This document shows, one piece after another, positions 1-64,000 of a stretch of 64,000 bases of DNA. Position numbers and translations under genes: made by a program. Positions within the stretch are counted from its first letter, which is position 1. Each line of letters opens with the position of its first letter. The notes beneath the pieces are model-generated. The model had not been told where the DNA came from, searched no databases, and worked only from the letters and a program-made list of their open reading frames with translations. Source of the DNA: Candidatus Aminicenantes bacterium (lineage in GTDB: Bacteria > Acidobacteriota > Aminicenantia > Aminicenantales > JAFGBC01); contig OY969696.1 in the NCBI GenBank assembly GCA_963702005.1, forward strand, positions 160,001 through 224,000, given 5' to 3'.

Positions 1-1436
1 GCAAAATCATGCGGTCGATTCTTCCCTGTGTTCCAGCGAAGTTCTGCTTTTTTGGGATATTTGTACTCCAGCAAATTGGATAAGAGATTTTCTATCATCT
101 TTCTTGAAAGCAGCAGGCAGGCGTTAAATAATTTTGTTGAATAGCACGCGTTGATTTCTCTTTCAAGGGGTTCATAAAACACCCAGGGGTAGTTTTTAGA
201 AAATGCCAATAACTCTTCAGTCTCAATCTTTTTTGTCTCAGGCAGGGTTTTCCTTTTCTTAACTGGCAAATTTTTATTTTCTTTTCTTTTCCTGTTCTCT
301 ACAAAGAGTTCAATCGATTTATATATAAACTTTTTCAGATCTTCCCATGCTTCGTTTTCAACGATACCTTCACGAGTAGTCGTATCAATGATTTCCGGAT
401 TATTCTTCTTGGACAACTTAACAAAACCTATAATCTGATTGTATCCCGGATAGTTGGAGGGATCGTTCACTCTGAGCTTGTCCAGCCCTGCCCAGTCTCC
501 GGTTAGATTTACTTTAAAACCATCTCTGTACAGAAAAAGGCCGCTGAATCGGTCAAGAATATTTTTCACATTCTTAATGCTTACACTTTCAGGATAATTC
601 CCTCTTTTATCACGATAGAAAAAATAAAGATCAAACTCTGCCGAACCACATTTCATATTTCCCAAGTTAAAATATGATCTTTCGATTTTGCCTTTGCGGG
701 CTGATAATCTAAAATCTACGGTACCATCTGGTCTGAGAGTTGATTTGAATTTATAGACATTAATAGCGAGAAAACGATTCTGAAGCTTTTTAATAGTACA
801 GGGGGAATTACCAACAAATACTTTCACTTTGAAATTGGGAATATACTTGACCGGAGGCAGCAGCAAGCCCAGAGTCCTCTGAAAATCATCAATTCTGGAA
901 GCATTCCAGCGTTCTCGAAGATTCCCAAGAACTATTTCAAAACCGTGCTCTTTTTTCTTTTTCGGGAAGCTGAATGCCTGGTTTGGTATCTTGTCAAACG
1001 GGCCACCCTTCTCATATTCATCCCAGTCAATTTTAACGCTGAAGCCATATTTTTCATTTTCAGGTTTAGAGATAACATCGATAGAATGCGCAAGTTTCTC
1101 AGTAGCAAACCTTCCTATTCCTTTTTCGCCTACCTTCTGCCTCCTGTATTTATGGGTGAGAGGCTTTTTTTCTTTATCATCTGTCGCAACGGTCATCCAC
1201 GTGTTTTCAAATTCCTGAAAACTCAATCCGCTGCCATTATCGATCACACGGATCTTCCCATGTTCCGATTCGGAATTCTCAAAAATGATCTTCACTTCCG
1301 TTGCATCTGCGTCCCATGAATTCTTTACAACCTCACATAAAGCAACAATTGAATTTGAGACAGATTCCCGTCCCAGGAGGCGTGCTATCTTACCCTTGAA
1401 TTTAAAATAAAGCGGATCCAGTTTTTCAGGTTCCAT
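1..1436 (-). CDS. GHKL (HSP90/MORC-like) ATPase with a C-terminal DUF4145/HEPN-like helical domain; runs off the left window edge
   Basis: Not in the ORF track. Manual translation gives MEPEKLDPLYFKFKGKIARLLGRESVS..ALCEVVKNSWDADA..IDNGSGL..GEKGIGRF (GHKL motifs I-III) and a C-terminal part EREINACYS..FNACLLLSRKMIENLL. The start overlaps the dcm stop. Confidence 0.85.
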   Translation of the reverse strand, partial: MEPEKLDPLYFKFKGKIARLLGRESVSNSIVALCEVVKNSWDADATEVKIIFENSESEHGKIRVIDNGSGLSFQEFENTWMTVATDDKEKKPLTHKYRRQKVGEKGIGRFATEKLAHSIDVISKPENEKYGFSVKIDWDEYEKGGPFDKIPNQAFSFPKKKKEHGFEIVLGNLRERWNASRIDDFQRTLGLLLPPVKYIPNFKVKVFVGNSPCTIKKLQNRFLAINVYKFKSTLRPDGTVDFRLSARKGKIERSYFNLGNMKCGSAEFDLYFFYRDKRGNYPESVSIKNVKNILDRFSGLFLYRDGFKVNLTGDWAGLDKLRVNDPSNYPGYNQIIGFVKLSKKNNPEIIDTTTREGIVENEAWEDLKKFIYKSIELFVENRKRKENKNLPVKKRKTLPETKKIETEELLAFSKNYPWVFYEPLEREINACYSTKLFNACLLLSRKMIENLLSNLLEYKYPKKAELRWNTGKNRPHDF

Positions 1437-2826
1437 GGATATCGTCCTCCTGATTTAAATGTATTTTCCTCAATTCTTTTAAGATAACTCCGGCTACGAT
1501 ACGGGCTAATAGAGGAGGAACGGCATTACCGACCTGCTTAAATTGATTGGTCCTGAAGCCTTCAAATTTAAAATTATCAGGAAAGGATTGACATCTTGCC
1601 GCCTCTCTTACAGTAAAAGACCTGCACTGGTGGATATCGGGGTGAATATAATGATGCCCGTCCTTACAGATATGCGCTGTAATTGTTGAAGATGGGCGAT
1701 CCCACCACTGAACCCTGAATCTGTCAAAAAATTTATCAAGATGCTTATGTTCAGGAACAAGTTCAGGTCTTTCTTTCATGAGAACCTTCAAATTTGCTGC
1801 TCCGTTTCCATTTCTCTGGTGTTCGATAAAGAATCTGTATCTTTTAAGGTCATCCTTCATATGCGGTCTTGCCCTGTGATTTATGATTCCCGCAGATTCC
1901 TTTCTCATTTTTTTCCGATAGGATCTCTGATTTGCCTCTGTATCATAACGTCCATACCACTTATCACTTCCCTCCCCCGGTCTAATAGAGGGCAGATCAT
2001 CAATGGCATCCCTGACTGTGAGGTGGCCTAGTTTTCTTTTTCTAATTGCTTTCTTCTGCAATTTAGTAAATATTTCTTTTATATTCGGACTCCTCCGCTC
2101 AAGAGACTTCCTATATCCTACAAGAAACAGCCTTTTTCTGCTCTGCGGAATTTTAAAATCGGCACTATCAAGAATATAACTGCAAGGGTCTTCATAAATT
2201 CGCTCCAGAGGGGGCGTGATTTCATAAGCAGGATTTAATGATGAAAAATCTTCCAGCATTCTGCTGAATATTTCTCTTCCTCTTGCTCTCGCTGTGAAAA
2301 GTCCCGGAACATTCTCATACACAAAAAAGTCAGGCTGAAGGCGTTCAATAATTTCAAGATAGTACCTGTAAAGGTAATGCCTTCCGTCATTTTCCATCCT
2401 GAATGGATCTCTAGCCCTGCCCGCAATGGAATAGGGCTGACAGGGTGGACCTCCAAGAAGCACATGGATTTTTGATGCACCATGATATTTCTTGCTGGAT
2501 TCAATTCTCTCCAGTATCTGCTCTGTTTCATCGTCTCCGAAAGCTGCCTGAATAACACGACAGGAAATCTTTTGTTTTATTTCGGGGAATCTGTTCAGAA
2601 TTTCATTTATAGAAGCCTTCCCCTGCAGATATCTGTGATAGAGAAATCCCTTTCCTATTTTCCTCAATTCCCAGTAAAGATGGCGTGTTTTAAGACTCTT
2701 ACATGCCCATTTATCCATTTCAACTTGGGCAATAACCTGAAATCCTGCCTGAATGAACCCCTCGCTGAGGCCACCGCAACCGGCAAAAAGGTCAACCGCA
2801 AAAAAGTTATTTTTATGTATCCTCAT
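1426..2826 (-). CDS. dcm: DNA (cytosine-5)-methyltransferase
   Basis: Motifs DLFAGCGG (I), GGPPCQ (IV), ENVPG (VI), QSRKR (VIII), REAARCQSFPD and QVGNAVPP (IX-X). Confidence 0.97.
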   Translation of the reverse strand: MRIHKNNFFAVDLFAGCGGLSEGFIQAGFQVIAQVEMDKWACKSLKTRHLYWELRKIGKGFLYHRYLQGKASINEILNRFPEIKQKISCRVIQAAFGDDETEQILERIESSKKYHGASKIHVLLGGPPCQPYSIAGRARDPFRMENDGRHYLYRYYLEIIERLQPDFFVYENVPGLFTARARGREIFSRMLEDFSSLNPAYEITPPLERIYEDPCSYILDSADFKIPQSRKRLFLVGYRKSLERRSPNIKEIFTKLQKKAIRKRKLGHLTVRDAIDDLPSIRPGEGSDKWYGRYDTEANQRSYRKKMRKESAGIINHRARPHMKDDLKRYRFFIEHQRNGNGAANLKVLMKERPELVPEHKHLDKFFDRFRVQWWDRPSSTITAHICKDGHHYIHPDIHQCRSFTVREAARCQSFPDNFKFEGFRTNQFKQVGNAVPPLLARIVAGVILKELRKIHLNQEDDIHGT

Positions 2827-3493
2827 CTACCTTCACAATGGAAAATATCTTTTCAAGCTTATTAAAAAGCTCTTCCTTCGGAAAAACCGTCGTATCTTTA
2901 TCCGCAAATTCTATATGGATCGTTTTGGTGAGGGGTCTCAGCCAGTTCTGTCTGGACCTAACATCGCACTCTTTTGCTTTTTCTCCGAGCCATTCTATTA
3001 TACGATGATCATTTTTTGTTTCGCTCCTGTCGAAAAATTCACTCCAAGATGTCCAGTCGCCGGCCATTTTAACAAACTCCCATGGAAATTTTGAAAGCCG
3101 GTAACAGTAAGAAAAATGACTCGTGGATGGGTCTCTCTTTGCCCTTTCTGAAAGTGGACCTGGCGCAAGTTTTCCGGCATGATCATAAAGTGCCCTCCAG
3201 ATAAAATCCCTGTCGCCGGGTGCAATGAGCGAGGTGTCATCAACAAAGTCAAGCCTTTTACCCACCTCGTACCATAATTTCAGTACTTCTCCTTTTTTCC
3301 CCTTTAATGATAAAAGCTCGCAATTTTTCATTTCGTGCTCAATCTCTCTCAACTTATTGGAAAGAAATTCGTCAAGTTTTTCGGCTTTAACCTTTCCTTC
3401 CTGAGTAACCAGTTTGCCCGGCTGAGCCCTGTATACTTTTACAGTGTATTCCTTCCCTTCGATTATCTTCTCTTCCCTGATGATCACCGCCAT
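2813..3493 (-). CDS. Hypothetical protein, weak resemblance to the DUF1016/YhcG N-terminal domain
   Basis: 226 aa ORF tightly coupled between the ATPase gene and dcm; segments LWYEVGKRL and WTSWSEF. Confidence 0.7.
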   Translation of the reverse strand: MAVIIREEKIIEGKEYTVKVYRAQPGKLVTQEGKVKAEKLDEFLSNKLREIEHEMKNCELLSLKGKKGEVLKLWYEVGKRLDFVDDTSLIAPGDRDFIWRALYDHAGKLAPGPLSERAKRDPSTSHFSYCYRLSKFPWEFVKMAGDWTSWSEFFDRSETKNDHRIIEWLGEKAKECDVRSRQNWLRPLTKTIHIEFADKDTTVFPKEELFNKLEKIFSIVKVDEDT

Positions 3494-3495
3494 AA

Positions 3496-5478
3496 TCAGA
3501 TTTCTCCTCGCCTGAATTTAAAAAGTATTTCACCCACAACCTTCCTTTCCTGCTTCAGAATTTCCTGGGGATCATCCCTTTGTTCTTCTATGAAAATAAT
3601 GGTTCTTTCCTGAAGAAGGTCATACCTGCAAATTTCAGGGGCCGCTATTCTCAAAATGTATTCGGCAAGATCTTCCTCATTTTCAGAAACCGGCGTATAG
3701 CTCGGATGGTTCACATTATAATAAAGAATCAGCCCTCTTTCGCTGCCATATTCACTGTATCCCATCCAGTATTTTATCGGTTCCTCATCAGGAAAACCGA
3801 AGGCCTCGCATCTTTCAAATAAACCTTTTGTCGGGGGGTCTTCCTCCAGATAAAAACTTTTCGTTTTGTAATCCAGCTCCGTTCCCTTATCCTCTTCTCT
3901 CATCGATAAAATCCTTGCCACCACCGTATATTTGCCCGCATCTGGATAATCTATTTTTTTGAATGTCTCCTCAAAAGGTCCGATGTCCGTCGTTGTAGAA
4001 TTTGCTCTCACGGTGATATCTTCCTCTGCAAAAGTTTTGAGAGGCTTATCGAAATATCTCAAAAATAGTTTCACACGGATATATGCGTCCTGAGAAGAGT
4101 CATTTATCACACGCATCTTGATGTTTTTTACGGGTTCACCGTAATTGATTCTCAGATCGCCGGGACGCGGCAGTGACAGTTCCTCAATCTGAACTCGTAT
4201 CACTCTGGGAACTCTCTCGCCGCCCGGTCCCTCTCTGGTAACCCCCGGCCCCAGTCCGATACCCAGATCGCGTGCAAAGTTGTTGGCAGCCAGGAGTGCT
4301 CTCCTCTCGGCATTTCTCTGCTGCTGTCTTCTTATTTCCCTTTCATCAATTCGGTATCCGAGTTTTTCCTGTGCAAATCTTACTATTTCATCCTCAATGT
4401 ATCTTTTGATTGCTCCCGGCAGAGAACGCCTGAAATCATATGAATAATGCTCGATTCCCTCATCCGAGATAAGATCCTCTTCTGTGGACGAATCCACCGT
4501 GATATATCCATAAAGTTTTTCTGCGATTTCCCTCCCTAAATATCTGGGTTCTATGCTGCATATCTTCATTCCGTCTCTCTGGATGGCAATACCCCGGATA
4601 TCTTCCGGGACTATCTCGTTCCTTCTGTAAATGATGTGAAGTTTTCTTACACGGAAAAGTGGCGTTCTCGCATTCTCCTGTATCCATACCTTGTATTCCT
4701 GCGAATCCCTTTCTGGAAGAGCAAACTCGGATGGGATTCCAGCAGGATACTCTCTCTGCTGCACCCGGACCGAAATTCTTGCGCCATACTTCTGAATAAT
4801 CTCCCACCATGTCTCTCCAATATTCCTGAGAAATTTTCCGTTTTTAATATCCCTAACAACCTCATCAACCGGCTCAACAATTATTACCCTTGCTCCCACA
4901 GTATTGAGAGGCTCAATAATTCCTCCCGTCATCTCTCTCAGCATCCTTCTTCCATCATCATTCTCATATGCGGCAACCGGCGATTCAGTTCTGATAACCG
5001 TTCTGAAGCCGAATCGATATAAGCCGTCATCTCTGAGCGTATCGTACAAAATGGTATGTTCTTTCGATGCTCCCACAAATATGAATTTTCCGCGCCCCCT
5101 TGAGCCCAGGGTTCTTTCCTCTCTTGGCTGTGTGAAGGCAACTCCTTCAAAACGTCCCCATCTTTCCTCTCCCGGAAGATCAAGCTCATACTCTTGCAGT
5201 GTCAAAATTCGACCAGTCAAACCCTTTGTACCAGCATCTGTCATAAGAAGGAATATTTTGCCTTCCTTCTCCACGAGTTCATAAACAAAAGACCAGTCAT
5301 TTCCCCTTTTGTTCTTTCTTGCGCTCCAGCTATTCTGAATGGCATCCTTCTGAACAGCATTAGAAATTGTTGTATAAGCCCTGTATCCATCCACTATCGC
5401 CCTGATCTGCTCTGGCCAGTTAAAAACAGTTCTCCGTACCTCAACACCGGCCAGATAACGATCAATCATTCTGGACAT
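3496..5478 (-). CDS. Divergent GHKL-family ATPase with a long uncharacterised C-terminus
   Basis: DAIQNSWSAR, MTDAGTKGLT and LGSRGRGK match GHKL motifs. Start placed at MSRMIDR after a GGGGA RBS-like sequence. Confidence 0.8.
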   Translation of the reverse strand: MSRMIDRYLAGVEVRRTVFNWPEQIRAIVDGYRAYTTISNAVQKDAIQNSWSARKNKRGNDWSFVYELVEKEGKIFLLMTDAGTKGLTGRILTLQEYELDLPGEERWGRFEGVAFTQPREERTLGSRGRGKFIFVGASKEHTILYDTLRDDGLYRFGFRTVIRTESPVAAYENDDGRRMLREMTGGIIEPLNTVGARVIIVEPVDEVVRDIKNGKFLRNIGETWWEIIQKYGARISVRVQQREYPAGIPSEFALPERDSQEYKVWIQENARTPLFRVRKLHIIYRRNEIVPEDIRGIAIQRDGMKICSIEPRYLGREIAEKLYGYITVDSSTEEDLISDEGIEHYSYDFRRSLPGAIKRYIEDEIVRFAQEKLGYRIDEREIRRQQQRNAERRALLAANNFARDLGIGLGPGVTREGPGGERVPRVIRVQIEELSLPRPGDLRINYGEPVKNIKMRVINDSSQDAYIRVKLFLRYFDKPLKTFAEEDITVRANSTTTDIGPFEETFKKIDYPDAGKYTVVARILSMREEDKGTELDYKTKSFYLEEDPPTKGLFERCEAFGFPDEEPIKYWMGYSEYGSERGLILYYNVNHPSYTPVSENEEDLAEYILRIAAPEICRYDLLQERTIIFIEEQRDDPQEILKQERKVVGEILFKFRRGEI

Positions 5479-5491
5479 TTTTATCCCCCTT

Positions 5492-5710
5492 TCATAATTT
5501 AAATTTCTCTTCCTTTGAGAAGAAGAATTTTGACTTTGCTTCCTTAACCTTTTTTTCAATTGCTGAAAATATTATATCCACCTCTTCTTCGGTATAATCA
5601 TAATACTGTCTGTTGGCACAGTTAGACAGCACCCTCAGTTTCTGGAGAACCGCATTTGTTCTCGCTGCTGCAATACGCTTAAATCTTTCCTTTGAAGTTT
5701 CTGCTTTCAT
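5492..5710 (-). CDS. Small helical protein leading the defence-like operon
   Basis: 72 aa, GGGGAG RBS, AT-rich upstream region; sequence KERFKRIAAARTNAVLQKLRVLSNCANRQYYDY. Confidence 0.75.
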   Translation of the reverse strand: MKAETSKERFKRIAAARTNAVLQKLRVLSNCANRQYYDYTEEEVDIIFSAIEKKVKEAKSKFFFSKEEKFKL

Positions 5711-6118
5711 AAATTAGTCTCCCCTTAAAATATATATCATATATTTATAACGATTACCGCATTTTTAAATTACTGCATATTTATAAAAATTGAAATGGTT
5801 TCCATGAAAAAATAAAGCGTCAAATCCGTTCATTCGATATTTTACGAAATAGGGAGGTCCAGGGAAATCCGGCCTCCGCCCGCCTCATCACTTCCCAGGA
5901 CGTCCAAATCCAGGGTAAATTTCGCTTCTGCGCATCTTTAAATGGCCGAACAGAACTCCACGACCCACTGGAAACCCGGAAAACAACGGTTTTTGGCCCG
6001 TGGCCGGAAAAACGAGGCTCTAGGAAGCTCGTAGAACAGAGATCTTATATTGGGCAGGGCTTTTGCCTTGGGGATTTTATCCCTTGTCGCCCTGTCAGGT
6101 AATCAGCGAGCACCTGGA

Positions 6119-6340
6119 CTAACGCCACTCGACTATCTTCCTCCATCGTCTTTCCCCGTCCTCTATCTCTCCTTCCATCTGCGCATCAAGACGCTTCCGG
6201 TCAATCCTCCAGCCCACTCCCTTGAGCTTAATGGCTGGCAGCCGGTGGGAACTAATAAGACTGTAAACAGTCATCGGATGGACGGAAAGATATTCGGCCA
6301 CTTCGCGCGGCTTCATCCATCTCCTTTCTCGCTTTTCCAT
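6119..6340 (-). CDS. Excisionase-like MerR/HTH_17 DNA-binding protein
   Basis: WMKPREVAEYLSVHPMTVYSLISSHRLPAIKLKGVGWRIDRKRLD; GGAGG RBS. Confidence 0.88.
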   Translation of the reverse strand: MEKRERRWMKPREVAEYLSVHPMTVYSLISSHRLPAIKLKGVGWRIDRKRLDAQMEGEIEDGERRWRKIVEWR

Positions 6341-6406
6341 TGCGTCCTCCCAAGCGAGAAGCATATTGCGGATTCCGTGTTTGATTCAATTGACCGGCTC
6401 CAAATA

Positions 6407-6415
6407 TGCTATAAT
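6407..6415 (+). promoter_or_regulatory. Extended -10 promoter (TGcTATAAT) upstream of the conserved structured element
   Basis: Exact TGnTATAAT match. Confidence 0.5.
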
Positions 6416-6420
6416 TCATA

Positions 6421-6545
6421 TGGTTCTCTTGTGCCGGCTGGGGAGAGCCCCCACCTTGATGGTTTCCATCAAAACCCCCCTTTTGCTGACACAGCCGGCA
6501 TCTTCTCCAGCATAGAAAGCGACCTGGAACTCCTGAATTCCGAGG
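6421..6545 (+). ncRNA. Putative structured non-coding element, copy A (family unknown, strand inferred)
   Basis: GTGCCGGCTG (6431-6440) pairs with CAGCCGGCAT (6492-6501) around an internal hairpin TTGATGG-TTT-CCATCAA; homologous to 28418-28540. Confidence 0.45.
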
Positions 6546-6672
6546 CAATCCAAGGACTCAAACTTTGGCTACGTAACATATTTAAAGCATCATGCCCCAT
6601 TTATTAACATAATCCTCCCTGCCATTCGCGGACTCGTTCCGTTGGATGGCAGGAATTATCATATTGATTTCT

Positions 6673-7224
6673 ATGACGCACGAAAAATCCGCGATATTCA
6701 TCGACGGAGGGTATCTGAATCAAGTTCTCAAGAAGCATTTTAAGGAAAAGGAAATAGATTTCCTCAAGCTATGCGAGAATATCTGCGAAAAGACAGAAAC
6801 CAAGCGACTGAGGACCTATTACTACCACTGCCTGCCCTTGCAAAGAAAGGACAATACTGAGGACACGCGAAGAATACAGAATATGGAAAAGTTCCTTACA
6901 AAGCTCAGAAGGCTTCCGCGCTTCGAAGTCAAGCTAGGAAGGCTCCAGCTCATCGGCGGTTTCTTCAAGCAGAAGATGGTCGACATTCTCATGTCGCTTG
7001 ATATCGTAGACCTTTGTTACTCTCATCAGATTCAGCACGCAATTCTCGTTGCCGGGGACGCCGATTTCGTCCCAGCGGTCAAACAGGCAAGGGAATCAGG
7101 AGCGATAATCCACCTTTTCTACCATCCCGAGACCGTCCATCACAAGATACTCGACCACGTCGACGAGAGACACGAGCTGACCAACGAATTCATTGAGAAA
7201 TGCAAACAAAAGGAACACTCATGA
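6673..7224 (+). CDS. NYN-domain (LabA/DUF88, PIN-like) ribonuclease
   Basis: IFIDGGY, QKMVDILMSLD, LVAGDADFVPAV. Confidence 0.93.
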   Translation: MTHEKSAIFIDGGYLNQVLKKHFKEKEIDFLKLCENICEKTETKRLRTYYYHCLPLQRKDNTEDTRRIQNMEKFLTKLRRLPRFEVKLGRLQLIGGFFKQKMVDILMSLDIVDLCYSHQIQHAILVAGDADFVPAVKQARESGAIIHLFYHPETVHHKILDHVDERHELTNEFIEKCKQKEHS

Positions 7225-7280
7225 GAGCGGGCCGGGTGCACAACCTTAGATTCTATGGGACCGAGACGATGATCGACAAC

Positions 7281-7472
7281 TGTGCCCAAACTGTGCCCAA
7301 ACCGCGTCTAAAATATCGAAAAACATCAAAGACTATCGAACTCCATCGAAACCTGATTCAGGAGCTAAAATGCAGATTTTCATGAAATAGCCTTATTTTC
7401 CAGGTGTGGGCTTTTTCCGTAGCCGCCTACACACGGTAGGAGTCACAGGTTCAAATCCTGTATCGCCCACCA
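7281..7472 (+). repeat. att-like module 1: arm-type repeats + 10-bp phased repeats + tRNA-Val(CAC) 3' half (7428-7472)
   Basis: TGTGCCCAAACTGTGCCCAAA; aaatatcgaa/aaacatcaaa/gactatcgaa/ctccatcgaa; CACACGGTAGGAGTCACAGGTTCAAATCCTGTATCGCCCACCA with no tRNA 5' half. Confidence 0.9.
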
Positions 7473-7659
7473 TATTCTTTTCAACCACTTGCACGATCCC
7501 GCGTCCCGGTAAAACGACGGGTGTGGCCCCTCCGTCATGATTGCCGGGATTGAATTGCGATGCGGGTGACACGCACCAGAAATCAATATTCAGCCGCCAG
7601 CGCTGCTCCCTCCTTCCCTTTTTCCCCTCTTTGTGCCTAACTTATTTCTTAAGCTGCTT

Positions 7660-7971
7660 CTATAATTTTACTTCACTAATCTGAATCGAGGGCTGGATGT
7701 CGGTGAAGTTTGGAATATCTCCCATAATCGCTTGGGCGTGCGGGCCAAAGGCAGTTTGAAATGACTCTACCGAATCGAAATATAGATGAAACATGACGAG
7801 ATAGGTTGCCCGTGATCCAGGCTCTGCGCCCCCCAGTCCCTGTTCTACGGCCACACGCTTAAACGCAGCCCCTAACTTTTGTTGGATCATGGGGATGTGC
7901 TCATTAAAATAGTACCCCATATCAAATTTTTTGCCTTCTTCATTCGGATAAAACACACTGACTTTGATCAC
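7660..7971 (-). CDS. EthD-family protein
   Basis: VIKVSVFYPN..FDMGYYFNEHIP..DIPNFTDIQPSIQISEV; GTG start after AAGGAGG. Confidence 0.9.
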   Translation of the reverse strand: MIKVSVFYPNEEGKKFDMGYYFNEHIPMIQQKLGAAFKRVAVEQGLGGAEPGSRATYLVMFHLYFDSVESFQTAFGPHAQAIMGDIPNFTDIQPSIQISEVKL

Positions 7972-7987
7972 TTGTCTGTCCTCCTTC

Positions 7988-10900
7988 TTAAGAAAGATCC
8001 TCAAGGAGCGCCTTCGCCCCGATAAGATCGGGAGTGGCGAACCCTTCCGTGAACCAAGAATAAACCTCTTCCAGATTCTTTCTGGCCTCTTCTCGTTTTC
8101 CTTGTCTTTGCCACAAGCGGCTCAAACTCATCACGGCCCTGAGCTCCCATGACTTGGCCAACCGTAGGCGAGAGATCTCAATAGCCTGCTTGAAATACTT
8201 CTCAACTTCTTTCTCGGGCTCACCCCGCATCCGCAATAATTCACCCTTGAGCCGATAGAGCTCGGCTTCCATGTATCTCTCATCATATTTCTCGACGGCT
8301 TCAAAGGCCCAGTCCACGGCAGAAAGACCTTCCTCCAGATCTCCTGCTTTTCGGCAGGCTTCAGCGATCCTCGCCCTCAGACGCGAGAAACAGGTCATGG
8401 TCCCCGTCGCTTCCATGATCGACAAGCTTTGACGCATTTGGGCTATTCCTTCTTTGACCTTTCCCTCGAGAACGGCTCTCTCTCCGCGATAAAAATAGCC
8501 ATGCGCTGCTACGAGTATGAATCCATTTTTCTCGCAGAACGGAACAAGTTCTTCCGTATCCTTGTCGATCCGTGGAAAATTGCCGAGGAACCAATTCAGC
8601 TCGCACGCCGTGAGCAGGGCAAAAGCCAGCGAGTGCGGATGACCTAATTTTCGAGCGATGCTCACCGCTTCATCAAGTTGTCGGAGAGCTTGGTCGGGAT
8701 AGCCAATAATCCACTGCGCCCAAGACCCTAAACCCAGATTGAATACTCCGATATCATAGCCGAAGAGATAAGCCATGAAGCCGAATTTTTCCGGGTCATA
8801 GTTAGCTTTCCAATGTCTGAGGTTTTCCACGCTCTGGACAAGTTCTCCCACATTGAGCAATTCCCAGACGTCGGAATAGTGGGAGATAGCCTCGAGCATC
8901 GGGTTCTTTGACTGTTCGGCTATTGGAATCAACTGCTCTATCATTTTCAGCGATTCTCTGTACTGGGCCGTAGATACATAGTATGTGGCAAGCTGAACGA
9001 GCGCGTAAAACCGCTGAAGTGGATCACCCAATCGATCACTAAGCTCTCTGGCTCGAACGACGACTTGGCCCAATTCCGGAGCACCAAAGCCCTTCGTGGA
9101 CATGAGCGGAACGGCCAGGGCGAGCCGTAAAGCAAGCTCCTGTTGATCACGCTGAGGCGTTTCCGGAAGCTTTTGAAGAAGTCCCAGAGCTTTATGGTAG
9201 TGGGCAATCGCCGCCTCGCCGGCGGACAGCCGGACAGCTTTGTTTCCTGCTTTGTGAAAATAGTCTATGGCCTTCGGCATTATTCCCGCCTCCAGGAAGT
9301 GCCTCGCCAGTTGCACGGCAATCTCTTCAGTCTGCTCTCCGTAAAGGGCTTCTAAAATATTTCCTACTTCTTCGTGAAGTTGCGCTCTCTCCACCTTATC
9401 GAGGCTGTTATAAAGATATCTCTGGAACAGGATGTGCCGGAAAAGATACGAGGATAAGCGCTGTTTTTCGAGCTGCCGGATGCCTTTGGCAGACACCAGA
9501 TGATGCCGTTTATCCAGCTCCCTGCTTAAAAGCTTGATCAGCTCTCGGACCTCTTCTTTCTGGATCCGGGCAACCACCTCGGCCGTAAATTCTTCGCCTT
9601 CGACACTGGCGATCATTAAAATCTCCCGCAATTTTTCATTGAGCCTTTGAACACGCTCTTCAATGACGGCGTCCACGCGCGCCGGGAGCACGTTCCAATC
9701 CAAGGCTGGGCCCTCCATCCATCGGCCGTCCTTATCCCTGACCAAAGCCCCGCGTTCCTCCATGTCCTTCAGCAATTCAACCGTAAAGAGAGGATGTCCT
9801 TTGGTCTGGCTATAGAGCGTCTCCCGGAATTTAGGGCCTAGCCGGTTGGGCTCCGTATCAATATAATCATCCACGAATCGACGGGCTTCCGTTTTTCCAA
9901 CTTCGATCTCAATCTCCCCAAAATCCCGTTTGAGTTCATGAAGAATAGGCTCGAGGGGATGGCGCTCCACTCCCCGGCCCAGAGCAACCTCTGCCGGCCG
10001 CAAAGCCCCGACGATAAGGATCCGGTTCCCCTGAATCCGGCGGCCCAGATGAAAGAGCAAGCTTGCCGAGCCGGGATCGACCCACTGGAGGTCGTCTAGA
10101 ATAAGAAGCAGCGGCTTTTCTTTGGCCAGATCTTGCAGCACTCTGGTGTATTGTTCTAGCAGATTGCTCTGCTGGAGCATCAGATCCGGAGGGAGTGAGG
10201 ACTTTCGCTCCACGAGCTTCTTCAAGCCGGCCAGCCAATATGTCATTCGTGATGAGAAAGCTTCGCTTCGGGATGCCAAGGCTGCTCCGGGGATAAAAAT
10301 ATTGACCAAATCCAGGCCGTTATCCAATAAGGCTTTGACAGAAAGAGGCAGAAGATTCCACAGCCGAAGAGCGTGTTCTCTGGACATGACGCCAGCCGTC
10401 CATTTTGATTCAACGTCTCCGGTCAAAAGACTCAATATCTCGATGAACGGCAGGTAAGGATCTCCGATTCCGGCGTGGGCGTTGCATTTGCCCGAGGCGA
10501 CAATAAGTTCAGGATATGTCTCTTGGACACGCTGGGCAAACTCCTGGACTAAGGCTGTTTTCCCGCTGCCCGCTTCGCCGAGCAGGAAGACCACTTGTCC
10601 CTTGCCGCTAAGGGCGGCCTCGAGTTTCTGATACAGTTTACCCAATTCTTGTTCTCGGGCCACAAAGACCGATCGCTTTAGCGGAGCCTCTTCCACGCCC
10701 TCGCTAAGAAAAGCCGGAATCTTAGGTTTCAGGGCACCCGCTGCCGTCGGTAAACCCTCTTCCAGGCATCTAAATTCCGCCAGCAATTCCTCCGCCGTCT
10801 GGTATCTCTTCTCCCGATCCTTTTCCAGGCATTTCAGGATGACCGTGGTGAGTTCTTCAGAGAGCTGGGGATTGATCTCCTTAGGGCTCAGAGGGAGTTC

Positions 10901-11704
10901 AGCCTTGTGCTTCATGGCGATGATCAAGGCCGTATCGCCCTCAAAGGGAACTCGCCCCGTCACCATTTCATAGAGCGTGGCTCCCAGAGCATAAATGTCC
11001 GATCGCGCGTCCGCTTCCATCCCCCCCACTTGTTCGGGGGACATGTAGTCAGGGGTCCCGATGATCACTCCGGCTTCCGTTACACCTTTGGCGGCCAGTG
11101 ACCGGGCGATGCCAAAGTCCATAATGCGGATATTTCCGTTTTTCTCGATCATGATGTTTTGCGGCTTCAGATCACGATGAACGACACCCAGTCGGTGCGC
11201 CTCCATCAGTCCCTCGCAGACCTTCACGGCTATTGGCACCGCTTCACCTTCAGGCAACCGGCCTGTTCTCGTGATAACGGTCTTTAAATCCTCTCCCGGC
11301 ACATATTCCATTGTGATGAAATAGGTGTCATTTTCCCTGTTGATATCATGCATCCGGCAGACGTTCCGGTGGGTGATCCTGCGTGCGTATTTAAGCTCGT
11401 TCCGGAATCGTTCGATCGTCTTTTCGTCGGAGGCAATTTCAGGGTTCAGGAGCTTGAGGGCCACCTCCTCCTGAATCTCTTTATCTAACACCCTGTAAAC
11501 TTTCCCCATGCCGCCGTGACCGAGTTCTTCGATCACCTCGTATCTTCCCGCGTAGAGGCTCCCTTGGGCAAGCCCGCTGAGAGAAACCTGAAGAGTCCTG
11601 GTGGCGGAAAACGGCTTCTTTTCAGAAAGGGAGAAATCGAACCCGCAGTTTCCGCATAAGCGGGAATCGGAGGGATTCTCAAAGAGACATTTTGGACATT
11701 TCAT
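7988..11704 (-). CDS. Zinc-ribbon Ser/Thr protein kinase fused to a STAND/AAA_16 NTPase and TPR repeats
   Basis: MKCPKC..CGNCG, LGHGGMGKVY, HRDLKPQN, DFG, Walker A GEAGSGKT, Walker B LLILDDLQW, C-terminal TPR region. Confidence 0.95.
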   Translation of the reverse strand: MKCPKCLFENPSDSRLCGNCGFDFSLSEKKPFSATRTLQVSLSGLAQGSLYAGRYEVIEELGHGGMGKVYRVLDKEIQEEVALKLLNPEIASDEKTIERFRNELKYARRITHRNVCRMHDINRENDTYFITMEYVPGEDLKTVITRTGRLPEGEAVPIAVKVCEGLMEAHRLGVVHRDLKPQNIMIEKNGNIRIMDFGIARSLAAKGVTEAGVIIGTPDYMSPEQVGGMEADARSDIYALGATLYEMVTGRVPFEGDTALIIAMKHKAELPLSPKEINPQLSEELTTVILKCLEKDREKRYQTAEELLAEFRCLEEGLPTAAGALKPKIPAFLSEGVEEAPLKRSVFVAREQELGKLYQKLEAALSGKGQVVFLLGEAGSGKTALVQEFAQRVQETYPELIVASGKCNAHAGIGDPYLPFIEILSLLTGDVESKWTAGVMSREHALRLWNLLPLSVKALLDNGLDLVNIFIPGAALASRSEAFSSRMTYWLAGLKKLVERKSSLPPDLMLQQSNLLEQYTRVLQDLAKEKPLLLILDDLQWVDPGSASLLFHLGRRIQGNRILIVGALRPAEVALGRGVERHPLEPILHELKRDFGEIEIEVGKTEARRFVDDYIDTEPNRLGPKFRETLYSQTKGHPLFTVELLKDMEERGALVRDKDGRWMEGPALDWNVLPARVDAVIEERVQRLNEKLREILMIASVEGEEFTAEVVARIQKEEVRELIKLLSRELDKRHHLVSAKGIRQLEKQRLSSYLFRHILFQRYLYNSLDKVERAQLHEEVGNILEALYGEQTEEIAVQLARHFLEAGIMPKAIDYFHKAGNKAVRLSAGEAAIAHYHKALGLLQKLPETPQRDQQELALRLALAVPLMSTKGFGAPELGQVVVRARELSDRLGDPLQRFYALVQLATYYVSTAQYRESLKMIEQLIPIAEQSKNPMLEAISHYSDVWELLNVGELVQSVENLRHWKANYDPEKFGFMAYLFGYDIGVFNLGLGSWAQWIIGYPDQALRQLDEAVSIARKLGHPHSLAFALLTACELNWFLGNFPRIDKDTEELVPFCEKNGFILVAAHGYFYRGERAVLEGKVKEGIAQMRQSLSIMEATGTMTCFSRLRARIAEACRKAGDLEEGLSAVDWAFEAVEKYDERYMEAELYRLKGELLRMRGEPEKEVEKYFKQAIEISRLRLAKSWELRAVMSLSRLWQRQGKREEARKNLEEVYSWFTEGFATPDLIGAKALLEDLS

Positions 11705-11749
11705 GGCCCTCGCCTCCTTTATCTGAGGTATAAAAACCTGGTTATCAAG

Positions 11750-11970
11750 TGACCAGCCCCCCATCAATGCACCAGCCCTTGAGTGAATTTTTCGACCATA
11801 AAGGCCTCTGGAGCCGGCGGCCTGTAGCCTAAGAAGATGTGCGGCCTTAAGCGATTGTATGTCTTTCTCCAGCCCTCCACAAGGACCTTCGCTTCGGCCA
11901 ACGTGTCCAGCACCTCCCCGTTGAGAAGCTCATCCCGGAGCTTCCCGATGAAGGACTCGACGTAGCCATA
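11750..11970 (-). pseudogene. IS3-family transposase C-terminal relic with right end
   Basis: Manual translation GYVESFIGKLRDELLNGEVLDTLAEAKVLVEGWRKTYNRLRPH..LGYRPPAPEA, followed by GGGGGCTGGTCA. Confidence 0.85.
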
Positions 11971-12031
11971 GTAGCCTTAACTTGGTATCTTGCTTCTCCT
12001 GGAACCTTCCAACCTTCCTGTCGTTTACGTT

Positions 12032-12214
12032 TGTGCCCAAAATACGTCAGGAATATCGAAACATATCTAAAGATATCGAACTCCTTCGAAATCCTGGCGC
12101 CCCTGACAAACAAGCCTATTATAGGGGAAATTCCTTATTTTCTGCACGTTAGCTTTTTCCGCTGCTTCCTACACACGGTAGAAGTCAGAGGTTCAAATCC
12201 TCTATCGCCCACCA
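12032..12214 (+). repeat. att-like module 2 with tRNA-Val 3' half (12170-12214)
   Basis: TGTGCCCAAA; four ATCGAA-type 10-mers; CACACGGTAGAAGTCAGAGGTTCAAATCCTCTATCGCCCACCA. Confidence 0.9.
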
Positions 12215-12440
12215 ACCTTATTCCGAAACGATACCATTATCTGGATTCGCCTTGATTACTCAAGGGGGATAAGGGGGGGGTAATATAGCTAAGGATAAAT
12301 CTTGGGGGAATTACGGATTCTTTTGCAGACACTGACATGATTGCTGGCCTCCCCTGATTAGTCAGGACAAGTAGGTGGGATTAATAGTTTAAATAAAAGT
12401 CTTGGAAGTGTCCCGGACATACCATGGCCGCGGATTCCCC

Positions 12441-14939
12441 CTATTTCTTTTTATCCAGGGGGAGGCCTATGCGGCGCAGCAAGGCCTGGTAGCGCGGGTC
12501 GCCGCGCAGGGGGTCCCAGAAAGGCATGCCGATATAGGCTAACTCGGGATCGTGTGCGTCGTAGGCCTTATAGAACCAGTCGATGGTCCGGTCCTTGTCG
12601 CCGGCATCGAAATAACGCAGGGCGATGCCCACGGCGCTGTGATATTCGGACTTTTTATACCGTGCCGCCAGGACGTCGGCGATGCCCCGCTGCGCGCCCT
12701 CGTATCCGCCTTCCGCGAGGCCCCGCTCGAAAGCCGCCAGTCGTTCGGGGTCACGGGCGATCCTCAGTCTCTGGTCGGCCAGCTGCTCGTCGCGCATCCC
12801 CTTGACGATGTAATATCGCTGAATAGCGGTGAAGGCGATCCCCATATCGGGCCTAATGGAGAGTGCGGTGCGGGCGGCGGCGAGGCTGTCGTCATAGCGC
12901 CCGAGGTACTGCAGGACAATCGCGTGCATGCTGTGATACAGCGCGTTGAACGGGTCCAGCTTGAGCGCCCGCTCGATGTGCCGGATCGCCTCGCCCGCGC
13001 GTCCCCTGTGCGCCAGGAAGTGGGAGTAGTACGCGTGCGCGTTGGCGCCGTTGGGATTGAGCTCGAGGGCGCGCTTCCACTCCGGCTCGGCGTCGGCCCA
13101 GTCCCATTCGGACCACGTCATGACCGAGGCCAGGGCTTCGTGCGCCTCCGCGGAGTTGTCATCAAGAGCGAGGCATTGAAGCGCCGCCGCTTTGGCCTTG
13201 GGTCCGGCCTCACTGGCCGGTACGATTGCCATTTGTTGGCGGGCCAGCCAGACCCACGTCAAACCCTCATAAGCCGGGGCGTAGGATGGGTCCTTGACGA
13301 GCGCCTGCTCGAAGCAGCTCTGGGCGGCGTCTAAATCGGCCGGCTTCATCGTCTTCCAGAGGGAAGAGCCCTTGAGATAGGCGCTATAGGCCTCAGGATT
13401 GACCGTCCGGGCAAAGGCCAGGCGGGCCTGCTCGGCCGGGAGCAGCTTGACCGCCAGGGCTTTGGCCACGCTCTGCGCCACCTGGCCCTGCACCGTAAGG
13501 ATGCCCGAGAGATCGTGCTCGTACGTGTTGGCCCAGATCTGCGTCTGGTCGGTCACATGGATCAGCTCGGCGCTGATGCGGACGCGGTTCGCCTCACGCC
13601 GGGCGCTGCCCTCCAGGACGTATTCCACCCCCAGCTCGCGGCCGACCTGGTCGATCGGCGTTTCGGCCTTCTTGTAGCGCATGACCGAAGCGAGGGCGAT
13701 GACGTTTAGGGCCGCGGGATGGAGGCGCCCGAGCTGGGTGATCAACTCCTGCGTAACGCCGTCGGAGAGGACCTCTTGCTCCGGGTCGCCGGACAAGTTC
13801 ACGAACGGCAGCACCGCCAGCCTGATCGCGGGCTCGGCGCGGCCTTTCCTTCCGAAAACCCGATCACGAAAGCCTCCGATGTTGAGGCCGAAGAGGATGA
13901 GGCTGACCGCCAAGGAGGCACGAAGCAGATAAAGTAAATTCCGTCCGAATGCTTTTCCCCTTATCCTTCGCTTGGCCTTGAGCGGCTTGAGTCCTTGGGC
14001 GACGGCCTCGAGGTCCTCCCGAAACTCCTCCATGGTCTGGTAGCGTTGAGCGGGATCCTTAGCCAAAGCTTGGAAGACAATCCGTTCAAGTCCGGGCGGA
14101 AGGCCAGGCCGTGTTTTGCCCAGCGGCTTCGGCTCCCGGTGGAGGATTGCATGGATGACCGTCTGGTCATGATCGCCCTTGAACGGCAGCTCGCCGGCGA
14201 GCATCTCATAAAGCACGACGCCGAGGGACCAGATGTCGGTCCGGCTGTCCAGATCCTCGCCTCGGGCCTGCTCCGGCGACATGTAGGCAACCGTGCCCAG
14301 CGTTGTCTGGGTTTTGGTGAGCGAACTCCCGCCCCGCAGCTTAGCCAGCCCGAAGTCCATCACCTTGGCCTGGCCCTTCTCCGTGACCATGATATTGGCG
14401 CTTTTGATGTCTCGGTGGATGATGCCCTTGACGTGGGCCGCTCCCAGTCCGGCCGCGACCTGGCTGACGATGTCAAGGGCCTCGTCCGGCTTCAGTGGCC
14501 CCCTCTTGATCCTGTCCCGAAGCGTCTCGCCTTCCACATACTCCATGGCGATGTAGGGCCGGTCCTCGCCCTCCCCGACCTCATGGATGACGCAGATGTT
14601 CGGGTGGGAGAGGGCCGCGGCCGCCTGGGCCTCGATGAGGAATCGTTCCCTGAGCTCGACGGAATCCGCCAGTTGCGGCGGAAGGAACTTCAGGGCCACA
14701 ACGCGCTTGAGCCTGATATCTTCAGCCCTAAAGACGACCCCCATCCCGCCCCGCCCGATTTCTTCAACGATCCTGTACTTTCCGGCGATGAGGCTGTCTT
14801 TCGAGATGATGGGAAGAGGGGTAACCAGGGTTTTTGTCAGGGAGGACGGCTCAGGCCCCGCCTCTCCAAGGGGCGTCGCGCAATTGCCGCAGAACCGCGA
14901 GTGTTCCTTGTTCTCGGAATGACATTTCGGGCATTCCAT
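12441..14939 (-). CDS. Zinc-ribbon Ser/Thr protein kinase with TM segment, TolB-N-like and TPR domains
   Basis: MECPKC, IGRGGMGVV, HRDIKSAN, DFG, RLAVLPFVNLSGDPEQE, TPRs. Confidence 0.95.
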   Translation of the reverse strand: MECPKCHSENKEHSRFCGNCATPLGEAGPEPSSLTKTLVTPLPIISKDSLIAGKYRIVEEIGRGGMGVVFRAEDIRLKRVVALKFLPPQLADSVELRERFLIEAQAAAALSHPNICVIHEVGEGEDRPYIAMEYVEGETLRDRIKRGPLKPDEALDIVSQVAAGLGAAHVKGIIHRDIKSANIMVTEKGQAKVMDFGLAKLRGGSSLTKTQTTLGTVAYMSPEQARGEDLDSRTDIWSLGVVLYEMLAGELPFKGDHDQTVIHAILHREPKPLGKTRPGLPPGLERIVFQALAKDPAQRYQTMEEFREDLEAVAQGLKPLKAKRRIRGKAFGRNLLYLLRASLAVSLILFGLNIGGFRDRVFGRKGRAEPAIRLAVLPFVNLSGDPEQEVLSDGVTQELITQLGRLHPAALNVIALASVMRYKKAETPIDQVGRELGVEYVLEGSARREANRVRISAELIHVTDQTQIWANTYEHDLSGILTVQGQVAQSVAKALAVKLLPAEQARLAFARTVNPEAYSAYLKGSSLWKTMKPADLDAAQSCFEQALVKDPSYAPAYEGLTWVWLARQQMAIVPASEAGPKAKAAALQCLALDDNSAEAHEALASVMTWSEWDWADAEPEWKRALELNPNGANAHAYYSHFLAHRGRAGEAIRHIERALKLDPFNALYHSMHAIVLQYLGRYDDSLAAARTALSIRPDMGIAFTAIQRYYIVKGMRDEQLADQRLRIARDPERLAAFERGLAEGGYEGAQRGIADVLAARYKKSEYHSAVGIALRYFDAGDKDRTIDWFYKAYDAHDPELAYIGMPFWDPLRGDPRYQALLRRIGLPLDKKK

Positions 14940-15016
14940 GACACCCTCACATTGCCGATGCCCGAATCGTATCACCGCCGGAGCGGCCGGTCAATCGAGA
15001 AACACGTTCTTTCGGC

Positions 15017-15209
15017 TGTACCCAAATCGTGCCCAAAAAATGTCAGAAATATCGAAGACTATCGAAAGATATCAAAATCCATCGAAATCCTGGAGCCCAT
15101 AAAACAGTCCTATTACAGAGGGAATCCCTTTATTATCTGCGCTTTAGGTTTTTCCACCGCTTCCTACACACGGTAGAAGTCAGAGGCTCAAATCTTCTAT
15201 CGCCCACCA
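15017..15209 (+). repeat. att-like module 3 with a decayed tRNA-Val 3' half (15165-15209)
   Basis: TGTACCCAAATCGTGCCCAAA; four phased 10-mers; CACACGGTAGAAGTCAGAGGCTCAAATCTTCTATCGCCCACCA. Confidence 0.9.
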
Positions 15210-15381
15210 TCTTGTTATCAATAACTCGCCTGATTCCTTTATCGGGCAAAATCGCGGTCGTGCCTAAATCCGAACCAGCGAGCCGTTCTGCTTCTCCTTT
15301 CTGCCGTTAGCGTCCGACTCTGGGGAGAGGAAGTTCCCGTAATTCCTCATGTCTTTGGCAACGCCGCCTTGTCACGGTTAG

Positions 15382-16848
15382 TTAAACCTTAAACTCATTC
15401 AACCAAGTAATGAACTCCGCCCATTTTTTTCGCCAAAACTCTAAAGCTCTCTCTTTTTCCTCGGGATCCATAGCCGAGTAGATGAGTGAGTTCATCGCCA
15501 ACTGCTTAAGGCATTTCAAATCCAATTCCCACGCCATGAACGCAGCGTAGAAATCATAAGAAAACGTGCATTTCCATATGCCTGGATCATCGGGACAAAT
15601 GACAACTGGCAGGCCGCTGTTGATATAGAGCACAGCGGGGTGATTGCGAAGATCGGCGACATAACCGAGAACTTGGTTGCTGATTGGACAGACCTCAATG
15701 GCGATACCCCGTTCTTTCACCATTTGCATGAGGAGAGGATGCTTGAAAAGCGCGATACCATGGCCTATCCGCCTGGCATCAAGGAGAATGGCATCTAGAA
15801 CATTTTCGTTTTCCGTCCAGTTGCTTTCGCCGGAATGAATGTATAGGGGCAAGCTGAGATTGCGCTGTTCCGCCTTATGGCCTGCTTCAATAAGTTCATT
15901 GATAAAATAAAGATTCGTATGGCATTTGTCCTCTTCCTCCATCAGATCATAACCAATAATAAGACCTGGGTTTGCCGCTCGTTGATCCAGGGCTTGACTC
16001 AAGTTCTCGGCGATTCGCTCCCGGGGAGCGGAGCGGGGAGAGGAAAATATGTATTTGACCTTAAATTCCGGATGGTCGCGCTGTATCTCCTTTATGATTT
16101 CCTGACTCCCTAGGTCACCCCGGGTCTCGACATACTGCACGTTTTCCGTGATCAAATCTCCAAGCATTTTGCGGCAAAAGCCACTCCAGATCTCATTACT
16201 GAATAGGCCCATAGACCTAGCGAAACATTTTCTGAATTCAGCCCAGATATCCGGCTGGCCAAGATCTTCTTCACCGAGAGTTACAGCTTGGTAGAGCTCT
16301 TCATCAAATTCCTCAACATTATCTGCGGCTTTGCGGAGGTCGCTGACGAGGCGCCAGCCTTCTCCAGGCGGTTCCCTAGAGATCCTCATGGACCCTTTGC
16401 GAGGCGGTTCCTCCTCTCCTTGGTAAATATAACAGTTCTGCAGATAAGTCGCATGCTTAACAAGCCAGTGGAAGTCTCCCATGGCAAAACCGTGGCCATG
16501 AAGAATTCCCCCTTTAGGCATGCGCTTCATGATTTTCAGTATGGAAGATTGGTCGATCAGTTGTCTTGTTTTGTATTTCAGAAAACTATGTGCTGGGGGA
16601 AAATATTCATGAGTTCGTTCTATTTCCTCCTGCTTGAGCAACATCAGCCGACGGTTCGCCTCCTCCTCTTCGGGCACAAGCTTGATTCCGGCATCGATTC
16701 TCATCGCCAGCTCGGCCTGAATCACTCGTTTTCTCACTTTCATATAATCATCGACATCTTCATAACGCCTTTGAACAAAACTATCCTTCTGTTGTAGAAA
16801 TCCGCAAAAGAAAAGCGAACATACGAAAAATATAAAACCGCGTTTCAT
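15382..16848 (-). CDS. Secreted adenosine deaminase, ADA2/ADGF-like
   Basis: Signal peptide; MPKGGILHGH, HSGE, RIGHG, EVCPISNQVL, DLRNHP, DDPG. Confidence 0.9.
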   Translation of the reverse strand: MKRGFIFFVCSLFFCGFLQQKDSFVQRRYEDVDDYMKVRKRVIQAELAMRIDAGIKLVPEEEEANRRLMLLKQEEIERTHEYFPPAHSFLKYKTRQLIDQSSILKIMKRMPKGGILHGHGFAMGDFHWLVKHATYLQNCYIYQGEEEPPRKGSMRISREPPGEGWRLVSDLRKAADNVEEFDEELYQAVTLGEEDLGQPDIWAEFRKCFARSMGLFSNEIWSGFCRKMLGDLITENVQYVETRGDLGSQEIIKEIQRDHPEFKVKYIFSSPRSAPRERIAENLSQALDQRAANPGLIIGYDLMEEEDKCHTNLYFINELIEAGHKAEQRNLSLPLYIHSGESNWTENENVLDAILLDARRIGHGIALFKHPLLMQMVKERGIAIEVCPISNQVLGYVADLRNHPAVLYINSGLPVVICPDDPGIWKCTFSYDFYAAFMAWELDLKCLKQLAMNSLIYSAMDPEEKERALEFWRKKWAEFITWLNEFKV

Positions 16849-17040
16849 AATTCTACCTCCTTTCATTGCATCTCAGATGGATCAAAGAGGAATTCATGGT
16901 TAGCGGATTAAGTTCCTATAACAATTATCACCACGGGAAATGGGATGTCAATTGAATGGAAAAGCAGATCTCCCGCTCCAAGTGACCATGTGTCACAGGA
17001 TATACAGATTTTGCTTAGAATCGCTTCTAGATTGACAAGT

Positions 17041-17200
17041 TGTGCCCAAACTGCGCCCAAAAATATCAAAAAAGATCGAGAGCCAAAGAGCCCTAAAAAA
17101 TCATTATTTACAACGAAAACCCCTTATTTTCTGCGCTTTCTCTTCAGGCGTGGCTTCCTTCACACGGTAGAAGTCAGAGGTTCAAATCCTCTATCGCCCA
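17041..17200 (+). repeat. att-like module 4 with tRNA-Val 3' half lacking CCA (17159-17200)
   Basis: TGTGCCCAAACTGCGCCCAAA; two phased 10-mers; TTCACACGGTAGAAGTCAGAGGTTCAAATCCTCTATCGCCCA. Confidence 0.88.
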
Positions 17201-17240
17201 TCCTCTTCTTTTAAAACTAATTTGAAATGAAGAAGTTAGG

Positions 17241-18676
17241 GGGTTCCCGTAAGGACATCGCTAAGTGAATAACCGTAAGGACATCGATAAGCGATTTGCT
17301 CATCGCTTAAACTCTTTCCCATTCCAGTGGGAAGGAGATCTTTGCGGTGAGCATCAAGAGCGAATATGAGACTCGGAAGAAAGCCATTGAAAATTACTAT
17401 GATGGGATTGGGTTTAACGAAATCCTCCGCACCGTCCATCGGAGCGGCTTTTGGCTCTCCAAATGGCTCAATCGCCATCGAAAATTCGGGCTTGATGGGC
17501 TTCGCGACCAAAGTCGGGTACCGAGACATATCCCCCATCAAACGCGGGAGCCCTTGGTCCGGAAAATCCTGGTCCTGCGCGACGAACTGGCGGCCCACAA
17601 GACCCGTCGCGCCGTTTTTGCCGGCATCGGCGCCGAAACGATCCATTTCGAGCTTCAGCGACGGGGCGTCCGCCAGCTTCCCGCCATCTCGACCATCGAG
17701 AAGATCCTGGCCCGCGCCGGACGAACGAAAAAGGCCAAGGCCAAACGCTCCTCCAACGGGCCTCCCTATCCCTACGTCCCGGCCCGTAAGATGGGCGACC
17801 TTCAGCAAACCGACCTGGTCGGGCCCCGTCATCTCCGCGGTCCTGCGGGAGTCACCCGCTTCTACTCCATCCACACCATCGACGCCGCCGGACAGACCAC
17901 TGCGGCCAGCCAGGTCCGCGACAAGAGAACGATCTCGCTCTGCCGTCATCTGGTTGATTCCTGGCAAGTTATGGGGCTTCCCCGAATCTCCCAGATGGAC
18001 AACGAGATGGCCGCGACGGGAGGGGGACGGTATCGCTACAGTCTCTCTCAGCTCATCCGGCTCCATCTTTTGTTGGGCATCCAGCTTCGCTTCATTCCCC
18101 CGAAAGAACCCGGCCGCAACGCCGCTATCGAAAGCTTCAATGCGGTCTGGCAGGCGCGGGTGCTCCGTCATCCCTGTCCGGATCTTCGGTCCTTGCGCCG
18201 CACGAGCGAACGATTCCTCCGCTACTACCACTTCGAGAAGCCGAATCGAAGCCTCCGGGCAACCGATCACGGCACCCGCTTTCCCGGCCAACTCCGCGAC
18301 CGGCTCTGGTCCGCACTTCGTCATCTCCCATCCGCCTTCAATCTCGATCAGCATCTCGATTCCCGGGGACACCTCGATCTGCCGATCGCCAAGGGCTGCG
18401 TCTCGTTCGTCCGCAAGGTGGATGCCCACGGTTGCATCGAATTCAACGGCGCCGCGTATTTCATCCTCCGTAGACTGGAACGACAGTACGTCGTGGCCAC
18501 ACTCTCGACGTACCATCGCAGAGTCTTCGTCAAGTACGAGGGGAAGGTTATCAAGACGTTTCCTTTTCCGTTCGTCGGTAAAGTCGTCGATCCGATCGCT
18601 TGAAGGCCGATCAGTTATCGATGTCCTTACGGTTTCACTCATTAAGAAACGCTTATCGATGTCCTTACGGCTGCCA
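17241..18676 (+). mobile_element. IS481-family insertion sequence
   Basis: CCGTAAGGACATCG occurs twice at the left end and twice inverted at the right end; flanking 6-mers GTTAGG / GCTAGG are a probable TSD with one mismatch. Confidence 0.8.
17347..18603 (+). CDS. DDE transposase (HTH + rve integrase core)
   Basis: KWLNRHRKFGLDGLRDQSRVP, QTD, QMDN, RNAAIESFNAVWQ. Confidence 0.9.
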   Translation: MSIKSEYETRKKAIENYYDGIGFNEILRTVHRSGFWLSKWLNRHRKFGLDGLRDQSRVPRHIPHQTREPLVRKILVLRDELAAHKTRRAVFAGIGAETIHFELQRRGVRQLPAISTIEKILARAGRTKKAKAKRSSNGPPYPYVPARKMGDLQQTDLVGPRHLRGPAGVTRFYSIHTIDAAGQTTAASQVRDKRTISLCRHLVDSWQVMGLPRISQMDNEMAATGGGRYRYSLSQLIRLHLLLGIQLRFIPPKEPGRNAAIESFNAVWQARVLRHPCPDLRSLRRTSERFLRYYHFEKPNRSLRATDHGTRFPGQLRDRLWSALRHLPSAFNLDQHLDSRGHLDLPIAKGCVSFVRKVDAHGCIEFNGAAYFILRRLERQYVVATLSTYHRRVFVKYEGKVIKTFPFPFVGKVVDPIA

Positions 18677-18826
18677 GCTAGGCAATATTATTTTGTTCGG
18701 CTTGGATAATAAAGTTGCGTTGCGCTTCCTTCCAAGAGTAGAAGGCAGAATGATTGACGCTCAATCGCCAACCAAATGATTTAGCTGCAACTTGGTCAGT
18801 TTCTAGAATCCTTCTTTTTGCTCACA

Positions 18827-18985
18827 GTGGCCACGATTGTGGCTACTCTGACGTTCTGCCGGTCAACAACCTTCTTGAGATTCTCGTCCAAAAAGGTGTG
18901 AGCAGAAATGCCTGGTGATGAGTCCGGCAAGCTCTTCGCTGACGGGACTCATGCGCTCACCCGTTTTGGGCTTCCAATCAATCTA
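18827..18985 (-). pseudogene. Possible decayed tyrosine-integrase relic with arm-like repeats
   Basis: Fragments IDWKPKTGERMSPVSEEL and AHTFLDENLKKVVD; repeats GTGGCCAC (18827) / GTGGCTAC (18839). Confidence 0.35.
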
Positions 18986-19197
18986 TTCCCTTATAGAAAT
19001 CCTCCGAATTCGCAAACTGCGTGAGATTGAACCCAGATCCTAGGATTCCCTAGCGGGTCTTGAATTACTTGAAAATTAGGCTTTTAATAATAGATCATGC
19101 AGGCGGATATTCTTGGGCGCTTCCGCCTTGGAGTAAGCAACGGAAAGGCAATCAAGAAGCAACGCTATCGCTGATAATAAACAAAGGAGCATGCAGA

Positions 19198-20826
19198 ATG
19201 AGAATCAGCAGGAATGTGAGTCGGATTTTGATGATGACGTTATTGTTATTTTCTGTGTTCCGGTTGTGCTTTCCGTGCACTTCCATAATCGTGACTAAGG
19301 GCGCGTCCGCCGACGGATCGGTGATCATCAGCTATTCCTGCGACGGAGAATTCCTTCCCCGGTTGCGGCTCTTGCCGGCCGCGGATCACGGCCCGGGGGA
19401 AAAAATTGAAATCAGGGGATTCGAAGGCAAGAAGGGCGAGATTCCCCAGGTTGCCCACACTTATCGAGTGCTCGACCTCATGAATGAATTCCAACTGGCC
19501 ATCGGGGAGACGACCTTTGACGGCCGCCTCGACCTCGTCAACCCGGACGGCCTGCTTCCTTATTGGGAACTAATGGTCATTACTCTGCAGCGGGCCAAGA
19601 CGGCCCGCGAGGCCATCAAGGTCATGACCGACCTCGTCGACGAATATGGCTACGCCAGCAGCGGGGAATCCTTTTCCATCGGCGATAAGGAGGAAGCCTG
19701 GATACTGGAGATGATCGGAACGGGGAAGGGGGGACACGGGGCCGTCTGGGTGGCGCAGAGAATCCCGGACGGCATGATCTGTGCTCACGCCAACATGTCC
19801 CGCATCGGCGAATTTCCGCTGAACGACCCTGAAAATTGCCTTTATTCGAAAAACGTCATCTCGTTGGCCGTAGACAAAGGCTTTTACAACCCGAAGATCG
19901 GGCCCTTTAATTTTTCCCTGGCCTACAATCCTCCCAGCGAGGACCAGGTCAGATACTCCGCCCGGCGGGTCTGGAGTATTTTCCGTCGGGCGGCGCCGTC
20001 GTCGAATCTTTCCCCCGACTTCAGCTCCTCGGTCAAGAACGCCAAGCCCTATCCGCTCTGGATTAAGCCGGACAACAAGCTTTCCGTTCGGGATGTCATG
20101 GCCCTCCATCGGGATCATTATGAGGGAACCGCCTTTGACATGACCAAGGATCTCAGCGCCGGGCCTTTTGGCGCGCCGGACCGCTGGCGGCCGATCAACT
20201 GGGAGATCGAGGGGAAGTCCTATGCCTGGGAGCGCCCGATTTCCACCCAGCAGGTCGGGTTCATTTTCGTCTCTCAGTCAAGGTCCGCCGTCCCGGATTC
20301 CGTGGGCGGGGTCTTCTGGTATGGAATGGACAACCCTTATACCAATTTCTTTATTCCGCTCTACACGACCATCACCGAGTTGCCCGAGGCCTACACCAAG
20401 GGTTCCATCCAATCCTTCAGCCGGGATTCCGCCTGGTGGACGTTTAATTTTGTCGCAAATTACGCCAACTTGCGATACAGCGACATGATTGTGGATATTC
20501 AGAAAGCCCAGAAGGAAATCGAGAATTTGGAATTCAACCTTCAACCGGCCATCGAACAAAGTGCGCTGAACCTGCTGAGCTCCAATCCGCAGATGATTCC
20601 AGGTTTCCTGACGCGCTACTGCGTTTCCAACGCCCAGATGAACCTGGATCGATGGTGGAAGCTGGCCGAGTTTCTTATAACCAAGTATAACGACGGCTAT
20701 GTTCAAGATGAGAAAGGGCATCCCCGGGAGGTCGGCTATCCCGAAAAATGGCTGAGAGAGGAACTGAAGAAGAATCCCGAAAAATTCATTCTCAAAGAGA
20801 AGCGACGCGGGCAAAAAGAGCTCTGA
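19198..20826 (+). CDS. Peptidase C69 (dipeptidase, Ntn-hydrolase)
   Basis: Signal peptide followed by CTSIIVTKGASADGS; MNEFQLAIGETTF; HANMSRI. Confidence 0.93.
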   Translation: MRISRNVSRILMMTLLLFSVFRLCFPCTSIIVTKGASADGSVIISYSCDGEFLPRLRLLPAADHGPGEKIEIRGFEGKKGEIPQVAHTYRVLDLMNEFQLAIGETTFDGRLDLVNPDGLLPYWELMVITLQRAKTAREAIKVMTDLVDEYGYASSGESFSIGDKEEAWILEMIGTGKGGHGAVWVAQRIPDGMICAHANMSRIGEFPLNDPENCLYSKNVISLAVDKGFYNPKIGPFNFSLAYNPPSEDQVRYSARRVWSIFRRAAPSSNLSPDFSSSVKNAKPYPLWIKPDNKLSVRDVMALHRDHYEGTAFDMTKDLSAGPFGAPDRWRPINWEIEGKSYAWERPISTQQVGFIFVSQSRSAVPDSVGGVFWYGMDNPYTNFFIPLYTTITELPEAYTKGSIQSFSRDSAWWTFNFVANYANLRYSDMIVDIQKAQKEIENLEFNLQPAIEQSALNLLSSNPQMIPGFLTRYCVSNAQMNLDRWWKLAEFLITKYNDGYVQDEKGHPREVGYPEKWLREELKKNPEKFILKEKRRGQKEL

Positions 20827-20914
20827 TAGCCCGCCCGGCGTATTTCTTGAAAAGGCCTTAGATCAGGGCGTTAGTCCGGTGGCCTTCCCGGGTTTTCTGG
20901 CCGATGAATAGGCA

Positions 20915-22003
20915 TTGGAGATGAAAATGAGATTGAAAAAGATCTTGCTTGTTCTGTGGCCCGTACTATCAGTCCTTATCCCCTTGCGACAGGGACTCGC
21001 CCAAACGACCGTCAACCCCGACATCAGCTTTATCGGCGATATGAGGCTCACCGGACTTCATGATGCCGCTCCCGCCGTGGGCAAGAATAAGATGCTTTTT
21101 GATTTTCACGAGCTGGAGATCACCGCCGGAAGTCATCTGAACCCCTACGCTCGCGCTGATGTGACCTTGGGGATTACTCAAAGCGGGATCGACATTGAAG
21201 AGGCCTATGCCACGCTTCTCCGCGGACTTCCTTTGAATCTGCAGATCAAGGCCGGCCAATACCGGGTGGATTTCGGGAAACTCAATACTCAACATACACA
21301 TCAATGGCCTTGGGTTGAAAGGCCTTTGATGTTTAAGCGCTTCTTCGGCGAAGAGGGACTGGATGCCGCCGGGGTGAACATCTCGAGCCTAGTTAGTCTC
21401 GGAAGCAGCGCCCTCACGCTTTCCGGAAATGTTTTCAGCGGCGGTTCTTATTGGGGAGATTCCAAGGGCCGAACCCTCGATAATCTGGCCGAGAGCGCCA
21501 GGATCTCGGTTTTCGCGCCTTTGATGAATCACGCCAATCTCGAAATAGGCATTTCCGGACTCACGACGCGGGAAGGCGCCGCGCCGGGCGGCCGGACGAC
21601 GATGGGGGATTTCGATTTAAAGTATAAATGGCGGCCGGACATGTACCATTCAATCGTTTTCATAGCTGAAGCTTTGATCGGTTCCCGGCTTGCGGCCGGG
21701 GACAACGCAGCCCTCGAGGAGCCGGCGCGGATCACGGCCACCGGGTTCTTTGCCGCCCTCGACGTTCAATTCCGACGGCAGTATAATGCGGGAGCCTTTA
21801 TTGATTATTGTCAAGATCCGACGCCGGAGAAGGGCCATCAGACCGGTTTCGGCGTTTTTGCCGGCTTCTCTCTCGTTGAAGAAACCTACCGCATCGGCCT
21901 TCTCTTGAGACAGGACCAGGGCCCGGCGTTCCCCAGGCCTTATCAGACGGTCTGCCTTCAGCTTTTGTGGTCTTTGGGGCCCCACCAACCACACCAATTT
22001 TAG
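20915..22003 (+). CDS. Putative outer-membrane beta-barrel associated with metal uptake
   Basis: Signal peptide, NPDISFIGD, FGKLNTQHTHQW, C-terminal LGPHQPHQF; upstream of an SBP gene. Confidence 0.75.
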   Translation: MEMKMRLKKILLVLWPVLSVLIPLRQGLAQTTVNPDISFIGDMRLTGLHDAAPAVGKNKMLFDFHELEITAGSHLNPYARADVTLGITQSGIDIEEAYATLLRGLPLNLQIKAGQYRVDFGKLNTQHTHQWPWVERPLMFKRFFGEEGLDAAGVNISSLVSLGSSALTLSGNVFSGGSYWGDSKGRTLDNLAESARISVFAPLMNHANLEIGISGLTTREGAAPGGRTTMGDFDLKYKWRPDMYHSIVFIAEALIGSRLAAGDNAALEEPARITATGFFAALDVQFRRQYNAGAFIDYCQDPTPEKGHQTGFGVFAGFSLVEETYRIGLLLRQDQGPAFPRPYQTVCLQLLWSLGPHQPHQF

Positions 22004-22015
22004 GGAGATGGGATC

Positions 22016-22912
22016 ATGAAATATCGATGGGCGATTATTGTTTTCGCAACAGCTATTATGACGATCTACGCCGGTGCTGCGGTTCAGGTCGTGACCTCGA
22101 CGACGGACCTGAAATCAATCGCTGAATATATCGGCGGCCACCAGATCAACGTAAGGTCCATCACCACGGGGAAGGACAATCCTCATTTCGTCGAAGTCCT
22201 CCCCAACTATATGGTGATGGTCTCCAAAGCCTCCCTCTATCTCAAAATTGGTCTGGGGCTTGATTTTTGGGCGGACCCGATCATCGACGGCTCCCGTAAC
22301 GGCCGGCTGGTAGTCGTGGATTGTTCGGAAGGCGTAGAAGTCCTGGAGAAGCCCTCGGGTAAGGTCGATGCCTCGATGGGCGATGTCCATCCTCAGGGGA
22401 ATCCGCATTATTGGCTGGATCCTCGGAATGGCCTGATCATGGCCAGAAATATCGAAACGGCATTGGCTCGGGTAGATCCCGGCAACGCCAAGCTCTATGA
22501 AGCGAACCTCCAGAAGTTTGAGGCGGAGCTCGGAACGAAGATCGAAACCTGGCAAAAAGCGGCGGAGGGCCTCAAGGGGCTGGAAATCGTTACTTTCCAT
22601 AATTCCTGGCCCTATTTTTGCAAGTTTCTCGGTATCAAAGTGGCCGGTTTCATCGAGCCGAAGCCGGGGATCGAGCCGACCGCATCCCATATCGCGGAGC
22701 TGATCGATCTCATGAAATCCCGCGGAATCCGGATCATCGGAAAGGAACCGTATTATTCCGACAGGGCACCGAACATGATCGCCGCCAGCACCGGGGCCAA
22801 AATCGTCGATCTCCCTCCTTCGGTTGAGGGATCGGAGAGAACCGAAACCTATTTTTTACTTTTCGAAACACTGCTTTCTCGTTTGTCCTCGGCGGCAAGG
22901 AGCATTCCATGA
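22016..22912 (+). CDS. Zn/Mn ABC transporter substrate-binding protein (ZnuA/TroA family)
   Basis: DNPHF, GDVHPQGNPHYWLDP, FHNSWPYF, EPKPGIEPT. Confidence 0.93.
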   Translation: MKYRWAIIVFATAIMTIYAGAAVQVVTSTTDLKSIAEYIGGHQINVRSITTGKDNPHFVEVLPNYMVMVSKASLYLKIGLGLDFWADPIIDGSRNGRLVVVDCSEGVEVLEKPSGKVDASMGDVHPQGNPHYWLDPRNGLIMARNIETALARVDPGNAKLYEANLQKFEAELGTKIETWQKAAEGLKGLEIVTFHNSWPYFCKFLGIKVAGFIEPKPGIEPTASHIAELIDLMKSRGIRIIGKEPYYSDRAPNMIAASTGAKIVDLPPSVEGSERTETYFLLFETLLSRLSSAARSIP

Positions 22913-23778
22913 TCCATATGTTCTCCTATCCGTTCGTTCAAATGGCCCTTTTAGCGGCTTTGATCCTCGCGGGGATCCATTCCTATCTGGGATTCCATGT
23001 CGTCAGCCGCGGCGTCATCTTCGTTGATATTTCGATGGCCCAGGCTGCGGCTTTCGGCTCCGTCTTGGGGCTCACCTTGGGATGGGCCCAGCATTCTTGG
23101 CCCACCTATTTCGTGAGCTTGTTCTTTACGCTGGCCGCAGCGGCCCTCATCTCCGTATCGCGTATTCGCGATAACCGAATCCCCCAGGAAGCTTTTATCG
23201 GCATCATATACGCCGGCTTTGCGACGTTAGTCATGTTGCTTTTGGCGAAGCACGCCGGCGGATCGGAAGAGCTCGAAGAAGTTCTGGCCGGATCCCTCTT
23301 GACGATCCAAATCCACGATCTGATATCCACCGCCCTTCTTTACGCCGGGATCGGAGCATTTCATTGGCTTTTGAGAGCACGCTTTTTCCGTATTTCTCAA
23401 GACCGAGCAAGTGTCGTCCAAGACGGCTGGAAGGTCGGTTGGTGGGATTTCCTTTTTTACGCATCGTTTGGGCTCGTTGTGACCTCATCGGTGCACGTAG
23501 CAGGAGTCATGCTTGTCTTCTCATTTTTGATTATTCCGCCCGTCATAGCGCTTCTGTTCACCCGGAAACAGAGCTTGAGGCTCGTGCTCGGTTGGTCGGT
23601 CGCATTTGCGGGAAGCGTCGCCGGGATCATGATCTCTGTCGGAATGAACCTTCCGACCGGCCCATCGATCGTCGCGTCCCTGATCGTCTTCCTGCTGATT
23701 GCCGTGGCGATCAGGCGGTTGATGACTTTGTTGGCGACGTCACGCAAGAAGATCAGCAAATCCGCTGGAGCGAAATAA
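22909..23778 (+). CDS. Zn/Mn ABC-3 transporter permease
   Basis: Multi-TM; HSYLGFHVVSRGVIFVD, GVMLVFSFLIIP, LPTGPSIV. Confidence 0.92.
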   Translation: MIHMFSYPFVQMALLAALILAGIHSYLGFHVVSRGVIFVDISMAQAAAFGSVLGLTLGWAQHSWPTYFVSLFFTLAAAALISVSRIRDNRIPQEAFIGIIYAGFATLVMLLLAKHAGGSEELEEVLAGSLLTIQIHDLISTALLYAGIGAFHWLLRARFFRISQDRASVVQDGWKVGWWDFLFYASFGLVVTSSVHVAGVMLVFSFLIIPPVIALLFTRKQSLRLVLGWSVAFAGSVAGIMISVGMNLPTGPSIVASLIVFLLIAVAIRRLMTLLATSRKKISKSAGAK

Positions 23779-23838
23779 TGTTGCCGCCCTTGGCGACGAA
23801 GTTGCTGGCGAATGTGTGCCTGAGATCGTGAAGCCGGT
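23770..23838 (-). pseudogene. Tyrosine-integrase box II relic
   Basis: Manual translation HRLHDLRHTFASNFVAKGGNIIS (HxLRH motif). Confidence 0.8.
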
Positions 23839-23881
23839 GACCTACAGAGACAGGCTGGTGGACTGATATAGAAAAATATTT

Positions 23882-25934
23882 CTACATGAAAATCCGGAGA
23901 ATCCTCATGAAAATCCCGCCAACCAGGATCGCGAAAAATATTTTGAACACCGTGATGAATCCCGCCTTCTTCCACCCGGTTTCCTTCACCAGCGCCGCTA
24001 TGGTCGCCGCGCACGGGATGTAGAGCATCGTCACGAGCGTGAACACCAGCATCTGGACGGGCGTCATGACGGCGGCAAGGTTGGCCGCACCGAAAAGCGA
24101 GGTCAGCATTATGAGCGTGAGCTCTTTCCTGATTATTCCGAACACGAAGGCTATCCCCGCGACCGCGGGAAGACCGAGCCACAGCACCGTGACCGGATAA
24201 AGCGCGCCCGACACCGGCGCCAGCATCCCCAATGCCTTCATCAGGTTGATCACGACTGCGCTCGCTATTATGATGGGGAAAGCGACGAACACGAAATCCT
24301 TCATCTTGTACCAGGCCTCCCTGACGGTCGTCCTAAACTGCGGCACGCGCATGTCCGGTATCTCCATGATGAGGCCTACCGACTCGCCGGGAAGGACTCT
24401 GAAGGCTATTTTTCCCAGGGCGAATATTATGAGCAGGTCGATGGCGTAAAGCCCGATGGCCCACAACAGGCTCACGTATTTTGCGACGAGCCCGAGCACG
24501 ACGGCGGTTACGGCCGCGCACGGTATCATCGAAGTCACGAAAATGGCCAGCATGCGCTCCCTTTTCGTTTCCATCACCCTGCACCCGAGGCAGGCGGGGA
24601 CGTTGCATCCGAATCCCATGATCATCGGTATGAAGGCCTTGCCGTGCAGGCCTATCTTGTGCATGGCGCTGTCCATGAGGAAGGCCATCCTGGCCAGGTA
24701 TCCCGAATCCTCGAGCAGCCCGAGGATGAGGTAGAACGGGAGTATGTACGGCACGACCACCGTCACCGCGGCGACCATGCCCTCCATGAATCCCGTCAGA
24801 GTGCCGGCAACCACGCCGCTGCCCGCAATGGAACGGACGGCATTGACGAAGTCAAGGAGATATCCTTCCATGAGGCCGGACAGGAAATTGCCGAAGGAAA
24901 AAAGCGAAATGAAAACAAGGACTATGATTCCCGCCATGATTGGATAGCCCCATATCCTGTGAAGCAGCAGGTCCGCGAACCTCGACGATACGGGCCTGTC
25001 GGGGACGGTCGCCTTCTGGACCCTGCGGGTTATGTTGCCGACGGCCGCGTATTTTTCGCAGGCCATCGCGGTCGGGCATGAATGGTCATGGATGGTTTCT
25101 ATATTTCTCGATATCTTCCTTGCCGCGGCCACGGTCTCCTTGTCCATGCTTCCGGCGACTTCGGCGTCCTCCTCGAGGAGCTTTATGGCCTTCCATCTCG
25201 CGGGAAGGCCCTTCAAAGACGCGTTCTTTTTCACCATTTTCTCGATCTTGCCTATGCTATTTTCTATTTCCTTGCCGTAGACGATTTTCACGGGCTTCCT
25301 TTTATTCAGGCAGACCCTAATCGTCTCTTCCACCGCCTCATAGATCCCGGTCCCCCTAACCGCGACGGCGGGAATCACCGGAATGCCGAGCGCCTTCGAG
25401 AAGCTCCTCGTAATCTATAAAGATGCCCTTCTTCTCCGCCATGTCCGTCTGGTTGAGGACGACGACCATGGGAATTTCGAACTCCATCAGCTGGAGCGTG
25501 AGAAAAAGATTTCTTTCAAAAACGGAGGCGTCTACGACGTTTATCAGCACGTCCGGCTTCTCTTTGGCTATGTACTCCCTCGTCACTTCCTCCTCGATGG
25601 AATACGTGGAAATGGAATATATCCCCGGCAGGTCTATGACGTCGATTTCGTAACCCTTGAAATGGAACGTTCCCTCCGCCCTCTCGACGGTCTTGCCGGG
25701 CCAGTTCCCGATGTGCTGGTGAAGCTTGGTGAGGTAGTTGAATATGACGGACTTGCCGACGTTCGCGTTACCGGCCAGGGCGAATCTAAGCTTTTTAGAA
25801 ATCCCGGCCTCGCTTGGCCCGCCGGGACCCCCGGATTTGGCGGAAGCGCTGAATACGCCCGGCTTTTCGCAACCTGCAAAGTAGGAAGCCATCCGACTTG
25901 CACTGTCAGTCTTTTTCGTCCGAATCTTGGTCAT
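23882..25934 (-). pseudogene. feoB: Ferrous iron transporter FeoB split by a 1-bp frameshift near 25400
   Basis: G-domain ORF 25356-25934 ([20 protein letters not shown]) and membrane ORF 23882-25378 (LEDSGYLAR, GFGCNVPA). Removing one base restores [17 protein letters not shown]. Confidence 0.9.
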
Positions 25935-26593
25935 CCGTCCACCTTGAGGTATATCTTTTGTGCCATGCCCCTTCCTATCGCCAGAGAAGAACCCCTCACC
26001 CGTATCTCCACGGGTCCCCCGAGCGGCGCGGTCCTGGACACGCTGATTTCCGCCCCCGGCGTGAGGCCCATGTCCTCGAGCCTCCTTTTTGCCTGCTGGC
26101 CGGAATCAATCGAAACGACCGCGCCCTGCTGGCCGGGCTTCATGTCCGCCAGCGAGACCATTCCCTTCCTTTTAACGCGCGTCTCGCCGATTTCCTTCTT
26201 GATGGCATTCTCGAGGTCCTTCGATACCGTATGCTCCAGCCTGCACGCTTCGTTGTGGACTTTGTTCTTCGAGATACCGATCGCGATGAGGAATCTTTCC
26301 ATGAGGCGGTGCTTCCTGAGGACGGTCTTGCCGATCGCTTTTCCCTTTGCCGTGAGAGCCGCGCCTCCGTAAGGCTCGTACCTCAGGTACCCTTTATTGT
26401 CGAGCTTCCTGAGCATTTCGGACACGCTCGGCGCGGAAATCCCCAGCTCGCCGGCTATCGCGGTCGTCGTGGGCCTTCTCCCTTTCTCCGTTATCCTGTA
26501 TATAGTCTCGAGATACTCCTCGACGTTCTCTGATTCCGTGGTATACCCGGTCCCAGATTCTCTTGGATTTTTCCCGACTGATTTCGTGCTCAT
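25931..26593 (-). CDS. DtxR/MntR-family metal-dependent repressor with C-terminal FeoA domain
   Basis: [45 protein letters not shown]. Confidence 0.95.
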
Positions 26594-26603
26594 ACGATCT
26601 TAT

Positions 26604-26617
26604 TTAGGCATGCCTAA
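26604..26617. promoter_or_regulatory. DtxR-family operator palindrome TTAGGCATGCCTAA
   Basis: Perfect 14-bp palindrome 10 bp upstream of the regulator start; resembles TTAGG-N-CCTAA DtxR/SirR boxes. Confidence 0.8.
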
Positions 26618-26664
26618 GTATTTAAGTTAAGAAGATATATTATAATTGAGGTTGTGTCAACCTT

Positions 26665-26768
26665 TCGACTCCCCGGCACGAATGCCGGGGCTTGTTCAGG
26701 GTTAACCCTGAGCCTCGCCTCTCGTCCCCGCCTTGAAAGGCGGGGCTTGGCGTCGGCGAGCGGGTCAA
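26665..26768 (+). mobile_element. IS200/IS605-derived MITE (PATE-like), copy 1
   Basis: Two hairpins CCCCGGC..GCCGGGG and CCCCGCC-TTGAAA-GGCGGGG; ends in TCAA; near-identical to 33315-33417. Confidence 0.8.
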
Positions 26769-26790
26769 TGACCTGCCCTTGAAGTTGATC

Positions 26791-27120
26791 GCTAAAAGGG
26801 CCGCGAGCGTCGTCCTGACCCAAGCCGGGCTGACGAACATCATGGCCTTGGTCGAGCAGGGGGCGAATTATCCGCCAGCGCATTCTGACCTGGATCATCA
26901 ATAAGATCAGCCGGACGATCCTGAAGGCGGCTTTCGTGGCCATCGCCTTCGTGGCGACCGGCAAGTTCGTCGTCTCCGCCTTTGCGATGCTGCTGCTCGT
27001 CTTCATGACGGACTTCGCGAAGATCTCCCTGGCCACCGACCACGTTCGACCGTCCGGAAAACCGAAGACGAGGAACATCGGGGGTTACATCACCGTGTCC
27101 GTGGCGCTGGGCGTTGCGAT
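26791..27120 (+). pseudogene. Internal fragment of a P-type H+-ATPase, frameshifted
   Basis: AKRAASVVLTQAGLTNIMALVEQG / RIIRQRILTWIINKISRTI..LLVFMTDFAKISLATDHVRPS. Confidence 0.75.
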
Positions 27121-27381
27121 CGAAGGGAGGCTTGTTGAATCACATTAAATGTAACCCAAACTCTGGTCCCGCGAGCTGCTCCCCTCGCGGGCGTTCTTCC
27201 TCCAATGCATCGCCCCACTGTTTATTCACAAGTCCATCCATCTTCTCGCGCCAAGTCATCGCGACATTCACGAGCGGACGGATTCAAACCGACATCGAGC
27301 CTGAGCTCCGAGAGATTTCGAGACCCTCCCTTCTCGAAAAATAGCCTCTATCTCCTTTTGGGGACACAAAGAATTTTATGG

Positions 27382-27411
27382 TTGACATTGTTATGAGCAT
27401 ATGCTTATAAT
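27382..27411 (+). promoter_or_regulatory. Consensus sigma70 promoter with an overlapping palindromic operator
   Basis: TTGACA-18bp-TATAAT; near-perfect palindrome TTATGAGCATATGCTTATAA (27391-27410). Confidence 0.8.
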
Positions 27412-27417
27412 GTCATC

Positions 27418-27717
27418 GTGGCCAGGCCGAAAAAGTGCAGATGTATTAATTGCACCCCCAATGCTTTTTATTTTAAGCCGAGGGGGATTCCCATGTTCCG
27501 ACTTGAGGAGATATCCCTGAGCCTCGATGAACTCGAGGCGATAAGGCTCGCCGACTACGAAGGGCGTTACCACGAAGAAGCCGCGACCGGGATGAAGGTG
27601 TCGCGCGCAACCTTCGGAAGGATATTGAACAAGGCCCGCAACAAGGTCGCTGAAGCGATCATCTTTGGTAAAGCCTTACGCATAGAGACAAACCCAGACC
27701 AAGGAGGCAACAGATGA
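27418..27717 (+). CDS. DUF134 DNA-binding protein
   Basis: MARPKKCR, FKPRGIP, ELEAIRLADYEG, MKVSRATFGRIL. Confidence 0.93.
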   Translation: MARPKKCRCINCTPNAFYFKPRGIPMFRLEEISLSLDELEAIRLADYEGRYHEEAATGMKVSRATFGRILNKARNKVAEAIIFGKALRIETNPDQGGNR

Positions 27718-28097
27718 AAGTATGTTTCGCAGTTCAAAAAGATGACGGCGTTGAAAGTGCGGTTTATGACCATTTCGGTTCTGCTCCCGCATTTATCGTC
27801 GTGGATACCGAGCTTGACAAGACAGTAACGGTCAATAATCGTGATCTGAACCACGTCCACGGGGCCTGCAATCCGATCCAGGCCCTAGGCGGACTCAGCG
27901 TCGATGCGTTGGTCGTCGGGGGCATAGGGGCTGGAGCCATCACGAAGCTCAAGGCGCAAGGGATCAAAGTTTACCGCTCTGCGGCAGCGACGGTGAAACA
28001 GAACCTGGACCTGCTGAAAGAGAATAAGCTGCCCGAACTCTCAGTGCGGAACGCTTGCGGCGGACATCAAGAAAGCCAGGGGGGCTGCTCACGCTAA
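27714..28097 (+). CDS. NifB/NifX-family (FeMo-cofactor-binding-like) protein
   Basis: [25 protein letters not shown]. Confidence 0.9.
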   Translation: MKVCFAVQKDDGVESAVYDHFGSAPAFIVVDTELDKTVTVNNRDLNHVHGACNPIQALGGLSVDALVVGGIGAGAITKLKAQGIKVYRSAAATVKQNLDLLKENKLPELSVRNACGGHQESQGGCSR

Positions 28098-28126
28098 CAC
28101 CCCGACAGAAACGCGGAGGAGAACCT

Positions 28127-28360
28127 ATGCCGATCTACGAATATCGTTGTGCAAAGTGCGGTGAAGTCAGCGAATTTCTCATCTTGGGCAAGCAGAAACA
28201 ACTCAACTGTAAACAGTGCGGAAGCGAAGAGTTGATCAAGCTCGTTTCTGCCTACAATACGGCCGGCAGGCAAGCGCCTGGCTCCGGCGGCTCCAGCTCT
28301 GGAGGCTGTTGCGGCTCACCTGATTCATGCGGAACGCCGGGAAGCTGCTGTTCAGAATAG
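28127..28360 (+). CDS. FmdB-family zinc-ribbon protein
   Basis: MPIYEYRCAKCG..CKQCGS with Cys-rich tail; GGAGGAG RBS. Confidence 0.9.
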   Translation: MPIYEYRCAKCGEVSEFLILGKQKQLNCKQCGSEELIKLVSAYNTAGRQAPGSGGSSSGGCCGSPDSCGTPGSCCSE

Positions 28361-28417
28361 CGAGACAATAAGATAAATACAGGGAGGCCATGGGACAGGG
28401 AGACAATATGATATTTA

Positions 28418-28540
28418 TGGTTTTTTTGCGCCAGATGGAGGGGCCCCACCTTGATGGTTACCATCCAATCCCCCTTTTGCTGACAACAGCCGGCATCTTG
28501 GGCGTCGAGAAAGCGACATGACTTTCCAGAATTCCGGGGA
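28418..28540 (+). ncRNA. Putative structured non-coding element, copy B
   Basis: Shares CCCCACCTTGATGGTT-CCATC, CCCCCTTTTGCTGACA, CAGCCGGCATCTT, AGAAAGCGAC and GAATTCCG with 6421-6545. Confidence 0.45.
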
Positions 28541-28719
28541 CGCCCCGAGGGATTTTAAGCCCCTTGCATTATATTCTTGTTTCCCCCCCATTTTAATTAT
28601 TTCAGGAATGATGAGCTTTTAGACGGCATGTCCCGCCAAGGAGGGGAAAGCCTTCGCATATTGCCGCTAGATCGACGCTCTAGGATGCCCCAGAATCGAC
28701 AATCTTGAGCCGATCCATA

Positions 28720-29547
28720 TCAACGGAGATGGACGATGTTCGCCGTGATCAGCCGCGCGTGGTTCGAACACAGGAACGCGATCACCTCGGCGACCTCTTC
28801 CGGACGGACGATATGGATGAGATCGCGCCGGCGTTTCACGTCGTCTCGAACCTCATCGTTCACCCAGCCTGTGTCGGTCACCGGCGGATAGACAATGTTC
28901 GCCGTGATGCCGAACTCCGCCAGCTCGAACGCCGCGGCCATCGTGTAGTTCTCGAGCGCGGCCTTGGCGGCTCCATATGAGACTTCGTTCGGGAAACCGA
29001 GCGGGCCACCCGAGGTCAGGCCGACGATGCGGCCCCACCTGGCGCCCCGGGCCACGTGGCGCCGCGCCAGTTCCGACATCATGAGCGCGCCGCCGCGAGC
29101 GTCGACGGAGAACAGCTGGTCGTAGGTCGCCGCGGACACCGGTTGGACGTGCACCCCGTAATGCGTCTCGCCGGCAGCGGCGAAGCTGTCGGCCGCCCAG
29201 CCGACACTCGCATTATTCACGAGGATGTCGACCGGACCCAGCTCCTTCTCGGCGAAATCGAACAGCCGCGCCGGCGTTTCCGCGTCCCTCAGATCGGCTT
29301 CCATCGCGACCGCGCGCCCGCCACACGCGCGGATCGCGGCCAGCACTTCCTCGGCTCCTTTCCCGCGGTTGGCGCGATACGGCGCCGGGAAGTCGAACGG
29401 ATCGATCGTGCGCAGGTAGGAGACGAGCACCGACGCGCCGCACCCGGCGAGCGCCCGTGCCGTCGCGGCGCCTATCCCGTGGTTGGCGCCGGTGATCAGG
29501 GCGACGTGCCCCTTCAGGTCATAAGGCAGCGCCGCGACATCAGGCAT
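28720..29547 (-). CDS. SDR-family oxidoreductase
   Basis: TGANHGIG, NNAS, YGAAK. Confidence 0.93.
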   Translation of the reverse strand: MPDVAALPYDLKGHVALITGANHGIGAATARALAGCGASVLVSYLRTIDPFDFPAPYRANRGKGAEEVLAAIRACGGRAVAMEADLRDAETPARLFDFAEKELGPVDILVNNASVGWAADSFAAAGETHYGVHVQPVSAATYDQLFSVDARGGALMMSELARRHVARGARWGRIVGLTSGGPLGFPNEVSYGAAKAALENYTMAAAFELAEFGITANIVYPPVTDTGWVNDEVRDDVKRRRDLIHIVRPEEVAEVIAFLCSNHARLITANIVHLR

Positions 29548-29556
29548 GAACGCCTC

Positions 29557-29812
29557 CTACGAGCCTGCCGGCTGCTGGTACAGGCCGATCACGTTTCTGC
29601 CGGGGTCCCGGAACCTCGCGGTGATTTCAGGATCGTCCGCGCCGATCGGCTGCACTACCTCTCCGTCGTTCGCGAGGACGGCGTCGATGGTCGCCGCGAC
29701 GCTATCGACCATGATGTAGACGAGCAGTCCCGGTTCTCCCGACGCCTTCCGGCCGGCAATCCACGTCCCGCTGACTTCACCGGCGCCATCGTCGAACGCC
29801 AGGTGTCCATGA
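29557..29812 (-). pseudogene. VOC/glyoxalase-family protein, 5'-truncated
   Basis: AFDDGAGEVSGTW..LVYIMVDSV..ARFRDPGRNVIGLYQ; upstream in-frame sequence is not VOC-like. Confidence 0.7.
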
Positions 29813-29919
29813 GGATAAGAATTTGCTTTTCGGCGGCGTCCGCTCGCGCAACTGATTTCGAATCGATTTCCCATCCCGCCTCCATAAATAAGCATAATTT
29901 CCGGCTCGGGGGATGTCAA

Positions 29920-31589
29920 CCGGGATTTCCCATATGACCGATCAAAGCCATCTGATTCCTTCTCGCCAGATTGGATTCTCCTATTATTGAGTAACATTTT
30001 CAAGAACTCCAGTCCCGGACCGATCCTTTTTGCCTCCACGGGCCACGATATCGACATTTCGCCCATGCAATCACCTTTTCTCTCGACTTGAAGACGGGCC
30101 TCTCCACGAGATTCGCAGACTCCGCGACCTTCAGTGTGCCGTCCATCTTAACTGGTTTCAGGCAACAACCGCAGCTGGGCGATCTTGTCCAGGATCAACG
30201 CAAACAAGCTCCGCGGAATCGCCACTTCGGCCATCTGAAAAGTAACATATTTCGCGTGCCGTATGACTTTGGCCCCTATCTTGATCATTTTTTCCCGCAA
30301 GGTGGTCAGAGTCCACTGGCTGATCCTGCTGGGCAGGGCCAGTTTGCGCAGGAAATTGCCAACATTGTATGCCAGGGCGAACAGTTGCAGCCGCACCTCG
30401 TTGTCCCGGAAGTCATGACACGACAGCCGCGTCCACGTCAGCGCGATCTTCCCCTCCTTGATCCACTGCTCGGCGGTCCCGCGCTTGTTGTAAAACCGCA
30501 CCACGTTTTTGGCTCGCCGGTTCAGGTTGGTCACGATGAAGCCGACGCGCGGGAACAGCTCGTCATGATGCCATTCGACCTTGGCCACCACTCGCCGGGG
30601 CCGCCCCCAACTCTTGGCCTGATACATGAAGCTGTGATAGAAAACCTTGGGCTTGTAGGACGGCCGGCCCACGGGCCGGGTCGTCAGGTGCTCGATCTCC
30701 CGTTGCAGCACGTCGTTGATTGGCAGGCGGACGGCGTAAAGAAACCTCTCGCCTTCCAGATATTCATAGATTTCGGGCTGGGCGAACGCCGCATCACCCC
30801 GGAAGTAGCGATTCAGCAAACACTCCCGATAACGGGCAACCACCGGCTCCAGCACCGCCCGCCAGTTGTCGGCGCTGTGCACGTTGCCCTCGCGCAGCAT
30901 CGCCCGCTCCAGATCGCCAAACTGATTGAAACAAAACAGCGGATGATATCAGGTGCACTCGAAATGACCGTTCCAGGCCGACCCTTCCTGCCGGCCGTGG
31001 GTCTGACTTTCCGAACTGTCCATGTCCAGGATCAGTTTCTTTGTCTTTGAACGACGATTGGCTTCCGATATCCACCTTCCACACAAATCGGCCAACGCCT
31101 GGACATTTTCATCGCTGGTCAGAATCTCCGTCTCGAAACGGCTCATCTGGCTGGTCGAGGCCGCCAGGTGTTCCTTGGCGCGGCCCCCTACGATCTGACG
31201 CAGGGCCGGGTCGACTCGCAGCCGCTCGGCGTCATTGGTATCCTCGTATCCGGCCAACCGCCCATATACCGCCTGCCGAAGCAATGCCGTCATCGTGTGC
31301 TGGGTATTCTGGCCCGTGCGCGGATCCTGAAGAACTTTCTCGGCCAAAACCGTCAATCCCATCACTTCATCCATCTCTCTGAAAAGCAGCAGACCGCCAT
31401 CACTGGTTATTTTTGCGCCCTGGAATTCCAGCTTCACACTGGGGTCAAACTGGACCCGCAAGACCTCTTTTTTGCTCTCACCCATCAGGTCTCTCCGTTT
31501 TTCTGCTTCAATATCGCTATCAGCCTTTATTCATCAGCCTTTTCAGCTAATATTATAACAATTTTTGATTTCTATTTGGGAAATATGGG
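29920..31589 (-). mobile_element. IS1380-family insertion sequence
   Basis: Imperfect TIRs CCGGGATTTCCCATAT / CCCATATTTCCCAAAT, ~1.67 kb; no clear TSD. Confidence 0.8.
30148..31485 (-). pseudogene. IS1380 transposase interrupted by one in-frame TGA at 30949-30951
   Basis: ITSDGGLLL, AGYEDTNDA, LDMDSS, HFECT*YHPLFCFNQFGD, RGDAAF, YNKRGTAEQWIKEGK. Confidence 0.92.
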
Positions 31590-31602
31590 TTTAGATGAAA
31601 GC

Positions 31603-31700
31603 TGTGCCCAAACTGTGCCCAAAAATATCGAAGACTATCGAAAAATATCTAAATCCATCGAAAGCCGAAAGCCCTAAAAACGGGTACCCAACAGGGGAAT
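31603..31700 (+). repeat. att-like module 5, truncated (arm and phased repeats, no tRNA core)
   Basis: TGTGCCCAAACTGTGCCCAAA + aaatatcgaa gactatcgaa aaatatctaa atccatcgaa. Confidence 0.85.
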
Positions 31701-31762
31701 GAGACAGATTCATCTATAGGTTTTATGAACACTCAATCGAGTCTAGTTCCTTCCTGTGCAGA

Positions 31763-32746
31763 CTAATCCACAGTTTCCTTCAACTTCAGGAAGCGCGCAG
31801 CATTGTTGTAAAAAATGTCACGCTTTTCTTCTTTAGAGAGAAACTTAGCTGATTCAATTCCCTCGATGGCCATGCCAATAGCCTCAGGCCACACCATCTG
31901 ATCGGATCCGAACATTAGTCGTTTTCCAAAACCTGCTCTAATCAAATCTTTGAGATATTCATGGAATTCTTCCCGTGGGATGATCCAGTTAATAGTTGCA
32001 AGATCAGCATACACTTGCGGATAGACAGCCATAATTGCCTTTGTTTCTTCTAAGTACGGCCAGCCCCCATGCATTATATAGAGTCTCAGCTTTGGATGCT
32101 TAACCAACACTTCTTCAAGAAGAATTGGATTGCCATACGTTACACGGAATTTAGGACAGCATGTGTAGGGCGTTCCCGCAGGCCCCAGACCCGTATGAAC
32201 TCCGACCGGGATGTCCAATTCTTCAGCGAGGGTTAGGTATGGATCGAACAGCGAATCATTCAGAGAAAGTCCAACATGTTGGGCTACCAGTTCACCTAAC
32301 ACACCAAGTCGGCCTGACATAAATTGTTGCCGCAGTTGTTCCACATCCGGAAGTGAAGTCACTTCATCGAAATAGACCCCCCCGACTAGGCGTTTTGGTT
32401 CTTCAGTCTTCCAGCGATACACAACGTCCAGTGGTCCACTTGTGACAGCTTTAACGATATTGTAACGGCGCATCTCTGACAGCGTTGCCAGCATAAGTTC
32501 CTCATCACTTGCTGCCCCGGAAGGCCTCCCTGTAACTGGATTGGGGATGTTTGATTCGCCCATGTACTCAACGGGGTATGAGTGCATGTGCATGTCAATA
32601 ATCGGAAGGTTCTTATTTGTAGCGGTTTGACAAGATATCAAACAGAGGATTCCCGCAAACCCAGAGACAATAAGTAGTAGTGTTATAATCTTCCTTTTTT
32701 CTGTCAAGAAGTGTTTGTTTACTGGAGCTTTAGTTGATTGTTCCAT
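31763..32746 (-). CDS. Amidohydrolase_2-family protein, probably exported
   Basis: IDMHMH, VHTG, MHGGWP, MFGSDQMVWP, NAARFL. Confidence 0.92.
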   Translation of the reverse strand: MEQSTKAPVNKHFLTEKRKIITLLLIVSGFAGILCLISCQTATNKNLPIIDMHMHSYPVEYMGESNIPNPVTGRPSGAASDEELMLATLSEMRRYNIVKAVTSGPLDVVYRWKTEEPKRLVGGVYFDEVTSLPDVEQLRQQFMSGRLGVLGELVAQHVGLSLNDSLFDPYLTLAEELDIPVGVHTGLGPAGTPYTCCPKFRVTYGNPILLEEVLVKHPKLRLYIMHGGWPYLEETKAIMAVYPQVYADLATINWIIPREEFHEYLKDLIRAGFGKRLMFGSDQMVWPEAIGMAIEGIESAKFLSKEEKRDIFYNNAARFLKLKETVD

Positions 32747-32859
32747 ATTTTTGCTCTATAGGAATTTGCTTTTTGCCTGCCCCAGTTTGCGGTTGCACTG
32801 TTGCCTCGATAACCCCATCCAACTATCTTGAAGAAGTATAAATGAAAGCTCAAGACCTG

Positions 32860-33252
32860 TCAATTGGCCCCTTCCGCCTCTCCGATGTCGAACATCTTGC
32901 AGGCGTTCCGGTGGCCGATCCGGGGGGCCAGGCGGAGTTCGTTCGAGAACCGCTCAATCGTTTCCTTGTCGGAGGCGATCTCCGGCTTGACGAGCTTCAG
33001 GGCGACTTTCTCTTTGATCTTGGTGTCGAAGACCTTATAGACCCGGCCCCTCCCCCCTTTGCCCAGCTCTTCGATGATCTGGTACCGGCCCGCTAGCGTG
33101 GAACTCATGGTCAGTTCGTGGACGGGTGTTTGAAGGGTTTCCGTCATGGCCGGAGGATAACCCTGGGACGGAGGCAGCGGGGTGCCGCATCCGGCGCAGA
33201 ATCTCGAGGTCTCGGGGTTTTCGGAATGGCAGGTCGGGCACTTGTTGGCCAA
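32860..33252 (-). pseudogene. N-terminal fragment of a zinc-ribbon Ser/Thr kinase
   Basis: KCPTC..FCAGCG, LGKGGRGRVY, VALKLVKPE; stops before HRD/DFG. Confidence 0.85.
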
Positions 33253-33314
33253 GCGAGCTCCCCTACTCTAGTTTGGCCTCAGATTAACAGAGGCCTGGGC
33301 GGGAAGTCAAATCA

Positions 33315-33417
33315 TCGACTCCCCGGCCTGAAGGCCGGGGCTTGTTCATGATTAACCCTGAGCCTCGCTCTCATCCCCGCCTTGAAAGGCGGGGCTTGGC
33401 GTCGGCGAACGGGTCAA
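33315..33417 (+). mobile_element. IS200/IS605-derived MITE, copy 2
   Basis: Near-identical to 26665-26768. Confidence 0.8.
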
Positions 33418-33434
33418 CCGGGGCTGATCGAAGA

Positions 33435-33464
33435 GGCGTGCCTGAGAGGATTCGAACCTCCGAC
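33435..33464 (-). other. tRNA 3' fragment (possibly Arg), att-like relic
   Basis: GTCGGAGGTTCGAATCCTCTCAGGCACGCC: T-arm plus acceptor strand only. Confidence 0.65.
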
Positions 33465-33607
33465 TCGAATCCCCCTGATTCACAGGGAGTCCGGGGGACA
33501 TGGAATTCGAAACCGCCTCTCTCCGTCCCTCCCCTGGTGGACTCTTGACAATTCCTTGACACCACGCTGACAACTCCCCGGGCCGCGAGAAGTATCTTCT
33601 TCTCGGA

Positions 33608-34489
33608 ATGAAGATCGAGGAGGTTGGAGTCATGATCGGACGAGAAATCCCGAGCGCGGAAAAGCGGCCTCGCCGGGCACGGACCCTTCGCCGACGTTTG
33701 ACCCTTCTTGTTCTCGCGGTCTCCCTTGCGCACTCGGTGCCCGCTGCGAATATCCCTGCCGAACCCAATATATGCCCTTTCCAAAACGGCGAGGTCCTTC
33801 GCTACAAGGTCAAATGGGGCTTCATCCGACTCGCGACGATCGAGTTGTCCCAGAAGGCTCTCGGTCCTGCGCTGCCCGCTACGTATGAAGTCCTGCTCAA
33901 GGTCAAGGAGACACGGCTCAAAAGCACCCTGAATCCCTCCTCGCTCGCCAGCCAGGTCTTTCTCCAGGAAGAGGGCGGGGAGAGGACGCGACGCGTGACC
34001 TGTCGTTACGAGCCGGACAGCGGCCTGATCGCCATGGAGGAGCTGGAAGCCGAGCGGGTGATCGTCCAGAAAACAGTTCCCTTTGAGGGCGTTTACGTTG
34101 ACCTGGTCGGGCTCATCATGGCCATGAGGAGCTTTTGCTCTTCCTCCGCCCGCGTTTCCCTGCCCACCGTCGTGGGCTGCGCCCTGGGGTCGACGGACCT
34201 CAGGTTCGCCGCGGACGTTCAACCCATCAAGTTCGGAATCTTTCAGCAGGCTGTGCGCGCCCGCTACATGACGGGCCGGACCGATTGGAAGGCCCTGGGC
34301 GGAGTCAGCGGCCCGATCGAGGCCTGGCTCAGCGACGACGCGGCGGCCGTGCCCTTGAAGATTCGGCTGAATTCGTCCTTGGGTCGGGTGACCCTGGAGC
34401 TCGAAGCCATTCAGCGGCTCGACTGGCCGTCGGCCCCCGCCACGTCTCCGGCCGGTTCAACCGCCAGGGGGGAGGCCTTTCAACCATGA
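33608..34489 (+). CDS. DUF3108-like exported protein (start uncertain)
   Basis: PFQNGEVLRYKVKWGFIRLA, WLSDDAAAVPLKIR. Confidence 0.75.
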   Translation: MKIEEVGVMIGREIPSAEKRPRRARTLRRRLTLLVLAVSLAHSVPAANIPAEPNICPFQNGEVLRYKVKWGFIRLATIELSQKALGPALPATYEVLLKVKETRLKSTLNPSSLASQVFLQEEGGERTRRVTCRYEPDSGLIAMEELEAERVIVQKTVPFEGVYVDLVGLIMAMRSFCSSSARVSLPTVVGCALGSTDLRFAADVQPIKFGIFQQAVRARYMTGRTDWKALGGVSGPIEAWLSDDAAAVPLKIRLNSSLGRVTLELEAIQRLDWPSAPATSPAGSTARGEAFQP

Positions 34490-35538
34490 AAATCTTTCTC
34501 ACCGGAGCCACGGGATTCATCGGGATTCCGCTGACGCATTTTCTCGCCGGTCTCGGCCATTCCGTCCGACTTCTTTCCCGACCGACATCGGACCTCACGC
34601 CCTTCGCCGGCCTGCCGGTCGAAGTCCGGACCGGAGATATCTTGGACGAGGGCAGCCTCAACGACGCCCTACAGGGCTGCGATGCTGTCTTCCATCTGGC
34701 CGGCTACGCCAAGAACTGGGCCAGGGACCCGGGAACCTTTTTCCGCGTCAACGTTCTCGGCCTGCGGAATGTTTTGGAGGCGGCCCGGCGAAACAACGTT
34801 CCGCGGACCGTCTTCACGTCGACGTCGGTGACCTTCGGACCTTCGTCGGGCCGGCCGGTTACGGAAAGCGATGTTCGGAGCGTCGCTTTCTTCACCGAAT
34901 ACGAGCGGACGAAATACCTGGCCGAGCAGGAAGCCGTCCGCCATGTCCGCTCCGGCCTGGATGTCGTCATGGTCAATCCCACCCGCGTGTTCGGCCCGGG
35001 CGCCCTGACCGAATCCAATTCGGTCACCAAGATGATCCATCTCTATCTGCACGGACAATGGCGCCTCATACTGGGAAGCGGCCGGGCCGTGGGGAACTAC
35101 GGCTTTATCGACGACGTGGTGAAAGGACACTGGCTGGCCCTGCAACACGGCCGGCCGGGAGAAAAATACATCCTGGGGGGAGACAACCTGGATTATGCGG
35201 GCTTTTTCCGAACGCTCGCTTCCGTTTCCGGGTGCCGCCGGCGGATGGCCCATATCCCGCCGCAGTTGGCCTTGGCCGTGTCCAAACTCGAGGCCCTGCG
35301 GGCTTCGCGGTTCGGCCGCTACCCCTTGATCACGCCCTCCTGGCTGAGAACGTTCCTGGCCGACTGGGCTTTTTCTTCGGAAAAAGCGCAACGGGAACTG
35401 GGCTACCGAACGACACCTTTCGCCCGGGCGGTTGAAGAGACCGTCCGCTGGCTGCGTCCCTCGTCAATGCCTCAAAGGAGCGCCGACCATGAAAGCCTGG
35501 ATCGATTTCCTGAACCCGTCCACCCTGTGCAGGTCTGA
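34486..35538 (+). CDS. NAD-dependent epimerase/dehydratase (HpnA/DFR-like)
   Basis: MKIFLTGATGFIG, VFHLAG, YERTK. Confidence 0.92.
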   Translation: MKIFLTGATGFIGIPLTHFLAGLGHSVRLLSRPTSDLTPFAGLPVEVRTGDILDEGSLNDALQGCDAVFHLAGYAKNWARDPGTFFRVNVLGLRNVLEAARRNNVPRTVFTSTSVTFGPSSGRPVTESDVRSVAFFTEYERTKYLAEQEAVRHVRSGLDVVMVNPTRVFGPGALTESNSVTKMIHLYLHGQWRLILGSGRAVGNYGFIDDVVKGHWLALQHGRPGEKYILGGDNLDYAGFFRTLASVSGCRRRMAHIPPQLALAVSKLEALRASRFGRYPLITPSWLRTFLADWAFSSEKAQRELGYRTTPFARAVEETVRWLRPSSMPQRSADHESLDRFPEPVHPVQV

Positions 35539-36202
35539 GGACATCAAACCCTCGGTCATCCTGCTCCTGGGCGCACTCGTCCCCACACTCCACCGCTATT
35601 TCGGCTCGATGGAGTTCGCGGGCCACGCCTTGAACACGCCGAGCGAGTTCTCGGCGGCCGCCTATATGTTCGTGACGGCCGGGCTCCTGTTCGGGGTCCT
35701 GCCGCTCCTCGTCGTTCGTTTGATCTTCAAAGAGCCGTGGCGGAATTTCGGCCTCGGGCTCGGCCGCTGGCGGGAAGGGCTCGTTCTCGCCGGCATCCTC
35801 TTCGTCGTCATCGCCGCGACGCTCCTCCTCCCGTCTTCCCAGACTGCGGAGATGAAGGCCTGCTATCCGTTCGATAAAAGCGCCGGCGGTTCGCTCTTCG
35901 CCTTCCTGCGGCTGGAGCTTTTCCGCGGCGTCTTCTTCTACACGGCCTGGGAGTTCTTTTTCCGCGGCTTCATGCTCTTCGGCTTGAGGCCCTACCTGGG
36001 CGATTGGCTGGCCGTCTGCGTCCAGACCATTCCGTCCTGCCTGTGGCACATCGGCCTGCCGACGGGGGAGATCTTCGCCTCGATCGCCGCGGGGATTCTG
36101 TTCGGCGTCCTGGCTCTCAAAACAAAGTCGATCTGGTGGGTTTGCCTGCTTCATTTTTTAATTGGCTTCGGGACCGACGGACTCATCGTCCTCACGTCCT
36201 GA
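35489..36202 (+). CDS. CPBP (CAAX/Abi) intramembrane protease
   Basis: WEFFFRG, LWHIG, LLHFL; multi-TM. Confidence 0.88.
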   Translation: MKAWIDFLNPSTLCRSEDIKPSVILLLGALVPTLHRYFGSMEFAGHALNTPSEFSAAAYMFVTAGLLFGVLPLLVVRLIFKEPWRNFGLGLGRWREGLVLAGILFVVIAATLLLPSSQTAEMKACYPFDKSAGGSLFAFLRLELFRGVFFYTAWEFFFRGFMLFGLRPYLGDWLAVCVQTIPSCLWHIGLPTGEIFASIAAGILFGVLALKTKSIWWVCLLHFLIGFGTDGLIVLTS

Positions 36203-36230
36203 GAGACGCGCGGCTAAAAGGAGGAACATC

Positions 36231-37214
36231 ATGAACATCCTGGTCACGGGGGGAACGGGGTTTATCGGGAGTCATCTCGTCGAGGCGCTCGTCCAGGAGG
36301 GTCATCGGGTGCGGACGGTGGCCAAGGACAACCGGAATGCCGGGGTCCTGGAATCCCTCGGCGTCGAGGTCGTGATCGGCGACCTGAACAACGGTTTGGC
36401 CTGGGCGCCGCTCTTCGACGGCGTCGAGTGCGTCTACCATCTGGCCGGCGTCACGCGGGCCAGGACCAACCGGGAATATTACGAAGGGAACTTCCTGGCG
36501 ACCAAGAAATTCCTCGGCGTGTGCGCGGAAAATACCAAGGGGCTCCGGAGGTTCGTTTTCGTCAGCAGTCAGGCGGCCGCCGGGCCGTCGCCGGACGGGA
36601 GGCCGCTGACGGAGGACGCCCCGTGTCATCCGGTCTCGGATTACGGCTGGAGCAAGATGCTCGCCGAGCAGGAGGTCTGGAAATTCCGGGACGCGTTTCC
36701 GGTGACGATCATCCGGCCTGCGGCCGTCTACGGCCCCCGCGACCGGGACATGCTCCAGCTCTTCATGATCATCAAAAAACGTTTCCAGCCCGTGATCGGC
36801 TTCGGCCGGAAATGGCTTAACGTCGTCCATGTCCGGGACGCGGTCGCGGGACTGGTTCTTGCCGGCCGCCACCCCGGCGCCGAGGACGAGCTGTTCTTTA
36901 TCGGAAGCGAGCGCGCCGTCACCACGGACGAGCTCGGCCGTTCGATCGCCAACGCCCTAGAGTCGGCGCCGATCCGGATGCCTGTACCCCACTGGGTCGC
37001 CTACGCCGTCGGAGCCGTGACCGAGAGCCTGGGAAGGGTCGCCGGGCGGCAGGTTCTTTTCAACCTCCAGAAAGTCCGGGAGTCGGTCCAGAAGGCTTGG
37101 CTCCTGTCCGTCGAGAAGGCCGGGGCGCGGCTCGGCTTCCGAAGCCGGGTCCCGCTGGCGGAGGGGATGAAAGAGACTTGCGCCTGGTACGTCGCGAACG
37201 GGTGGCTGAACTAG
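36231..37214 (+). CDS. NAD-dependent epimerase/dehydratase
   Basis: MNILVTGGTGFIG, YHLAG, YGWSK, VYGPRD. Confidence 0.92.
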   Translation: MNILVTGGTGFIGSHLVEALVQEGHRVRTVAKDNRNAGVLESLGVEVVIGDLNNGLAWAPLFDGVECVYHLAGVTRARTNREYYEGNFLATKKFLGVCAENTKGLRRFVFVSSQAAAGPSPDGRPLTEDAPCHPVSDYGWSKMLAEQEVWKFRDAFPVTIIRPAAVYGPRDRDMLQLFMIIKKRFQPVIGFGRKWLNVVHVRDAVAGLVLAGRHPGAEDELFFIGSERAVTTDELGRSIANALESAPIRMPVPHWVAYAVGAVTESLGRVAGRQVLFNLQKVRESVQKAWLLSVEKAGARLGFRSRVPLAEGMKETCAWYVANGWLN

Positions 37215-37225
37215 GGCGACATACC

Positions 37226-38248
37226 ATGAAAAACATGATGGGCCGACAGCCAACCGAGAAGGGAATCACATTGCAGAGGGCGGCCTTCCCCGCTACTCTG
37301 CCCTGGGAACCGAAGGGGCTTTTATCTCCCTGGCTGGCGACAAAGAAGGCCGTCGCGGCGCGCTATGGGCATGTCCGCTGGCGGGTCATGGATATGACCT
37401 GCGTCGGCTATACGGCGCTTATCGGCGCCCTGCTCCTTGTCTTTCACCGAGGGGTGCTCAACTGGCCGCGGCACGTCGCTATCCATCTTCTTTTGGTCCT
37501 CGGCTTCCTGGAGGTCATTCGGGCCGGGGAGAAGACGCCTCGGCGGCCATGGCTTTGGGCGCTGCGGACCTTCTACCCCGTGATCCTCGTTTTTTACGGG
37601 TGGAAGGAGCTGGGGGCTCTGCAGGTCATGTTCTACGGCGATTATTGGGCGACCGGCACGATCATGGACCTGGACAAGCTGCTCTTCGGCGTTCATCCGA
37701 CGGTCTGGGTGCAGAAGTTCTACCGGCCGTGGCTGGACGAAACCATCAAGGTCTCCTATTTCGGATACTACCTGTTCCTCCCCGTCGTCACCGTCACCCT
37801 GTACCTCAAAAAGAAGAAGGAGGCGGCGCTCGCGGCGTTTTCCATCATCACCTGCTCTTACCTGGCGAATTTCATCCTTTTCTACCTGTTTCCGGTCATC
37901 AACCCGGATCTTGTCCCCGAAATCCAGGCTTTGACGACCCGCGCGCATTCCGGCTATCTCATCGCGAAGATCCTGCCGCGCGTCATCGGCACCGCCTGGA
38001 TCCCGGGCGGCGCCTTCCCGTCCTCCCATGTGAGCGGCGCGCTCGTTTGGTCTCTCGTGGCCGCGCGCTATTTGAAGAAATTGCGTTATATAATGCTCCC
38101 GATGACGGTCGGCGTCGCCGTGGCGACGGTTTATCTCGGATACCATCATGCCTTAGACCCGATCTTCGGGTTCATAGTGGGCGGAGTTGGCTTTGCCCTC
38201 GGTCTGAGGTGGGTCAAAAGTCGCGGCGAAGACCCGCTGACTCGATGA
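37226..38248 (+). CDS. PAP2-family membrane phosphatase/phosphotransferase (Aur1-like)
   Basis: AFPSSHV, ATVYLGYHHALD; multi-TM. Confidence 0.85.
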   Translation: MKNMMGRQPTEKGITLQRAAFPATLPWEPKGLLSPWLATKKAVAARYGHVRWRVMDMTCVGYTALIGALLLVFHRGVLNWPRHVAIHLLLVLGFLEVIRAGEKTPRRPWLWALRTFYPVILVFYGWKELGALQVMFYGDYWATGTIMDLDKLLFGVHPTVWVQKFYRPWLDETIKVSYFGYYLFLPVVTVTLYLKKKKEAALAAFSIITCSYLANFILFYLFPVINPDLVPEIQALTTRAHSGYLIAKILPRVIGTAWIPGGAFPSSHVSGALVWSLVAARYLKKLRYIMLPMTVGVAVATVYLGYHHALDPIFGFIVGGVGFALGLRWVKSRGEDPLTR

Positions 38249-38264
38249 ACGGGAAGGCGCAGCT

Positions 38265-38294
38265 GTCAGAGGTTCAAATCCTCGATCGCCCGCC
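38265..38294 (+). repeat. Decayed tRNA-Val T-arm/acceptor fragment (att-like module 6, core only)
   Basis: GTCAGAGGTTCAAATCCTCGATCGCCCGCC versus module 2 GTCAGAGGTTCAAATCCTCTATCGCCCACC. Confidence 0.75.
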
Positions 38295-38353
38295 TTTCTC
38301 AATTCAACGTCTTCCCGCATCTTCAGACGTCCCCGTTCATGATGCCGGATCGA

Positions 38354-39247
38354 TCATTCCCTCAACAGCCAGCGCAGGGCGTTCTTCTGAAGTTTCACGT
38401 ATTCCGGGTTCCAGAAGCCGGGGATGGTATGCCCCGGGGCCATGAAGCAAACGCGCCCCCGGCCGTATTCGTAGGCCCAGCAGGCTTCGCAGCTGGCCCC
38501 TTGGTTCCCGTACTTGTCCGTCGAGAACTCCAGCCCCTCCTGGTTGACGCTCCGGACCAGGACATCCTTGGGATCCTTGTCATAGATCACGTAGTGCTGT
38601 TCCTCGGTCACCACGAAATCCTTCACGCCCCGCGTGATGGGGTGGTCGCCGTTCACGATCTTCATTTTGTAAGGGCGGAACGGCGTATGGCCCGTGAACA
38701 GCGCCCCTTCCACGTGACGGAAATCATCGTTCGTTCCGGAGATGTAGCTGGCGTTGTGAAAGAACCAGGCCGAGCCTCCCCCTTCCACGAAGCCGCGGAT
38801 GGCCCGTCCCTGTTCCAGAGTGAGCCACATCACGGGCTGCTCGTCGAGCTTGGGGAGCGGCGGATCGCTCACGAACGTCATCTTCTCCGGGTCCATGAAA
38901 GGATACGGCGCGGTGTATCCTCCGGGAAAGGTCATGCCGTCGCAGAGCATGATCAGCAGACGATGCGCGGCGAGGGTTTCGGCCGTGAGCAGGCCGCTAT
39001 CCGGCGTGAAAGTGACGCTGACGCCCGATTCGTTGACCAATGTCCTGGTCAAGGCCGTCCGGATGTAATCGAAGCTGTGCCAGCGATCGCCGACCAGGGC
39101 GAAGACGTCGGCTTTGCTGGCGCCGGCCTGGCCGGCCTCGCCCCGGGCGCCAAACGGGGAGAGCGCCGTTCCTAGCGCGGATGCCGCTCCGACGATTCCC
39201 AGCCTGCCGATGGCCGAGCGCCGAGATAAAAGTTTGGCATTCTTCAT
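38354..39247 (-). CDS. ThuA-like domain protein, Tat-exported
   Basis: SRRSAI signal; HPITRGVKDF, EEQHY, YGRGRVCFMAPGH. Confidence 0.88.
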   Translation of the reverse strand: MKNAKLLSRRSAIGRLGIVGAASALGTALSPFGARGEAGQAGASKADVFALVGDRWHSFDYIRTALTRTLVNESGVSVTFTPDSGLLTAETLAAHRLLIMLCDGMTFPGGYTAPYPFMDPEKMTFVSDPPLPKLDEQPVMWLTLEQGRAIRGFVEGGGSAWFFHNASYISGTNDDFRHVEGALFTGHTPFRPYKMKIVNGDHPITRGVKDFVVTEEQHYVIYDKDPKDVLVRSVNQEGLEFSTDKYGNQGASCEACWAYEYGRGRVCFMAPGHTIPGFWNPEYVKLQKNALRWLLRE

Positions 39248-39275
39248 GGTTGACCCTCCGGTCGAAGAAACATTT

Positions 39276-40472
39276 TTAATGTGCTTGGGGACGGACGCTT
39301 TCCCCCGGCGTCGCTCGGACCGGGCGCCAGCGCCACCATCCGGCGAGGAGCGACCCCGAGACGTTCATCCACGGCCCGAAGATGGCCGGGGCGAGCGCCG
39401 CGCTGGTGCTTTTGAGGACGTCGACCGCGATCCCCGAGGCCATGCCCCCGTTCTGCATCCCGACCTCCATGGCCACGGCGCGGCAGGCGCTCTCGTCGAG
39501 CCGCGCCAGGCGCGCCCCCGCGTACCCCAGGCCGTAGCCGGTCCCGTTGTGAACGATCGCCGCCAGGATCAAGAGCGGCCCCACGGAGAGAAGCTGGTCC
39601 CGGGACTGGGCGGTGATGATGGCGATGATGAAGCAGATGCCAGCCATGGACACGACGGGCAGGGTTTTATCCATCCAATTCGCCGGGCCTTTGAGCATGA
39701 TGGTGATGATGAGCTTGGCCAGTGCGGTGACGCCCAGGAGGAGGAAGCCCAGGAGGACGCCGTGTTTGAGGACGGCGAGCCCTCCCCACCAGCGGGTAGG
39801 CGTCGCCGCCGCGGCGGCGGCCAGAGCGAGGAACGCCGGCGCGGAGATCGTGAGCAGGACCGCCGGGTTCGCCCGTTTTTTCGTCCCGTAAAGCAGGCGG
39901 TTGGCGCCGAGCCCGGCAACGATGGGGATGATGATCATGTTGAAGATGGACAGCATCATGCGCACGAAGGGCACGGGAACGAGCCTGCCGGCCAGGATCT
40001 TCATCCAGAACGGCGTCACGAACGGCGAAAGGAGGGTCGTCAAGGCCGTGATCGTCACCGAGAGGGGCACGTTGCCGCCGGCGAGATAGGTCATGACGTT
40101 CGAGGCGACGCCGCTCGAGACCGAGCCGATGAGGATGACGCCGGCGGCGACCTCGGGCGGAAAGCCGAACGTCATGGCGATCGTGAAGCCGACGAGCGGC
40201 ATGATAATGAACTGAAGGGCGACGCCGATGAAGACGGGCCAGGGCATCGTGAGGACGTTCCGGAAATCCTTGCCGCTCAGGGTCGTGCCCATGCCGAAGG
40301 TGATGACCTGAATGAGCGGGACGATCAGGACCGTCAGGTCCGTTCCGAACCAGGAGCGGAAGGCCGCCGGAAAGCTCATCGAGGCGGCGACGGCGACGAG
40401 GACCCAGAGGGTGAAGGCGTACTTCTTGTAAAAGCGCCGGAGACCGTGGCTTTGCGGCTCGTCGGTATTCAT
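39276..40472 (-). CDS. Bile acid:sodium symporter (BASS) family transporter
   Basis: FGMGTTL, LQFIIMP, GVASNVMTYLA, EVGMQNGG. Confidence 0.92.
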   Translation of the reverse strand: MNTDEPQSHGLRRFYKKYAFTLWVLVAVAASMSFPAAFRSWFGTDLTVLIVPLIQVITFGMGTTLSGKDFRNVLTMPWPVFIGVALQFIIMPLVGFTIAMTFGFPPEVAAGVILIGSVSSGVASNVMTYLAGGNVPLSVTITALTTLLSPFVTPFWMKILAGRLVPVPFVRMMLSIFNMIIIPIVAGLGANRLLYGTKKRANPAVLLTISAPAFLALAAAAAATPTRWWGGLAVLKHGVLLGFLLLGVTALAKLIITIMLKGPANWMDKTLPVVSMAGICFIIAIITAQSRDQLLSVGPLLILAAIVHNGTGYGLGYAGARLARLDESACRAVAMEVGMQNGGMASGIAVDVLKSTSAALAPAIFGPWMNVSGSLLAGWWRWRPVRATPGESVRPQAH

Positions 40473-41527
40473 AGTTTATACAGCTCCGCCATCCTCTCGT
40501 TGGGCTTGTATTTGGTGATGCACTGTTCGAGCGGCGTCCCCAGGAGCTGGATCTGGTCGGATTCGCCCTGGCCCAGTCCGGCTTCGGCCATCGACTTGAG
40601 ATAATTGATTTGCATCGGATCGAAGCCCATGACCCGCGTCCCCGTGATGTCGGCGGCCACGGCGTCCCGGCTGGCCAGGGCCACCTTCGAGCCGATGGGC
40701 GAGCCCCAGGCCGGGCCGTTCCCCTCGATCCCCACGAACCCGTCGATGACGGCCAGGTCGGGAAAGATCTCCTGGGCGATGTGGAACATGTTGTAATGGA
40801 GGAGGTCGTTCTTGGCCGGCGGCGCCTGGTGCATCAGGCCCTTGTCGTTCCCCCGGGCGTCGTTGAGGGGCGAGGCCATGATCACGTTCTTGATGGACAG
40901 GGTGACGAAAACGTAGTTATGCGTCTTCATCCGGGCGACGGAGATGATATAGAGGTTGGGGTCGAAAAAGGTGTTGATGATCCGGATCGGCGTCGGTTTG
41001 TTGTCCAGACCGAGGACGTACCGGGTCTGATAGGTGTCGCGATTGAGGTCCAGGAGCTTGACGTTGTAGTCCTTCTCGAGGCGCAGGTAGTCGCCGTAGG
41101 CGAAGCCCTTCATAGTATCTTGGACGCCCGACTCGCCGATGAGGATCTGACTTTTAAAATGAGGCGTCAGGAAATCCAGGACGGCCCGGACGGCATCAAC
41201 GTGCGTGATGCAGGCGGCGCAATTGGACAGGACAATGTTCGGCTTGATCAGGATCCGCTTCGGCCCGATCGAGCCCAGGACCTCGTCCTCGATGAGCTTC
41301 AGCGACTGGAAGACGATGTCGTAGCGGTTCTTCCCCTTGACGAGGGAGACTCGCACGGGGCCGGCCGCCCGCCCGGAAAGCCGGGGGAAACGGCCCGCCG
41401 CGGACCTCGACGCCGGGGAGGCGAACAGGGTCTTCCCAATGCCCAGGACCCCGCCCAGGGCCGCGCCGCCCATCGCTCCGGCGCCGAACTTCAGGAACTC
41501 GCGCCTGGCGAGCGCTCGTCGGTTCAT
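40469..41527 (-). CDS. DUF362-domain protein, Tat-exported
   Basis: RREFLK; ILIKPN, MKTHN, VTLSIKN, IDGFVGIEGNGP. Confidence 0.9.
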   Translation of the reverse strand: MNRRALARREFLKFGAGAMGGAALGGVLGIGKTLFASPASRSAAGRFPRLSGRAAGPVRVSLVKGKNRYDIVFQSLKLIEDEVLGSIGPKRILIKPNIVLSNCAACITHVDAVRAVLDFLTPHFKSQILIGESGVQDTMKGFAYGDYLRLEKDYNVKLLDLNRDTYQTRYVLGLDNKPTPIRIINTFFDPNLYIISVARMKTHNYVFVTLSIKNVIMASPLNDARGNDKGLMHQAPPAKNDLLHYNMFHIAQEIFPDLAVIDGFVGIEGNGPAWGSPIGSKVALASRDAVAADITGTRVMGFDPMQINYLKSMAEAGLGQGESDQIQLLGTPLEQCITKYKPNERMAELYKL

Positions 41528-41554
41528 GAACGACCTCCCTCCCCCTCTCCGTCT

Positions 41555-43495
41555 TCAGCGCGGCGGATACTTGAACCCCGTGACGTTCGTCCGGATCCGG
41601 TAGATCCTGTTGAAAGCCGCGAGGAAGAGCGTCTTCATGTCGTCGCCGCCGAAGCAGCAGCTGACCGGAAAAACGGGGGCATTCAGGACGCCGACGAATT
41701 CGCCGCGGGCGTTGAAGATCTGGAGCCCGAGGTAGGTGGCCACGAAGAGATCTCCCTGCGTGTCGATGGTCATGCCGTCGGCGCTGGTCGTTCTCCCCTT
41801 GCGGTCGAGGACCTCCGGTGTCAGGAGGAGCTCGCAGAATTTGCGCGGCCCCGCCAGCGTCCCGTCGGCTTTCACGTCGTAGGCCCAGATGAAATTGTCC
41901 TTGTCCGTGTCCACGTTCCAAAATGTCTCGCTGTCGTAGGTGTTGTTGACGAGAAGGATTTTCCCGTCCGGCGTGAGCACCAGGCCGTTGGGCATGGCGA
42001 AGACGTTGGGCTCGACGACGCGCCTGAGCTCGCCCCGCGGAGGGAGGTAGAAAACGCTCCGCCCCGGCTGCGATTTCACGGGCTCGGGCGTGAATTGCGG
42101 GTCGCTGAAATAGAGCCCGCCGCGCGCGTCGACGACGACGTCGTTGGGCCCGTCGAGGGGCCGGCCGCCGTACCGGCCGGCCAGGGTGCGGACGACCCGG
42201 CCCGAGGTCGTCATCTCGATGAGACGATGTCCGAACATGTCGCAGACGGCCAGATGGCCGTTCGCGAGAGGCATCAGCCCGTTGGTCAGCAGGCCGCGCT
42301 GGATATAGCGGTAGGTCCCGTCGGGGTCCATCACGACCGTCGCGCTCTTTCTCGGATCGCCGTTCCAGGCCTGGTCGAAGGCCATGCTCGAGACATAGAG
42401 CTTCCCGTCGAGCCACTTCGGCCCTTCGTTGAAGATGAGCCCCGGCCCCGCTTTGGCGCCGTCCACGAGAAGCTCGAGCTTGGAACCGGCGGGGATGATG
42501 GCCTCGAACGCAGTCTCGCGGCTCGCCCTCTTGGCCTCGTAATCCGGCCGCGGCGGGAAGAAGACGTCCAGGACGTCGCAGCCGGTGTCGCCGACTCTCC
42601 CGCCGTGGACCATCGTCCCGGGCAGATAGAGAAGGTCGCCCTTGGCCATGGCCGCCGTGCCGTCGAGAATGAGCTCCTCGATCGAGCCGCGCAGCACGAT
42701 CATGAGCTGCTCCTCGGGATGGAGGTGGGCGGCGAAATTCAGGCCCGGGCTCATCTGGAGGAAGCTCAGCTGGGCCCCGCGTCCGCCGATCAGCCGCGAA
42801 TTGGCGCCGGGCTGGAGCTCCGTGAATTGGACGTCATGAAGATCGCCGACGACTCCCGGCCGGACCGTCGGCACGATCGGGAACTCGGGGGCGGGGAATT
42901 CCGCCGGGACGTCCTTCGCGCCCGCCCGCGCCAGGTAGTCGGGCCGCGGCGGCCAATAGACTTCGACGATCTCGGCCCCGGCGGGCCCGGCTTGGACGCC
43001 GTTGGGCGCGCCTTTCTCGAGATAGACGAACTCGTTCTTGGGCGTCCCGCCGTGCGTGCCGTCGGGCGTCTCGCGCGGGACGGCCCGCATCGTCACATAG
43101 CTTCCGTCGAGGAGCTGGCCGACCTCCCCTTTCATCACGACCATGATGCGCTCGGCCGGCAGGATCTCCTCGGGGATCGTCGCGCCCGGGTCGAAGGCCA
43201 GCCAGGCGACGAGGTTGCCCTTCCCCCAGTAGAGGCGCGCCTTGACGCCCGGGGCGAGGAGGGTTTCCGGGAGCGACGCGATCGGCGTCACGATGCCGTC
43301 CGCCAAGCTCGGCCTCAGCCGGACGGCCGGGATATCGCCGCGGGCGCGGACGGTCAGCTTTTGGGCGGCGATGAGCTTCTCGTTCTTCGCCGCCCAGTCC
43401 GGCTTCTTAGCGCAGGCCGCGGTTAAGAAGAGGATGCCGGCGGCGAAAAGCGCCAGGATCGCGCGAGCGGCAAACCGCGGATGCTGGGATGTCAT
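41555..43495 (-). CDS. Lipoprotein with cupin domain(s) fused to an SMP-30/gluconolactonase propeller
   Basis: Lipobox LTAAC; HLHPEEQ..PGTMVHG; FNEGP, GPNDV, YFSDP, PNGL, ADGMTID. Confidence 0.88.
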   Translation of the reverse strand: MTSQHPRFAARAILALFAAGILFLTAACAKKPDWAAKNEKLIAAQKLTVRARGDIPAVRLRPSLADGIVTPIASLPETLLAPGVKARLYWGKGNLVAWLAFDPGATIPEEILPAERIMVVMKGEVGQLLDGSYVTMRAVPRETPDGTHGGTPKNEFVYLEKGAPNGVQAGPAGAEIVEVYWPPRPDYLARAGAKDVPAEFPAPEFPIVPTVRPGVVGDLHDVQFTELQPGANSRLIGGRGAQLSFLQMSPGLNFAAHLHPEEQLMIVLRGSIEELILDGTAAMAKGDLLYLPGTMVHGGRVGDTGCDVLDVFFPPRPDYEAKRASRETAFEAIIPAGSKLELLVDGAKAGPGLIFNEGPKWLDGKLYVSSMAFDQAWNGDPRKSATVVMDPDGTYRYIQRGLLTNGLMPLANGHLAVCDMFGHRLIEMTTSGRVVRTLAGRYGGRPLDGPNDVVVDARGGLYFSDPQFTPEPVKSQPGRSVFYLPPRGELRRVVEPNVFAMPNGLVLTPDGKILLVNNTYDSETFWNVDTDKDNFIWAYDVKADGTLAGPRKFCELLLTPEVLDRKGRTTSADGMTIDTQGDLFVATYLGLQIFNARGEFVGVLNAPVFPVSCCFGGDDMKTLFLAAFNRIYRIRTNVTGFKYPPR

Positions 43496-43526
43496 GGTTC
43501 CCTCCTTCCGGCAAGCGCGCATCGGC

Positions 43527-44429
43527 CTATTTGACCTGGTCGTGGCGGTTCCCCATGTAAAGCCAGAGCATGGGGCCGTCGCTGGGATTGATCGAGCTGT
43601 GCGGAACCTTCTTGTTCGGCGGGACGAGGAACGCTTCCCCCGGCTCCTGCCGCAACAGCCGGTTGCCGAACAAAAGCAGGCTCGTCCCCCGGAGCTGGCA
43701 CCAGATCTCCTCGCAGCCCGGCCCGTGAACATGGGGCTGGGCGATGTCGAACTTGTCGATCGAGACGGCGGCGAAGCCCATCGGGTTAGCGAACTTGGGC
43801 GGCGTATCCCACGTAAATCCGCGGCCGATATGGGCCCAATGCATTCCGACGCTGGGGAGCGTCTCACGATAGTCGCCGACGGACATCTTCGTGTTCGGCA
43901 CGAAGCCGACGGGGATGTCTTCGACGACCATGATCAACTCCAGATCGTCATCGCCGGGATTGAAGAACCGATAGGCGAGTCCGGTCGGAAGAAAGACGGC
44001 CATCCCTTCCTCGATGTTCGCCGTTCGGCCGCCCGCCTCGACCTGGCCCGCGCCGCTGAAAACGCAGAGGAACACCTGCTCCCGGTCGCTCTGGAAGGAC
44101 TGGGTCCTGCATCGGGGTTCCAGGGCGGCCCGCTTATAGGCCTTGATATACTTCAGCACGGCCCCTTTTTTGGGCGGCCGCAGCGGGTCGCCGGGCGTCA
44201 GGATATCGCGCTCAATGAACCCGCCGTGTCCCTCGCTGGGCAGCGAATTCCGCCAATGATTGATGTAGAGACTGACGTCGGTATCGACGTCCGGATGGCG
44301 ATGGTTGGAGACCGCGTCCTCGGCATAGGACGGATCGGGCTCCGTCGTTAACTTGCCCGCGACCTGCCCGAGGGCGAGCGCCAAGGACGCCAAGGCCAAC
44401 CCGGTGACGATCAGGACGATCTTATTCAT
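43527..44429 (-). CDS. Exported bicupin protein
   Basis: Signal peptide; QPHVH..EEIW..VPHSSIN. Confidence 0.85.
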   Translation of the reverse strand: MNKIVLIVTGLALASLALALGQVAGKLTTEPDPSYAEDAVSNHRHPDVDTDVSLYINHWRNSLPSEGHGGFIERDILTPGDPLRPPKKGAVLKYIKAYKRAALEPRCRTQSFQSDREQVFLCVFSGAGQVEAGGRTANIEEGMAVFLPTGLAYRFFNPGDDDLELIMVVEDIPVGFVPNTKMSVGDYRETLPSVGMHWAHIGRGFTWDTPPKFANPMGFAAVSIDKFDIAQPHVHGPGCEEIWCQLRGTSLLLFGNRLLRQEPGEAFLVPPNKKVPHSSINPSDGPMLWLYMGNRHDQVK

Positions 44430-45469
44430 GGTCCCTCCTCCGTCAACTGATAGATCTCGGCCATCTTTTTATGGGCTTTGAATTTGAAGCGGCACTCGTC
44501 GAGCGGGGCGCCGATGACTCGGATCTTCCCCAGGTCGCCCTGCCCCATCCCGGCGTCGGCCATCGCCTTGAGGTAGAGGATGCGTCCGGGGTCGAATCCC
44601 ATGATCGTCGTGCCGACGATATCCACCGCCAGCGGGTCGCGGCCGGCCAGGGCCAGGCGCGTCGCGAGCGGCGTCCCCCAGGCCGGTCCGTCCCCTTCCA
44701 TGGACTCGAACCCGTCGATGACGGCCAGGTCGGGCCAGACGCCGCGCTCGGCCAGGTGGAACAAGTTGTAATGCATGATGTCGTCGACCGATTTGACCGC
44801 ACCGTGGAGGATCCCCTTGTCGCTTTTCCGGTAGTCGTTGACCGGGGCGGCCATGAGGACGTTCTTGAGCGCTAGGGTCACGAGCACGGTATCGTGCGTT
44901 TTCATCCGGGCGAGCGAGATGACGCAGACGTCGGGATCGACGAAGACGGAGTAGACCCTCACGGGCCTGGGGATGTGGTTCGTATCGACGGCGTACCCGG
45001 GCTCGAAGACGGGGTCCGCGTTGAGGTCGATGACCTTGACCCCGTATTCCTTCTCCAGGGCCGGATAGCCGTTGTTGCGGAAACCGTCGCCGGTGTTCAG
45101 GACCCCCGACTCGGCGACGACGATGGGCTTCCGGCAGCGGGGCCGGAGGAAATCCAGGACGGCGCGCGCCGCGTCGACATGGGTGACGGCCAGGGGGTTC
45201 TTGTCGACGGCCATGTTGGGCTTGATGAGGACGCGCTTCTTGCGGTCGATGGCGGCCCAGACGTCGTCCTCGATGAGCTTCAGCGCCCGGTAGACGATCT
45301 CGCGCCGGTCCCGCCCTCTGACGAGGCTGAGGCGGGGAGCCGTTTCGGCCGACGGCGTTCCCGGCCGCGCGAAAAGGGCGGGCGACCCGAAAAGGCCGAC
45401 GCCGAGGAGCCCGCGCCCCGCCGTCCGGAGAAATTCGCGCCGGCGAAAGGGGCGTTCGGGTTTCTTCAT
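44426..45469 (-). CDS. DUF362-domain protein, Tat-exported (paralogue of 40469-41527)
   Basis: RRREFL; VLIKPN, MKTHD, VTLALKN, IDGFESMEGDGP. Confidence 0.9.
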   Translation of the reverse strand: MKKPERPFRRREFLRTAGRGLLGVGLFGSPALFARPGTPSAETAPRLSLVRGRDRREIVYRALKLIEDDVWAAIDRKKRVLIKPNMAVDKNPLAVTHVDAARAVLDFLRPRCRKPIVVAESGVLNTGDGFRNNGYPALEKEYGVKVIDLNADPVFEPGYAVDTNHIPRPVRVYSVFVDPDVCVISLARMKTHDTVLVTLALKNVLMAAPVNDYRKSDKGILHGAVKSVDDIMHYNLFHLAERGVWPDLAVIDGFESMEGDGPAWGTPLATRLALAGRDPLAVDIVGTTIMGFDPGRILYLKAMADAGMGQGDLGKIRVIGAPLDECRFKFKAHKKMAEIYQLTEEGP

Positions 45470-45479
45470 TGTTCCCTAC

Positions 45480-46397
45480 TTACTTGCGGCAGCCGAAGAA
45501 CAGCCACAGCGGATGTTCTCCGTCGGGGTTGATCGAGCTGTGCGGAACGGTGTTGGTGGGCGGGACCAGAAAGGCCTCGCCCGCTTCCTGGCGCAGGAGC
45601 CGGTTGCCGAGAAGAAGGAGGCTCGTTCCCCTGAGCTGCAGCCAGATCTCCTCCGCGGCCGCCGGATGCGTGTGCGGCTGGGCGATATCGAAGGCGTCCA
45701 TGGACACGACGACGAAGCCCATCGGGTTGGCGAATTTCGGCTCATGGTCGTAAAGGAACGGCCGGGCGATGTGAGCCCAATGGGCGCCGACCAGGGGCTT
45801 GGAATCGCGAAACCGGCCGACCGAAAGCTCTGTCTGCGGGACAAAATCCGCCGGCGTCTCTTCTGCAGCCAGGAAGAGCTCCAGGGGTTGGGAGGCGGGA
45901 TTCATCAGCCGGTAGCTAAGCCCGGCGGGAATGACGACGGCCATCTCTTCCTCGAGCTCGACCGTCCGGCCGTTCGTGCCGATACTCCCGCGGCCGCCCA
46001 TGACATAAAGGAAGACTTGTTCGCGCGCGTCTTTGAATTCCCGCGTTCCGGCGCGGGGAAGGAGCTCGGCCCGGCGATAGGCTTTGAGATAACGAAGGAC
46101 GGCTCCCTTTTTTGGGGGTTGGAAGGGGTCGCCCCGGGTCAGGATATCGCGCTCCAGAAGACCGCCGTGCCCTTCCCGGGGCGGCGAGTTCCGCCAGTGG
46201 TTGATGTAGAGCGAAACATCCGTATCCAGGCCCGGAAGCCGGCGGTTGGAAGGAGCGTCCTCCCGGTACGAGGGCTCGGGTTCTCCAACGGTCTTTTGTT
46301 GGGCGCGCGCGGTGAGGACGAGAACGACCGCCAGCGCCGCGAGGACGACTCGGAGAGCCTTCTTCTCGTTCAAGGTGGAATAGATGTTTTTTAGCAC
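45480..46397 (-). CDS. Exported bicupin protein (paralogue of 43527-44429; start uncertain)
   Basis: DTDVSLYINHWRNS, QPHTH..EEIW..VPHSSIN. Confidence 0.85.
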   Translation of the reverse strand: MLKNIYSTLNEKKALRVVLAALAVVLVLTARAQQKTVGEPEPSYREDAPSNRRLPGLDTDVSLYINHWRNSPPREGHGGLLERDILTRGDPFQPPKKGAVLRYLKAYRRAELLPRAGTREFKDAREQVFLYVMGGRGSIGTNGRTVELEEEMAVVIPAGLSYRLMNPASQPLELFLAAEETPADFVPQTELSVGRFRDSKPLVGAHWAHIARPFLYDHEPKFANPMGFVVVSMDAFDIAQPHTHPAAAEEIWLQLRGTSLLLLGNRLLRQEAGEAFLVPPTNTVPHSSINPDGEHPLWLFFGCRK

Positions 46398-46553
46398 AGG
46401 GGCCGAAAAGAATCAAATGCGCCCAAATCCCCTATCGTCCACCATCTCATTCATCAATAACTTAGCCTCCTCTTGCATGCCTTCTTTTTCCAGAAATGAT
46501 TCCCTCACCCGGAATCCTTGACGGGAACCTGACCAGACATTATCCTTTAAATC

Positions 46554-47081
46554 ATGCCGAAATCGTTCCGCCTGACCGTCCCCGTCGATATGCGCGCCTA
46601 TCTTTCCGCGCGCGAGCGGCCGCGTATCGCCAATTTCTCGGCTTCGTTCGAAGCGACGCTGGACCGGGGATTGGGCGGATCGTTCGAGGAAACGCTCGGC
46701 CTCGTCCGGGCGGTGACGAGAAAGGAAAAACAAGGCCGTCCGGGCCTGGAGCAGGCAGCGGCCCTTTGCTCGATCGCCGATCGGATCCCCTTTCGGATCA
46801 TCCAAAACCGGCTCGAGAGGGGAAAGGTCCGCATGGCCCTCCCCCCGCCTTGGTTCATCGCCCTGGGCGTTCTACGCCCCGAAAACCTGTCCTTCGGTCC
46901 CGTGGCGGCCCGCTACGCGTATTCGCTCCAATCGGTGAGCCGGGCCGGCGCGGTGTTTCAACTCAGCGCGTCCCTCTTCGCCGAATCGATCACCCTGGCC
47001 GTCTGCTTCGCCGGGGACGACGCCAATGAAGAGGTCGTCAACCGCTTCCTCGATTTCTACGAAGCCGAACTCCCGTCCTGA
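46554..47081 (+). pseudogene. C-terminal fragment of a condensation-domain/acyltransferase-like protein
   Basis: LTVPVDMRAYL..IANFS, FQLSASLF..ITLAVCF; no plausible N-terminal half. Confidence 0.5.
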
Positions 47082-47127
47082 CCGCCGATTGGCGGTCGGT
47101 GGACCGGAAAAGGAGGGTTCCGCACGC

Positions 47128-48453
47128 CTATCTCGCGCTTCGGGATTCTCCACGGCGCTCCTCAACCTTCCACAGCGAGAACCCGAAACGCTTTTCACGC
47201 TTGTTCTGAATGGGGCTGACAACGACCAAGCCGCCCGCTCGCAGGAAGGAAACGGCAAGATATTCTCCGGCCGTATCGCGAATCAGCGCGTCTTCCGGCC
47301 AAGAGCGGTTTTGCCGCCAACTATCGGGTTTGAACGGCGCCGACTCAACCATGCGAGGTGGCGTTTCGCCCTCGCCCACGTCGATGCGGGCCACATGCGC
47401 TTGCCATGTCCCGGTCCAACCTGAAAACCACGTCGCCGCCAGTTCACCCTCGCCGCGCGCCACCAGATAGGGGAAATACGCCACTTCAGGGCTCTCTTCG
47501 AGCCGCCATGTCGTCCATGTCGCGCCTTGATCGACTGAGCGCCCCAGCCAGATTCCTTTTAAGTTGGTCCAGAACGAGTAAAGGGCGCCGCGGGCGTCCC
47601 AAGCCACCGGCTCTACCCAGCGCGGGACGGGGAATTCGCTTTCCGGGTTCCACTCACGGGTACCCGGCGCCGCGTGTTTTTGCCACGTCATGCCCCCGTC
47701 CGTGCTCACGGCGATGAGGTCGACGCCCTCGTCATATTTCGGGCCCGCGGCCGATGTCGGCGTCACCCGCACCGCCACTTCGCCGTTCGGGCCCACGGCC
47801 AGATGACTCGAACCGCCCTGCGGATGGATCCGGGCTCGCTCCGTCCAGGTCAGGCCGCCGTCCTGGCTGACGGCATAGCAGACGCCGCGGCCGTCGTTCC
47901 AGATCACGTGAGCCGTGCCGTCCGGCGCCACCTTGACCCAGGGGCGATCGTCGAACCTGGTTTTTGATAGCAATGTCCACTTCCAGGTCGCGCCCACGTC
48001 CTTGCTGACGCCGACGCTGATCTGCTTGCCTTCATCCGCCTTTTCGTCGTAGACCAGCGTCGCGAAATAGAGGGTGCCGTCGCGGGCCACCGCCAGGTCC
48101 ACGTCGGAATTGCCGGCCGCGCCACTCGCCTCGGTTCCGACATTGACCCGGGTCCAGGTCGTCCCTCCATCGCGGCTCTTCCAGAGGGTCGCCTCATCCG
48201 ACCTCTTCCCGCTCATGAAGGCCGCTCCGTAACCGCTGACGAAGAGCGTGCCGTCGGGATGCTCCACGATCATCGGCTCGCGGGCAAGGACGTCAGGATG
48301 CTCGACGGGAGCCGCCATGGTCAGCGTCCACGGAGGCGACGTTTCAGACGATGCGCGGCCAACGCCGCCGGAGCGTCGGCACTCCGCCAGCCCGACTAGA
48401 CATAACACAATCATACCCGAACACAGCAGAAATCGAATTTGACATGAGTTCAT
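47128..48453 (-). CDS. Exported BNR/Asp-box (sialidase-like) beta-propeller protein
   Basis: SRDGGTTW, SKDVGATW, SQDGGLTW, STDGGMTW, SVDQGATW. Confidence 0.88.
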   Translation of the reverse strand: MNSCQIRFLLCSGMIVLCLVGLAECRRSGGVGRASSETSPPWTLTMAAPVEHPDVLAREPMIVEHPDGTLFVSGYGAAFMSGKRSDEATLWKSRDGGTTWTRVNVGTEASGAAGNSDVDLAVARDGTLYFATLVYDEKADEGKQISVGVSKDVGATWKWTLLSKTRFDDRPWVKVAPDGTAHVIWNDGRGVCYAVSQDGGLTWTERARIHPQGGSSHLAVGPNGEVAVRVTPTSAAGPKYDEGVDLIAVSTDGGMTWQKHAAPGTREWNPESEFPVPRWVEPVAWDARGALYSFWTNLKGIWLGRSVDQGATWTTWRLEESPEVAYFPYLVARGEGELAATWFSGWTGTWQAHVARIDVGEGETPPRMVESAPFKPDSWRQNRSWPEDALIRDTAGEYLAVSFLRAGGLVVVSPIQNKREKRFGFSLWKVEERRGESRSAR

Positions 48454-48679
48454 TTGGTCGCCTCCCCTATGCCTTCCTCAGTTTTTTCAGCATCTCGACG
48501 GCATTCGAATTCTAAGAATTCAATGCGTGAGTTTGAGCTACCCCAACCCGTAAGGCATGAATGATTATGTACCCTACTCCATAAAAGAGCAAGGGGGGCA
48601 ATCCGGCTAAGCCGTTTCAGGCTGTGCCCGCGGGAGGCGCTTATAACGGCCGAGGGGAGCGCGGAAATATCAAGGAGGG

Positions 48680-50710
48680 CTATTGAACCACAAAATAGCT
48701 GGAGACAAACGCCTTCGATCCGGAAGCCGTCTCATCCGCGAATATATAGAGAGCATATTCTCCCGGCTTTAGCTCCCCTATCGCAAGCTCCAATAAACAA
48801 ATGGATATTCCCGGATTCTGGCTTTGCTTCACGATAGACGTTGGAATCGGGATTCTCTCCCCGGAAGAAACATTGACGAGCTGGCCGGAGAAGGCCAGTT
48901 CAGGCTTCGTTGAAATGGACTCGAGGCAGCGGACGAGAGCGAATAGTTTCGTTTGCGCTTTATCAAGCGGTTCCATAAGCGGACAATATCGCTCTCCATC
49001 AAAAGGATAGATATCGGAGAATCGGACCCGCTGGTGATCTTTATTTGCTCGATCCCCTTCATTCAGGAAGACCGTTCCTTGCCCCGTTTTCAGCAGGAGC
49101 GGCGGCAAAAGCGTTAGGCCTGATTTCGGCCCGCCGGGAACGTTGACCCGATAAGAGCCTCTCGCTCCCATCCCGCTCGCCATATTCCTGAGGACAACCC
49201 GGCATTCGTATCGGCCCGGAGAAAGCGAGACCGCGGAACCAAAAAACGCTTCTTCCGCTGCCGACGGCCATCCTCCGATCTCTTCCCTTTCCAGCGCAAC
49301 CACATCATTGTTTTGATCAAACATGAGGGTTGCGACTTCGGACTTCTCCCCCGCCATCTCCCTGATCTTCTTGACCGGAATCTTGGCCAGGATCGCGAGA
49401 TCCGTCTTTTCTCCGACGGCATAGGGCAAAACGAGCAGCGGGAAATCGACGGGCTCTTGAAGATGAGGCTTTTCGCTCAAGGCCAGGTCGATGAGATGGA
49501 GGACCTTTTCATTTTCCGAATACTCAGAGAAGAGTTTCGGGTTGAAATATCCTTTTTGTCCGAAGACGGAGCATCCTTCCCTCTTGACCTCGACCCGGAC
49601 ATTATGGAAACGGCCGTCCCACTTTTCGTCGATATAATATCCAAGCACATAGTAGGTTCCGGTTACCTGTTGAATCGTCCGGTTAATGTTCTCATAGCTG
49701 TTGATGTTGTCGAAATACTTGCCGCCCGAGTCCCTGGCCAATTGTCTGAGTGCTCCATCGCCCCTCAGGTCGCTTTCTTCGAAAGGCGCGGACCCGGCGC
49801 TGGAGACGTTGACGGCATAGACTGCGCTGTTTGAGCCCGCCAGTTCCTTGCACATCTCGTTGTAGCGGTCTCGCAACGCGGCATCCCCCCACTGGCCTCC
49901 CGTTTCGTCAATGAGATTTGACCCTCCATAGAGCGCATAATTTGGGATTCCGGAGGAGAATAGAATAATATTCTTAATACCGGGAATGTTTCGGAGCGCC
50001 TTTGCCAGCTCTGAAATCTGCGAAGCGAAGCCGATGGCTTCTTTTTTCAAGATAGATTGTTCCGCTCCGGCGATTCTGCTTGTCGTATCGGAGCCAATGG
50101 CCCTATCCAACTTCAGATGATCTTTAAGCCACTCGCTTTCGATCCCCCAGGCTCTCCCCAGGAATTGGCTAGGTCCCAAACCCGCGACGACTTGGCGGAT
50201 TCTCCGGTGGTCGGACGTCAGATATTCGTGGAGAGTCAGGCCTTTTCTCGCCGAAAACGATATAACCCCGACTTCGTCTTCGGGACGGATCTGGGTGTCG
50301 AGAAAATTCAGCGCGGCCGTCCTCGATTTGGAGATTCCCGCTTTATTGTTGAAGGCGAAATCGAAAAACAGGAAGAACTTCCGGTTTGTTTTTGAAACAG
50401 GCCCGGAAGGGACAGAAGATGGCGGGACTTGTGGAATTTGATCCAGGGACAACTCGTGGCTTTCGAAATCCGTAATGGGCTTGGCTTGGCCATTGTCATA
50501 AAGCTCAAAGTCGGCTTTGGCTAAATCGGCGACGGCATTTCCAGACTTATCCAGGATATAAACCTGTACCAATTTCAGCGTTACGGAGACCTCATGGTGT
50601 AGGGCGGCTTGATTTTTATTCTCTTGCTCCTGCCGAGGCTGAGACGGCAAACTTAAACAAACAATTAAGAGTACAAGACAGGAGATTTTAAAAAATAATG
50701 ACTCCTTCAT
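48680..50710 (-). CDS. Exported VWA-domain protein (acidobacterial type)
   Basis: VTLKLVQVYILDKSG, DFELYDNG, KNIILFSSG, YYVLGY, GRFHNVRVEVKR. Confidence 0.85.
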   Translation of the reverse strand: MKESLFFKISCLVLLIVCLSLPSQPRQEQENKNQAALHHEVSVTLKLVQVYILDKSGNAVADLAKADFELYDNGQAKPITDFESHELSLDQIPQVPPSSVPSGPVSKTNRKFFLFFDFAFNNKAGISKSRTAALNFLDTQIRPEDEVGVISFSARKGLTLHEYLTSDHRRIRQVVAGLGPSQFLGRAWGIESEWLKDHLKLDRAIGSDTTSRIAGAEQSILKKEAIGFASQISELAKALRNIPGIKNIILFSSGIPNYALYGGSNLIDETGGQWGDAALRDRYNEMCKELAGSNSAVYAVNVSSAGSAPFEESDLRGDGALRQLARDSGGKYFDNINSYENINRTIQQVTGTYYVLGYYIDEKWDGRFHNVRVEVKREGCSVFGQKGYFNPKLFSEYSENEKVLHLIDLALSEKPHLQEPVDFPLLVLPYAVGEKTDLAILAKIPVKKIREMAGEKSEVATLMFDQNNDVVALEREEIGGWPSAAEEAFFGSAVSLSPGRYECRVVLRNMASGMGARGSYRVNVPGGPKSGLTLLPPLLLKTGQGTVFLNEGDRANKDHQRVRFSDIYPFDGERYCPLMEPLDKAQTKLFALVRCLESISTKPELAFSGQLVNVSSGERIPIPTSIVKQSQNPGISICLLELAIGELKPGEYALYIFADETASGSKAFVSSYFVVQ

Positions 50711-50795
50711 CTCGATATGGTCCCTCGTAGAATAGCTTATTTTGCTCTTGCCGGATTCGCCTTATTAAATTTCGCGTATCATCGCGGACTCCGGC

Positions 50796-53012
50796 TCAGC
50801 CTTCAGCGAGGTTCATCTTCTTCAACAATGGCTTGAACCGAGAGTCCTCCTGAAGTTGGGGAACGAACAGCTTGGTGTAGATATGAATGAACGGCATCAA
50901 GGTATCACGCTCCTCATAGGCCTTGTCAAAACAGGCAAAGGCTTCATCAAAATTCCCCAGGGTTCCCCACAACCACCCGATGCAGGTAGACGACACATAA
51001 GCCTTCTTCTTCTGGGCCAACATGTCCGCCAAGATTTTTTCGGCCTCCTGTTTTTCCCCTCTTCCCGCATGGATCATGCCGAGCCAACCATCCACCCAGC
51101 CGGCATAAACGGCCAATTCCTTGGACTTCTGAAAAGACGAGATCGCTTTTTCGAACTCCCTTCTTAAGGAATAAGCCACGCCGACATGGAAATAAGCGAG
51201 TCCCGAGCGGGGGTCCATCTCGACGGCTTTTTGAAATTCCGAGATGGCGGCATCGGGTTGCCCGACCGACCAATGGATGCCCACCGAAAAGGCATAGAAT
51301 AAAGGCTGGAGCGGATCCAAATCCAGAGCCAGTTTGATTTCCCTGGCGGCTTCTTCATATCGTCTCCGGGAGAGACAGAGCCAGGCATAGGTGGCATGGC
51401 TGATGGCGGCCCCGGGGTTGATGGCCAAGGCCCGCCCGAAGCTCCTCTCGGCGGTTTCCCAGTCCCACTCGAACCACAAGGCGATAGAAGCCGTTTGATA
51501 ATGAGCTTCGGCCAGGCGGCTGTCCAATTCCAGGGCCTTCTGAAAAGCCGCCTTGGCCTTGGGCAACACGTCCGCCGGAGAGGCCAGGCTCAAGATGCCC
51601 AAATTCGTATAGACGACGGCCATTCCGGCGTAGGCCAGCGCAAAATTCGGATCCCTGTCGATGGCTCTTCGGAAGTAGTCGAGGGCCGTATCCGAGGCTT
51701 CAAGGCTTGGCTTATAGGTAAAATAAAGGCCTTTAAGGTAGAGGTTATAAGCCTCCGGATCGTCCGTATGGCGTTTCTCGATGGCCGCCTTTTCTTGAGC
51801 CAGCAGCTTGACCTCCAAATTGTCCACGATGGCCTTGGCTATTTCGTCTTGGATGGCGAAGATGTCCTCCATCTCCCGGTCGAATTTCTCGGACCAGAGG
51901 TGAAAGCCGTCCTCGACCTTGATCAGCTGGGCCGTGATGCGCAGCTTGTTCCCGGCCTTTCGGATGCTTCCCTCGAGCACCGTGTCGACGCCCAATCTCC
52001 GGCCGGCGTCCCGCAGGTCGAGGTCCTTCCCTTTGAAGGCGAACGCCGAAGTCCGGGCCACGACGCGTAAATCCCTGATATGGGTCAGGCCGTTGATAAG
52101 CTCCTCGGCTATGCCGTCGCAAAAATATTCCTGGTCCTTCTGGGGGCTCATGTCCACAAAGGGAAAGACGGCGATCGAAGGCGTGCGCGCGCCGGAAGCG
52201 GGCTTGTCAAAGGATTTCAAGGCCTCGGCCAGGGCACCGGCGTCCTGGTATCGATTCCCGGAGTCCTTCTCGAGGCATCTGCGGACGATGGTCTCCAGTT
52301 GATCCGGAATCTCTTGTCCCGGGCGAAGGAGAGGGGGAGGCGTCTCGTTGAGAATCGAATGGATGACGGCCAGATCCCGGCCGCTCTGGAAAGGCCGACG
52401 GCCCGAGAGCATCTCGAACAGCACGCAGCCTAGCGACCAAATGTCGGTTCGCTGATCGACGACTCCGCCCCGCGCCTGCTCGGGCGCCATGTAGGCTAAG
52501 GTCCCCATGACGGCCATCGTCCTGGTCAGGTCGTCGCCCCGCTCGAGCAGCTTGGCCAGGCCGAAATCCATGATCTTCGCCTGGCCGTCCTCCGTCAGCA
52601 TGATATTGCCCGGCTTGATGTCCCGATGGACGATCCCCCGGCCGTGGGCGTTCTTAAGGCCTTCCGCCACCTGGACGGCAATAGTCACGGCTTCTGAAAT
52701 TCCAAGCGGTCCCGACGAGATTCGATCCTTTAAGCTCCGCCCTTTGATAAAGGCCATAGCGATATAGGTCTGGCCGTCGGCCTCGTTGATTTCATAGATT
52801 GTGCAGATATTGGGATGGTCCAAGGCCGCCGCCGCCTGCGCCTCCTGGACGAACCGCGCTTGGGCTTGGGGATCCCTCCTGAATTCGGCCGGCAGGAACT
52901 TCAGCGCGACCATCCTCTTGAGCTTCGTGTCCTCGGCCTTGTAGACGACTCCCATCCCGCCTTCCCCGATTTTCTCGAGGATTTTAAAGTGCGAAGCTGT
53001 TTTTCCGATCAT
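50796..53012 (-). CDS. Ser/Thr protein kinase with TolB-N-like and TPR domains
   Basis: [40 protein letters not shown], TPRs. Confidence 0.95.
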
Positions 53013-53267
53013 CGGCTGCTCCCGATTTCCCGATATTCTTGACTGAGAGCAATGAAAGCACTTCCCCTTTCGTCCTGCCCGGAATTGATGCCGCCTCTTA
53101 GGAAATCATGTTATCTCCCTCCGGCGCGCGAAGTCAAGACGCCGAGCCAAGGCGCCAACGCCAAGGATTCCATGAACCTTGATCTCTCCGATTCCGTAGA
53201 TAGATACGCGGATGCCAGGGATTTACCCGGGTCCTTATGTTAGAATCGGACTCGCAGGAGGCGTCGC

Positions 53268-55214
53268 ATGAAAAAAGCTTTTCTATTATTCGCCGCCAGC
53301 GCCCTCATCTCCGGCGGCGGCCTCTGGGGAGCGCTGAGCCGCCAGGTCGTCAGCTACGACATCCAGGCCCGCCTCGTTCCCGACACGAAAACGGTCCTAG
53401 GACACGAGGTCATGACCTGGACCAACGATTCCGCGACCCCGGTCGGCGAGCTCCGCTTCCACCTCTACATGAACGCCTTCAAGAACAATCGGACGACCTT
53501 CATGACCGAGAGCGGGGGCGCCCACCGGGGATTCAAGGCGGATAAGGACAACTGGGGCTTCATCACCGTCAAAAAGATCGCCGTCCGGGACGGCGCCGAC
53601 CTGACCGGCGCCATGGCCGCCGTCCAACCCGACGACCGGAATCCCGACGACCAGACCGTGATGAAGGTGGATCTGCCGGCGCCCGTGGCGCCGCAAGCGT
53701 CGATCACCCTGGTCATCGATTTCGAGACCAAGCTGCCCAAGGTGTTCGCCCGCGCCGGGTTCTCCGGGAATTTCTTCATGATCGGGCAGTGGTTCCCCAA
53801 AATCGGCGTCTTCTGGAACGGCGCCTGGAACTGCCACCAGTACCACGCCCACTCCGAGTTCTTCGCCGACTACGGAGCCTTCCGGGTCGAACTCACGGTC
53901 CCGGCCGACTACGTCGTCGGAGCCACCGGCAAGCGGACCGCGGAAACCCGGAACGACGATGGGACGGTGACCTATCGACACGTCCAGGAGGACGTTCACG
54001 ACTTCGCCTGGACGGCCTGCCCGGAGTTCGTCGAGTTCAGGGATACATTCGTTCTAAACGACCCGCCCGTCTCCACCGAGATGATCCTGCTCATCCACCG
54101 CAGCCACCTCGGCCAGAAGGACCGCTACGCCCGGGCCCTTCGCCAAGGCCTGGAGTTCTACAGCCGGAACTACGGCCCCTATCCCTACCCGACGATCACG
54201 CTGGTCGACCCGGCCCCGGGAGCGATGGCCGCCGGCGGGATGGAATATCCTACGCTGTTCACGGCCGACACGACGAGCTGGATGCCCAAGGGCATCCTAC
54301 TCCCCGAAATGGTCACCATTCACGAGTTCGGGCACGGCTACTGGTACGGGATCGTGGGCTCGAACGAGTTCGAGGAAGCCTGGCTCGACGAGGGCATCAA
54401 CTCCTACTCCGAAGTCAAGGCCCTGAACCATTATTACGGCGCCGACCGGTCGCTCATCGATTTCGGCGGCCTCCGGATCGGGGATCTCGATTATCACCGG
54501 GTGGCCGTGATGGGCTCGGGGCGGTTCGATCCGATCGTCAAGAACTCCTGGGATTACGTCAGCGGATCGAGCTACGGCCTGAACGTCTATTCCAAGGCGG
54601 CCTTGATGATGCTGACGCTCGAAAACTGGCTGGGCGAGGACGCAATGTCCAGGATCATGAAAACGTACTACGAGCGCTGGAAATTCCGCCATCCGACGAC
54701 CGGGGATTTCGTCCGCGTCGCCGAGGAAGTGAGCGGCAAAGACCTGGCCTGGTTCTTCAACCAAGTCCTCTACAGCCCGGATAAACTCGATTACGCCGTC
54801 ACCGACCTTACCTCCTTGGAGGTCAAAGAACCCGTCGGCGTTTTCGACGGCCAAGTTCGGCCTACGGAATCCGCGCGAGACCTGAAGAGCGCGGCGCCCC
54901 CCAAGCAGTTCCGCAGCGAAGTCGTCGTCGCCCGGCTCGGAGAATGGGTCTTTCCTCAGGAGATTCTGGTCGAGTTCGGCGACGGACACAAGGTTCGGGA
55001 AACCTGGGACGGCCGGGACCGCTGGAAACGTTTCGCCTATACCGGCCCCGCCAAGGTCGTACGGGCCGAGGTCGACCCCGACCATAAGCTGGTCCTCGAC
55101 CTGAACCTCACCAACAACAGCATGATTCTGGAGCCGAAACGAGGGCCGGTCCTGAAATACGCGCTCGGCTTCACGGCCTGGTTCCAAGGCCTCCTCTCCC
55201 TGATTTCGCTTTGA
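53268..55214 (+). CDS. M1-family zinc aminopeptidase
   Basis: GGMEYP, HEFGH..WLDEG. Confidence 0.95.
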   Translation: MKKAFLLFAASALISGGGLWGALSRQVVSYDIQARLVPDTKTVLGHEVMTWTNDSATPVGELRFHLYMNAFKNNRTTFMTESGGAHRGFKADKDNWGFITVKKIAVRDGADLTGAMAAVQPDDRNPDDQTVMKVDLPAPVAPQASITLVIDFETKLPKVFARAGFSGNFFMIGQWFPKIGVFWNGAWNCHQYHAHSEFFADYGAFRVELTVPADYVVGATGKRTAETRNDDGTVTYRHVQEDVHDFAWTACPEFVEFRDTFVLNDPPVSTEMILLIHRSHLGQKDRYARALRQGLEFYSRNYGPYPYPTITLVDPAPGAMAAGGMEYPTLFTADTTSWMPKGILLPEMVTIHEFGHGYWYGIVGSNEFEEAWLDEGINSYSEVKALNHYYGADRSLIDFGGLRIGDLDYHRVAVMGSGRFDPIVKNSWDYVSGSSYGLNVYSKAALMMLTLENWLGEDAMSRIMKTYYERWKFRHPTTGDFVRVAEEVSGKDLAWFFNQVLYSPDKLDYAVTDLTSLEVKEPVGVFDGQVRPTESARDLKSAAPPKQFRSEVVVARLGEWVFPQEILVEFGDGHKVRETWDGRDRWKRFAYTGPAKVVRAEVDPDHKLVLDLNLTNNSMILEPKRGPVLKYALGFTAWFQGLLSLISL

Positions 55215-55228
55215 AAGGGACGGCCGCC

Positions 55229-56158
55229 ATGAAAATACCAGCCGCTTACGGCAAAGGGATCCGGGAGGCGACCTCCCGGCCGAAAATCGTCCTGATCCTG
55301 TGGTTGGCGAACCTCCTGTTCGCTTCGCTTGCTTATGTGCTGTTTTCGAGCGTTTTCGCCTCCGCGCTCGGCCGGAGCGGTCTGGCCGCCGGATTGATGA
55401 AGAAAGCCGACACGAACTTTTTTTTCGAGGCCCTGACGACCTCGGGACGTCCCCTGGGCGTCATGATGGCCGCGCTCACGACCCTCCTCCTGATCTATTT
55501 CCTGGCCTCCATTTTTCTCCAGGGCGGAATCCTGCGCGGATTGTTGGACGGGTCGAGCGAGAAACGGTCGGGACGAGTCTTTTTCGCCGGCGGCGCCGCG
55601 TTCTACGGCCGATTCCTTCGGCTCGCGCTTTGCTCAGTCCTCCTTTGGCTTCCGGCCGCGCTCATCCTGATCGTGCTGAACGTTCTGTTGAAAGCCGCCG
55701 GCAAGGGATCGACCAACGAACAGCTCGGCTTCGATCTAAGGCTGCTATGGATCGTCCTATGGGTTTTCCTTTTGTTTCTCATCAAAATGATCATGGACTA
55801 TGCCCGGATCCGGATCGCGGTTCAGGATTCGCGCAAAGTCCTGAAGGCCTTGTTCGGTTCCGTTCGATTCGTTTTCCGCCGGCCCGTCCTGACCCTGGGG
55901 CTGTATTATCTCCTGGGTCTCACCGGGTGGGCGATGTTCGCCGTTTGGAGACTCCTCCATTCGGCCTTGTCCCCGACGAATCTTGGAGCCGTTTGGATCG
56001 GCTTTCTGCTGGCGCAGGTGTTTATCGCCGGCCGGGGATGGCTCGGCATCGCCTATTCGTCGGCCCAGCTGCAGATCTTCACGATGAGCGAGTCGGGGAA
56101 TCCCGCCGCTGCGGCCTCGGGCGCCGAGCCCGCGGCGCAGCCTTCGCTAGCCGCGTAA
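55229..56158 (+). CDS. Multi-pass membrane protein
   Basis: About six hydrophobic segments; directly follows the M1 peptidase gene. Confidence 0.8.
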   Translation: MKIPAAYGKGIREATSRPKIVLILWLANLLFASLAYVLFSSVFASALGRSGLAAGLMKKADTNFFFEALTTSGRPLGVMMAALTTLLLIYFLASIFLQGGILRGLLDGSSEKRSGRVFFAGGAAFYGRFLRLALCSVLLWLPAALILIVLNVLLKAAGKGSTNEQLGFDLRLLWIVLWVFLLFLIKMIMDYARIRIAVQDSRKVLKALFGSVRFVFRRPVLTLGLYYLLGLTGWAMFAVWRLLHSALSPTNLGAVWIGFLLAQVFIAGRGWLGIAYSSAQLQIFTMSESGNPAAAASGAEPAAQPSLAA

Positions 56159-56172
56159 CAATCTAAAATAAA

Positions 56173-56202
56173 CGGGGCTGCACCCGAAAGGTCGCGGCCC
56201 CG
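56173..56202. terminator. Hairpin between convergent genes
   Basis: CGGGGCTGC-ACC..GGT-CGCGGCCCCG with an A-rich left flank. Confidence 0.6.
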
Positions 56203-56234
56203 CGTTCCGTGTTCGTCCGATGCCGATGCCAAAA

Positions 56235-56516
56235 TCAGGTGAGGACGGCGTCCTTGCAGGCCTTGGCGACCCGGAACTTGACGACCCGCTTGGCCGGGAT
56301 CTGGATCGTCTCGCCCGTCGCCGGATTGCGGCCGATGCGCGCCTTGCGGTCGACCAGCACGAGCTTGCCCAAGCCGGGAACCGTGAACCCGTCCTTGGCG
56401 TTCTTGTGGGCCATCGTCACCAGCTCCTCGATCGCGGCGCCGGCTTGCTTCTTTGTGATTCCGGCCTTCTCGGCCACTCCGGCGATGATCTGTCCCTTGG
56501 TCAGTGTCTTTGGCAT
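56235..56516 (-). CDS. hup: HU-family DNA-binding protein
   Basis: GFTVPGLGK, ARIGRNPATGETIQIPAKRVVKF. Confidence 0.95.
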   Translation of the reverse strand: MPKTLTKGQIIAGVAEKAGITKKQAGAAIEELVTMAHKNAKDGFTVPGLGKLVLVDRKARIGRNPATGETIQIPAKRVVKFRVAKACKDAVLT

Positions 56517-56677
56517 ATGGTCCTCTCCTTAAAAAAATTTCAATCGTTTGAACCTTTTCGTTCCACGATCATCGGCGGCAATATATACGGATTTTGCCCG
56601 AAAATCAACCCCCCCGGCCCTTTTTCCTTTTTTGATTGACTCCGCCAAATGACCTATACTCTAAGTGGAAAAAGACC

Positions 56678-58033
56678 ATGGCCGAAGCGCCGGAACGCCC
56701 CTGGCTGAACGTCCTCGTCGTGGACGACGAGATCAACATCCGCAAGACGCTGACGACCTGCCTCGAAACGGAGGGCCACAAGGTCATCGCCGTCAGCAAC
56801 GCCCAGGATGCGCTGGCCGAGGCCTCGCGGAGATCGTTCGAGCTGGCCTTCGTCGACCTCCGGCTCGGGACGGACGACGGACTCGACCTCATCCCTTCGC
56901 TGCTGAGCGCGACGCCCTGGCTCAAGATCATCGTCATCACGGCCTATGCCTCGATCGACACGGCCGTCGAGGCGATGCGGCGCGGCGCGTCCGACTATAT
57001 CCCGAAGCCGTTCACGCCGGCCCAGATCAAGCTGGCCGTCCAGAAAGTGTCCGCGGCCAGGGAGCTGGAGCAGAAGGTCGCGGCCCTCCAGGAGGTCCTG
57101 GGGCGGGTTCATCCCGAGGTTGATTTTACGAGCGCCAGCCCGGCCATGGAGCGCGTCCTGAACCTGGCGCGTCAGGTCGCCGCCTCCGACGCGACGATCC
57201 TCCTCCGCGGAGAGAGCGGGACGGGCAAGACCGTTCTGGCCCGGGCCGTTCATTCCTGGAGCCGCCGGGCCGCCCGGCCCTTTGGCGTCGTGTCCTGCCC
57301 GGCCTTCCCGGCCGAGCTCCTGGAGAGCGAGCTGTTCGGGCACGTCCGCGGGGCTTTTACGGGAGCGGTCCGCGACAACCCGGGCCGGATCGCCGCCTCG
57401 GAGGGAGGGACGCTCTTCCTGGACGAAATCAGCGACCTCCCCCCGTCCCTGCAGCCCAAGCTTCTGCGCTTCCTCCAAGACAAAGACTACGAACGGGTCG
57501 GCGACAACCTGACCCGCAAGGCCGATGTCCGGATCATGGCGGCCTCCAACGTTGATATAGAACTCGCCGTCCGAGAAGGGCGATTCCGGGAGGACCTCTT
57601 CTACCGGCTCAACGTCATTTCGATCGAGATTCCGCCGCTGAGGGAGCGCCCCGAGGACGTGGCCGCCCTGGCGGAACGCATGCTGGCCTTTTTCGGAAGG
57701 GTCAACCATCGCTCGTTCCTGGGCTTCACGCCGGAGGCGCTCCAGGCTCTCCAACGCTACCGCTGGCCGGGCAATCTCCGCGAGCTCAGCAACGTCGTCG
57801 AACGGGCCGCCATCTTGTGTCGATCCGACCGGGTCGGCCTCGAATGCCTCCCCGCCGGGCTCTGGCCGGGAGATCCCTCCCCCCGAATCGGCGATCCGGT
57901 GACGATCGACAAGATCGAGGAGCAGCACATCCGACGGGTCCTGGCGAATTCGAAATCTCTGGCCGAAGCCGCGGCCCTCCTGGGCATCGATCAAGCCACC
58001 CTCTGGCGTCGCCGCAAAAAGTACGGGATTTAA
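56678..58033 (+). CDS. Sigma54-dependent response regulator (NtrC/AlgB-like)
   Basis: VVDDE receiver, [36 protein letters not shown]. Confidence 0.95.
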
Positions 58034-58154
58034 GGCCGTCCCTCCCCGCAGTTTTCAATGGCCGCTTGAGACGCCTATTGAAAAATGCAAGGCTCCTTGC
58101 CGACGCTCTGCATTTATCTTATTTATTATCAATTAGATAAAAGCACTGCCGGAT

Positions 58155-58170
58155 TGGCACGTTCTTTGTA
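58155..58170 (+). promoter_or_regulatory. Sigma54 (-24/-12) promoter
   Basis: TGGCACG-TTCT-TTGTA, 25 bp upstream of the kinase ATG. Confidence 0.7.
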
Positions 58171-58194
58171 TAACATACGAGAGAGGAAATAAAG

Positions 58195-60039
58195 ATGCTC
58201 GGAGTCCGCTCTAAGCTGTCGCTGGGATTCGGAGGGCTGCTGTTGATCATCGGGCTCCTCGGCGTCCAGAGCATTCTCTACCTGACGAGGCTGGGAGCCT
58301 CCGTCGACGTCATCCTGCGCGAAAACTACCGGAGCGTCATCGCCAGCCAGACCATGAAGGAGGCCCTGGAGCGGATCGACAGCGGCGTCCTGTTCGGCCT
58401 CCTGGGATACGGGCCGAGAGGGAACGAGCTTATCGCCAAGAACCAGGCACTCTTTGAACAGGCCCTCCAAACTGAGTTGAACAACCTGACCGTCCCCGGA
58501 GAGAAAGAGAGAGCCTTCGAGCTCCGGGAACTCTACGAACGATACCGGAACATCCTGGGAAGTTTCGTCGCCCCGGCAGATCCGCTCGCCCGCCGGACCG
58601 AAGTCTACTTCGCGAGCCTCCTCCCTCTGTTCGGACGTATTAAGAATGCCGCGGACGACATCCTCCAGATGAATCAGCGGAACATGCTCGAAGCGAACGA
58701 CCGCGCCCGACGCGTCGCCGCGGGCGCGCGAAGGCAGATGGTCATCCTCCTCTTCGTCGGAACGATCGTAGCGGCCGGCTTCGTCGTCCTGGCCGGACGC
58801 TGGATCCTGGGTCCGATCCGCCATCTGACGCAATCCGCCGACGAAATTCGGCGCGGCAACCTGGACCTCATCGTCCGGGGCAGCTCCCGCGACGAGTTCG
58901 GACGGCTGTCCGACACCTTCAATGCCATGGCGGCCAGCCTCAGGGAATTCCGCCGCAGCGACCAGGCCAAGTTCGTCCGGGTCCAGCGGGCGACCCAGCG
59001 GGCCTTCGACAGCCTGCCGGAGGCAGCCGCCGTCGTGGACCTTGAGGGCGCGGTCGAGGTCGCAACCGAAGCGGCCGGGAGCGTCTTCGGACTCAAGCCC
59101 GGCGTACGTCTCGGCGACCTGGCGGACGATTGGCTCCGGCGCCTTTTCGACGAGGCCGCTTTGGCGGCCCCGTCCTCTCGGCCCAAGATTTCGCCCAAGC
59201 TCGTCCAGCGCTTCGTCGACGGCGAGGAACGGTACTTCCGCCCCGAAGCGGTTTCCATCCTGGACGACGACCGGCGGCCGGCCGGAGTCATCCTGGTCTT
59301 CCAGGACGTGACCCAGCTCCGCCAGCAGGACGAGATCAAGCGCGGCGTCATCTCGACCGTTTCCCATCAGCTCAAGACGCCCTTGACCTCGGTCCGGATG
59401 GCGATCCACCTTCTGCTCGAGGAAAAGGTCGGAGCGCTGAACGAGAAGCAGGCCGAGCTCCTGGTCGCCGCCCGGGAGGACAGCGATCGCCTCCACGGCA
59501 TCCTCGACAACCTCCTCGACCTCAGCCGGATAGAGTCGGGACGGGCCCGGCTCGAATTCGAGGCCATCGGAGTCCAGGCTCTGGTTTGGGAGGCGCTTGA
59601 ACCGTACCGGCGCACGGCCCAGGATCAAGGGCTAGCCCTGGACGCCGACATTCCCGGAGGCCTGCCCGACGTCTGGGCCGACAGAACCCGCATCCACCAT
59701 GTCTTCGCCAACCTCCTCACGAACGCTCTCAGGTTCACCCCGCCCGGCGGCCGGATCACTCTGGCGGCGAAGCCGGAAGAAGATTGGGTCCGCTTTTCGG
59801 TCGCGGATACCGGCGGCGGCATTCCCCAGGCCTATCTGCACGGCATCTTCGAGCCCTTTTTCCGGGTCCCCGATCAAGGGACCGAGACCGGAGCCGGGCT
59901 TGGTCTGGCCATCGTCAAGGAAATCGTGGAGGCGCACGGAGGCTCGGTCGGCGTCGAAAGCGTCGAGGGCCGGGGGTCGACCTTCACGTTCACCCTGAGA
60001 CGTGCCGACCGGGCCAGCCCCAAGGGGAACCTTCCATGA
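58195..60039 (+). CDS. Sensor histidine kinase (KinB-like; 4HB-HAMP-PAS-HisKA-HATPase)
   Basis: ILRENYRSV, SHQLKTPLT, NLLTNA, DTGGGI, GAGLGLAI. Confidence 0.93.
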   Translation: MLGVRSKLSLGFGGLLLIIGLLGVQSILYLTRLGASVDVILRENYRSVIASQTMKEALERIDSGVLFGLLGYGPRGNELIAKNQALFEQALQTELNNLTVPGEKERAFELRELYERYRNILGSFVAPADPLARRTEVYFASLLPLFGRIKNAADDILQMNQRNMLEANDRARRVAAGARRQMVILLFVGTIVAAGFVVLAGRWILGPIRHLTQSADEIRRGNLDLIVRGSSRDEFGRLSDTFNAMAASLREFRRSDQAKFVRVQRATQRAFDSLPEAAAVVDLEGAVEVATEAAGSVFGLKPGVRLGDLADDWLRRLFDEAALAAPSSRPKISPKLVQRFVDGEERYFRPEAVSILDDDRRPAGVILVFQDVTQLRQQDEIKRGVISTVSHQLKTPLTSVRMAIHLLLEEKVGALNEKQAELLVAAREDSDRLHGILDNLLDLSRIESGRARLEFEAIGVQALVWEALEPYRRTAQDQGLALDADIPGGLPDVWADRTRIHHVFANLLTNALRFTPPGGRITLAAKPEEDWVRFSVADTGGGIPQAYLHGIFEPFFRVPDQGTETGAGLGLAIVKEIVEAHGGSVGVESVEGRGSTFTFTLRRADRASPKGNLP

Positions 60040-60119
60040 CCGACCTCGGATTCATCCTGATCGCGATCGCTTTCTTCGCGCTCTGCGGGCTCGGCCTCCA
60101 GGCCTGCGAAAGGCTTTAA
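60036..60119 (+). CDS. Small membrane peptide upstream of kdpF
   Basis: MTDLGFILIAIAFFALCGLGLQACERL; ATGA overlap with the kinase stop. Confidence 0.7.
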   Translation: MTDLGFILIAIAFFALCGLGLQACERL

Positions 60120-60123
60120 TCCC

Positions 60124-60207
60124 ATGGCGTCTCTTCTCGGAATCCTGCTCGGACTTCTCTTAAGCGTTTATCTTTTCTGCACGATCGTTCGACCGGAGAA
60201 GTTTTAG
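60124..60207 (+). CDS. kdpF: K+-transporting ATPase subunit F
   Basis: MASLLGILLGLLLSVYLFCTIVRPEKF (YL..RPEKF signature). Confidence 0.9.
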   Translation: MASLLGILLGLLLSVYLFCTIVRPEKF

Positions 60208-60221
60208 GACGGGAGCGATCC

Positions 60222-61922
60222 ATGGACCTCCACGGCTGGATTCAACTCGCGCTCTTTCTCGCGGCCCTCTTCTTCTTGGCCAAGCCGATCGGCCTCTATC
60301 TCGTCCGCGTCCTGGACCCCGGCGGAAAGACGGTCCTGGACCCGGTCCTGAAACCGCTCGAGCGATTCGTATTCCGTTTCGCCGGCCTGGACCCCCGGAC
60401 GGAGCAGGATTGGAAACGGTACGGCACGTCTCTCCTCGCCTTCAGCTTGGCCGGGTTCGCCTTCACTTACGCGATCCTCCGCTTCCAGCATCTCCTCCCG
60501 CTGAATCCCCAGAGCTGGGGTCCGGTGCCGCCCGGCCTCGCTTTCAACACGGCGGCAAGCTTCACGACCAACACGAATTGGCAAAACTACGCGGGCGAGA
60601 CGACCCTCTCCTATCTATCCCAAATGGTCGGGCTGACCTTCCAAAATTTCGTTTCGGCCGCGGCCGGTATCGCCGTCTCAGCCGCCCTGGTCAGGGGGAT
60701 CGCCCGGTCATCGGCCAAGACGATCGGGAACTTCTGGGTCGACCTTGTCCGCATCAATCTCTATCTGCTCCTGCCGATCTGCCTCCTCCTCTCCATCTTC
60801 CTGACCTCCCAGGGCGTTATCCAAAATGTCCGGCCCTACCCGACGACCGAATTCCAGACGATCCCCCAGGGCCCGGCGGCCTCCCAAGCGGCGATCAAAA
60901 TGCTGGGCACGAACGGGGGCGGTTTCTTCAACGCCAACGCCGCCCATCCTTACGAAAACCCGACGCCCCTTTCCAACTTCATCCAGATGTTGGCCATTTT
61001 CCTCATCCCGAGCGGCCTTACCTTCTATCTCGGCCGGTCCGTCCGCAACCGGCGGCACGGCTGGGCCGTCTGGGCGGCCATGGCCCTGATCTTTCTGGCG
61101 GCCGTCCTTGCTTGCTGGCGTGTCGAGAGCGCCGGCAATCCCCGTTGGCGGGCGCTGGGCCTGGACCCGGCCGGCGGCAATATGGAAGGGAAGGAGGTCC
61201 GATTCGGCGTTTTCGATTCCGCCCTGTTCGCCACGGTCACGACGAGCGCCTCCTGCGGGGCCGTCAACTCGATGCACGATTCTTTCACGCCCCTGGGCGG
61301 TCTCGTCCTCCTCTTCAACATCCAGCTCGGCGAGGTCGTCTTCGGAGGCGTCGGGTCGGGTCTGTACGGGATACTGATTTTCGTGGTCGTGGCCGTCTTC
61401 CTGACGGGGCTCATGATCGGACGGACACCGGAGTATTTGGGAAAAAAGATCACCTCTTATGAAGTCAAAGTCAGCGTCTTGGCCCTGCTCGTCCCGATCC
61501 TGGGCATTCTCGGGTTTGCGGCCTGGGCGGCGGTCAGAGGCTGGGGGATTTCCGGCTTAGGCAACCGGGGCCCTCACGGCTTGAGCGAGATCCTCTATGC
61601 CTATTCTTCCGCGCTGGGCAACAACGGCAGCGCCTTCGCCGGACTCACCGCCACGAATCCCGTGTTCTCGGCGACCATGGGGCTGGCCATGTTGGCGGGC
61701 CGTTTCTTGATGATCGTCCCCGTCCTGGCCCTGGCCGGAAGCCTGGCCGGCAAAAAGCGGGTCCTTCCGTCCGGCGCGAGCTTCCCGGTCGGGGGGATGA
61801 CCTTCACGCTGATTCTGGTGGGCACGATCATAATCGTCGGAGCCCTGACCTTCCTCCCGGCGCTCGCGCTCGGCCCGATCGTCGAGCACTTCCTGATGGT
61901 CGGGTCGCGAGCGCTGTTCTGA
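60222..61922 (+). CDS. kdpA: K+-transporting ATPase subunit A
   Basis: [37 protein letters not shown]. Confidence 0.98.
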
Positions 61923-61929
61923 AGGAGTC

Positions 61930-63957
61930 ATGACCTTGGCGACAAGACAGTTTTCGCTCTTCGACCGCCGGATCCTGGTCCGGGCCGTCCCCGAGGCGTT
62001 CCGGAAGCTCAACCCCCGCTCGCTTCTGAAGAACCCCGTGATCTTCGTGACCGAAATCGGAGCCGCCCTGACGACGCTCGGGCTTATCCTGGGCGCCGGT
62101 CCGGACCGCCCCGGCTTCGTCTTCCAGGTCACGGCCTGGCTGTGGTTCACGGTCCTCGGCGCGAATTTCGCCGAGGCTCTGGCCGAAGGACGGGGCAAGG
62201 CCCAGGCCAATGAGCTTCGCAAGACCCGCACGACCACGGCGGCCAACCGCCTCGACAGCGCAGGGCGGGTCGAACGGCTCCCGGCCGAACGCCTGCGGAA
62301 GGGGGACCTCATCCTGATCTCCGCGGGCGAGGTCATCCCCGCCGACGGCGAGATCCTGGAGGGGATCGCCACGGTCGACGAATCGGCCATCACGGGCGAA
62401 TCCGCCCCCGTCATCCGGGAAGCGGGCGGGGACCGGAGCGCGGTCACCGGAGGGACGCGGGTCCTGACCGATTGGATCAAGGTCCGGGTCACGGCCGACC
62501 CGGGCGAGAGCTTCCTGGACCGGATGATAGGGCTGGTCGAAGGGGCCCGGCGGCAGAAAACGCCGAACGAGATCGCGCTGACCATCCTCCTCTCGGCCTT
62601 GACCCTCATCTTCCTGGTCGTCATCATTTCATTAAACTTCTTCGGCCGCTACTCGGGCGTTCCCTTCTCGGTCACGGCCCTGGTCTCTCTCCTCGTCTGC
62701 CTGATCCCGACGACGATCGGAGGCCTCCTCAACGCCGTCGGAATCGCCGGCATCGACCGCATGGTCCGGACAAACGTCTTGGCCATGAGCGGCCGCGCCG
62801 TCGAAGCGGCCGGGGACGTGGACGTCCTTCTCCTCGATAAAACGGGAACAATCACCCTCGGGAACCGTCAGGCCGCCTCCTTCCAGCCGGCCCCCGGCGT
62901 CGGCGCCGAGGAGCTGGTCAACGCCGCCCAGTTGGCGTCCCTGGCGGACGAAACTCCGGAGGGAAGGAGCATCGTCGTCCTGGCTAAAAGCTACGGGTTG
63001 CGGGGGCGTTCGATCGCGGACATGCCGGACGCCCGGTTCATCGCTTTTTCGGCCCAGACGAGGATGAGCGGCGTCGACATCGAGAACCGCCGCATCCGCA
63101 AGGGCGCCCCGGACGCGATCGAGGCCTTCCTCGGGAACGGACTTCCTCCCGAAGTCCACGACACCGTCAGCCAGATCGCCTTCTCGGGCGGGACGCCGCT
63201 CCTGGTCGCCGAAGGAGCCCGAGTTCTGGGGACCATCCATCTCAAGGACATCGTCAAAGGAGGGCTCAAGGACCGTTTCGAGCGGTTCCGGGCCATGGGG
63301 ATCAAGACGGTCATGATAACGGGGGACAATCCGCTGACGGCCGCCGCGATCGCCCGGGAGGCCGGCGTGGACGATTTCATCGCCGAGGCCCGGCCCGAGG
63401 ACAAGTTGACCCTCATCCGCCGCGAGCAGGCCGCCGGACATCTGGTCGCCATGACCGGGGACGGCACCAACGACGCCCCGGCCCTGGCCCAGGCCGACGT
63501 CGGCGTCGCCATGAACACGGGAACCCAGGCCGCCAAGGAAGCGGGGAACATGGTCGACCTCGACTCCAACCCGACCAAGCTCATCGAGGTCGTCGAGATC
63601 GGCAAACAAATGCTCATCACGCGGGGAGCCTTGACGACGTTCAGCATCGCCAACGACGTCGCCAAATATTTCGCCATCATCCCGGCCTTGCTGGTCGGCG
63701 TCTTCCCGGCGATCGCCCCACTCAACATCATGGGACTCGCGTCCCCGGCGAGCGCCATCCTGAGCGCGGTCATCTTCAACGCCCTGATCATCCTGGCCCT
63801 CGTGCCCCTGGCCCTGCGCGGGGTGCGCTTCCGGCCCATGCCGGCCGCCGCCCTCCTGAGGCGGCATCTACTGATCTACGGCCTGGGGGGCGTCCTGGCC
63901 CCTTTCCCGGGGATCAAGCTCGTGGATCTCATTGTGAACGCGCTTCATCTTGTCTAA
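61930..63957 (+). CDS. kdpB: K+-transporting ATPase subunit B
   Basis: [34 protein letters not shown]. Confidence 0.98.
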
Positions 63958-63978
63958 GATGGGAAAGGACGGACGAAC

Positions 63979-64000
63979 ATGAAGGCGATCCTCCGGGAAT
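63979..64000 (+). CDS. kdpC: Probable start of KdpC (truncated by the window)
   Basis: MKAILRE after an AAGGA RBS directly downstream of kdpB; assigned from gene order. Confidence 0.6.

What the first reader, a model, noticed from the sequence alone, without database searches (positions are those of the whole stretch)
7281..17200. Integron-like array of integrase-free gene cassettes punctuated by tRNA-Val att modules
Seen: four homologous, co-oriented modules (7281-7472, 12032-12214, 15017-15209, 17041-17200). Each is built as TGTGCCCAAA repeat(s), then up to four 10-bp-phased ATCGAA-like repeats, then a T-rich spacer, then the 3' half of tRNA-Val(CAC) starting in the anticodon loop. The intervals (about 4.6, 2.8 and 1.8 kb) hold only 1-2 cargo genes (EthD + kinase-STAND-TPR; kinase-TPR; ADA2-like deaminase). 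All cargo is on the minus strand and none encodes an integrase. Known: lambda-type tyrosine integrases that target tRNA anticodon loops use arm sites, Xis and IHF sites and regenerate a tRNA 3' half, and tandem insertions leave attP-like junctions. Inference: these are minimal non-autonomous cassettes captured or shuffled in trans by one integrase, i.e. a tRNA-att-based gene-acquisition array rather than an attC integron. The alternative is tandem islands that each decayed by deletion.
Basis: partly seen in the sequence, partly recalled or inferred. Interest (0 to 1): 0.88.

Follow-up and report, generated by a model that had tools for sequence, protein, structure and literature searches.

The report
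Integrase-less gene cassettes stacked behind tRNA-Val
Behind one valine tRNA gene this bacterium has stacked a large mobile island and a row of small gene packets that have lost their own integrase but still carry its docking sites, a known way of building genomic islands seen here in a compact form.

Summary
Four co-oriented modules (7281-7472, 12032-12214, 15017-15209, 17041-17203) share one layout: a TGTGCCCAAA dyad, ATCNAA repeats spaced exactly 10 bp, a spacer, and the tRNA-Val(CAC) 3' part starting at the anticodon. I also found a P-arm-only copy (31603-31684) and a core remnant (38261-38312).

The live tRNA and a 385-aa tyrosine integrase lie 78 kb to the left. The integrase's last codons overlap the tRNA, and the same dyad sits on its P' side. 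No integrase lies between the modules.

Best reading: a tandem-accretion array. Related elements integrated one after another at the tRNA, and most are now integrase-less, att-bounded (CIME-like) units.
- A same-genus genome has an empty site.
- 34 of 246 genomes of the order carry the arm dyad.
- 48 module-to-module intervals have a median of 2.7 kb.
- Only 3 of 201 genomes hold an intact cognate integrase; at least 9 hold C-terminal remnants.
- Cargo is shared across families at 77-95% nt identity, in a different order.

The integron-like reading is only partly supported. Most arrays have no integrase, cargo orientation is mixed, left boundaries are not conserved, and illegitimate deletions are visible. 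Whether the cassettes are mobilised in trans or in cis is untested.

The parts
1..7280 (.). Right end of the 78-kb integrase-bearing island E1 (genome 89.5-167.5 kb). It holds HATPase_c_3, a C5 DNA methylase, an excisionase-family HTH protein (6119-6364, minus) and an NYN protein (6646-7224, plus).
   Evidence: Pfam, NCBIfam, PADLOC. The island's left end, with the tRNA and the integrase, is at genome 89457-90645.
6119..6364 (-). 81-aa HTH_17 / excisionase-family protein, a candidate recombination directionality factor.
   Evidence: PF12728 E 1.2e-12. TIGR01764 scores 46.3 bits, above its cut-off of 28.8. There is also a weak hit to mad1 below its cut-off, so the role as an RDF is inferred.
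7281..7472 (+). Module M1, the attR of E1: arm dyad 7281-7301, ATCNAA x4 at 7315-7350, tRNA 3' part 7430-7472. An integrase-3'/P' remnant follows to about 7527.
   Evidence: 43/43 identical to the live tRNA. tblastn matches integrase residues 355-385.
7660..11767 (-). Cassette 1 cargo: EthD (7660-8004) and a Pkinase-AAA_16(STAND)-TPR protein (7988-11767).
   Evidence: The kinase gene is 86.7% nt identical to one in the array of G023.
12032..12214 (+). Module M2: a single arm decamer, ATCNAA x4, tRNA 3' part 12172-12214.
12441..14975 (-). Cassette 2 cargo: a zinc-ribbon-Pkinase-TPR protein.
   Evidence: The gene plus module M3 is 77.4% nt identical to cassette 3 of G023.
15017..15209 (+). Module M3: arm dyad, ATCNAA x4, tRNA 3' part 15167-15209. 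One P'-type decamer (CGTGCCTAAA) lies at +49.
   Evidence: tblastn matches integrase residues 350-385.
15382..16866 (-). Cassette 3 cargo: ADA2/ADGF-like adenosine deaminase.
   Evidence: Pfam. TIGR01431 scores 364 bits against a cut-off of 315. Its 3' end is 88.8% nt identical to a metagenome array, L115.
17041..17203 (+). Module M4: arm dyad, ATCNAA x2, tRNA 3' part 17161-17203 whose end reads ...CCCATCC.
17204..31602 (.). Unit 4 (14.4 kb, no integrase): an unknown ORF, peptidase C69, ZnuA, ABC-3, FeoB, NifB/X-like protein and others. The block 19058-26660 is 93-95% nt identical to one near the tRNA-Val of G017.
31603..31684 (+). Truncated module: P arm only (arm dyad plus ATCNAA x4), with no core.
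31685..38260 (.). Unit 5 (6.6 kb): an amidohydrolase, an N-terminal kinase fragment (32860-33252), an epimerase, a PAP2 protein.
38261..38312 (+). Decayed tRNA-Val 3' remnant (T arm and acceptor) with no P arm.
   Evidence: 32/43 to the G001 tRNA allele.

Best explanation
This is a tandem-accretion array at tRNA-Val(CAC).

How it was built. Related integrative elements of one tyrosine-integrase family inserted one after another into the anticodon loop of the tRNA. Each newcomer supplied a new tRNA 3' half and pushed the older elements to the right. Each junction therefore reads: P arm of the left element (integrase arm-type dyad TGTGCCCAAA x2, four 10-bp-phased ATCNAA repeats that probably bind the excisionase, an A/T-rich spacer), then the displaced tRNA 3' half, then whatever is left of the next element's P' arm and integrase 3' end.

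What is there now. The newest element is a 78-kb island that still has the integrase. The older ones have lost the integrase and most of their backbone. They survive as compact units of 1-2 genes bounded by att sites, which fits the definition of CIME-like elements.

What could still happen. The resident integrase could recombine the tRNA-proximal attL with any of the internal modules. It could then carry cassettes away in cis, or excise them in trans.

Shown: the anatomy, the integrase and its overlap with the tRNA, the absence of integrase from the units, the empty site in a congener, horizontal sharing of cargo, integrase remnants in relatives, and deletions in relatives.

Inferred: which proteins bind which repeats, the crossover position, the order of arrival, and any present-day mobility.
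For: (1) Integrase and sites.
- An intact tRNA-Val(CAC) lies at genome 89457-89531. A 385-aa integrase (PF00589, E 6e-29) lies at 89488-90645 on the opposite strand. Its last ~15 codons are the complement of the tRNA 3' half, and this is conserved in 3 of 3 orthologues.
- The decamer dyad is on both arms: -192/-181 before the core in the modules, +49/+61 after the live tRNA, and three copies in L030.

(2) Serial replacement of the tRNA 3' half.
- The same-genus genome G001 has the T-stem allele CAGAGG/CCTCT, as do M2-M4 and the last remnant. The live G000 tRNA and M1 have CACAGG/CCTGT.

(3) Empty site.
- In G001 the tRNA is followed after 136 nt by the homologue of G000 position 216190. About 126.6 kb is therefore an insertion in G000.

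(4) Recurrence.
- 9 of 40 relatives have full modules.
- The exact arm dyad is in 34 of 246 genomes of the order and in 0 reversed-pattern controls.
- 20 full modules from 11 genomes share the architecture.
- 48 module-to-module intervals on 23 contigs of 19 genomes have a median of 2703 nt, and 42 of 48 are 6.6 kb or shorter.

(5) Decay.
- A full-length cognate integrase is in only 3 of 201 genomes (G000, G187, G186).
- C-terminal remnants lie beside cores in G076, G021, G028, G102, G022, G024, G050, G189 and G200, several with stop codons.
- Truncated kinase genes lie at window 32860-33252 and in G022 and G023.
- Two contigs that are 99.8% identical differ at a breakpoint outside any att site.

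(6) Horizontal origin of cargo.
- Cassette genes are 77-95% nt identical between families whose conserved flank proteins are only 56-66% identical.
- The order of the two kinase cassettes is swapped between G000 and G023.

(7) Literature.
- This is the CIME/accretion scheme as defined in PMC5704250 (passages read).
Against: - The units are unusually small and tidy (1-2 intact genes, few pseudogene scraps). Only 7 of 48 intervals keep an integrase remnant that reaches further N-terminal than residue 345. Random deletion from the parents seen so far (over 10 kb, 21 kb and 78 kb) does not predict this by itself.
- The P arms of integrase-less units are still complete in 20 modules, and the arm dyad is the best conserved part. 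This could mean continued selection for recombination.
- No intact small parent (integrase plus 1-3 genes) was found.
- Contig lengths and my way of choosing loci bias the interval sizes downward.
- No recombination products were seen or could be seen. Only assembled contigs of public runs were available.
Confidence: 0.7

Rival explanations
1. A dedicated, integron-like cassette system. The compact integrase-less units are the primary mobile entities. Each carries a full P arm plus core, and a rare helper integrase shared across the community excises, captures and shuffles them in trans.
For: - Units are compact, with a median of 2.7 kb.
- 20 modules keep complete P arms, and the arm dyad is the most conserved part.
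- Accessory cargo is very diverse: kinases, hydrolases, MacB/PadR, ECF sigma, methyltransferase, ADH.
- Cargo is shared across families, and in a different order.
- A metagenome array (L115) puts side by side an ADH cassette known from G022 and the ADA gene known from G000.
- In the G000 cassettes all 4 ORFs are co-oriented.
Against: - There is no integrase beside most arrays. G023 (a complete genome) and G133 (85% complete MAG; found with the G000 integrase protein as query only) have none of this family, and 0 of 29 module-bearing metagenome loci has a full one.
- Integrase remnants lie inside arrays.
- Orientation is mixed overall, 91 against 55.
- P' arm sites are missing from M2 and M4.
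- The left boundaries of orthologous cargo are not conserved in 3 of 3 comparisons.
- The same cargo also occurs near the tRNA without any modules, in G017, G187 and G231.
Confidence: 0.17
2. The array arose by local tandem duplication or unequal homologous crossing-over of one module-containing segment. It did not arise by repeated site-specific integration.
For: - The two kinase genes are paralogues.
- G133 holds a 350-nt tandem duplication that includes a module, at 93% identity.
- The direct repeats would allow unequal crossing-over.
Against: - The modules in G000 differ from each other as much as from modules in other families (70-85%).
- The cargo genes are unrelated (EthD, deaminase, kinases), and the two kinases share only about 39% identity.
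- The cargo has closer relatives in other families than within the genome.
- The T-stem alleles differ by compensatory changes.
Confidence: 0.05
3. The modules are mainly regulatory leaders or promoters, or tRNA-like RNAs, that serve the adjacent minus-strand genes. They are not recombination sites.
For: - The 5' ends of the cargo genes lie 42-265 nt from the P arm.
- The leader between the kinase start codon and the arm dyad is conserved between G000 and G023.
Against: - Promoter-like sites are not enriched: 7 found against 6.4 expected.
- There is no Rfam or tRNA call.
- The same decamer dyad lies beside the integrase gene and beside distant integrases in 15 of the 51 dyad-bearing metagenome loci that lack a module hit.
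- The modules end exactly with a tRNA 3' half that matches the integration target.
Confidence: 0.03

Closest known systems
CIMEs and tandem accretion of ICE/IME-type elements (the ICESt1/ICESt3 model in Streptococcus thermophilus). Definition read in PMC5704250 (passages). The primary papers, Pavlovic 2004 and Bellanger 2011, were seen only as references there.
   Same: Units have lost their integration genes but keep att sites on both sides. They sit in tandem with a related integrase-bearing element at the 3' part of a target gene. The origin is integration, then decay, then a new integration. Cis-mobilisation of the composite is possible.
   Different: Here up to 4-6 very small units (1-5 kb) stand in a row. 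The target is the anticodon loop of tRNA-Val. No conjugation genes were recognised in the helper island. The arrays recur across an order of mostly uncultured bacteria. Mobilisation is untested.
Tycheposon-built genomic islands of Prochlorococcus (bioRxiv 10.1101/2020.12.28.424599; passages read; supplements closed).
   Same: Tyrosine-recombinase elements integrate repeatedly at one tRNA. Newcomers push older elements further into the island. Partial tRNAs and fragmented integrases are left scattered through it. The cargo is nutrient-uptake and accessory genes.
   Different: The integrase family and the host phylum are different. I did not test homology to tycheposon integrases. The complete P arm (arm dyad plus four phased repeats) at each junction, and the prevalence of Ser/Thr kinase cargo, are specific to this system.
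Integrons (IntI, attI, attC cassettes). From general knowledge, not from a call.
   Same: Arrays of small, mostly single-gene, integrase-less units are separated by recombination sites. The cargo is a diverse set of accessory genes.
   Different: There is no array-adjacent integrase with attI and Pc. The sites are about 190-bp attP-type junctions with arm repeats and a tRNA half, not folded single-strand attC sites. Cassettes can have their own promoter-like sites. Orientation is not uniform across relatives.
Tandem ssrA-targeting genomic islands of Dehalococcoides (PMC3146451; only the search listing and the start of the abstract were seen).
   Same: Site-specific islands stack at a single small-RNA gene.
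   Different: I did not read how many of those islands lack integrases. The target gene and the host are different.
Lambda-type attP organisation and tRNA anticodon-loop integration sites. From general knowledge of lambda Int/Xis/IHF and of the sublocation classes of tRNA integration sites; recalled, not from a call.
   Same: Arm-type repeats lie on both sides of a core. Phased repeats lie between the P-arm sites and the core, where Xis binds in lambda. The shared block starts in the anticodon loop and runs to the 3' end. The integrase gene abuts the P' arm.
   Different: The integrase reading frame runs into the core, so its C-terminus is encoded by the tRNA complement. Protein binding was not tested.

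Membership tests
CIME-like element / tandem-accretion array | The unit is flanked on both sides by att sites produced by site-specific integration. | tested here: met
   Each of the three compact units lies between two modules that end in the tRNA-Val 3' part. The attL with the live tRNA is at genome 89457-89602.
CIME-like element / tandem-accretion array | The unit lacks its own integration (and transfer) genes. | tested here: met
   No PF00589 match between genome 167 and 198 kb. tblastn with the cognate integrase finds only the last 31-36 residues at M1 and M3.
CIME-like element / tandem-accretion array | The unit derives from an autonomous element by decay. | tested here: inconclusive
   C-terminal integrase remnants lie beside cores in at least 9 relatives, and truncated cargo is seen. 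For the G000 units themselves only 15-20 codons survive beyond the tRNA, and these overlap the P' arm sites.
CIME-like element / tandem-accretion array | A related element integrated in tandem can mobilise the unit in cis. | not testable with these tools
   The arrangement is present: an integrase-bearing island directly upstream with matching att sites. No reads were available to show composite circles.
Integron | An IntI-type integrase lies adjacent to the array, with attI and the promoter Pc. | tested here: not met
   The only cognate integrase is 78 kb away, at the far end of another island. G023 and G133 arrays have none (G133 is an 85% complete MAG and was searched with the G000 integrase protein only). 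The NCBIfam integron-integrase models score far below their cut-offs: 88 against 265 bits and 42 against 435 bits.
Integron | attC sites (short imperfect palindromes) bound each cassette. | tested here: not met
   The junctions are about 190-bp attP-like modules with direct arm repeats and a tRNA half.
Integron | Cassettes have a uniform orientation. | tested here: not met
   4 of 4 ORFs are co-oriented in the G000 compact units, but over 48 intervals the count is 91 opposite and 55 the same way. The ORFs come from a longest-ORF heuristic, not from gene calls.
Arm-site-dependent (lambda-type) tyrosine integrase system targeting a tRNA anticodon loop | A tyrosine recombinase with a catalytic domain and a SAM-like core-binding domain. 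| tested here: met
   PF00589 E 6e-29 and PF13102/PF02899 over residues 62-159. The N-terminal ~60 residues match no Pfam family, so their role as an arm-binding domain is inferred.
Arm-site-dependent (lambda-type) tyrosine integrase system targeting a tRNA anticodon loop | The block shared between attP-type sites and the tRNA begins in the anticodon loop and runs to the 3' end. | tested here: met
   43 nt from C34 to the CCA end are 38-43/43 identical. Position 33 varies among 20 modules.
Arm-site-dependent (lambda-type) tyrosine integrase system targeting a tRNA anticodon loop | Arm-type repeats lie on both the P and P' arms and are bound by the integrase. | tested here: inconclusive
   The sequence repeats are on both arms. 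The same dyad lies beside distant integrase genes in 15 of the 51 dyad-bearing metagenome loci that lack a module hit. Binding is not testable here.
Arm-site-dependent (lambda-type) tyrosine integrase system targeting a tRNA anticodon loop | A recombination directionality factor (excisionase). | tested here: inconclusive
   The 81-aa protein passes the TIGR01764 domain cut-off. It also weakly resembles mad1 of a methylation-linked defence system and sits next to a methylase.

The most novel reading that the evidence does not exclude
The compact units are not wreckage. They are a community-wide pool of non-autonomous tRNA-att cassettes. Each keeps a complete P arm (integrase dyad plus four phased excisionase-type repeats) because a rare helper integrase, intact in only 3 of 201 genomes searched, still excises, captures and reshuffles it in trans. 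That would be a double-strand, arm-site-dependent analogue of the integron, operating at tRNA-Val across a whole bacterial order.
Probability: 0.17. Interest if true: 0.85.

Novelty: new member of a known kind. Interest (0 to 1): 0.5.

Why it matters
The locus is a clean natural example of how a tRNA gene becomes a growing island.
- The live tRNA, the newest element with its integrase, four or more stripped-down units, and a congener with the empty site are all available for comparison.
- The junctions keep the full set of presumptive protein-binding repeats. The system is therefore well suited to test whether integrase-less remnants stay recombination-competent.
- The same test would show how cargo (here mostly Ser/Thr kinases and small metabolic genes) spreads between families of uncultured bacteria.
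- If the cassettes prove mobile in trans, this would be a second, mechanistically different route to integron-like gene capture.

Tried and rejected
- Public reads. Only Logan contigs of wetland and sediment metagenomes hold parts of the stretch, with a best share of 0.43. The contigs laid on it are 200-1250 nt long. The listed joints fall in conserved kinase motifs or come from other, more abundant organisms. Nothing can be said about circles, deletions or empty sites.
- Rfam and ARAGORN on the window: no hits.
- Promoter and terminator scan: no enrichment.
- IMG/VR scan with the arm dyad: 41 loci, none with a real module. It gives no support for a phage-borne form.
- The search for related loci with three integrases: only 3 close loci. 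Their record titles disagree on taxonomy, so I name no taxon.
- A small autonomous parent (integrase plus 1-3 genes plus P arm): none found.
- PADLOC: the kinase domains hit PD-T4-6 models, but only over the generic kinase domain, and the genome has about 28 such kinases. I therefore reject a defence label.
Supplements are closed; the supplement of the tycheposon preprint lists tandem examples that I could not compare.
Full report
OBSERVATION

The four modules are real. They align over about 190 nt and form repeat families D2 and D4. A profile built from them hits the 4.31-Mb single-contig genome only at this locus:
- M1-M4, E 8e-54 to 3e-78;
- the live tRNA with its downstream flank, E 3e-23;
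- a P-arm-only copy at window 31601-31684, E 3e-14;
- a tRNA-3' remnant at 38261-38312, E 7e-6.

Each full module has the same parts:
- a TGTGCCCAAA-type decamer, twice in an 11-bp register (once in M2);
- ATCNAA repeats spaced exactly 10 bp (four in M1, M2, M3 and the 31603 copy; two in M4);
- a spacer that ends in a conserved TTATTTTC box;
- the last 43 nt of tRNA-Val(CAC), from the anticodon C34 to CCA. M1 matches the live tRNA at 43/43, M2 at 40/43, M3 and M4 at 38/43.

Position 33 differs from the tRNA and varies among 20 modules from 11 genomes. The shared block therefore starts in the anticodon loop.

THE INTEGRASE AND THE LIVE SITE

ARAGORN finds no tRNA in the window. In the genome the only canonical tRNA-Val(CAC) is at 89457-89531, co-oriented with the modules and 78 kb left of M1.
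- A 385-aa tyrosine recombinase (89488-90645, opposite strand; PF00589 plus SAM-like domains) ends inside the tRNA. Its last ~15 residues are encoded by the complement of the tRNA 3' half. This holds in all three full-length orthologues.
- The same decamer dyad lies 49 and 61 nt after the tRNA, inside the 3' end of the integrase gene. A further orthologue has three copies there.
- The dyad is therefore on both arms of a reconstructed attP, as expected of arm-type sites.
- The ATCNAA repeats sit between the P-arm dyad and the core. In lambda that is where Xis binds (general knowledge).
- An 81-aa protein of the excisionase family is encoded 0.9 kb left of M1. It could instead belong to the neighbouring methylase-linked defence genes.
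- No tyrosine recombinase lies between genome 167 and 198 kb.
- With the cognate integrase as query, only its last 31-36 residues are found at M1 and M3. That stretch is the tRNA overlap plus 15-20 codons, which also carry the P' sites.

EXTENT AND HISTORY OF THE LOCUS

The same-genus genome G001 has the conserved upstream flank at 85% nt identity and the tRNA. After 136 nt it continues with the homologue of G000 position 216190, which is window 56190. About 126.6 kb is therefore an insertion in G000, and G001 shows an empty site.

G001's tRNA has the T-stem allele CAGAGG/CCTCT. M2-M4 and the last remnant share that allele. The live G000 tRNA and M1 have the compensatory allele CACAGG/CCTGT. 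This is what serial integration predicts, because each arrival replaces the 3' half of the tRNA and displaces the old one to the right.

Reading from the tRNA, the locus is:
- E1, 78 kb, with the integrase; a heterogeneous accessory and defence island;
- M1, then EthD plus the STAND kinase;
- M2, then the TPR kinase;
- M3, then the deaminase;
- M4, then a 14.4-kb unit with metal-uptake genes;
- a truncated P arm, then a 6.6-kb unit;
- a core remnant, then about 18 kb more without recognisable att sites.

RELATIVES

- In 40 relatives of the same order, 9 have full modules.
- The exact arm dyad occurs in 34 of 246 genomes and never in the reversed control.
- In a metagenome scan, 29 of 80 dyad-bearing loci hold modules.
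- G023, a complete genome, has the tRNA, three full modules and a terminal core, at intervals of 2.9, 4.9, 2.7 and 6.4 kb. G133 has six modules within 20 kb.
- Over 48 module-to-module intervals on 23 contigs of 19 genomes the median is 2703 nt, and 42 of 48 are at most 6.6 kb. One interval holds a complete integrase (the 21-kb element of G187, which has a primase next to the integrase). Seven hold integrase remnants.
- These loci were chosen because modules lay close together on often short contigs, so large intervals are under-sampled.
- The cargo is diverse: many TPR and STAND kinases, M29 peptidase, glyoxalase, BNR proteins, alpha/beta hydrolases, MacB permeases with PadR, an ECF sigma/anti-sigma pair, a methyltransferase, an alcohol dehydrogenase, an isochorismatase, an amidohydrolase, a LuxR regulator and a transglutaminase.
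- Orientation is biased but not uniform: 91 ORFs opposite to the tRNA and 55 the same way.

EVIDENCE FOR HORIZONTAL MOVEMENT OF CARGO

- The conserved genes upstream of the tRNA are 56-66% identical in protein between G000 and members of other families.
- The STAND-kinase gene is 86.7% nt identical between G000 and G023. The TPR-kinase gene plus its upstream module is 77.4% identical between the same two genomes.
- The two cassettes stand in opposite order in the two arrays.
- Window 19058-26660 is 93-95% nt identical to a block 1.27 kb downstream of the tRNA-Val of G017. That block has no modules around it.
- A metagenome array (L115) holds an ADH cassette 87% identical to one in G022. About 1 kb further on it holds the 3' end of the deaminase gene, 89% identical to that of G000.

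EVIDENCE FOR DECAY AND AGAINST A DEDICATED CASSETTE MACHINE

- A full-length cognate integrase is present in 3 of 201 genomes (G000, G187, G186), plus one further MAG contig.
- High-identity C-terminal pieces (55-80% identity, starting between residues 199 and 320, several with stop codons) lie beside cores in G076, G021, G028, G102, G022, G024, G050, G189 and G200. G010's copy is cut by a contig end.
- No cognate integrase was found in G023 or G133. G133 is an 85% complete MAG and was searched with the G000 integrase protein only. None of the 29 module-bearing metagenome loci has a full one.
- N-terminal kinase fragments lie in the arrays of G000 (32860-33252), G022 and G023.
- Two contigs that are 99.8% identical diverge at the start codon of a cargo gene, not at a module. 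One of them carries a truncated kinase there.
- Orthologous cargo keeps its promoter-side neighbour, the P arm, in the TPR-kinase case. The stretch between the tRNA-proximal core and the gene end is not alignable in 3 of 3 comparisons. Independent deletions next to the core predict this. A cassette moving as a site-bounded unit does not.
- P' arm decamers survive only in part: one copy after M3, a degenerate one after M1, and none after M2 or M4.

WHAT REMAINS ODD

- The units are small and tidy.
- The P arms of integrase-less units are complete, and the dyad is their best conserved part.
- No small autonomous parent was found.
- A plausible addition to simple decay is site-specific trimming. 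Recombination between attL and the first internal module would remove the integrase-bearing part precisely and leave the distal cargo behind. A newcomer could later leave together with distal cassettes, as in the accretion and cis-mobilisation scheme (PMC5704250). This is inference.

COMPARISON WITH WHAT IS KNOWN

- The tycheposon preprint describes the same dynamics at Prochlorococcus tRNA genes: repeated integration, older elements pushed inward, partial tRNAs and fragmented integrases (passages read; supplements closed).
- The integron comparison fails on the integrase position, the site type and the orientation.

VERDICT

- Tandem accretion with decay and possible cis or trans mobilisation: confidence 0.7.
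- A true trans-acting cassette system: 0.17.
- Local duplication: 0.05.
- Regulatory modules: 0.03.

This is a new member of a known kind. Interest is 0.5, because the anatomy is unusually complete and directly testable.

Noticed in passing
window 19058-26660: A 7.6-kb block (peptidase C69, an unknown ORF, ZnuA, ABC-3, FeoB, a 329-aa ORF) is 93-95% nt identical to a block 1.27 kb downstream of the tRNA-Val(CAC) of G017. G017 belongs to another family, whose flank proteins are only 56-63% identical. No att modules bound the block in G017. Its left edge coincides with the start codon of the C69 gene.
   Followed up: partly
window 26656-26768 and 33306-33417: A hairpin-rich repeat of about 113 nt. 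Its first ~75 nt belong to a dispersed family with more than 25 copies in the genome (seen as many hits). One copy sits exactly at the right edge (26660) of the block shared with G017.
   Followed up: no
window 38313-56190: The same-genus genome G001 resumes synteny only at window ~56190. The G000-specific insertion behind the tRNA is therefore about 126.6 kb and runs 18 kb beyond the last recognisable core. A very weak core-like remnant lies at window 46420-46444.
   Followed up: partly
window 3-6364: A gene run that looks like a methylation-linked defence system: HATPase_c_3 protein (weak hits to type II restriction enzyme models), a C5 methylase (DrmMII/type II MTase models), two ORFs matching no family, and an HTH protein that weakly resembles mad1.
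   Followed up: partly
L124, L131, L155, L165; G125 contigs C60/C117/C175, G134:C42, G058:C70: A recurrent short module form in which the arm dyad is fused directly to the tRNA core, without the ATCNAA repeats and the spacer (profile positions ~50-158 are missing). It is seen in several genomes and metagenome contigs.
   Followed up: no
metagenome loci L109, L111, L113, L116, L118, L126, L138, L144, L145, L151, L157, L158, L162, L176, L181: The exact 21-nt arm dyad also lies next to tyrosine integrases that are only 20-38% identical to the one here. A wider integrase clade may use the motif.
   Followed up: no
G133:C13 (L056) 17884-18579; G071:C97 (L060) 6439-6935: Two modules stand back to back with no cargo between them. 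In G133 this is a 350-nt tandem duplication at 93% identity.
   Followed up: partly
genome-wide: The genome encodes about 28 Hanks-type Ser/Thr kinases, many above 900 aa. Kinase-TPR and kinase-STAND genes are the commonest cargo of the tRNA-Val arrays in relatives, usually with their start 40-230 nt from a P arm.
   Followed up: partly
window 40478-45741: Repeat pairs D1, D3 and D7 (70-78% identical, spaced ~1.9-4 kb) suggest tandem paralogous genes to the right of the array.
   Followed up: no
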